A DNA stretch of 64,000 nucleotides from Phallusia mammillata (lineage: Eukaryota), in NCBI GenBank assembly GCA_965637545.1, contig OZ281501.1, positions 15,190,001 through 15,254,000 on the forward strand, in the 5' to 3' direction. A program made the position numbers and the translations under genes. Positions 1 to 64,000 of the stretch are shown here, one piece after another. Numbering within the stretch: the first letter of the stretch is position 1; each line of letters begins with the position of its first letter. Under the pieces are notes generated by a model. The model saw nothing but the letters and a program-made list of their open reading frames with translations. It was not told the origin of the DNA and did no database searches.

Positions 1-1319
1 ATGCTGCATAGGGACTAACTTTCCAGTTTGCAAGAATTTGCAACAAGGCAACTTAGAAAATTCGTACATCTTGGCCTTGTATCAGTTACTACGCATTGTT
101 TGCATTTTGAAATCAATTCCAATTTAGCTGCTACACTTTTATTGTGTGCAGTTAGGTTTGGACTAATTTTCTTGATGTAACATTGGTTTGTTGTGCAAAA
201 GCTCAAATGCAACTGCTGGAAATATGCTGAATGCTAAAATACATCTGCAACCGCAAAATCAGATTTTCGCTACTTGAAGAAACCCATTGTTTTGGTCGCG
301 ACTTATCTTAAGGACATTATAGCCTTTGGGCTTTAGCACAAAGTTTCAGGTTTATTGCCGAAGTTTTTTCATATTTAACATATACTTAGAGGTTTTTATT
401 GTTGGATATAGTTTCAGAGTGGAAAGATGTGTTCGATTATTTCGATAGTGTCAGGATTGTTATTGCCACCATAATATTTGGACAATAAGCAGGCAGGAAA
501 GAGCTTTTCCATGTTACGCCGTGTTGTGCATGGATTGCTTGGAAGGTATTCAACAGTGCATTGGAACTTATATTTGCGAAATTGTTGATTAGGTCGGACA
601 GTGCGCATCACTTGAACTGTAATATGTCTTCATGTTAATTAGCAAATCTGCTTCAAGCTACTTTTTTGTCAATGTGACTCTTTTGCTGTAAAAATTAAAA
701 CTAGCTGGTTAGCTGGTTTTCGATTTAGCTTGGTTTAGAGATGTTAAAGAAACCGTATTTTGCAACACTGAAAAGATTTAGAGTGTAGCTGCAAACCGTG
801 CACACTGTCTCGGCCTATTCAGTCTCATCACTCAAGCTGATAACAAGGCATTGGCGTATGGTCTAGTATAGCCAAAAAGTAACAGACTAAAAAGCACCCT
901 TGTATAGGATGTGACATTTTATACACTATAGCAAACGTTGCCGAAATATTGTGTATATTCTTCGTGGGCTTGGCCCGTTTTTCAAAGTTATTCTTCTTGC
1001 AATGTGACAGTTATAAACGTGAAAAGTGTACTTGTGGCGTCATGAAACATACAGAAAGTTTGCCGGAAAACGAAACTGGTTACGGTCAAACCGTGGAGCT
1101 CCAGAGGATGTCACATACTTTCGACTATACGTAATCTTTAAAAAACATTCTCTTTGGTTGGGTAGATAGTAGTGAGAACTATGTGGGATATTTAACATAA
1201 TGTTTACCTTTGATTCCATGCAGATTTAACGTTAAATCTCCAAATCATTTACACTAAATTAAAAACCACAAAAATGTCACTGCAATTTAAACGTCCTTCG
1301 AAGGAAAGTTGAATCCAAG

Positions 1320-16054
<14,735 letters not shown>

Positions 16055-16791
16055 CGTCACCACGTGACACGTCACTGCTTGCTGCCCCCCTGTGCACCCC
16101 CTGTTTGTTATAGTCTTGCCACACCTACAAATGGTTGCTGCGTGTTGCGTGCTAACACAGTATGACTTTGAAGTCTTCTTTTCTTTATTGATCTGTTTTT
16201 GTGATTTGCTTGTTTGTTTTCTGATATTTTTTCCTTCCGTAGACTTGCTGTTGGTGGTACTTCCATTGTTCTAAATACTCCAGACGTGTTAACGCGCATC
16301 TTTGTTCCTAACATTCCAAGTGTTTTATCACCGTAAAAAGTTAAAATAGGAGTCAGTACAATTTGTCGAAAACCTTTTCGATTCTTACATTTCATCTAGT
16401 ATATTTGCAACTGGGCTCGCAATGACATTTTTTAGTTGAAAAGAAAACACATGAACCCAAATCTTTAGATTTTCGAACTACATGTTGCCTGGAGGTTTAC
16501 ACACTGCCATGCGTTTGAACATAACATAAGACTAAAAGGGTGACTGCCCCTTTCTTGTATAAACGAGGTTTTGCTATTGTAGTGTAATTGTATTTTCGAA
16601 CTGTTTGTAGCAGTGGTGTGTAGGTAAGTCGATAAAAATCAGCGTCTGTAACTGGCTTATGTACTTTGAAACGGAAATATGGTCTAGGCCAACTTAAAAA
16701 ACGCTATGTCTTCGAATATAAAAGTTAAAAGTTGTAAGTTTGTATGTTTCGAAACTCGAGGTTTCACGATAGATATATTACAACACATCAC

Positions 16792-16797
16792 AATAAA
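16792..16797 (+). terminator. Candidate polyadenylation signal of the MLCK transcript
   Basis: AATAAA about 740 nt after the MLCK stop. The motif is common in AT-rich DNA, so support is weak. Confidence 0.3.
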
Positions 16798-17597
16798 CGT
16801 TACTGTCTGCAATTTAGTTACCTGTCAAATATTGCTATAAAAAAACGTTTGATTCCGCTCTTACTAAAGTTTCGAAAACGTTTAAGATCTACAGGGCAAG
16901 AACCAGTAGTTGCCTTATTGCGTTGATTTCAACCTGCGTGTCTTGAATGAGTGTATACGTTTAAATTCTATATTACCGCTGTTAATTCGCTTTTGAATCC
17001 TATTTCTCCACCCGTTGTCGACTAAAAATGCTGTGATTCACATTTTACTTGGGCTGAACTAAGGTCCCTTGATTTTTGGTACTTTGCGACTAAAATTGAA
17101 AACGATTTGTCACGCTTTGCACCTTTTAAATATTATCAAGCATATTGCGTCACTTACATTGGTGCAAAATCAGTCGCACAAGATTTTTCCGCTTTACTTT
17201 GTGCTCACATCACTACTACTCCCAATAGTTTCTCAAGCCCCTGATGTGCACCCATGCCGTGATCCTAGTAGAGAATGTTCTCGTCACAATTAATTTGCCA
17301 TATCCACTCCGAAATTAGCAACCTGTAGTCATAACACTAAACTAAACTACTCGAAAATGATGTTTTTGTTGAAAAACTTGTTGAAGTCGTTGTACTGTGA
17401 GGTCATGGTTATCCCTTGGCCCATCAACATTTCATGACCTTTGCCCTTATTATAATGGTTAACGAATAGATAGTGTCCAAAACATCCTAAGATGGTTTCG
17501 AAAAGTACTCAATCATAGATACAGCCATATGTCAGCTAAATAATTAACTACCCCATAGAATTTGCAAATCTTAATTTGGTGAATTCCAGCAAACCGA

Positions 17598-17604
17598 ATG
17601 ACAG
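17598..17604 (+). CDS. Candidate ATG micro-exon (MT) for the obscurin-like gene
   Basis: ATG ACA G|GTATGA is a good phase-1 donor that fits the acceptor at 18158. No other start exon was evident between the two genes. Confidence 0.35.
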
Positions 17605-18157
17605 GTATGAAATATCTGGAGTATAAACTTGTGCCATAGAATTGACAACATTGCTTACAGTTTGTTAATGTTTGTGTCGCAATGCTTCAAACGCCATGAT
17701 TGCCATACTATTCATCAATAACTCTATAATCACCGTGAAAAATTAGTTGATCTCTATTGTGTGACCTTATTGCAAGATGAACCTTTTGTTTTGCCACTGA
17801 CGACGTGTTTGTTCTCTTCGCTTTCTTCCTCTCTTGTTGGGTTAACCCTCAACACAAGTTGATTTTGTCGTGGCGCTAATAAATCTGTTGATTAAATAGA
17901 TTCAACGATTTGTAATGTGTTAGAAAAAAAGTATGCCAATTCTGGCATATTATGCTCTGACTTTTGTGGAATAAATTCGACAAAATAACTAAGTCAGAAG
18001 GCAGGACTTCAAAACAGTCGCTGGTACTTTAGGCTTAATGCACAAGTACGCATCTCCTGTAAAAATCGTGTGATGTATCGTTGCTGCATGAAAATAGTTG
18101 CTTAGTTTGTGCATTTTTACTTTTTCCAAGATTTTCAACTGTCTTTTCCTGTTTTAG

Positions 18158-21100
18158 CAAAACGAACTTCATCAACCAGCTCTAGCTCTTCATCTTCTTC
18201 TCCTATTCCTTACTCTCCATCTCCTCTCTTATCCTCCTCTTTCTCCTCACTTGAAAATCTATCTTGTCAAGACGACATAGTGTCCGAATGCTTCAAACCG
18301 GGAGAACCAGTTTTTCTTAATTTTGAGTTTTTTGCTCCTGTATCACAAAAAGATTTAAACAACGCCATTCAGGAAGATGCTTCCATTGATTGGTATAAAA
18401 GCCCTTTAGAGGAGAATGCAAACCAGGATTTAAAGGAAGCTGAGCCTATTTCTTCTGACAACAACTGTACTATCAAGTGTTTTTCTCCTACTGAAGATCG
18501 GGAAAAAATTGCTTCCAGCATTTTGGTTCTTCATTCGCTGTCGCAGGAACAGAGTGGCATTTATTTGTGCAAATGCGTTGTCAGAGGTCTCAAGGCAACT
18601 AAAAAGTATCGTGTTGTCATTGCGGATGGTAAGAAAATTATGGATGAAATCTATTGTTGAATTAAGTACTGTTTTTGTTGTAACCAAAGCTATCATGTCC
18701 TAAATTAAAAAGTTAACATAGAAATCATATTGTTCGTGCACTTTGATTTCTGTTGTTAAGAAATTGGCGCCATAAAAACATCCTTTTGAATTTGGTGCGT
18801 ATGAATTGAGAATGTGATAACTGTAACATACCTTTTGGTGGTAGGGAATAGGGATCCGACGCAGCTGCAAATAATACTATGAAAGGAAATTTTGTCATTG
18901 CAGAAACCAACAATACCAGCAAAGATTTGTCTTATACGCAAAATTTGACAAGATCTATGGCGCCCAATAGTTTTTCACACTAGTAAATTAAGTCACATTA
19001 GTAAATCACTTTTTTTTAGATACAATTGTACACAAAAAGACTAGGTGTCTTCCACCAAGGTTTGTAAAGATTTCAAGAAACCAAACAGTCTCAGAGGGTA
19101 GTGATGCAGTGCTAAAGTGTACTGTAGTCGGAAAACCAGCACCTTTGATTTATTGGTACATGTATGGTACAAAGCTCTACCAAGGAGAACGACACAGGTA
19201 AATTAATAATTTTTTTTAGCATATAATTTTAAAAAGTTGCTGATATAGTTTCATCAAAAGATAGACGAAATACCAGATAATCAGCGGCTAAAAAGTAATC
19301 ATACACCAAATCAGCTAAATTAGATGGTTTCAAATTTGTACTATTTGGCACAATTTCAGTTATTGTGCTGTTTTGTTTTGTACTTTGAGGTTGTGTGAAA
19401 ACAATTATTCAACCAAACCTAGTTCTTGTAAAATTAACATATTCTAAGTTTCGCTGTATCACTACTGAAAAGTGGAAACAGTTAGTTAATTTTATAACCC
19501 CAGCTGGTCTTGTAAACCTACGTTTTTGTGTTGGTTATGTTAATTACAGTTTCATGCAGTTATAATCAATACAGTGTGATGCTAGATAGGTTTGTGTACA
19601 AATACATTTGTGTGATGAAATGATGGAAAAAAACACTGAATTGTTTTCATTGTAGGTTTGCTAGAGAAGGTACTGATGGAACATTGTCTGTGTTGGCAAC
19701 AAGGTGGTATGACAGGTAATGCATTCTAACTGGTATAATCTATTTTATACATAACTAGTTTATTCCGTATGCAAATGCACAGTGAAGCCTTCCAAAGAGT
19801 CTCCAGTTATGGATATTTACTGATAAGATGTTTTGTAAGTGTTGTTCATTTACAGTGCAAAGTATGAATGCAAAGCAGTCAGTCCACTTGGTACAGCTAC
19901 TTGTTGTGTTGATCTCTGTGTTCAACCTGCTGACCACCAAGAAGTTGAATTTGAAGGAGCTCCAATGTTTCTCATGCGAACTGAATCAAAAATTGTTCAA
20001 GTTGGGTCCAATGTCACATTTAATTGCACTGTTGCTGGGACACCAAATCCCAAAGTGAGTACTTTATGTGCTTCTACATGTTTTGCAGAACTATAGCATG
20101 TCACATTTAATTAACAGTTTGACATGCTGTGGTGGTGTTTAAAGAATAAAAAATCATGTAGAAATGGAAACATTTTTATTTTTGCTACCTTGTTTTGTTT
20201 GTCTGTTTAGGTTGATTGGAAAAAGGGTGATCATGTGATTTCTGCTAGAGAATCTTCCCGTTACATTTTGACTCAGAGTCAGGGTGGTGCATACAGCTTA
20301 ACTATTAAAAAGGTCCGACTAATTGACGATGGGAAATACACTTGTGTAGCTGAGAATGCCAGAGGTGTTGCATTGTGTGGAACATTTCTGATGGTGGAAA
20401 GAGGTAGGGCGGCATTAATTTGGCTTCTTCGTGCTCACAAAAATATCTAAACATTTAAATACTTAATGATTCGATACAGCATTTTTAGGTATGCTTGTGT
20501 CGGTATACAGATCCTGGTTCTGACCATATAATAGATCACCTCTATTATTTTGAACATACAGTAGTGCACTTTCGTGTACTTGACCTTCATTTTAAAATTT
20601 TGTAGGCATGTTGGTAAAACTGGCTAAAAATTTTATCTGTTTTTTGGAAAAAAATCTGCTCTTTTACAGGAGACGAATCCCAGCCATTCTGTTCATATGA
20701 TGTTCTTCCTCTTGCCCCAGTGTTTGTCACTCGTCCATACAGTGCCACTGTTAGGTGTGGATACTCAGCAGCATTTCAATGCACTGTTCATGGAGTCCCA
20801 CAACCTAAACTTACTTGGCATCTCTGCAATGGTGCAAGGATTAAAACCAATGGACATTACATGGTAGTTCAATGTTTGGACTTTTTACCTGTTTTCTCAT
20901 AAATTATGGCGGTGTTTGTTATAAATACAAGTTTCATTTCCCAAAAAGCATTTGTAAACTTTGCATGACATTTTTGTAGCAATATAAAAACTTCTAAAAC
21001 TCATAAAAACAACATTTCTAAGCTTTGTTACTTGCTTTTCAGGTTGAAGATTTGAAATCACACCACACTCTAAGAATTCCAAAAACAAAACAAACTGATC

Positions 21101-24100
21101 AAGGATTTTATTTTTGTACTGCTTCAAACAGTGCAGGTGTTTTCTTTTTAACTACAACAGTTCTGTTACAAATGTTAAAAAATTTGGTCTCCGCAGTGAT
21201 GATTTGAAATTTGGGAAAGCACTTTTTTATTTTTCAACTAGTTGCTGCAGTGAATTACAAATATTTTTTTTCAAAAAGGTGAAGTTTCCTGCAGTGTAAA
21301 ACTTGATGTCACAGTTCATGAAAACTCTATTCCACCTTCTGTTAAGTTCGGTGCTGAAGCGCTATCTCCCACTACATCAGAAACAGCAGAGGAAAATATT
21401 CCTGCCAGCTTTCCCAAGAAGTCTTCAGGGAGCTCTAAATCCATTATTTTGACATCAGGCAAAAATGCAAAAATAAGTTTAACTGTCCGTGGAGTTCCTA
21501 AACCCGAAGTGACTTGGTATAAGGGAGGTCAGCAATTAAGAACTGGAAACAGGTTTGCATTTTTTACCTATAAATTTCAGCAGCTAAGACTTTAAATTTC
21601 AAAACAATAGAATTAAATATGTTTTTGATATGTCAAACTAGTTTTGTTTTCACCTAATAACACATTTCACTATTTTAGTCAACAACAAAGTAAAGAACAT
21701 GCTTTAGATAGCACAATTGCTTTGTATTCACAAGGTTGTGGGTTTTAATCCTATATCAGTCGCTTGTGTTTCCCTGAGCAAGAAACTTGAGCGGCATTGC
21801 TCCAACCCAGTGGTTTTCGATGTTGAAGTCATGAAGTTCCTAAACCTAAAAACATAAATAATAAATGATTTACCGAACTTGCATTAAAACAACACATTCA
21901 GACGTTGCTCACCCCTTTAGGAGAAAAATAGAACAACAACAAAGACTTTTTGCACACAGCTGTATGATTGCAACCTCTCTTTGTAAACTAATTTACATGA
22001 ACATGACGTTCTATCTTTATTACTACCACAAGCCACTTGACAAAATTGGTCTGTGTCTTTAACATGTTTTTCACCTTCAGATTTAGTCTTTACAAAAATG
22101 TTGATGTGTACCAACTTCAAATTGCCAAAGTTCAAAAAGATGATGCTGGTTTGTATTCAGTGCTGGCCTGCAATGCTGGAGGTCTCTTTACAACTCTTAT
22201 TGATATAACTGTAAGAGGTACGACCAATAACCTGGCATTTGTTTTGGTGTTACTTATGTTTGTGCTTAATGTGGACTGCTAAGTTAGTGTTTGTAATAAG
22301 AATATGTTAATAAAGATCTACAGTCAATATAACCACCTAACCTTTTTATATATCTTGACATTTTTTACAGTTAAATATAGTTATCCAATTTGTGTATGTA
22401 TATCACAAATTGGGAAATGTTTATTTCTAGGTTAAAATCAGTTGACAATCTTATAATATTTTTGCTAAAAAGCATCTTCAGTGTCTAATTAAAATTTTAA
22501 ACGCTGGTAGTAAAATTGTTTTTATATTAGAGATTCGATTGCCCTCAATATTTGCCAAGCCACCTGAGCCAAGTATTTCAGCTCATGAAGGGGCCGATGC
22601 TGTGATACAATGTAGACTAAAAGAAAACGAGAAGGCAAGGGAGGCAAAATGGTGGAAAGAGAACAAACTTCTACAAAAGACTTCTGACAAATATGAGATG
22701 ACCTCAGATGGGTAAAACTTAATTGGTCAAAGGTCAAAGCATAAGAAACAACAACAAAAAACATATAGATATTTAAAAACTGCTTGTCAATGGCCTGGAA
22801 TATATCAGTGTCAGTTTAGTGAGGTTGAACTGTTATATCATAAGTAATGTACACTTTATCAACACCAAGGAGACTGTTAAAACTTTGTATTGTCATGAAT
22901 GTTAGATACGATGCAGGATTTCTGTTTATGTTTAATTTGCTAACGTCAAGAATTTTACACCAGCTCCCTTCGCCAGCTAACAGTGAAATCAGTAACAGCC
23001 AATGACAGTGGTGAATACAAGTGTCAAGTTGGAAATCATGTGGAGAAAGCAAAGCTTGCTGTACACAAAAACCAACCCGGTATTTAACATTTTTTATTTC
23101 TAAACACTTAAATATTAAAAAAAATGTGTCCAGAACATTTTTTTTCTTTGTTTATTTGTTTGTAAACTTATTATGATGATGGCATGCCAATATGATAAGC
23201 AAACCTTATACCAGTGGCTTTCAAACTGTGGCTTGCATACAGAGTGACATAAAAGGTATTTCAGGTAGAATGCAAGCTTGTTTCAGTTGACAAAAGTTTA
23301 TCGATATAATGTATTTATCACACACTTTTTAAAGTTCTTCTTGCAAGATAATTACTTTTCATTTGCATTTTATATGCTTATGAAGCATCCTAAAGCACTG
23401 TATTGATTGTGGCTGTTCTACTGTAGCTTATTTTCTGGATAAAAGTGGTTTACATACAAATTTTCTTGATACATATAGGTGGTATGCGACCATTGTACAA
23501 AGCTCTATCAAGATATGCCATAGTTTTTCCAGGTACCCAACAAGATCGAAATGAGCTGCATCCGATACAGGAAAAAACACCGATTAAAATTCTTAGTCTG
23601 CCTACTCCGGCACATATGGAAGTACCAGAAAAAGGCACCTTGATTCTGCAGCACCGCATTAATGAAGCTGTTGAAAATTGCACTTGGTCATTAAATGGGA
23701 AACAACTTTATGATTCCGAGAGATGCAAGGTGCCAAATGTTCAAACAATTTGTATGCTATATAACGGAATATACGCTAAATTATCGTGCGTTAATACGAA
23801 ATGCATTGTTGTTGTTGTATCAGAAACTTTGTTTGACAGATCACAGTTAAAGAAGGAAAATACTCCTTGATGTTAATGAACGTTTCTCCAAAAGATGCAG
23901 GAGATGTTGTTTTTAAAGTTCCAGGATCCAACGTCGCCATCACTACTTCAATAAAAGTACAAGGTAGCATATCATCACCCCTCCATCATCATTTGTCTGC
24001 TTTAATGATTGAACAATCAGATTTTCCCTTTTTAAACTTTACCACGACACGAAGAAATTAAGTCCATTGTCACATAATTCCACTACTTGCAGCCAATAGA

Positions 24101-27100
24101 GGATACAGAAAAACTGTACAATATAATTGACGTAAATTGACCGTTTTTCGTTTTAAATCTTCGGATGAAGTTGTAAATTGTCATTTATAGCGGAATATGC
24201 TTAAAAATCGTGTTTCTGGGTAATTTGTTGATTTTTAATTTCATTAACTACATTTTTATTACTCGATATAAACAAACTTATGTTTAATCGTAGCCCTTCC
24301 TGCAATGCCTAAAGTCCCTAGAGTCCAGATGAAAGATGACACAAGCGTACGTGTGTCTTGGCAACCAACAGCAAGTGATGATGTTGAATACGTCATCGAA
24401 GCGTTCTCGGATAAATCCAAAGAGTGGAAAGAAGTAAGTCATCTCAGATTTTTACACCCTACTGTATAATTTTCTAATTACTACTGTACTGTATAATTTT
24501 TCTAATTAGGCAACTGTGCAAGATCAAAGGATTTTTATCATACGAGTAGACAATCTTTTGTGAAAACAATCGGACATATAGTTCTCTTTTTAGATCCGTC
24601 TGCTTTGTATTTTTGGGGTAGGGGTAAGACGGCAGAAGAAAGTAAATCCGTTTTGGTTTGTTATTTAGGTTGGTGTAGCATCTGCCAAGGCTGGACAATT
24701 TACTGTGACGGGATTAGAACCTGGAACCTCTTACACATTTCGCATGAAAGCACAAAATCAGGCTGGAATGGGAGTGAGCTGTGATTCGAGCCAACAAATC
24801 ATGATACGTAAGTTGTTATTTCGACAGAAATCCCCGAAAAGTTTCAAAAGGTACCTACGTGGTTTTGAAATTTGTGTTTAAAACGATTGTAAAAGGCTAA
24901 ACAACCCCTTCTACCTATTCCCTCTCAGAAAAAATTTCCAGCATGCAAAAAGATTGCAAAGTGGACCAGGTTTTTTGTCAATTTTTCAACTCTTTTGGAT
25001 GCCCCGCTGTGCCAAAAAGGGCAAATACAAAGATGTTTTGTTTAATGTTTTGGAACTTATCGGCTACGAAATAATGAGGCTTTGTTTAAAGTTAGCCTTA
25101 TTTAATTCAGTTTAAACTCTTAATGGAACTATGTTTTTGATTTTCAGCGTCAAAAACTTACATTGTGCAAGGCCTCGATGACATTGCTATCATGGAGAGC
25201 GAGACCGCCCGATTTAATGTGCAACTCAGCAGCGCCGCTTGTGGCGGAAATTGGTTTTTAAACGGACTTAAACTTTCACAAAGGTTGGATTGGATGCTTT
25301 TTCGCTCTTGCTATTTGAAATTTCGCGAAATCTTGTTGTACACCTTTTCTAAACCATCTGTCAGAATTAAATAAAATTGTAGTATATGTGAAGTAAAATT
25401 GAAATACGTCTTACACAATTTCTGACATATTTTTACTGTAACTTACTTCTTTCGCAAATAGACCATAACAAATCTTAATTTTGAGACCTTATCTCATACC
25501 ACCTGATTCGGTGCTTTGTAATCCTAGTTGAGGACCCTTTCTTCTTGGAACTAGTGATACAGCCAAAACTTGTTTTTGCAGACTAAAGAGTGTTGCAAAC
25601 ATTATACAAATCTAACAAATTGGAAAAAAATGTTTGCACAAACAAAGCACTAATGCAGTGTGAATCCGATTATCGGTCTGATAGACACGTAGATCTCTTT
25701 TAAGCAATTTTTGAATAATGTTTGTCCTGTAGAGGAGAAACTTGTCAGTTGATGACGTCAGGTTGCGCTCATTCACTGGTGATGCGAAACCTGACAAAGA
25801 CTGGAAGTGCAACAGTGCAGTTCGTCACAAGTGATGGAAAGTTGATGACATCAGCACAACTCATGGTGAAAGGTAAAACAACATTGGACAGTTTTACATC
25901 AACGATAATTTCACAACATGGAAGTTTCATAATCTAGTTCAGCGGTTTTTAAATTTACCGATCGCGTACCGCCTCATGACTTTTTTTCTATCGCTGCGTA
26001 CCACATATATCTTGTTTAAAAAGGTAGACCAAGTTGTATCAGATTGTTTCTGGCAAAATATATGGCATGTGATCTGTCATGCCTCGTATAAATGCAGGAT
26101 TTGTTTAATAACGTTTGTTTCGTTTGGTATAAAAGTTTAATTTTTCGGTTGTACTTATGTTGTGGTCCGTGTTGATGGCCATCCTGTATATACAACAGAA
26201 AAACCATGTGACATGTGCGCAGATGTGACATGTGTGTACAAGATTTAAAAAAAGCTATAAAGTGTTTGTTAATTACTGGGGTGTAATTCTACAGCAAAAC
26301 TTTTCTTCGCAGGCAAATCACTTTCTGTGGTGCAGAAGCTTGCTGACGTCACTGTTACTGAAAACGCAGATGCAACATTCACAGTGGCTTTGTCGAAAGC
26401 TGTTAACAAACTGGCCAAGTGGTACCATAAGGTACATAATGTCACCAACAATAATGATATTAACAATTGTTTAAATACTTTATGTTTAACGGTAACCTAA
26501 CAATTTGCTTTGAACCTAACCTTCTCATACCATTTTTTGCAATAGACGTGTAACAAACGTATTCTACACAACAGTAACATTAGATCTAAAGTCATAAATA
26601 CTATGTTGCTAAACAGTGTTTTTTTAAGGTGTTTTGGGGGACCGTTTTCTCCAGCGGTTTCCCAAAATTTGCCAGTAGCCTAATAAATAATTCGTTTAAG
26701 CAAATATGGCTATTTTTTGGTATTTAAATGAAACACTTGCGGTCTCTTAAAACTACTTAGCGGTCACCCAAACCAAACCTTAAAAAAAACCTGTTGCTAA
26801 ATATACAGCAAGTAAACTTATTGGCGTTTAGCTATGGGATTTTAAGGTTTATCGAATTTATATTAAAATACTATAGTAAATGTGTACATTGTATTTATAT
26901 TTTATTTGATTTATGTACCGCCTAAATATTTTAAAACACACGGTTTAGTACAAAATATCAGGCTTATGACGTCATCTCTGATTAAGGGTTTGGAACTGAC
27001 ACAATCCCACGACGTCATCATGGAGAAGCGCGGGGAATTTCAGGTCCTACACATGAAGAACATCAAAAACACTGCATCTGGAGAAATTCGATTTGTTATG

Positions 27101-30100
27101 CTAGGTTGTTCTCTTTCAATCAATTGCAATACTCTTAGTTTAAACTTAAAAAATAGAATCGCCCAGCTCGTTGCTTGGTGGACGTAGACTGTAATAACCC
27201 TTAAGTATGTTAATTACTTTCCATCTTGTGTCAATTGTTATTAATTTAAACTAATTGTCTTATTATGAGCATTTGTTCAAACACAATTAAATCACATGTA
27301 ACGTACTGCTAACGTACTGAGTAAATATAAATTACATGTCCATTGATTGCAATAATGGCATCAGAGGACCTTGTTAAAAAATACTAATTACCAAATTTCT
27401 GAATATCCGTGCAATAGAATGAACTTCAAAATGTTAAAAAACTAAAACACAAGTCGTTTTATTTCTTAGTCACAATCAAAATGTTTCACCTATCTATTAC
27501 AGGCGAACCACAAACATCGTGTTCAGCAAAACTCACAGTGCTGGGTTGGTTTGAAACCGAGCCATTTCAGAAAATCTCCACTGGTCTACCCGAGAGCACT
27601 TCCATACAAATTGGTGGGGACACCGTATTTACTATACGTCTCTCATCTGATGGAAAGTGCAATTCGAGTTGGTCTCATTGCGGCAAACCCATTCCGCGAA
27701 AAAGCAAAAAGTAAGAATATGACATGTATTTCTGTCTATTCTGTTGATATGGTCATGTGATTGGGACTCCTCGTCTTTGCTTTAGGAGTTAATAGATCTT
27801 ATATTTTAGTTGCTTTGCCATTTTAGGTTTTGCGAATGTCTAAGGAATTAAAGTCTGGTTATACTTAGAAATATATACGAGTGTGTTTTGTGTGCAATGT
27901 TAGTTTGCAAAATATAAATTCCTTTTTATATTTTATAGTATACATTGTCTTATATCTAGCTATTCTGTTATCTATATTTGTAGCCACAACCTTTTTGAAA
28001 TGTTTAACTTTTTGTCAGATACAAGATCAAACAACACGGCGACGAAATACGACTAACGATCCGTGACGTCACTGTTGATGACGTCGGGCCTGTGCAGTGT
28101 CTAGTGGACAAACAAAAAACAGTGACGGAACTAAAAGTTGATCAACAACAATTGGAGGTCAGCATTGACATGTGATGTAGAAAACACCACTTATATGAGA
28201 AGAAAGTTAAAATCGTTTCTTTTAATATTTTTTTTTCTTTTTTTTTTATCTTTTAGGTTGCTGATGGAAAAATGCCTAATTCGGAACCTCCTAAACCATT
28301 GTTCACTTTTGTTGACGACGAATCCGAATCCTCACGAAGTCAAGTTCGGAGTTTTTCGGAAGGCGAACGTGACGTAACGATCACGTGCCGCGTTTCGGAT
28401 CCAAATGCGAAGGTCGAATGGAGAAAGAATGGAAAAGCGATTAATATGGAAGATGAAAATGTCAAAGTAAGATTACAGAAAGTTTAAAAACACAATTTGA
28501 ACTGTTCTGTGTCCTTTCAAAATCACAAGTTTGTGATATGTTACACCATATTGCAATTTTAACAAACTTTTTTTCGCGTCTGTTTTGTTACACAGGTAAA
28601 AAACAATGTTTTCGCGTAATAGAGACTCTTTATTACTTAAATGCCTACTAATGAAAAAAGAAGCCCTATAAAATTGTTTTCGAATACAGATTTTATCTGG
28701 TGCTGTTTTCTATTTTAAGGTGATTGACGAAAACAATGAACGAAAGCTGATTTTTCGTAAAGTTTCGCCAATAGATAGTGCCACATATGACTGTGTTCTC
28801 ATCTCCGACAGTGATGACTTAATGAAAAAATCATTTGAAATTCATGTAAAAGGTATATTTTAACAATCAGTTTAATAATTCGTTTTGCCACCTAATGGAC
28901 TTGTTAAAATAAGGAGCCCTTTAATTTGTGAAAATTTTTGTTGATTTTTAAAATTACGACTTTTTTAAATTGTAAAAGTGCATTTGTTCTGACATTCTTT
29001 CTACTGCACAGAGACACTTCAGCTTATAACCAAACAACTTTGTGGAAAACAAGATCTGACAGAGGGCGACATCATGCGGCTAACAGTTTTTGTTGAACCG
29101 CCCACTACTGACCTCGTGTGGATGAAAGATGGACTAAAATTGAAGGTGTCAGAAGACAAAGGTATGTGCTTCAATTGCTTTGTATTGAAACAATCAAGAC
29201 AACAAAAAGTACTTTTCACGATTAGGCTTAATCTTTTTTAAAGCAAAAAACAGGATGAATTGTTGCAAAAACAAATTATTGAAGCACTGGACCACGTATA
29301 TTGGGGAAAAAAATTATTATCTCAAATCAACAGTTCCAAATGTGTTAAATTGTCTCTCACCAGTTTATGGCCCGATTTATCAATATTCAATGACGTTTGT
29401 TTCTTTGCAGTGGGTTGACATATATGGTCGTACGTGTGGGCAATGCAACTTTTTTTCGAACGCAGACTCTCGTATCCAAGCAACCGGAATCGGTAGCAAC
29501 GAGCGGCATCTCGTTGTCAAGGAAGTCACGTGTCAGGACAGTGGTGTTTACTCATGCGAAACGCTTCATGATTCGTCGAAGTTGAGTATCAAAGTGTCAG
29601 GTATTGTATAATCATTTATCGCTGATCTTTTATCTCAAATACCTAAAAAACATAACGCGACGTTTACTAATTTATGACTTTAAAAAAATTATAAATACGC
29701 AAGTTGTCCTTGTAAAACATCACAGAAGCCTAGAGGCCCTTGTCCACTTTGAAATTTCAATGTACCTTAAATTAAGCAATTTTGTCGAAACCTCAGTCAT
29801 TGATGTGATAAGATTGTGGTAAAACTAACTAATGGCTTGTTGCATTTTCTAAATCGACAGGCTAGGCATCAAACGTAAATTGTTTGTTTTTTAAAAGACT
29901 ATTGGTTTGCAGAACCAGTGGTTGAAGTGATTCAGAATTTAAACAATTGCGAGTGCGAGGATTGTGGAACTGTCAGTTTTCAAGTCAAGTTGTCTCGAAA
30001 GCCGAAAGTTTCTCATCAATGGAAGTTGAACGGAAGGAAACTTGTTAACAATGATGATTGCCTTGTAAGTTTTGCCAAGCGTAAATCTACATTGAATAAT

Positions 30101-33100
30101 GTATGTTCGGTTTTTCATAAACCATGCCGTGAAGGGCAATTTATTCTTCCGCTCTTCTGCTTATTTACTATCTGTTTCAATAAGCTTTTTATGTAGCTTT
30201 AATATTTCTCTAGCATTTGGGCTTTAACAAGTATAACAATATCATCGTACAGATTACTTGCAATGAGAATTTGCACTGCGCTACATTGAGGAATCTGACT
30301 TCTAAAGATAGTGGCCAAATGGAGTTTGTTTGTGGAGAAGTTAAGGAAACCGCTTCTCTTCTTGTTCAACGTAAGTTTGGAAAAATCAGTTTTTTCACAT
30401 ATAGACGTTTAAATAAGATTTTCTGTAATTTTGTAGTAAGTTCTTCGAAATGGTTATTGCTGTTCGATATTATTACAGGATTATCGTAAGCCTAAAATCT
30501 AATTATGTTTGTAAAATCCTAAAGAAAAACTATGACATATTTTAAAACTTTAAAGAAAAACTATGTGTCTGGTATCATGCCATTTTTCGAAAATAATTCA
30601 AGTCCACTTTCTTAACATATCTTTGTTTTGTTCATAGCGCCACCTATCAAGTTCACCCAACGATTGAATGACGTCACAGCCAGTGCTGGTTTTGAAGCAA
30701 TATTTCTATGTGAGGTGAACGATGATGATGCAGAGGTGCAATGGTTTAAAGGTGCAAAAACATTGAAATTAGTTGTTTTATTGATCTAAAATATTTTTTT
30801 GCTATTGGGGAAAGGTTTTTGATATGCTTGATATGGTTTGGGTGAATATCATTGCAAGCAACTTTTTAGATGAAAAAAAAAGAAAACCGGCTGAAAAGCT
30901 GCATATGCATAAAATAAACGATTAAAATTAAAAAAATGCCAAAAAAAACATTTCTGCTTTAGACCTTCAAATTAAACAAAAAATCGGGATATACATATAT
31001 ATTGTAGAGATTGTTTACACCAAAAAAAGAGGAAGAAGTTGAAATATATGCGAAATAAAATCATTACATTTAATAAATGTTGTTTTTGAAAGATGGCGTT
31101 GAAATTAGATCAAATGATCGCTACGTCATCATACGAGAAGGCCGAGTTCGGAAATTGAAGTTCAAGGAGGCCACTTTTGAAGAAAGCGGATCATCATTCA
31201 AATGTAAATCGAAAAATGACGTTACAACATGCACTTTGCAAGTCGAAAGTAAGTAATATAATGAAATAAATGAAAAAATGCAACTAAAGAATAAAAAAAG
31301 TAAAAAGATGGCGTTTATATGCACTCCCCTGATCACAACTGAGTGATAAGATGAAATTGTAAGAAAAAACGAAAACAAAATCCAGAAATTACTAGAAAAT
31401 ATCTATAAAAAACAAAAACTAAGACAATTGATTTTACATCTTTATGTTTTTCCAAATGCAAGCTGGATCTTAATATTATTATTGTTTTATTTGAATAGAA
31501 GTACACAAATTTAATGTAATACCAAAACGCTCGTAATATACAAAAAAAAGAATTACTTATTTGCAGAACCCGTCCTAAGCGTGGTGGAAGAGCTCAGTGA
31601 CGTCACTGTGATTGAGGGGGAGCGGGCAATCTTTCGATGCAAGTTGTCCTTGGCCGATGTCAAGGTCATTTGGTTGAAAAATGGAAAGATTCTGGAAGAC
31701 GAAAAGCACAAGTCAGTTCAAAAATAATTCCTGTTGAAATACAATAAATCAAAAATCGACGCTCAAGTTTGAGATTAGGCAATTCGATTAATTCTGGTTA
31801 TTACGTATTTCATTTTCGATGCAGTTGATACCATTTTACATTTACTAAAAAAAACATATTTATTTTGTTATATTTGTCAAACTTTAAACTCCTATGCGAC
31901 AGAAACGTACGTATTTTGGTGATTACGTTACAATCTATCATGTTCTAAGTCAGTGGTTCTTTACTCATTTCGGGCCATGGACCACCAGTTCAATTATATG
32001 AATATTATGGACCAGTACATTGTTAAGTACGGATAAAGAAAACATCTGTAACAAGCATAGTGGCTTGAAATTATTCCTTGGATAAGCTTTTTTCGTACTG
32101 AATATTCACTATTCAATAAGTATATCTAACTAATTCCATTTTTTCACCAAATATGATTAACGCCCTGTGGACCACCCAAAGGTTATCCTGGACCACTAGT
32201 TGAGAACCCTTGCTTTACATCAAAACCAATGGACTATAAAATCCTTGGTAAAACAGAATATGATTTTATAGTCGATTGGTTTTAATGTATTACAGTTAAA
32301 AAGGCAAACAGTGATTGTCAGTTTAAGACATGCTGTTGATGGTTTTGATCTGTTACTACTAAAGTTGTCATTTTTATGATAGGCATGGTTGCCACACCGT
32401 CCCTATTTCTTAGACTTGCATTCTTTATTATTGGGTTTACAACATTCAGTATTTTACTTCAACTGAGACGCATCATTTGTGCAGTAACTTGCTGGATTAG
32501 TTTATGAGACTAATTTTTCTGTGAAAATAAAGTTTTACACCAATATAGCCTGCACAACTAACCTACCCTGTTAAAACTCAATTTCTACATTTCTTCAGAA
32601 GAATGACATTTGCAGTATCATTGCCTGTGACAGCTTCTTAACAGTAATGTTATTCAGACGTGAGGTGATCAGTGATGGATACTTGCACGAGCTGCGCATG
32701 CGCAAACTCACTACCGCCGACAGTGGTGAGGTAAAACTAGTGGTTGATTGCGACTTGCTGGACTGCGCTACTTTGTTGGTAAAAAGTAAGTTATAATGTA
32801 CAGTGTACAGTGTTGTTTTCATATGTACCATTTGACTTTTTTCGCACAAATGCAAGTAACAAAAACATATTTTATATTTTTGAGTAAAACTGTACACATC
32901 TTTCAACATTATTTTGTTTTCAACACAAGTGTGCCCAACTTCATCGTTTGTTTTTGCAATCATTTATTGAATAACCTAATTCTGTACATTGTTATGACGA
33001 ACTTTGACTTCACAAATTGTTGACCCCAGAACCACCAGTTCGTTTCACACGTGACCTGCGAGATCAAGTCGTCGATCTTAAAGTTCAAGTCGAAATGATG

Positions 33101-36100
33101 TGCGAAGTTTCCGATCATGAAGCTGAAGTCACGTGGTACAGAAATGACGTAACAGTAAGTACCATTGTGACGTCATAGCATAACAATTAAAACAGCAAAT
33201 TTCGCAAATCCTTTCTAATTTGCATCCAATCAAAATATACAGATGATAAAAGTTTGTTTCAACTAGCCCCATATTGCCAGGTTTTCTTTATAACCTGGTA
33301 ATTAGACACTTGATCCGACAAAATTATTATGTTGTACTGATGTTTAGATCACTAATAAAATAAAGATATATTTTGGGGGGTAAATTGCCTGTTTTTTTAA
33401 ATCGTTAAATTTGTAGCCATTTTCTTAATTACGCTTAGAACATTCAACAATGTGGTTGTGCCAGCTTTCATAAGTAGTCTATTTGATTTGGTTTGCACTT
33501 TTTTTAATTTACAGCTACATTTTAACATTGATTTTAGGTGGAAGAAGCGCAGAAGTCCACCGACCTAAACATCACAACCCACACTGACGGCTGCAAGCGA
33601 TTTCTCGTCATATCACGTGCTCTCATGCATCACGAAGCACGTTACTCGTGCGTGACCGAAGATGGTAACCGCACATCAGCCGAGCTTTTCATTAAAGGTG
33701 CGTCCCAAAACTTTATTTGCATCGCTACAAAATAGCATGAATTGTACATTTTTTACGTATTTTTAGTGCCCCCTTTGACACTGGTTCGACCTCTTAGTGA
33801 CGTCAGCAAGTACATAGGCGATGACGTTGAATTTATGGTTGAACTTTCTATGGCGGATATAGAGGGAGAATGGCTATTGGACAGTGAACCAATAAGTGTG
33901 GGCAAAAAGGTATAACAACTTTACCCTGGAAGCATAAACACAGTTAATTTGAACCCTTTTTTTCACAGAAATTAAGATAGTTTTTTTAAAAAAAAAAAGA
34001 TGTTGTGGGGATATAGTGTTTTATGTCTTTTAAAAGAAAAAAAATTCCGTAGTCCGAAAACATAGGTTGCTTTAATTAGGCTACCACAGGAAAAACAAGT
34101 AACTTTAAATATGAACCTTTTTTACGGCAAGCACGCTTGCACAAAAACCTTTAAATTTATCAGTGTGGTTTACTATTGTGATTTACGGAATTATGTTTTG
34201 TATTATTTGAATAAAATGTCAATCCATTGATTCAATAGGTTAAAACTGAAATCAAAGCTGAACGAAAAACCCTGATTTTGAAAGATGTTCGACAACCTGG
34301 AATTATTACATATCGTGTCAACAAACAAGTTACAACAACCTGCCGACTTGACGTACGGGAACGCCCGGTAGCGATAGAAAGACGCTTATCTGACGTGAGA
34401 GCACGCGAAGGCAGTGACGTCGCATTCGAATGTTATTTTTCAAAACCCGATCTTCAGGTACAAATATACAATCACAAATATTTCCTCGCGTATTTAATTA
34501 TTAAACTTGAAATTGTAATTATTTAGGTCACGTGGTACATGGATGATGAGGAGCTGACGTCAGACGCGAAGTTTTGCATCGACACGGATGGCTGCACACA
34601 GCGGTTACGCGTCAGTGACGTCAGATACGATGACGAGGCTAATTACTCGTGTCGATACAAACACAGAAGGTGGTTGTGAACTCCTCCCTTAACAATTTAA
34701 AACGTTTTTATTCTTCTCCAATAGTCTACATATTAGATGCTATACCATGCTAAGATCTTTTAAAACTGTGTATTTTATCAACTTCAAAGGTAATATTCCC
34801 AGAACTTGAGTGTAAATTTACAAATCACATGTAAAAATAAAAGTAAATTCCTCTCAAGTATTAAAATACCTACCGGTAGTGAACCACTGTCTTAAACTAC
34901 CTCTATTGACCTTAATGCAAATAAACATTAGCAAAATAAGCTACGTTGTATTTATATATGTATGCATACATACGCGAAACAATATTTTGGACTGTGTAAG
35001 TCGTAAACACGTTTTCATATTACATAGCGTATTGGTATTCATATTACATACAAGTTTCCATGACAGTTTATTGTGAACAATCGTTCTATTTTAGAACTTC
35101 AGCCGAGCTTACGGTTCTAGAACCACGTATCGATCTCATCAAGCCTTTGCGAGACTTCGATGTCTACGAAGGCGATTGCTGTGTTCTAGAATGCAAGTTA
35201 TCTCTCCCAGAAGTACCTGTGTCTTGGAACCAAGACGGACGACCAACAATGGGAGCTGAATCACAAGTTGTCAAGGTAGAGTGTTGCATCCGCCATTTTT
35301 GTTTTTAGTGGTGGATTGAATTTTCTTGATCAGCGCCATTCCATTTTTTGTGAACGTTGAACTAACTAACAATTCAGCAATGGTTTAACTGACATATCTT
35401 AGGTCAATGTGGGCCAACCATATCACTATCAAATTACTGTAACAAATATAAGCTTATTTAAATACATGAATTTCAAATTTTGTTTTCAGGGCAACGAATC
35501 TGTTACTCACATCCTAACGTTGGAAAATCTGACCCGTTCTTCGTCTGGTTCCTATTCCCTTGTTTGTCTGAACAAAACACTTACCACTTGTAAGGTAAGT
35601 TTTCACTGCTATTCACAAAGTCAAAATCTTAACTATTTTCTGTAGAACACATTTGCTTCATTTTTTTCACGCGCAGATTCAAGTTTCGCCGAAACCAATC
35701 GCAGTTCTCACCCCACTTTATGACCTCACAATCCAAGACGATCAGGAGTTAGTTTTGGAATGCGAATTCTCGAAACCGTGTTCGAATGTTATGTGGACTC
35801 ACGATGGTCGCGAAATCAAGGTGGGTTCAATTCTCAACTTTTCAAACCACTCAACTTTTCCAACAAAAATTGCAGAGAGTGCACACTGTTTTGACCAATA
35901 AGATCTCATCAGTGCAGCTGGTGACAAGAGATAGGCCGTTTTGGCTAGTGCAGCGGCAAAGGTACTCCGGTTTGTTAAGAGTAGTATCCTAAAGGCCATG
36001 CCTCACCTATTCTGTTCGATGCCACAGTTGGGAAACTGGCTCACAATGGGAACCTAAGTGATGTCGGCTTAGTGTCACAGTATCATCGTAAAAGCATCAA

Positions 36101-39100
36101 GTCAAGCAAATGATAAGCTGCAGACAGTGAAACGTTTTTTACTGCGGACCGGATAACATTGCAAATAAATGCGATAGAGCCAAACACCGTACATGCTTTA
36201 ACGCAGCGCCATTTTAAAACTGTGTTCCTTTTGCAGGACCAGCGACAATTGCAATCTTATTTAGTGTCAGAAAGCGTTACTTTTAAACAGTAAACTTGTG
36301 TGGAATAATGCTCTTCTCTACTGGCAATGCTCGTTTATTTCATCACAATTAATAAACGAATACCCAGTTTATTGACGACTGTGACTTTTTACTTCTTTTA
36401 GAAATCCTCTCGAATCTTGTTTAATGGCCAAACCACAACGGTTCATCGGTTGGAAATCAAGTCCCCAGAATGGAACGACTCTGGTCGCTATTGTTGTGTT
36501 GTTCCAAAACATTGTGAAACCTCTTGTCGCGTCATAGTGGAACAATGGAGAATCGCTCTTGTACAAAATCTTCCACAGTCTTTAGTGCTTTCTGAAGGTA
36601 AATGTATAGTTTTTGCTTTTTTTCTTTTGTGATTTTTGGGATAAAAAACTGTAATTGTGGTTTTACTCATTTAAAGGGGTAGAAAATAAGTTTTACTAGT
36701 TAATTGGTGCAAATCAATGTTACATTGTTGGCATTTGGTATTTTTAACCTATATTTACCGAAATTGTTACATTGAAATTGGTTTTGGGTAAAAACAAGGG
36801 ACACATTTCTTTTTCTAACCGTGGCTTGTTTCTCCCGTTTGCTTAATAAAAAAATGGTTTAAATTGTCATAAATTTGCACAAATATTCTATACGGTGGGC
36901 CTATTTCCTTTTTGATCCTGGTTGACCCAGCAGTTAAACCAAAAAACCGTCAAATTCTCAAAAAGCGATTCTACTTTATGTGCATGAAAAGTATGTAAAT
37001 GGCAATAAAATAGAAGTCTGTTTTATGGTTCATTATCTTTATCGATTATCAACGTGCACACACTTCAATTAGGCGACGAAGGTCAACTCACAGTCAAATT
37101 CTCCACCCACGTGCAACCCGACGAAGTGACGTGGTTTGTCGATGACGTCAAAGTGGATGACGTGTTTGCCGCGGAAAACATGACGTCAGTTCGTCATTCA
37201 CATTGCGCATCGAACTTGGTGATAGAAAAAGCTCATCTTCGATGGAAAGATGCAGCCGTTTCAGTTACCTGTCGAAATTTGGCAGCAAGGTGTGACCACT
37301 TATTGGAAAGAAGAACTCAAGTAGTATGATAGAATCATTTATAAAATAGCAATATATTTTTATGATTCAACTTTCGGTGGGTTCTCCAATGAGCCTGTAT
37401 AGCACAGTTGGTAGAGCGCAAGGCTAAAAAAGACTCCTGTCGTGGGTTCGAATCCCACCGCAGGTAGATTTATTTAGCCTGTGCCTTGCCACATAGAGAA
37501 TACTTGGTAACCGGCTGATTTGGCATAGCACATTTAATAGGCTTTTCGTACTATATTTTTTCGCTTTGGTGGTACTGAATTCACTAATCACTATTTTCTG
37601 TCACACAGTTGCATAATTGATGTCATCGGACTTCCCTCCGCCCCACAATGCATCGGTGTAACTCAAGATGGCCTCCACGTAAAACTCGCCTGGAAGGAAC
37701 CGAGTGACCTTGGCGGCTGTGACGTCATTGATTACGTAATCGAGGTGAAGGCGGTCGACGAATGGAAGGTGACGGATTGTTTCGTCACAATGCCACGAAA
37801 CCACGGCGACCTAATACAGGGACTAGTAAAGGGTCTCACTGCTGGAATTACTTATTGGTGATTACAAGTATTTTAGTACAAAAAGAGAATTTACTGACTT
37901 TGATTTGTTTAATGCTGTGAGTATACCATGTATTTGTCTTTGGTTGCCTCCGTAAATGTTTTGAAAATAACGTTTAACTTTATCAAGCACATGTGTTTGA
38001 CCGAGTTACTTTGCTTGTACAAATACCATTTGCGTGGTACCTATTTTTTATTATTCAAGCTCCTTCATCGATGATAATGGCTTTGCAACAAAATGAAGAA
38101 CTTTTGAATTAAAACATTTCAAACTCTCTTTACATCTTTTTTTGAGAACACGTCTCGGGCCATCTTAATCAATTTAAAACTTTCCATGGCTTTGTTATTT
38201 CTTCCTTGCCTTATTGGAAATTGTAAAACAATGCTTGTTTGTTTCACAGTTGTCGAGTTGCTGCAGTCACAGAACATGGTACTGGAGAGTTTAGTGAGTT
38301 TGAGGAAACCTTTACTCCTGAAGAGCCGCTAATATTTTCAAACGAGCTGGAAGATTTGGTGGTCGAAGAAGGAGAAAGCTTAGAGATGTGGTGTGAGGTA
38401 GGAAGTGGCGATTAAATCAAAACAACTAAATTTAAGTTTAAAAAATAAATTAAATACTGTATATGTCTGTGCAACGTTATGCCTTGGAGCTTTTCCGCAT
38501 GTCATTTCCTGTATCGAATTACAAAACAAGCATCCCTAACCCCTGATGATACACTTGTACTAACTTATTATTGTGGGCTTTGGCTAAGACATATAAAACT
38601 TAATTTTAGTCATTTGAAATAGTGTATTACCTAAAATTGGGCCAAAGTTCCAATACGCATCTTAGTTAATTTGTAGTGTTGTCATCCTCGGCATATTGTG
38701 ACGTCACACACTTATGACGTAACAAACAGATATCTCGGATTTTCGTTCTGCTTCTCTTGTTATTTTGTTAGTGCAGTGCCCTACTTAGATAGCATCTTTG
38801 CTCTTTTTACCGCCCTTTAGCGGATGGTTTCATTTCTAATGTGCTGATTCATTTACTACAGAGCTGACGATTCTAGATTTGGTTATGTAACCTCACATTG
38901 AACGATTTCACTTTTTTAAACAGTTGTCACGACCCAGTAAAATTGAAGCTGTATGGACTCGAGATGACGTCATAATTGGTAACGATGACGACCGTGTCAG
39001 TTTCTATTCTTATGACGACACCAGAGAGATTGTGATTGAACCCGTTTCATGTAAAGACAACGGAATGTATAAGTAAGAGAAAATTTGACATTTGCTGGTT

Positions 39101-42100
39101 GCAAAATAAAATAGGGAAATTAAATTTCTAATACTTAAACAAAAACAATTGTGCAACCTGATTAATGTACGATATTTGTATTTATGCAGCTGGTTTTAAA
39201 ACAAATAACTTTACTAACGAACCTTCGTTGAAACTGACACAAAATAAAAGCACTAATCTCTGAAACAAGGACGGTAAAGCAGCTATTGTTAGTAACTTTT
39301 AAAAAGTTGTCCGATACAACTCTAACATTATGTACATTGTCTAAAAAAAGCCTTTAGCTTTTTAAAATCAGTTGGGTCTTTCATTGGTTTAATGCACTTA
39401 AAAAAAGGTTAATTTTAAAACTTCCACTCTCTGGCAGGTTTTAAAAAAAAATTGAACCTTTTGTATAGATGCTCTGTTGGCAACATTACGTCATCATGCC
39501 ACGTCACCGTCAACTCGTTGCCCACCCTGTTTCTACGTCAGTTGAATGACGTCATTGTCGCTCAGGGGAACGAACTGGAGCTGACATGTGCTTTGTCTGC
39601 AACTTGCGATGATGTTAAATGGCTAAAAGATGGAGATATTCTTCACACGGTAAATTTGGCTCTGAAATCTTACATAAAAAAGATAATACCTTTATAATTT
39701 TGCAACTTAAATGTCTGTTTTTGGCCCTGTGTATTACAATGCAGATGGCATTTTTTCGCATTTTGAGAAAAGGTATATGATTCAGCCTGTGTAACAGGGT
39801 AGTGTCCGACGGATTAAACCATCAGCGTCACTTTTTTATAAAACAAAAATATTAATTTTCCCCTATTTAGGCATGTTTGAGAAAAGGTTGTGGAAAAAAA
39901 TATAGAAAGAATGAAGACATAATAATTTAGGAACCGAAGAGTTTTAGTTCATTGAAACTAAACTTAAAACCTTAAAGTAACCTGCTAAATTTTAGATTTA
40001 AAAAAAATATATGTTTGTGGTAGTCACCGAGACATCAAATGCTGCAAGAAAACACGGTTTACATGCTGGTCGTTGAAGAAGTTAACAGAACCGATGCGGG
40101 AACATACACGTGTCAAGCCACAGACTATAACGGTGTCACTATTAGCACGGAGTCAACCGTTCACGTGTTAACTTCGGAAGAAGAAACTGATCCTGGAAAC
40201 GGTTTGAAAACGCAACAAACGATTGAAGATGATGTTTTCGAATCAGACTCATTTGAATCTGATTCCCTTGATGATGAACTTCTTAATGCAGAAACATCTT
40301 CATCAAGCGACGAATCTATCACCAAGGAGGAGGAGATGACTCTTGAAAATGAAGATGATTTGTTGATCGTAGATGCTCAAAACTATGTTGAAAACCAGGA
40401 TTCAATCGAAAGAGAAGATTTGAAGAAGGAAAGCGCTTACCATTCACAAAACGAAGAAGAAACTTTAAATGGGTCTGAATTCCCCGTGCTTAAAAACGAA
40501 GAGAATATAGATTTAGAAGTTCAGGATTTGGCAGTTGACGATCTTTCAGAAAAGAACGGATTAAATGACGGTTTGTCTTCCTCCATTTCTAAACAGGACA
40601 GTAATGTTAGTGTTGGAGAATCTCAATCCTCTGCCGCAGATGTTACATACACGCCGGAGAGAGCAGATTATGATAAAGAGGAAACCAAAGAAGAAAACGT
40701 TTTTGTTTCCGATGAACAAGAAAAAATAGTAGATTCTACAAATTCGTCAGAAAAGGAAACATGTGTTAATATGGCAACCATTGAATCTCCGGTTGTTGTT
40801 GACCAAAATCAGTCAACCGACGAAAGCTGTGATGACGTCAGCGGTATTGACGAAATGGCGACGTCACGTTTGGATGAGTCAAGTGGCAGTGATGCGATGG
40901 TGGTTAGTGATGGAAATGTTGGAAAAACGGTTTCTTTCGGAGATCTGAAGTTGACCGAAAAGTAAGTTTTATAACATTTCTGGATAATATTGTCAGTTTT
41001 ATACAGTGAACCTCGGTTAATACCGCCCCTTTACACTTAAAAATTGTCAGGATAAGATCTGGATTAACCGATGTCGATTAGTTCAAGTCTTACCACATTA
41101 CAAATCATTTGTACCTCAAGTTTTGTCCGAATTGGGCCAAGATCCGGTTTAACCGAGGTTTACTGTATTTGTGTTGTAAGGCGTTTGATGCACACCTTGG
41201 TGAAGCTATTTGATAAGTCATGCAATATTTCATTTCGCTTTCGCTCCTTAAAATCCATCAGTTTTCGACGTCTTGCTATTGTTGCAAACTAGTTTTCTAG
41301 CACGTAGTTTTGAATAAAAGCAAGTGTGTTTGCCTTCTAATTGTTTCTGAATCTGTTTGACTTTCAGAGTTGAACAAAGCGAAAGTGATGAGAAGAAACG
41401 GAAACGCATGAGTGTTGCTTCTGTGTTTTCGGATGCTTACGAAACAGCGAACGAATCCTTTGTAACTGATGATGACGCGTTTACTGACGCAACAGAAGGA
41501 GAAGATCCTGACGAGTAAGTACCTTGTTAAAAAAGTATCTAACAAGATCACAAAACGAACTAATTATTTGCTTCTTTATTTAATTACATCTTTTTTTTAT
41601 CCTCGATTATGCTCACAATGAGTCGTCTGTCAAGCTGCCTGCTTTATTTAATTTCGGTTTGAAATATGTTCTAGAACATGCGGAATCAGAAATAAATACG
41701 GCGATTACATAACATAAAAAATTACATCAAATATATCAAGCCAACCTAATTAGAAACCAAACATTTCATGCTTATTTTTTACAGATCGCATGTTGTGTCT
41801 CAAAATGAAGAAACAAATGTTAAAAACATCGAGGTAGAATCTGAAAACCTCACGGAAGCATATGATCCTTCCGAGGACGAGGGCGACTCAGCATGCACTG
41901 TGTCAAGCTTTAACAGCGTCGAAATAAAAGCTCTTTCTCCTGTTTTGGAAGTTGAAGAAGACGATTGCAATAATCTTGTCATGGACCTCAGTCAATTGCG
42001 GGAAGCTTTTCTCAGTGACGCGTTGCCTACGTCATCGCGTGCAACTGAAGGTGAAAATATAAAATGTTTGACTAGCAGTGGGAGAAAAGAAATCTCGGGA

Positions 42101-45100
42101 AATTCGTCAATAATGGATTTGGTTTCTTGTGTGGAGACAGAGGACTTTTCACAACAGGAAAAATCTGCCGCTTCAATTGAGCTTGTTTGCTCAGAAAATA
42201 AAGAAGCTTTTTCTATTGATGACGATGTTGTGCCTCCTGAGAAGAAGAATTCAAGTAGCGAAAAATATGAGATCTTTTCTGAGAAAGATGTGTCTTTAGC
42301 AGATGATGCTACTCCGCCCCAGGGAAGCATTGGAGGATCACAGGGTCTGGTGGATTGCCTCCATCATGCCTACGACACAACTTGCATCATCCAGGACATC
42401 AGTCCACCTGTGGAAGAGACGAAGACCACGATAGTCGTTGACGCTAAGACTGGGGAGACAGTCACCATGAGCAGTAAGAAAATGGAAATTATAACAACCT
42501 CCTTCAATGCAGAGGAGTCGAGGGACGCTCTGGAGCAGATCAAACTTCCACAGGAAACTACTGATGATAAGCTCGCTCGGATGTTTGGGTCTTTGTCTTC
42601 TGTTGAAGAGGGGGAAGAAGCTGTGACAAAAGTCGATGATGGTGAGGAGTTTCAGGAAGGTTTGTTCTTTGTAAAATAAAATTACAAAGCTTTTTAACTT
42701 AATATGTGAGTAAATAGGTCGAGAAAGCCTAAAACTAAACCAAGCCTGGATAGAATCACATAAAACGCAACTTTATTTAAAATTTGCTGACAAAGCACCA
42801 TGTTTTCTAAGAAATTCGTATACCGACTGGATGGAATCTGTTCGTTTATATAGCTCAAATTTAGTCACTTAATGGTTTATTCAGTAGTGATGCACCGAAC
42901 CTGCCTAAAAATGTTCGGGCGGAAGCCACATTTCGGCCGAAATCAGACCGAACCTAAAATCCCGTTATTATCAATGTTTTTAACTGAACCTTGTGTTGTT
43001 GATGCAAGTGAACCCAATTATGACAAACCAAAACCACTTTCACAATGCGGAAGCTTTACTAAACTTGAAATATTTTGCAGACAACGTGGCTCGTATTTTA
43101 TAGATACAACAAACAGTTAAATTATGATGTTTCGTATTGGCGAAAACAAAAGTTTAGTTATTAATTCCATGCAATCAAAAAGTTTGGTTTCGGCCGAATT
43201 TTCATCACAAGTTTATTGTGTATTTCGACTTCTTCACCGAAAAAGGATACGTATAGAATGGCTCCTGTTACTCATTGTTGCTTATTTGAATTTTTAGTTT
43301 ATTGTTGAAAAATGTTTATGTTACTTTTACATTTTTGTTGTTGGCAGTGTTTGAAACTGAGATAGTTCCAACAGCTGCAACTGAAGAACAGGTATATGTG
43401 TATGTCATAAACGTTTCTAATGGTAAAGATTCGATACGTTCATCCGGTTACCGTAAATCTATTTTTATCCAGTATGTAACATTGCAATCATATTCTGGTG
43501 TAAAAACAGTTATGTTTACTTGCGAGACAATTATGACGTTACAACAGATTAGTCTAAACATTTTTTATCAGAGAAAATCTAACCATTTTTTGTTCAATTT
43601 GTACCTCACAAAAAACGTATGTAATTCAAAGTGAACACACGAATCTACTTAGTTTATTCAAAGATTTCACACTCGATTTCGTGTTGCAGGTTATTGTCTT
43701 TGAAACCGTTACCACTGTGACGTCATACGATGACATCATCGAAAGTTGTGTCCAGGCTCTTGAAACAATTCATGAAACAAGTACCGTTGCTCTATGCAGT
43801 GATTCGGACGAAGAACATGAAATACATACAAGACAAGGGTGGGTTTTTGTAGGACTATATTCTCTAAGGGGCCGCAAAACACAAACTATGATTTGTTAAT
43901 GAAATTAAACTAACTTAATTAAATTTAAAAGTCGATGTAAATTTTTTTATTGCTGTCTTTACGTCTTTTTTACAGAGGGTTCTGTTTGTAAACAATTGCC
44001 AATTGTCAAGTTGTATGCAATTATCCGGAGCATTGCTATGCTAAAGTTGGCAATTTAGTATGCAATAAAACGATTAGGATGCAAATAAACGATAACGATA
44101 TGCTAAAGTTATCAATTTGAGGATGCAATGAAACACATTTACCATGATCATTTGTACATGTATCCAAAAGTTGTTATACAAGTTGCGTAACCAAACTAAC
44201 AAGTCTATGGAGCTCTTCTGGCAAACGTATTTTTATTCCGACGTTTCGACGTCCTATACAGGTCGTCTTCATCAGGGTAAATAACACAGAATGCGACTAG
44301 AACAGTGCACGATAAACAAAGGAAAAAAGAATGAAACGCAAGCACGTCACAACGCAACGAAAACACCGCGCGATAACGAATGATTGGGCCTCAATACGTT
44401 TGCCAGAAGAGCTCTATAGACTTGATACTATGCCTGGCAGCAACAGCTTATTTATTGTAACCAAACTAAGTTGAACATAAATTTATGACAGGCATCAGTC
44501 CTGAAGCGTTCATGTGCACACCAGCGCTCACGGCACACTCCATATTCAAATCATAGTACATCATGATTGGCGATTTACCTACAGTGTTACACAGGCTAGG
44601 TGATAAACTCTCCGAAACTTGAATTACAAGCTCCGTTTTACGCCTCGCATTTGTGATTAAAAAATGCCTTTTGCTCAACAGAAACTTTTCAAACCAACCA
44701 ACAACCAGAGATGGATTAAGCCCAGGTTTCAAGGAAGGTCTGCACAACCAGCAAGTTTATGCGGGAAGCACAGTTTATTTGCAATGTGTTGTAGCAGGTA
44801 AGCACAACAAGAGTTCCTAGTGGTAATTAAAGCACAGTATATCTGTGACTTGTAATTAGCTTTCAACAAAACTAAAAAAATGTATTATTAACATCTGCTC
44901 TGTTGCGATAAATGCTCAGCTTCACCTGCCCCATGTGTTGTCTGGAGCAAAGAAGGAAATAGTGAAGATGTGATGAGGTTGGATGATTCTATGCCTGGCA
45001 TCAATATGACCTTTTTGCACATGTAAGTTTTTTTCAAATTATTTCCTTATATATGGCGTTAAAAAATAAAATGGCACGACCTATTTTTATGTGGCAAATG

Positions 45101-48100
45101 AGTACTGCAACATAATACAAAACATTTGCAATACCAATTTTATTTTTATTTTGGTTAGGTCTGAAAACCTTACTCAGTGTACTCTGGTACTCGATAACGT
45201 AACGCTACTCGACTCTGGCCTCTACTCCTGTCAAGCAAGTAACTCGCACGGACAGAGTTCGTGCTCTGCTGTCGTCCAAGTCCACGATGAAAGTGATGAC
45301 GTAGTTTTTACGTCAGACAACGTCACAAACGATCAGGTTTTTATAACATCGCCAAAAATATTTCGAAAATAACTGCAAATTCATGCAACGAAATATTTTC
45401 TTAAGATATCGGATGACGTCATATCAGGTGATGTCACTCCAACCGGTGTACTGGGTGACGTATACACGAGTGATGATGACGTTTCAATTTCAATGCCGCC
45501 GCCTAGTGAAAGAAGCTGTTCTTTTCAAGCACATTTTTGCAAACTTGATGAGACGAAAAGCATTTATTCGGAACGTGGTGTGCAGGCCGTTGTGGATAAT
45601 GCCGACAAAATGAGCATGGCTTCTGGTAGTTTAAGTTTTCCAATTGTAAACTATTTTTCCTTTTTTTCAAATATAACAATAACAAAAAAAGGCAGAAGAT
45701 TAATAAACATAAAACGTTAAACTTTTGACGTTGAAACACATTTAGAATAAAGACTAAACAAACTGCGACTGTACACCAACTGCAAATTAAAAAGTCATGC
45801 AAGTTGCCACATTGACAAACTCAGCCATGTGTGAAACTCATTCACGCACAAATAAAACTATAACAACAGAATTCAGTTGGGGACAAAATTGATGTTGAAA
45901 CAAATTCTTTAAAAATCCGAAATGAAAAGAAATGATCTACAAATAACGTCCTACCTAACCTCCTCTACATAACTTCTGAAAGAGTCTTTTTGTTTTGCAG
46001 TATTGGCATACTGATGGTGATTAAATGCTAGAACCTCAAGCTAAGCTTGTCCACTAAAAGTTTTAGTACTTGTCATGTTTTGTGTTAAGAAATATTGGAA
46101 AAAACTGATAAAATTTAACAATGAAAATAACGGCCCAAACAAAAGAAGTCACATGCTTTATTGAATGGATCCGTACATAGTGTTCTCAATGAAAAACGAT
46201 AATTACTTCATCTATGCTTTCCAGCTTCTACCAAACCACTCAAGATTCATGTCCTTGAAAGTATCGTTGTCCGAGAGACCTTCGAGTCAACTGAGAGCTG
46301 CAGTTGCACAGACAGTGAGTCGGATTCCTCGAGCAACTCGCCTGTTCGAAGACGGCAAAAAACATCTGCTCCTCAATACCATGAAGTAGCTGTAAAGCGA
46401 TTTTCAAGACCAGTTACTTCCTGTTTGTCCGATTCGGAATCGGATGATGAAAGTTACCGTTCGTCGGTAGTTAAAGTAAGACTTTTTCGGCGTTTTTATT
46501 TAGGATTTAGTACACAATATTAAAACAGAATTGAACGTTTGACGATTTCGGTAAATTATCGTTTCGTTTCATTGCAAACTGAACATCAATCTTCAGACCA
46601 GCAGTGATTTTCAACCGGTTTTCCGTGAAAGATCGTCAGGTGTTCCGCAAGAAATATGTTGGTTTAATTAGTATTCCATAGAAGCAATGGGCATAAATTG
46701 CTTTTCTTTTTTGTGAAAATGATTGCCTGCTATCACCAGTTTGAATGTTCCATTTTGATTTGCAACATTTATCGCTGTGTAATAGTAAGACTCATGAAAC
46801 AATAATAATGTAATTGGGTGGGCCTATTGCTGCTTAAGTACAGTACAATACAGTAGTTGAGTGAGAGCTTGTTTACTTTATAGCATCTTTATATTTCGTT
46901 TGGTGCTCCACAAGGTTATTTTAATGCATAAAGGTGTTCCGTGGCCCCCAAACGATAAAAAACACTGCTGTAGTCAACAGTTGGGAATTTATTTTTAGTT
47001 TACTGCGAGGTTGATACGTATATGCTATTATCCAGCGCAACACACTATATAACTAAATGTTGTAGAAGAGACTAATTCTGTTTAAGTTGTGGTACTTTGT
47101 TATCTGACCAACATCTTACAATGATTTCAAATAAAATCTAATTGGCGTCTAATTTTTTGTTTAACATATCTTGATTCAAAATCGATCTCAAGATATTGTT
47201 ACAAAAGGTTACGGAGTGTATTCTGTTGACAAAACATTTTGTGAATATGAGATACTATCAAAATAAAAACCCTTTAAATCTTCGTTCCTCTAGACCCCGG
47301 AAGTGTATTATGCTGTAAGAGGTTATGGCGCTTCCGGTCGTGACAGCGCCACCTTGCAGCTAACTAGTGGCCAAGCTGTTGAAGTGATGGATGTCAGTTG
47401 CAGTAAGGAGTGGTTGGTGAGAACGAAGCCCAACAAGCATAATCCAGTACGGTAAGCTATGTATGTAAAAATTGACAAGTTCCGAGAAACATTGTTGACG
47501 CCAGGCAAGGAGCACATGCAATTTATCATTACTATTTTTTTCTGTGTACTATTGAAAGTGAAAAATAACAGGGCATATTATATGTGTATAATACAATGGT
47601 AAACACAAAGCTTCCGACAGTTTGTGCTACTGTCAAGGTAATAACCTGCATAGGTGTTTTTCATTTGGAACACATTGGATTTTTCCAGTTTTTCGAAATT
47701 TAAGAACAGTACACAGTGCATACTCTTCGTCAAACTTTACATTTTCAAAAAAACATTACTTTAGGATGGGGTTTGTGGACCCCGCATTTCTCGCCCCACA
47801 TCACTTTACCCCCTCACCAGCCCCACCTCGGGTGCTGGAAGAATCCTTTCCGTCAGCCACTAGGACGACTGAGTTCCTCACGGGGCGCGAAACATCCGGA
47901 TTGGTCGAGGACAAATTTCAATTCCCCAATTACGTCGACGAGTTTGATCACGTGATCGCTAGTGAAGATGAACTTATGTCGGCTTGTTCAAACCCTAGTA
48001 AACGGTAGCTCCCAATGTTTTGCATAACTATAATAATATTGTTGATAATACTGATTTTTGTTTTAGTTAAATTCCATCGCAGAAACAGTCTAATTTCTTC

Positions 48101-51100
48101 ATTTTGAGTAATTAGAAATAACAGTTTGAACAAAGTTATTTAGAACTCAGCAAGAACTTGTCTTTTACTACGCTTGTCCGTTTTATACTTATATATTCAA
48201 CATTACAGAAACCACGTGGTTAATCTAATTCAAGAGGAAAAGCACTTCATTGTTTGCTTACGTAAAGCTATACACGTGATCAAAACCTGTCCAATCATAT
48301 CAGCGCCTGTGGAAAGCCACGCCCAGCAGCTTTTCGGAGATCTAGAGGGATTGGAACATTTTCATACAACGTAAATTGTAGTAACTAATACAAGTAAACT
48401 GTGTGTGTTATTAGTACACTGGTTTAGAAATGTATAAAACAGTTAAAATAGAAGGGATGTGGGCGTGTGTATGTATGTGTATGTGTTTTCTACTAGCACA
48501 AAATGCAATAAATTTTGGATATTCGCACATAATTTGACAATCATTGCGATTAACCGGAATATCTGATGCAATTTACTGAAATCGTGTGAAATTAATTAGA
48601 CATGTCTCCTATCCTCAAGCAATAAAAAGGCTTTGTTTCTGTATCTTTTTTAGTGAAATCCTTCCCGATTTGGCGTCAATCCAAACTCAACCTCATCTAC
48701 TTCCTCACGTTTTTTTAAAACACCACGAAACATTTGAGGTAACTATACAACTGGACAACTATACAACTGGACAAAAACTATTTTTTTGTTTTAATATGTT
48801 TTCAAGTAGATGTAAGGTAGCTTATCGTAGTTCCCTCCTACAGTTCAGTGTGGAGTTTCCTTGGATTTGAAACATCTGCATTAGAGTGTATTTACCTTCT
48901 ACTAGCTCTTTGGTATTTTTGCTGTTTTAGTTCATGTTTAATGGTTCGAGGCTTTCTAATTGTCCCCTTGTACTGAAAAAAGTAGCTGTTGATAAAGCAT
49001 TTCAAAAGCAATACTACGATGTTTATGGTACAACTGCAGCAAAAAGTGAACCTCCGTATTTTCACAGCAACTTCACTTGTCTTACGTCATGAATACAAGT
49101 GATGCGTCATCGTTAGTTCAGGATGACGAAACAATAGCTGACGGTTTGTCAGAATTGTCGCTACAGACAGGAGTGTCGATGATGGAAATCCCGCAAACAA
49201 CTCTGCAACATTTGGTGCTTTACCAGTATTATCTAAAGGTACGGTATCAAAAAAGTAAAATTTTATTGACAAAAACTAAACCATAAAAAAACTAGTATGG
49301 GTAAACACAAAGAATATCGGTTGCCACATTTTTCATTCCTTTCGTTTGAAACCGTATCAAATTGACTGTGCAATTGACGTGGTTTTTGTTGCATATTAAA
49401 TATCTCTAAATTTGCATGCTATTGCCTGGAAGTTTACCGTTGGATTTTGTTTGAGCAAAAAAATGCCTTTACATTTGACACATACAATGCTCTCACCTCC
49501 TTTTTAAGGAAATTTTTGTCTCTATACGGTGTCAAAGGTATTCAAAAATATGCTGTTTTCAAAACATTCCAAAACTTACTGTGATTAAGGTATCTGATCA
49601 TACCAGTGTGTTTTCTCTTTCTAATAGATGTTTTCAAACAACTTGGTTTGCTCTTAGAAATTGTTGCATTATGAAGACACGCCGCAGACCATCGTTCGAC
49701 CAATCAGGGACGCCGTTCAGCTTTTATCTGATATTCCCAACAAGGCGAGAACAACTAAGTTATGGTCGCAGATGAGGGGAAGACCCAAGCAATCTGACTT
49801 GCTAGGAAAGTTGATTAAAGAAGGTAGGCAGAAAAAATTTCATTTGTTAGCTGTGTTTATTGCCAAGGTTGCAACAACCTAAAAATGTACCAAATGTAAA
49901 ACTAATTATTAGAAGTTACTAAGGACGTTAAGAACCAGTTCAACTACTTGGTGTTGTCAATAACGTTTTATTCTTGGCGTTTTAGTTTTATACCATCTTA
50001 TACATTTTAACTTAAGCTTAACCGATACTGTTGATCAAATATCTCTCCATATTTTCTGTGAAATTTATACCTCATTTATTTTTTGGGGGATTAATAACTC
50101 AAATATATTACTTGTTGCGTACATAAAAAAATAATCAAAATAATAAAATAGGTATATAGACAACAGTAGATTACTATACGAACACAATACAATCTATTGC
50201 TAAATGTAAGTGACAAATACTTAAATTTGTCAAATTTATCTCTTAAAATGTTCCTGTACACTGTAAATTACTTACAAAGCTTGCTCACATTTAAACCTGG
50301 GTGGCCTTGTGCTACAAAGGTGTCAAAATAATTTTTCCTCCGTATAAACGTTCGTTAATGATAACAGTATGTAGTTAAATCTATTGTTATGTGCCGTAAG
50401 TCGGTCCCAAACGCACAATAACCTTTTCACACACCGAAAAACTTCAGGTGTCGTTGGAACGTCCAACCCTGATGACGTCAGAAAAAGTGGGCGCTGGCGA
50501 TTTCGTCGCGTGCTTTTATTCGAGAATTGCCTGGTAATCGCTAAACTCCACTCCGTCACATCGAGATCGTATTCCGACGGTTCCGATTTCGAGCAGATAC
50601 TACAGGTAAAGTTGTTTGTTAAATACAAAGGTGCAACACAGCCCCTACGGACCAAAATAATCCCTTATAGACACGCTTTAAATTTAAGAGTTAGCGAAAA
50701 AAATGAAATGTTTGCTTTAAACATGACTGCAGCGGGAGCACACTAGCGTAACAGCACCGGTTTAACTGGTTTGCAGTTGTCACTTTGAACCATTATCGTA
50801 ACATCCTTTTGGTACCTGATCGAAGTAAAGTTTAGGGTACTGTTTGTTGGAAGTTTTTAAGTTACTGAAGGAATGAGATCATTTCTCATTCACAAGATGA
50901 TCCGTTTACTTGCATGACAATTGTAAATCAAAGATTATCGGAAGATTTTAATCCGATTAATTGCATAAAAACTGAAAAATGGATTTTCGATAAACCGGAT
51001 TTTTTTCATCTCTAAATACTTTAACGCAGACTGACAGCATGATAATAGAATCGGATGATACCAACTTACAATCTCGAGTTATGATTCTCACATCGACCGA

Positions 51101-52505
51101 GTCTGGCCTCGGAGTGGCGCTGTGGCGTCTTGCGCTTAAGACAAAAACCGAAGCATCGAAGAAATTATGGATTCGACAACTCCAAAAGGCGATTCACTAC
51201 ACAATAAGACCATCCTTATCAGGTTTGACTGCTTTTTGTATTTTGCAGTTGCCCAATAAACACAGTTTAAATCCCTCCATCCGTTGACCAGAAGCCACTT
51301 GGTTAGTCTTTGATAAACCAGGTTTGTCGGTAAACTACGAATAATTTCATGCTAAAGAAAGAATTAGAGAGCATGCGTAGGGGTTTAGGGAACGAAAAAA
51401 GCTAAATTTGCGGAAAACATTTCCGCCTAAAAAACGGGTATTCGTTCGACTTCCTTATATCCCCAAAATAACAGGCGAACGTCACCGCATGCTGACGGAC
51501 TTCGGCGTTAATGTAGATGTTAAACTATTCCAAGACTTCAGTTATTGCGACATCCTAAAGACCAAGAGAGGTGGTCTATTTTCTACCGTGTGCTGGTTGC
51601 AACATAGTGTATGTAGGAGAGACGGTTTTGGTCATGTTGCTCAACACGCGACTGAAAGAACATCGACAAGATATAGCGAACGAGGATTCAAAGAAATCGG
51701 TCTCGGCTAACCAAGCTACTGTGCAGCACAACATCAATTTTGCTATTGCTGTAGTGATTGCCTGAGAAACTTCTCACAAGAAACGAGGGTTCATGGAAAA
51801 CTTACTTTCGCGCTAACAAGAAACTAATCTTTGAAGCTGATTAGCTTTTGATCCTTTTTGCACCTATATCTATAGTTCTTATAAAAGTTTATTATTGTGT
51901 GTATGTCACCTTTTGTGTGTTATTACCCTGTTTATAAGTGATGAGAACGACTGTTTTCGGTAGTGCTCTATTACCCTAATGTAGACGCTTCGAAAAGACG
52001 TGGAAACGTCGGTTAAGTAATTCACAATTGCCGGTTAATCTGGCGAAAATATATGCTTAATGAGCAATTTGCACTTTCAGTGCATTTAATATTCCATCAA
52101 AATTTCTACCAGTGCCTCTTTTGTATTTACTTCTTTTTCTTTCTTTAGCGTCGCCGCGTTTTTCTCTTCCCATCAGTGATGTCACAGTCAATGAAGGCGG
52201 TGACGTGACGTTATTTTGTTACGTCACAAACAAGCCGGACACTGGAGTTGTTTGGAGCAAAGGTGGAAAAGTAAAAATACGAAAATCCAAGCAACCGATG
52301 CAATTACATTTTAATTGCAGGTGACCAAGTTGTCATGGAAACCGATATTTGCGTGAAGTCAGTGGAGCGCGACGACGGGTATTGTGCCCTGTATTTACGT
52401 CACGTGACTGTCGATGACGCCGGTGTCTACCGATGTATGACGGCGAGCGGGGGCTTGAGTGAGATTTCTTCCTGTGCCGAAGTTACTGTGACAACGATGG
52501 AGTAG
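18158..52505 (+). CDS. OBSCN: Obscurin-like giant Ig/FN3 RhoGEF protein (about 25 Ig, 2 FN3, SH3, DH, PH, Ig); 65 exons, about 4000 aa
   Basis: Exons: 18158-18628, 19020-19197, 19656-19715, 19856-20054, 20211-20403, 20670-20863, 21043-21136, 21279-21552, 22081-22217, 22531-22711, 22964-23079, 23533-23729, 23840-23963, 24294-24433, 24669-24807, 25148-25283, 25733-25872, 26313-26431, 26987-27104, 27503-27710, 28019-28157, 28257-28466, 28720-28852, 29012-29161, 29466-29600, 29913-30064, 30253-30370, 30638-30751, 31093-31248, 31567-31711, 32658-32785, 33030-33154, 33538-33697, 33767-33909, 34239-34457, 34527-34669, 35095-35275, 35490-35594, 35677-35820, 36402-36597, 37073-37289, 37609-37857, 38250-38397, 38924-39072, 39469-39649, 40024-40961, 41368-41514, 41785-42659, 43348-43391, 43690-43838, 44682-44797, 44920-45022, 45159-45336, 45406-45625, 46225-46475, 47294-47451, 47765-48004, 48209-48370, 48654-48738, 49068-49238, 49658-49823, 50448-50605, 51030-51222, 52149-52262, 52321-52505. 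The sum is 12011 nt, which with one upstream base gives 4004 codons in one frame. The domain order and the SH3 motif WLVRTKP are obscurin-like. Confidence 0.88.
21730..21830 (+). mobile_element. Degenerate tRNA-derived SINE body (resembles Ciona Cics-type SINEs from memory)
   Basis: A B-box remnant GGTTTTAATCC is followed by GTGTTTCCCTGAGCAAGAAACTT...CATTGCTCCAACCCAGTGG. The family name is recalled, not searched. Confidence 0.5.
26614..26793. mobile_element. hAT MITE, 180 bp
   Basis: TIRs CAGTGTTTTTTTAAGGT / ACCTTAAAAAAAACCTG, with a perfect 8-bp TSD TTGCTAAA (26606-26613 and 26794-26801). Confidence 0.8.
31951..32212. mobile_element. hAT-like MITE, degenerate
   Basis: CAGTGGTTCT... / ...TGAGAACCCTTG termini with internal GGACCAC repeats. 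The TSD is not preserved. Confidence 0.5.
37393..37540 (+). mobile_element. tRNA-derived SINE or tRNA pseudogene
   Basis: 37393-37466 folds tRNA-like, with A box TAGCACAGTTGGTAGAGC, perfect T arm GTGGG-TTCGAAT-CCCAC and partial acceptor stem GCCTGTA/CGCAGGT. The anticodon arm is disrupted. Confidence 0.65.
41004..41165. mobile_element. Tc1/mariner (pogo/Tigger-like) MITE, 162 bp
   Basis: TIRs CAGTGAACCTCGGTTAA / TTAACCGAGGTTTACTG (16 of 17 match), flanked by a TA duplication. Confidence 0.85.
42885..43210. mobile_element. Probable hAT-like MITE
   Basis: TAGTGATGCACCGAA at the left end and TTCGGCCGAA...CATCACAA at the right end, with subterminal CCGAA/TTCGG repeats. No clear TSD. Confidence 0.45.
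44200..44450 (-). mobile_element. Short Penelope-related non-autonomous element with a 32-bp inverted repeat
   Basis: 44200-44231 (CAAGTCTATGGAGCTCTTCTGGCAAACGTATT) and 44393-44424 are inverted repeats with one mismatch and flank the hammerhead motif. The same tail sequence follows the copy at about 7175-7240. Confidence 0.6.
44233..44285 (-). ncRNA. Minimal type I hammerhead ribozyme motif (Penelope-type) with intact core
   Basis: The minus strand reads UUAUUUACC-CUGAUGA-A-GACGACC-UGUAUA-GGACGUC-GAAA-C-GUC-GGAAUAA. This gives the full core, a 6-of-7-bp stem II, a bulged stem I, a loopless palindromic stem III (ACGU) and a GUC cleavage triplet. Confidence 0.7.
46602..46967. mobile_element. 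Probable hAT-like MITE
   Basis: CAGTGATTTTCAACC / CGATAAAAAACACTG imperfect TIRs. No TSD match. Confidence 0.45.
47294..51222 (+). other. SH3-DH-PH RhoGEF module of the obscurin-like protein
   Basis: SH3: YYAVRGY...GQAVEVMD...WLVRTKP...MGFVDPAFL. DH: HVVNLIQEEKHFIVCL...LFGDLEGLEHFH...LYQYYLKKLL. PH: LGKLIKEG...FRRVLLFENCLVIAK...KKLWIRQLQKAI. Confidence 0.8.
51400..52030 (+). mobile_element. Decayed Penelope-like retroelement 3' fragment (GIY-YIG endonuclease plus degenerate hammerhead)
   Basis: LPYIPKITGE, then after a frameshift VVYFLPCAGCNIVYVGET...RLKEH, a premature stop, then KRGFME. A hammerhead remnant CUAAUGU-A-GACG...ACGU-G-GAAACGUC lies at 51976-52010. Confidence 0.8.
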
Positions 52506-53694
52506 TTTTCGACGTTTAAAAAATAAGATACTGCTGCACAAATGGAATGTTAAGAAGATTGGTATCACTTCGAGGACCATGGGTTATATTCTGGTGCCCA
52601 CCTAAAGTGTATTACGTACTTATTGGACGTGAAAGTTCGTTCCACAAATACGTTTATACTTACGAAACGAACAAAGCGTTGCTATCGTAACCTTATTTTG
52701 TTTTTGTTGGGTAATTGCCGCATGTGTTTACGTGTTTAACAACATTGCTTAATGTGTTCAGAAAATATACAGTGCTTGCATTCACCAACACACTACTCCT
52801 TGTTAGTGGAAAAGCAATTTAAATTTTAGGCTTGACCATTTTGTGAGAAAAACACATTAAAAACACTTTCACAACACTAAAACTGAGGCAATGCCTGCAA
52901 CCTTCGGAACAAATTCTTTAAAATTCAGGTAATACCTATGCAACAGTTTTTGTACGATTGTTCACAACAGTGGTTCTAAAAGTGGGATTCAAACGCATAA
53001 CGAAATACCATGAGTCGGTTGTGATTTACCAAGTAACAAAATTTTCGTCTACGTTTTGTGGTGTGACCAATGATGTACTGTAAACAAACTATGATTTGAA
53101 TAGCTTTGTCAAATTAAAGTGTCCAGAGTTGCACGGAAATTTTTTTGAACGCACAATTGGTTACGATTGATGATTCTTGAAGAACAAGTATTGTTAACCA
53201 GAACCACAACCAGTTGCAAAACTTCCATTCTGCCGAAAAGAAAAACTACAAATAAAAAACTGAACTACAAACCCAACCGCTTTTCAACGCTGCGATGCAA
53301 CAGGAAACTATTCAGGTTTCGCCTGTGTTGAAATACTTTGTTTAATTGAGTAAATGGAAATTCGATTAAAACTTTTGTGCCTTACAGATTATTTCCTGCT
53401 TCATGAGCCCACTTGGCTCAAAAAGTAGTGAATAGGCTGTTTTTGAGCACCAAATTCAATTCAGTCAGGATCTGCTTATAGACGAAGTGGCACCAACTGC
53501 GCGATCGTGTCTAGAATGCTGAGTGCATCAATAACTGTTACCTTCAAAGGTTTTGTTTAGAATTCAGCATTTAACTCCTTGAGTCGAGAAAAAATTAGCA
53601 AGTGAAATTTTTTGTTTGATGTAACGTCACCATAACCTTTGCTAAAAAATGTGTTAAAACAGTTTGATAGAAAGTTTAGAAATAAGTCATACTT

Positions 53695-56600
53695 ATGAAA
53701 ATCTTGTTTGTGCTTCTAGCAGGATTTCTCTTGCTTCAATTTGGTAAGTGCTGACACATTTTATCACATGTTTCTATTTTATCTGTAGTCAAACATTTAA
53801 ACTAAGTCTTTTGAAAGCATTGAACTGCTTGACACTTCTGTTTGACGAATATTTTTGGTTTTGCAATTTTACTGTGTATGTCGTTAGATAGTAGAGTGGT
53901 TGCCGCCACCAGTTTGCAGTACGACTGGTGGTTGTCTCGCCACTGATTTATGATTTTTTCCCTCGGCTTCGACCAAATTCAATGGTCAGAACTGAGTCAT
54001 AGTTTCAAGTACTAAACCAAATACCGGAAATCAATGCTACAAATTTGATTTTGCAGTTGATTCACAAATATGCCCAAGATTTATGGGCCTGGTTGAAAAG
54101 GGCAGAAGATGCCGAAAACCTTGTCAAACGGACGCAGATTGTAGGGGCGCTCTAAAAAGATGCCGTTGTGATGACGATTGTGGCATGTCGTGCTTTAATC
54201 CAAGTATGTAACGATACTACTTAATTTTGACGCTTTAGATTTGGAAAGTTTGGCTCAATAAGTTTTTGGTTGCCATAACCCTCCTATGTAACAAGACACT
54301 CTCACTTTGCTGCAAAATATGTTATTGCTGTCTGCAAGTAAGCTCTAATAAGAAACAACAGTACGTTATTTTATAGTAGGTATCATAATAATTTAATAAA
54401 TGTTGATCCAAAGTACAGAAAATGCAAAGCAGGACCCTTGAAAAAACCAAACCAACTTTTGTTGTTTGTAGAATTTAGCTTGTTAATTCGGGGAGATTTG
54501 TGTGGCAGAAAGGTCCAATTACCTTCTATGCCGCTTTTTCAAACACAGAGGCAGAATGTCCACCTCTGGAAGGGATACCCGATGGAAGAGTTATCTACCG
54601 GGGAAGAATAAGAAAATACAAATCTCGAGCTCAATATGTTTGCAACCAGGGCTATATTTTAAGAGGTGAAGCTTTTCGGACATGTCGCAGCGACAAGAAA
54701 TGGTCGGGCACCGTTCCACAATGCACAAGTAAGTACTCGAAGCCAGCAACATGCATGTTTGTTGTGATATGACCATTATAAGTGTTTCGGTTTAATTAAA
54801 ACAAGTTGCAAAAATAGTGGTGTTGATTGTGTCTGTCATAATGGTTAAAAACCTAAATCATGTTTGTGAATATTTTTTGAGATAATATTTTTCTGAGTGT
54901 CAAAACTATCCCAGTCAGAAATTGAAGACGTAATTTTTACGCCAGTTACGTCAATCCTGTGAAAACCATTAGAACAGTGGTTCTTAACCGGGGTTCGATC
55001 GAACCCCAGGGGTTCGACAACTCCGAATCAGGGGTTCGACGAAGGTCTTTTTGAAGTACAATACAAATACTCGTTTTTGTCAAACTTTAGGGTCTATTGT
55101 CGCTAAAAACGGCAATTTGTGTTTGCTCAATATCAAAACACTGGAAGGTTAACTTAGGTAGGTGTGTTTTAAACTGCACTAAACAGTATTTGTGGTACTA
55201 AAAATAGTATTACCAGCCTAATACCCGTATGTGTCAATCTTTTTGTACGCATATTGTGTGCCAACAATGCGAAAAAATAGGTACCACAAGCACCACAATA
55301 TAGATTATGACATCATAAACACTTAAGACTGATCTCCTCGTTGTGCAGCTCAATCTGTGCACCGAGCTAAAAATTAAAGTGGGCTTTTGGGCGCTATTAG
55401 ATGGTAAATACATCATATAAACGATCATATAAAGTATTTTAAAACAATAATAAGCAGGTAAATGGCGGCAGTTGGTGAAATAAGAATCTGCGATGCGGCC
55501 GTCCTAGCAAAATGGTCGTGCACCCCTGCACTAAGATTTTGATTTCTTTTATTTACCACCATCCGTTACATTAGCATAGCATCGCATAGTTCAATCAGTC
55601 AAACTGTATAACATAACCGTAAAATAACAACATAAAATTCAAATAATAATTGTAAGCTGCTCTGACGATAATTGCACTTTCTATCAAGAAGCGATGAGAT
55701 TTGAACCTTTGTCGACGAATGCATGTGTGTCTTTATTTTTTATGTTTGCATATAGACGTAGGCCCAATGAACTGTGTAATCGATAAATTTGCCCCTATTA
55801 CTTAGAAAAGATTGATATGATAAATACTCCCAGGTCAATAAATTATCAATCAGGTAAAATAGGTAGGCCTACATGGTTTATGCGAATTATTTTGTGCTGG
55901 TGACCGCTGTTTTGTTTATTATTTAGTCGTTGTCATTGACAAATATACTTACTATTCTTATGCCGTGTTGCTTCAACAGCTTCCAACTTTTGCGACTCCC
56001 TTCCGTGTTTAAACGGAGCAACATGCCACGCAGATGGAAGATGTCAATGCAGAGAAGGATTTTATGGCACTCGATGTGAAAATGGTAAAATATTATGCAA
56101 AACTGTCATTTGGATTTTACACTTTCCTGGGCAGTAAAGTAGAAAATTTGTCAATTTGATTTTCAGTTTACAGGTGTCCGCCATTATCAGATCTCAATAA
56201 CGGTAATATTCAATACATTGGGTTGAGGTCCTCGCATCGCGAATATGGATCACGCGTTGCAGTAAATTGCAATGCCGGATTTGAACCAAGCAGGAATGTA
56301 GTACTCACTTGTCTTGGTATGGGACAGTGGTCTGGCGAGTTACCAAGTTGCACAGGTAAGTGATTGGTATACATTCAATTTGCCTACTGTGATCATTTAT
56401 ACTACTTTGGGTATTTTTTAAGCACAGCTTTTTACAATTTGTTATGTTTTTGTCAGTTGGCCTGTGTGGCGATGTATTAAAAACGAGGCACTTTTCTTAA
56501 AAAAGTAAAATACTTTGTGTACAATAAAAAAAAACATTTGTTTAAAAATTAATTGTTAACCACAAATGCGGTGCATACATGAATGTTCAGCCTGGAAGGA

Positions 56601-59600
56601 GTTTAACTATTATCAGAGGTTTAAGGCTTAGATATGTTACACAAAGGCCTGGCGACCTGCCAGTCCAGTTTAATAATATCTCTTAGGTTTGTTCTGACTT
56701 TTCCACGACCTACAACTTTATAGTTTAGCCAGTGACGTAGTTGTAAAATACCCTTAAAGTGTGTTCAATATGTTGCAGTCCAACGATGCAACGAGCTGAG
56801 GAAACTACCCAACGGGCGTATTGACTATCAAGGAACACTTTCAGAAAGACTTAATGTCGGACAACGCGCAAATGTTATCTGCAATCCCGGTTATCAAACA
56901 GATACTGAGGAGTTGATTTGTGAATCTGGTGGATGGTCGCCTTCTTCATCACCAACTTGTAACCGTAAGTTAATTCCTCTGTATTGTGTACTTTTTGGTT
57001 TATTATCTCAACTATGGTGGTCGTCGCTTGTTATTCTAAAGAGGAAATGTACTTCTTAACTTTTGTATAGTAGTCTTTTGATTTCAAACGGCTATGAACG
57101 GTTGCGTAACAATAATTTTATAAAAAACTGTTTAACCTGGTAGTATTGTTTTTATTTGTAACGTGGCAATCTAACTTTAAAACTTTAGTCGAATCGGGAT
57201 ATTTAGTTTAAGAGGGAAATAATTTTGGCCAAAATTGGCACAGTACTGTTTACAAAAAAACTATTTTAAGGGATGCGATTAAAATATTGATAAGGTATAT
57301 CAATGGGGCGCGACATGTCGCAAAAATTAAACTTCAAAAATATTTGGGTGGCGTCAAAAAAGTTTCAGAACGACTGATCTATAACTTAACTAACTACCCC
57401 ACTTTTCCCCATACTGGACTTAGTTAAAAATTAACTTAATTAAATAAAAAATGTAGTTTTTGTACAATGTGTCATTGTGTTATTGCGTTTTTTCTTGTAT
57501 TCTTACTTGTTATCCCACTTGTCCCCAATAAAAGCTAGGTCTTCATACAACGTCCTATTATAGAACGTCCTACTAAAATAGAAAGATTGTAAATACTAAA
57601 GTAGACTATTTATCGCCATGTTTGACCTTAGAACACAAAACTTCATGATGGCTATCTCTGAAAATGCATTTTTCGCAACTTTGCATGTGTGGACACCCAT
57701 GAGTTTCTGTTTGCAGACACAAACAAGGGTATAAAAATACGTTGGCTAAAATAAGACCCAATTAGGGATGGGCCGAGTCGAGCTAGAAGTCCTCGGTACC
57801 GAGCATCGCTGCTTTTAATGCTCTGTGTCGGCCGAGCAGTTGCACAAACTGACTCGAGCATAATATTTGCACATTCATGTCCATGTATACGAAACTAGTG
57901 TGCGAAAGGGTATCGAAGATCAAAAATCACTGCCGAGCATTAACGAGAGATGCTCGGCGGTCGACCAAACAGCTCGAACATTTGCGGTTTTGACACTTCC
58001 CTAGACCCAATATAAAATAACTGTAGCGAATATGTAAACTTTTTATAATATGCCATAGCACAGGCACATAGCCACCTTTATATATTTTAATCCTACCCTT
58101 TTTTCAATGCAATATTTCCAACTTTGTAATTATTAGTACTCAAATATATCATTGGATACATTCCAGTGTTGTATTGCAAATCGTGCCCACTGTACACATT
58201 TGTGCTAATAACACTATTCCTTTTTTCTGAAGTCTCCCCGTATAAGTCTTCTTGTTCTCCGCAAAAATGCGCACGGGTCGAAATGACACAGACCGACAAA
58301 TCAGGTCATAGCGGTTACGATTCAATCAGCCTCGCGCATCAAAAATTTCAAAAACGCATCTACATTCCACTGAGAGCCACGCATTCCACACGTAAATGTG
58401 TGACATATAGTTTAACGTTCAGATTTAGACTGAAGATTTGTGATATTAGTGCCATTCTCAGGATCATATTCAAGTCCCTAATATTTACTTTGGACGGATC
58501 TTGTGTAATGAGTAAAGGAAACACATAATTTTACAAATAAACAACATTTGTAAACAACACGTATTTCAATACTGGCTGCAAATTTTTCAAATTTGGTGGA
58601 TTATGATGTTGTGGCCTTAGATTCAAATAACTGAAATGTAACTTATTTTGACAATCACTACCTTTTTAATGGGAAAATTGTATTTCATGTTTTGCAGTTT
58701 ACCGATGCAATAAGCTGAGGAATCCAAGCAATGGGCGTATCGTTTATCAAGGGACACTTTTAGGAAGATTAAATATCGGACAGCGCGCTCATGTCCGCTG
58801 CAATCCCGGTTATCAAACAGATACTGAGGTGCTGATTTGCGACCCTAGCGGATGGTCGCCTTCTTCATCACCAACTTGTAACCGTAAGTAACCGTAAAAT
58901 ATTTATTTAAAGACAGGACGTAAAAAAAACTCTCAGCAAGTTAAAAGATAGACATCGACCGTTCACGGGTTTGGTAATCATGCGAAAGAGTAAAAACGAA
59001 CAAAAACAACTTTTCAAATCATTTTCAGATTCTGTCAGATTTAACTTTAACGTTCAGTTTTTCGCTAGCTCTTCCGTGCTTCTTTCAAGTCTCAAAAATA
59101 AAGGAGGGTGTTGCTGTTCGCGGTTACGACAGAAAATCATTACCGGAAACGTTTCCGAGCGGAAGCACTATCACAATGGAGGTAACATGTACTGTTATTA
59201 CTGTTTTATTCTTTATCTAGCCATTGTTCAGTCTAAAAAACTTGACAACATTTTTGGCTTGCGCTCTATTCTATATTTTCGAGGCATAAATATCGTTAGA
59301 AAATGATTCTTGCAAAACGTACTCCCATTTAGTATGTTTCGCTTATTTTGAGAACGATTTGAAACAATTTGACGCACGCAGATCTATAAGAGATTGAGAA
59401 CAAAGAACAAAATACTTTAATAACAAATGAAACGTCACAGGCATTTTAAAACCAACAATAAAGATCATTTGTTGGTCCACGGTTGTTTATTTTGTGGTAC
59501 AACAAATAAAATTAGATAGACAGCAAAAAAGACGAGATTTGGAGTCTGTAGCCTGATACGACTATATAAAGAACCGAGATTAAACAAAAATAAAATATCA

Positions 59601-62600
59601 AAACAAATATTTTGGAAATACCACAAAAGAGAAATGTTAGTTGATATAGCTTTAACTTTGTTTAATGTATCTACATCTCAGTTGGGATGTGTTACCTCTT
59701 ATGTTCTTAGCTTAATACACGGACTCATTTTAAAATAAATAGTTATTACTGGGATAAGATACTCTCAGGGTGTTAATGCAAACGATGTATTTTATGTTAA
59801 TATTTTTGTCAATGTTTACTGGCTTTCAATTTGCAGTGCGCCAATTCCACGCATGACTTTTTTGGTGAAAATCAACTAAACTGCGTGAGAGGATTATGGG
59901 ACCACGACCCTGGAAATTCATCTTGTCACGCCCCCTGCACACCTCTACAAACTCCAGCCAATGGACGCTTCGAATTTCTGGATTACGCAAGTAATAGCAT
60001 CAATAGATGGAAATGGGGTTCACGAATCAAACTGTTCTGTAATCCCGGCTACAAACCAAGCAATCGAAGCGATATTGTATGTCAGGACGGATGGTCAAGT
60101 GAAGCCACTTGTGAAGGTACACTGCATGGTTGTTAGTAATGCAAGAATGATACATTTTGTCATTTATGAAAACTAACCAAGAAGTAAGAAGTGGTGTATA
60201 TGTTATAATTTTTTTTAAGTGAAGCTGCCTATAGATACGTCCCAATATTCTTATGTTGTTGATTTAGCAATTGAAAGTGAATACCGTAACCTTACAAGCA
60301 GTTGATATTTAAAAAAAAACAGTTTTTGATAAAATAACAAACTTTGGACCAATTCTATTTTTTGTGCGTGTATGCGGAAAAGTGAATCAAATTGCATGTT
60401 TTCGAACCGCTTTACAGTTTTACATTAGTTTCATTTTAATTGTTTTTAGCAAGACCATGTCTTTTGTACGGAAGTGACCTTCCTGTGGGAATAAATTTTG
60501 TTGGATTTGAACTTGAATATTATGATGAAAGAGAATTTGAAGTTGGTGCATCGGTGCAACTTGAGGTATGATCAACACCTTTTTCTGTCAACAATAAATC
60601 TGATGATAAAAACCGACTAATTGAGTGTGAAAGAAAAGATTGAAGATGGAGAATTATGCCCCTCAAAGGCATTTAGGCTTTTTGACTTTTAAGCATAGAA
60701 AACCTAAATACTGAAATGCGGTTGGATGTTGCATTATTTATAGTCAAACAAGAAGAGTAGAAGAATAAAATACGATTATTAATTCGGTAATATAATCGAT
60801 TACAATGCAAGCAAATTTTTGCAATAATTAATTAAAATTGCACATAATAATCCTTTTCAAAACTACGTTTTTTTCTATTAGGACTTTAAGCTCAGTAAAA
60901 TGCAAAAAAAACTCGAAAGCTTTTTTTTCAAATGTTTACAGTGCGACGATCAATCAGAAGAACTTGCAGAGAAGTTTGACAGAACAATCACGTGTTTACC
61001 CGGAATGTTTTGGACAGCTGATTTCTCAAATTACTACTGTGTTGCTTCGCAAAATGGTAATCATATCAGCAACATACTTTTAAAAATAATTGGTGGTGCC
61101 CTTTCCTGAAAGCGTTGGAGGGGTTGTTAACAGCCGGTGCTAAAAAAAAACGTTGGTGAAATGTTTAAACATTTACCGATTGGGACGAAATTTATTACAT
61201 TACATTATTGTAAAGCATTGATTGTAACATTGTCAACCTGCACCGTTTACCCCCACTCACCCCTAAATTGTGTAAAATTTGTAAACAATGTTTGATTTGG
61301 ATGAAGCCGAGACAGTTTCTGAAGACTTCACTACTTAAGGCCCTTGATTGAGTGTTTCACCCACAACCACACCATTTACAGGACCTGCCCTTCACAAACT
61401 TTAAACTATGTATTAAATAACATTAAAATAGTTTGTATTTCATATAGCATGAATATTTACGAGCAATATCGATCTCTGTGTTTGACCCTGCAGCACCAAA
61501 CTTATAGTTACTTCCTTTTCTGAAGGGGACATCAATTGTTTAATCTGTATTTTTATTAGTTAGTAAGTTGATCCTCCTACTGTTTGACTCTGGATTACCG
61601 AGATATTTATCCACACGCAACCCAAATGTGATTTTTGTTTGCTTATAATATACTTACTGAACTACATGAACCATGAGTTTCACACCGTACTGTAGATGAT
61701 GCATTGTAAAAGACTTTAATTGGTGTTTAGGTTTACCTGTCCTTTAGGTCAGAAATACAAGACCCAATGTGCTGAAGTTTTAAACAGGTGTTTGAAGGGT
61801 GTTATTTGTTTGTCATTTAAAAGTTTTTCCTGGTCGGCCCAGTGGCTACCTTTACAGCCAATAATATGTGTACACTGGAAAGTCAACACTGCCCTACATC
61901 AACTGTGGCGGTTTAATGTATGAGAGGAGCTACTCTGCTTCACGCATGAACAGACGTGTAACTTTGATTTTTTGGTTATTAGAAATCAACTAGTTTTGCA
62001 CCACAATACCTTTGACTGAACATGTGCATTTTTAGTTTTGGTGGTAAGGGTTTCATATCTTACTAATACCCTATTGTTCTGTTGAGTTGTTGACTCGTTA
62101 AGCAATAGCTATAGATTGCGTCTGACAAAACGCTGTTAATAAACATAAAGATCAAGAGATGAACTTAATGTCTCTAAAAACACGTTAAAGTGGTCAATAA
62201 ACGGTCGTTATCGCACGACGTGGTGTTGCTTTCGATCAACTTACAGGGGTCGCAAAAAAAAAAGGATTTGGAGCATTTTTTTCTTTTGTTACTTAAACTG
62301 TATGTTGGAAACCATTCAAATTTACATGCAAAAACAATCATGTTAGTTGGTACAATGGTATATATAGTAAACCGTCAAACAGGATATAGAGTATAAAAAT
62401 GGAAATATATAGAAAAGCCACCTTTTATAGTTTGCAAATTTGCATAAATTTTGGGCTTCAAAAATAATTTAAAATAAAGGGTATAAAAAGCGTTGTTTGC
62501 ATGGAGATCAATATAAATTAAATTAGTCTCGCAAACTGCTTCACAAATTAAATGTTGGTTCAATTACTGCATTTGTGCTGCAACGAGACTAATTTTTTAA

Positions 62601-62858
62601 CAGCAAAACTCAGTTCGTTGATTTTAGCGGGCAAATTTGTAAGGTAAAAGTATAATGGTTACAACTCAACTGAGAAAACAATTAATGTTTTCTGATTGAC
62701 TTCAAAGTCAACTTCAAATATACTCGTAGGCCTGTAAAGCAAAGTAACAAAATATAAAAATAATAACTGTTCGGTGTTATTTAACTGGTCTTCACACACG
62801 CAATGTTTTATATTTTTACGATTTGTATGATTTTATTTCTTTGTTTACAGGCAACTGA
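53695..62858 (+). CDS. Secreted WAP + CCP/sushi + EGF protein (LEV-9-like): signal peptide-WAP-CCP-EGF-CCPx6, about 557 aa
   Basis: Exons: 53695-53743 ([16 protein letters not shown]), 54057-54203 (WAP-like CP...C...C..DADC....[14 protein letters not shown]), 54549-54728 (CCP), 55980-56084 (EGF, CLNGATC...[12 protein letters not shown]), 56167-56355, 56779-56964, 58698-58883, 59069-59181, 59837-60116, 60450-60565, 60942-61056, and a probable terminal exon 62851-62858. The last exon is uncertain; read-through to the stop at 61109 is the alternative. Confidence 0.82.
54975..55050. mobile_element. hAT MITE left-end fragment
   Basis: CAGTGGTTCTTAACC followed by repeated GGGGTTCGA units and the palindrome GGGGTTCGATCGAACCCC. 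No matching right end was found. Confidence 0.45.
57763..58003. mobile_element. hAT (Ac-like TAGGGA ends) MITE, 241 bp
   Basis: TAGGGATG... / ...CTTCCCTA termini, a perfect 8-bp TSD GACCCAAT (57755-57762 and 58004-58011) and subterminal CCGAG/CTCGG repeats. Confidence 0.8.
61740..62010 (+). repeat. Interspersed repeat copy related to 8790-9120
   Basis: The same colinear blocks as the copy in MLCK intron 6. Confidence 0.6.
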
Positions 62859-63073
62859 CCCACCTGTAGTTTCGGCAATGACATTGACCAATTCATCGCA
62901 GGCTGGCACAACCCCCTAATAGACTGCGTTTTCTTACATTAAGAGATTGCTGACAACATTATCACTGACATCTTTTATCATTTGTGTAAATACAAATATA
63001 TTTCTACCATGTGCGTAGGGAATATTTTAAATCTATAGGACAAGTTTGGCCCAGAACTGTCATACCAGTAGGC

Positions 63074-63079
63074 AATAAA
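63074..63079 (+). terminator. Candidate polyadenylation signal of the WAP/CCP gene
   Basis: AATAAA about 215 nt after the predicted stop at 62858. Confidence 0.3.
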
Positions 63080-64000
63080 TAATATTGCAGCACGAAATTG
63101 TATGTGGCTTGTGGTTACATGACAATATAAAACTCAGTTCATGTTTTCCTAGTTTGTCACAAAACTTAGTACGAAGGTTCAAAAAAATTTACCTGATGTA
63201 GTCAAACAGGGAAATATTTAAAAGGGAAGTGAACTGAAAAAAAGTCAACAATATCAATGATGTCAAGCGATGTGTTTAATTTTTTTGATGATTTGACACA
63301 ACGCACAAATGTGAAATAAGACAATAATTATGAAAATGTCACTTTCATTGTTGCGTAACAAATGTGATTTTGGCACGAAATTATGTCGTAACAACAACAG
63401 TGTTTGTCGTCACAACTTGAATGTTTGCTTTAACGAAGCAGCTGCGATTGATTGGGGAGATTAAAAAGTTTCCACTGACCACTTTGATGAAAAATGTGTA
63501 CATATGCAACGTTTTAACGTTGTAACAACTAGGTGATGCTGGTCAATAAAAATCATGACCATAAATATGTGGTAATTGTCAATCAAAATCGCATGCAGAA
63601 AATTTACTGTTATTGCTTTGTGTAAGTGGCAGCCTAAATTAATACTGATCAGTCGATCGTGTACGATTAGGAAATTTTTCGTCGATTTTAACGACTAACA
63701 AGTTGACCACCCCTGCAATAAACAATAACTTGTAACTTATCTCCTATTTAAAGGCACAAAACCTGTTACCCCGTTGGTCCGCTGTTTGATTTTTGTTTGT
63801 TTCTTTCTTTAAAGCACGTCAGTTTACATCCAAATAAACCATAACATTAAAATTTGCACACCTTAAAACATGACTCGAACACATTTTGAGTCTAAGTCTA
63901 TCTGCAGGGGGGATACAATGTTTTCAAAATCAATAATTATCAAATCAACCCCGTACGTGACGCAGTACAAGAACTTACAATTTATAACTACCTTTAAAAA

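Follow-up and report, generated by a model that had tools for sequence, protein, structure and literature searches.

A splice joint connects a MYLK-type kinase gene to the obscurin-like gene downstream of it in Phallusia mammillata, probably making the two one transcription unit

The window, that is, the whole stretch of 64,000 nucleotides analysed here (contig OZ281501.1 of the Phallusia mammillata assembly), carries on its forward strand a kinase gene followed by an obscurin-like gene (Table 1; positions are counted from the first letter of the window). In the upstream gene, candidate Ig-like and FN3-like frames, read by eye among the open frames, lie before the kinase at ~5.0-7.0 kb. The best matches to solved structures were MYLK4 (2X4F) and twitchin, with 54.3 and 59.8 bits for exon 10796-11059 and 54.7 and 52.0 bits for exon 12961-13167, respectively; against the kinase exons, the obscurin kinase (8AK2) scored 31 bits and titin ~30 bits. 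The calmodulin (CaM)-binding motif consists of RRKWQ, which closes the 14201-14335 frame, and 12 further residues in the 14646-14855 frame; we take it to be the counterpart of the vertebrate smooth-muscle MLCK (smMLCK) CaM-binding peptide. The gene closes with a telokin-like Ig, for which the top single-domain solved matches were telokin structures 1FHG (61.8 bits) and 1TLK (60.5 bits), and the I-set profile was matched through its final position in 15907-16046. Judged by these matches, the upstream kinase is of the MYLK type and not of the obscurin type, and its union with the downstream gene would therefore be one between MYLK and obscurin, not an obscurin with its own kinases shifted to the front. 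The initial annotation had placed a kinase in front of obscurin; the MYLK-obscurin joint is indeed present in RNA (see below), but the kinase is not obscurin's own moved forward.

Table 1. Features of the MYLK-type and obscurin-like genes, in window coordinates
Feature	Position	Strand	Basis
MYLK-type kinase domain and CaM-binding regulatory segment, ~7 exons	10835..14827	+	open frames, solved-structure matches
Penultimate MLCK exon, N-terminal half of telokin-like Ig	15276..15440	+	RNA joint 15440->15907; I-set E 2.5e-12
Shared part of putative composite exon, C-terminal half of telokin-like Ig	15907..16046	+	end of contig A
Codons around the donor	ATG 16040-42; CCA 16043-45; last exon base 16046; GTA 16049-51; TGA 16052-54	+	sequence
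Read-through tail of short isoform: rest of Gly, Val, TGA (16052-54)	16047..16054	+	contig B, unspliced
3'UTR of short MLCK isoform, 1.85 kb, inside long-form intron	16055..17905	+	contig B
Intron removed in long MLCK-obscurin form, 2111 nt, GT..AG	16047..18157	+	joint in three runs
First obscurin-side exon: Ser-rich linker, then diverged ~110-aa segment	18158..18628	+	RNA, open frame
Further RNA-confirmed obscurin exons	19020-19197, 19656-19715, 19856-20054, 20211-20403, 20670-20865	+	joints, open frame
Exon after 20670-20865	starts near 21045	+	loose contig end mapped
SH3 exon	47294..47452	+	human obscurin SH3 1V1C
Presumed DH and PH exons	48144..51284	+	weak PH matches; DH motifs by reading only
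Last Ig and stop codon (52503-05)	52064..52505	+	I-set, sequence

The downstream gene contains an Ig array of the obscurin/UNC-89 kind, with I-set matches at 40024, 45070, 52064 and 52275, and an SH3 exon whose best solved match is human obscurin (E 2.5e-6; next match 0.009; Pfam SH3_10 at 0.031). Single-exon Pfam searches gave weak matches for PH (PF00169 at 0.072, SOS1_NGEF_PH at 0.19) and none for DH, the motifs of which were recognized by reading. After the last Ig there are no C-terminal kinases of the obscurin-B/UNC-89/SPEG kind, and the gene is in this respect like obscurin-A, likewise without a kinase; the next gene, encoding WAP/Sushi domains, begins at ~53996. As a possible home of the missing obscurin kinases, we examined a second MLCK-family gene, with tandem kinases, located 1.13 Mb away: its first kinase scored 80 bits against MYLK4 versus 49 against obscurin. 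The second kinase of that gene is too diverged to place.

The obscurin-side exon 18158-18628 contains no start codon. There is no in-frame ATG between 18106 and 18628, and a TAG at 18103-05 bars the frame upstream of 18105; coding sequence must therefore be supplied to the exon from upstream. The obscurin part thus appears to lack its own first exon or start codon at the 18158 acceptor, in agreement with the initial annotation, which had offered as the only candidate start exon the 7 nt ATGACAG at 17598-17604. No joint from this heptamer was found in any run and a contig of run X9 reads straight through it; for the sampled runs, we reject it as the start exon of obscurin. For 18160-18627, we found no Pfam family, no word-search match and no relatives among 1.84 billion representatives. 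Since its single-sequence AlphaFold model reached a pLDDT of 53, this segment was not called an Ig domain.

Between the two genes, the sequence permits an in-frame splice. The MLCK exon ends (16043-16054) in CCA G|GT GTA TGA, and the acceptor on the obscurin side reads ...cttttcctgttttag|CA, a polypyrimidine tract with AG ending at 18157. The joint is in phase 1 on either side, with the split codon G+CA giving GCA (Ala), and 18160-18627 is stop-free in the joint frame up to the 3' boundary of the exon, GAT G|GTAAGA at 18628. Checked one exon at a time, with nothing but the split codons joined (the database searches were likewise run on single exons), the frame stays open through every RNA-confirmed joint, that is, for at least six further exons past 16046|18158. 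The joint sits 3 residues beyond a complete Ig domain. Each of the two flanking exons occurs once in the 240 Mb assembly, with no paralogous copy, and no Rfam families were detected within 15000-19500.

The 16046->18158 splice, which had been proposed from the sequence with exactly this phase and split codon, is present in RNA of three studies: spliced contigs of runs X1, X2 and X17 join the two positions at GT..AG borders, skipping 2111 nt. The RNA label of these runs is a guess; the joint-bearing short-read contigs (k=31) carry six more GT..AG joints, from which it follows that the runs are cDNA. Three contigs in each run have the 30-mer 16017-16046 in common, the signature of a branch at k=31. 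Contig A (...14827|15276-15440|15907-16046) stops exactly at 16046 in all three runs; the letters before 15276 map to 14798-14827, placing the end of the last kinase-segment exon at 14827. Contig B runs unspliced from 16017 through the TGA, to 17905 (X1), 17876 (X2) and 17843 (X17). Contig C reads 16017-16046|18158-18628|19020... and continues through spliced obscurin exons, reaching 12.4 kb in X1 and X2. Both outcomes, donor use and read-through, coexist within each run. With a common stretch of just k-1 = 30 letters and a guessed label, one might suspect an assembly or reverse-transcription artefact, such as template switching or a chimeric de Bruijn path through a 30-mer that occurs more than once. 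This is hardly credible given that three studies yield the identical joint, each time exactly at GT..AG borders, that its flanks are single copy, that a contig across it requires every junction-spanning 31-mer to be in the reads, and that the same contigs hold six other canonical introns. An exact match of 30 letters to a single-copy exon, joined at canonical splice sites, puts the joint far beyond chance.

Contig C is unbranched at the acceptor, and hence 18158 kept a single 5' partner in X1, X2 and X17, contigs being prone to drop rare variants. As the sole retained upstream partner of 18158, the joint supports the proposal that MLCK and obscurin form one transcription unit, which we consider probable, and whose 3' part would be chosen from two alternatives at a composite terminal exon. 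The converse scenario, in which no MLCK transcript reaches 18158 and obscurin starts near 17.5 kb, does not fit the presence of the joint, nor does anything lead from 17604; the interval 17955-18151 has zero coverage in any run. A spliced leader at 18158 is unsupported, there being no loose contig end at that position. Contigs prove presence, not absence, and because they drop rare variants, obscurin may still have a minor or tissue-specific promoter of its own or a minor spliced-leader form.

Conjoined transcripts are common in animals, and the long RNA could be read-through of two independent genes, an untranslated or degraded by-product, with obscurin's own start used in unsampled tissues. 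The sampling of four runs, for which tissues and stages are not given, and the missing donor in one other assembly (L007, see below) would be compatible with such a by-product. It is nevertheless quite improbable: the depth of the spliced contig is similar to that of the read-through contig, three studies retain no partner of 18158 other than this joint, neither a joint from 17604 nor a loose end at 18158 was seen, an exon without ATG cannot begin a protein, and the joint lies just behind a complete Ig, with the frame kept through six or more exons.

Depths of contigs A/B/C were 58.9/18.4/41.0 in X1, 52.6/32.3/39.1 in X2 and 40.9/27.6/17.7 in X17, and A is therefore approximately B + C; by this crude measure, contig depth being a poor one, the spliced branch takes ~40-70% of the flow. 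The donor CAG|GTGTAT at 16046, described initially as weak and cryptic, is used and is the weakest among the seven donors observed, but with this share of the flow it is heavily used and not cryptic. Upstream of 15276, contig A runs without a branch over 1062 nt in X1 and over 1786 nt in X2 and X17, a stretch that, by the sum of exon lengths, spans the whole kinase domain. These data bear on the possibility that an internal telokin-like promoter in MYLK drives the long RNA, with obscurin borrowing the last Ig exons and the protein being kinase-free. Vertebrate MYLK does have an intronic telokin promoter, contigs cannot phase distant exons, a start site within an exon would leave no branch, and in X2 the sum of B and C (71.4) exceeds A (52.6). 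However, no alternative first exon was retained along the unbranched contig A, and A equals B + C closely in X1 (58.9 vs 59.4) and X17 (40.9 vs 45.3), whereas a mean A depth of ~27 (X1) and ~30 (X17) would be expected if the kinase were on B-type RNAs alone. We consider such a promoter an unlikely source of the long RNA.

The single transcription unit that we favour implies a specific anatomy for its branch point. The exon ending at 16046 is both internal and terminal in the same samples, as read from contigs and not from a directly sequenced poly(A) tail; contig B ends at 17843-17905, its furthest end lying ~22 nt beyond an AATAAA at 17878-17883. In all likelihood, this is a composite terminal exon, in which a weak donor faces an intronic poly(A) site, and the two would compete. 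If the donor is left unused, translation would end 6 nt on (...TVIMPGV-stop) and the RNA would be cleaved ~22 nt past the AATAAA, and the product would be a short MLCK mRNA of the smooth-muscle type. Should splicing take place before the poly(A) site acts, the intron would be removed together with the entire 3'UTR, and the intact telokin-like Ig would continue in frame (...TVIMP-A-KRTSS...) into the obscurin exons for the Ig array, SH3, presumed DH-PH and last Ig. The long mRNA would start at the MYLK promoters, carry the kinase and be translated. Because contig C holds just 30 nt of the MLCK exon, short-read contigs cannot put kinase and obscurin on one molecule, nor can they phase the 5' exons with obscurin, so that the 5738-aa product suggested initially, including its RabBD start, stands in its full length as a prediction and not as something proven by RNA.

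Conservation of the donor could be read in two distant assemblies only, with mixed results. The L002/L003 assembly keeps CAG|GT, with TCAG|GTCTGTGA at the equivalent place, a donor 6 nt before its stop, followed on the same strand by I-set exons; the L007 assembly has G|GC there instead of G|GT, and the donor is therefore not universally kept. In the close relative L005 (81% identity), the contig stops at the first kinase exon, and a cross-species word search using the frame of the telokin exon returned no match. The joint is not described in the literature found on obscurin in ascidians, tunicates or Ciona, or on obscurin together with myosin light chain kinase. As a more tentative extension, possible but not one on which we would insist, obscurin may have lost its own start and its C-terminal kinases in this ascidian lineage and be made only as a 3' extension of MYLK, a giant of ~5000-6000 residues with a Ca2+/calmodulin-regulated myosin light chain kinase linked by the telokin Ig to the obscurin Ig array and RhoGEF, with a switch between splicing and polyadenylation setting the ratio of free to tethered kinase.

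Obscurin, SPEG, UNC-89, titin and MLCK belong to one family, within which the main difference is the way kinase, Ig array and RhoGEF cassette are put together; the origin of these combinations is an open question (PMC12198301). If true, a MYLK naturally spliced to obscurin in a chordate would be a new arrangement, with a kinase of the MYLK type in front, and an extant case in which two members of the family act as one gene. It would make testable the function of tethering MLCK to a sarcomere/SR scaffold, the role of the telokin Ig as a linker domain, and the setting of a product ratio by a weak donor 6 nt before a stop. Annotation would be affected too, since a MYLK model closing at the TGA and an obscurin model opening at 18158 would each be incomplete.

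Known giant muscle proteins offer partial parallels. Vertebrate obscurin-B ('obscurin-MLCK'), SPEG and nematode and fly UNC-89 are giant Ig/FN3 proteins in which an SH3-DH-PH RhoGEF cassette is combined with a kinase of the MLCK family, and their loci also yield shorter kinase-only or kinase-less isoforms. However, their kinases are two, of the obscurin type and C-terminal, whereas here a single CaM-regulated kinase of the MYLK type is N-terminal; the SH3 here matches that of human obscurin best, but the obscurin part ends here after an Ig, with no kinase. In Drosophila, the single Stretchin-Mlck locus uses alternative promoters and poly(A) sites to make a giant rich in Ig domains, an MLCK on its own and forms that join the two, although its order is the opposite (Ig-rich part 5', MLCK 3') and there is no RhoGEF cassette. 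The proposed branch point resembles the choice between secreted and membrane immunoglobulin mu, in which a weak 5' splice site in a terminal exon is set against an intronic poly(A) site; the same anatomy switches the C terminus there, whereas here the choice would add ~4000 residues of a separate gene family. Vertebrate MYLK has the order Ig, FN3, kinase, CaM site and Ig, which the upstream gene would share, a telokin-like last Ig and nested products (long MLCK, short MLCK and telokin), but it ends after telokin, with OBSCN on another chromosome, whereas in the long form here the telokin Ig is internal. According to the available text of PMC12198301, the neighbour of vertebrate MYLK is KALRN, in the opposite direction, and not obscurin, and in Ciona, Ci-MYLK lies on the titin chromosome; no MYLK-obscurin joint transcript is reported in that text. 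The same text describes the split of OBSL1 and SPEG and the SESTD1-CCDC141-TTN 'connectitin' (PMC12198301), cases in which members of the titin/obscurin/MYLK family, on one ancestral chromosome, have been split or joined in evolution.

Four sequencing runs from four studies, chosen from about 20 runs of one organism, were mapped over positions 15000-20900. Three of these (X1, X2 and X17) yielded spliced contigs with seven GT..AG joints and therefore represent cDNA, a nature at which the run record merely guesses ('RNA'); the fourth run, X9, was thin, contributing no more than pieces of the distal 3'UTR and a single obscurin joint. The same three contigs were found in X1, X2 and X17. Contig A (...14827|15276-15440|15907-16046), carrying the last MLCK exons, ends exactly at 16046, whereas contig B starts at 16017 and proceeds unspliced past the TGA to 17905 (X1), 17876 (X2) or 17843 (X17). 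The length of contig C is 12.4 kb in X1 as in X2, and 3.4 kb in X17. It has its 30 terminal letters on 16017-16046, joined directly to the first obscurin exon (18158-18628), and continues through 19020-19197, a micro-exon (see table), 19856-20054, 20211-20403, 20670-20865 and onwards, the next letters lying at 21045. The splice from 16046 to 18158, predicted by the initial annotation from the DNA, is hence present in RNA contigs from three studies. One 30-mer common to three contigs is what is expected at a true branch of a k=31 assembly graph, and a contig across the joint implies that reads exist for every junction 31-mer. Since each flank occurs once in the 240 Mb assembly searched, a repeat-induced chimera is excluded.

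Direct reading of this AT-rich, intron-rich animal DNA matches the claimed donor and acceptor anatomy exactly. The plus strand at 16040-16054 reads ATG CCA G|GT GTA TGA, with the GT inside the third-last MLCK codon, 6 nt ahead of the stop, and the acceptor side (18120-18157) is a long pyrimidine tract closing with AG. The first obscurin exon is open from 18158 to the donor GAT G|GTAAGA at 18628; because its frame is closed upstream by TAG (18103-05) and contains no ATG, it cannot serve as the beginning of a protein and must be joined to a phase-1 partner. Across the joint, which translates as …TVIMP-A-KRTSS…, the reading frame stays open between 15276 and 20865 in an exon-by-exon check limited to split codons. 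The match to the I-set profile reaches the final column 3 residues ahead of the joint, so that the telokin-like Ig is whole in both the short and the long form, which exchange only the last two MLCK residues (GV). GTGTAT is the sole donor among the seven confirmed that lacks both A at +4 and G at +5; it is a weak site, in keeping with partial use.

Contig B represents a 3'UTR rather than a retained intron, because it ends around or just after AATAAA (17878-83) and 17955-18151 has no coverage in any of the four runs; its poly(A) site lies ~250 nt before the acceptor. In X1, five letters past 17905, 22 nt after AATAAA, depart from the genome and could mark where a poly(A) tail begins. In its layout this is a composite terminal exon: a weak donor lies in the last MLCK exon, and the intron that it opens holds a poly(A) site. 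Short and long forms occur together in each of the three studies. Read-through followed by cleavage yields short MLCK; use of the donor takes out the 3'UTR together with its poly(A) site and lengthens the message by ~12.4 kb of obscurin. We infer competition between donor and poly(A) site, the promoter or promoters that drive the long form, and translation of that form. The MLCK stop codon also falls inside TGACGTCA(C), a CRE-like palindrome followed, within 16052-16084, by CACGTG and two further ACGTCAC cores. The same TGACGTCAC overlaps the MLCK gene stop in a distant assembly (locus L007, 13616-13624); this could reflect a conserved cis element where the splice/poly(A) choice is made, or chance.

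Could obscurin have a start of its own? Contig C is unbranched at the acceptor, and no other upstream exon, spliced leader or unspliced intron-exon form was kept as a partner of 18158 among the retained contigs of X1, X2 and X17. The 7-nt start exon ATGACAG (17598-17604) suggested earlier was not borne out, as an X9 contig reads straight through it and gives no joint. With the RNA joint and the open frame, this supports MLCK and obscurin as one transcription unit. Upstream of 15276, where the preceding letters map to 14798-14827, contig A shows no branch over 1062 nt (X1) or 1786 nt (X2, X17), a length that, from summed exon-sized frames, would cover the whole kinase domain. Depths of A/B/C were 58.9/18.4/41.0 (X1), 52.6/32.3/39.1 (X2) and 40.9/27.6/17.7 (X17), A being roughly B + C by this crude measure. 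Taken at face value, these depths would mean that, of the RNAs that pass the telokin exon, 40-70% continue to obscurin, and they argue that these carry the kinase exons, since otherwise the mean of A would be about half of that seen in X1. Kinase and obscurin may share one molecule and one protein.

Features of the obscurin part, its surroundings and the loci compared
Feature	Position	Strand	Basis or remark
CACGTG	16062-16067		3' of stop palindrome
ACGTCAC cores	16070-16076, 16078-16084		3' of CACGTG
Micro-exon, 60 nt, obscurin part	19656-19715	+	RNA joints in three runs
Final Ig and stop of obscurin part	stop 52503-05	+	sequence
WAP and several Sushi domains, separate gene	53996-60133	+	starts ~1.5 kb past obscurin stop
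Second MLCK-family gene	G000:C8 ~14,043,000-14,057,200 (L010:300-9170, L008:4970-10000)	-	same contig, 1.13 Mb off
2994-aa ORF, ERZ25067590	L003:1-162 and past locus end	-	uninterrupted; no recorded Pfam match
Reverse-transcriptase-like frame, ERZ22157276	L007:16149-16664		…GVPQGFVLGPVF…

The upstream kinase exons are closest to MYLK4 and twitchin (54-60 bits, against 31 for the obscurin kinase and ~30 for titin). The frames after the kinase read RRKWQ and 12 more residues, the smooth-muscle MLCK calmodulin site, and telokin is the best single-domain match of the penultimate MLCK exon. By these similarities, the upstream gene is a MYLK orthologue, not an obscurin-type kinase. The downstream part contains I-set domains, an SH3 exon to which human obscurin SH3 (E 2.5e-6) is by far the closest solved structure, weak PH matches in an exon-by-exon Pfam search, and readable DH-like motifs to which the same exon-wise search gave no match. 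SH3, DH and PH would form a RhoGEF cassette. Because the stop follows the final Ig and the WAP/Sushi gene comes next, obscurin here lacks C-terminal kinases. The second MLCK-family gene encodes, in this order, a first kinase (MYLK4 best, 80 bits versus 49 for obscurin) plus CaM-like helix, two Ig, a diverged second kinase (HLKLKPEN; DFS replacing DFG), a linker rich in S/T/P, and Ig and FN3 domains; it may be the counterpart of the SPEG/obscurin kinases.

Neither a word search nor a search of 1.84 billion representatives found a detectable relative of the first obscurin exon, and the large upstream Rab-binding exon was therefore used as a handle to walk along two other ENA assemblies. The MLCK gene of ERZ25067590 (loci L002/L003) closes with …GGC TCA G|GT CTG TGA, with the same CAG|GT 6 nt before the stop, and same-strand I-set exons follow from ~5.8 kb downstream. 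The 2994-aa ORF lies after these, on the same strand, ~12.5 kb past the MLCK stop; possible identities are a giant disordered exon and a mobile element. In ERZ22157276 (L007), the gene ends …GCG G|GC CTG TGA, without GT, and no Ig exon was seen in 6.6 kb of downstream sequence. The reverse-transcriptase-like frame, also downstream of this gene, is probably a retroelement fragment. Donor conservation thus looks mixed in the DNA of these two distant genomes.

A MYLK-obscurin joint in tunicates is not described in the literature searched; a fused model may already exist in unpublished annotation. PMC12198301 assigns MYLK, OBSCN, TTN and TRIO/KALRN to a single ancestral chordate chromosome and reports family splits (OBSL1 + SPEG) and unions; the text consulted names no MYLK-obscurin union. 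Within a system of known kind, namely giant Ig/kinase/RhoGEF muscle proteins that have nested isoforms, together with a composite-exon 3' switch, the MYLK-obscurin unit is a new arrangement.
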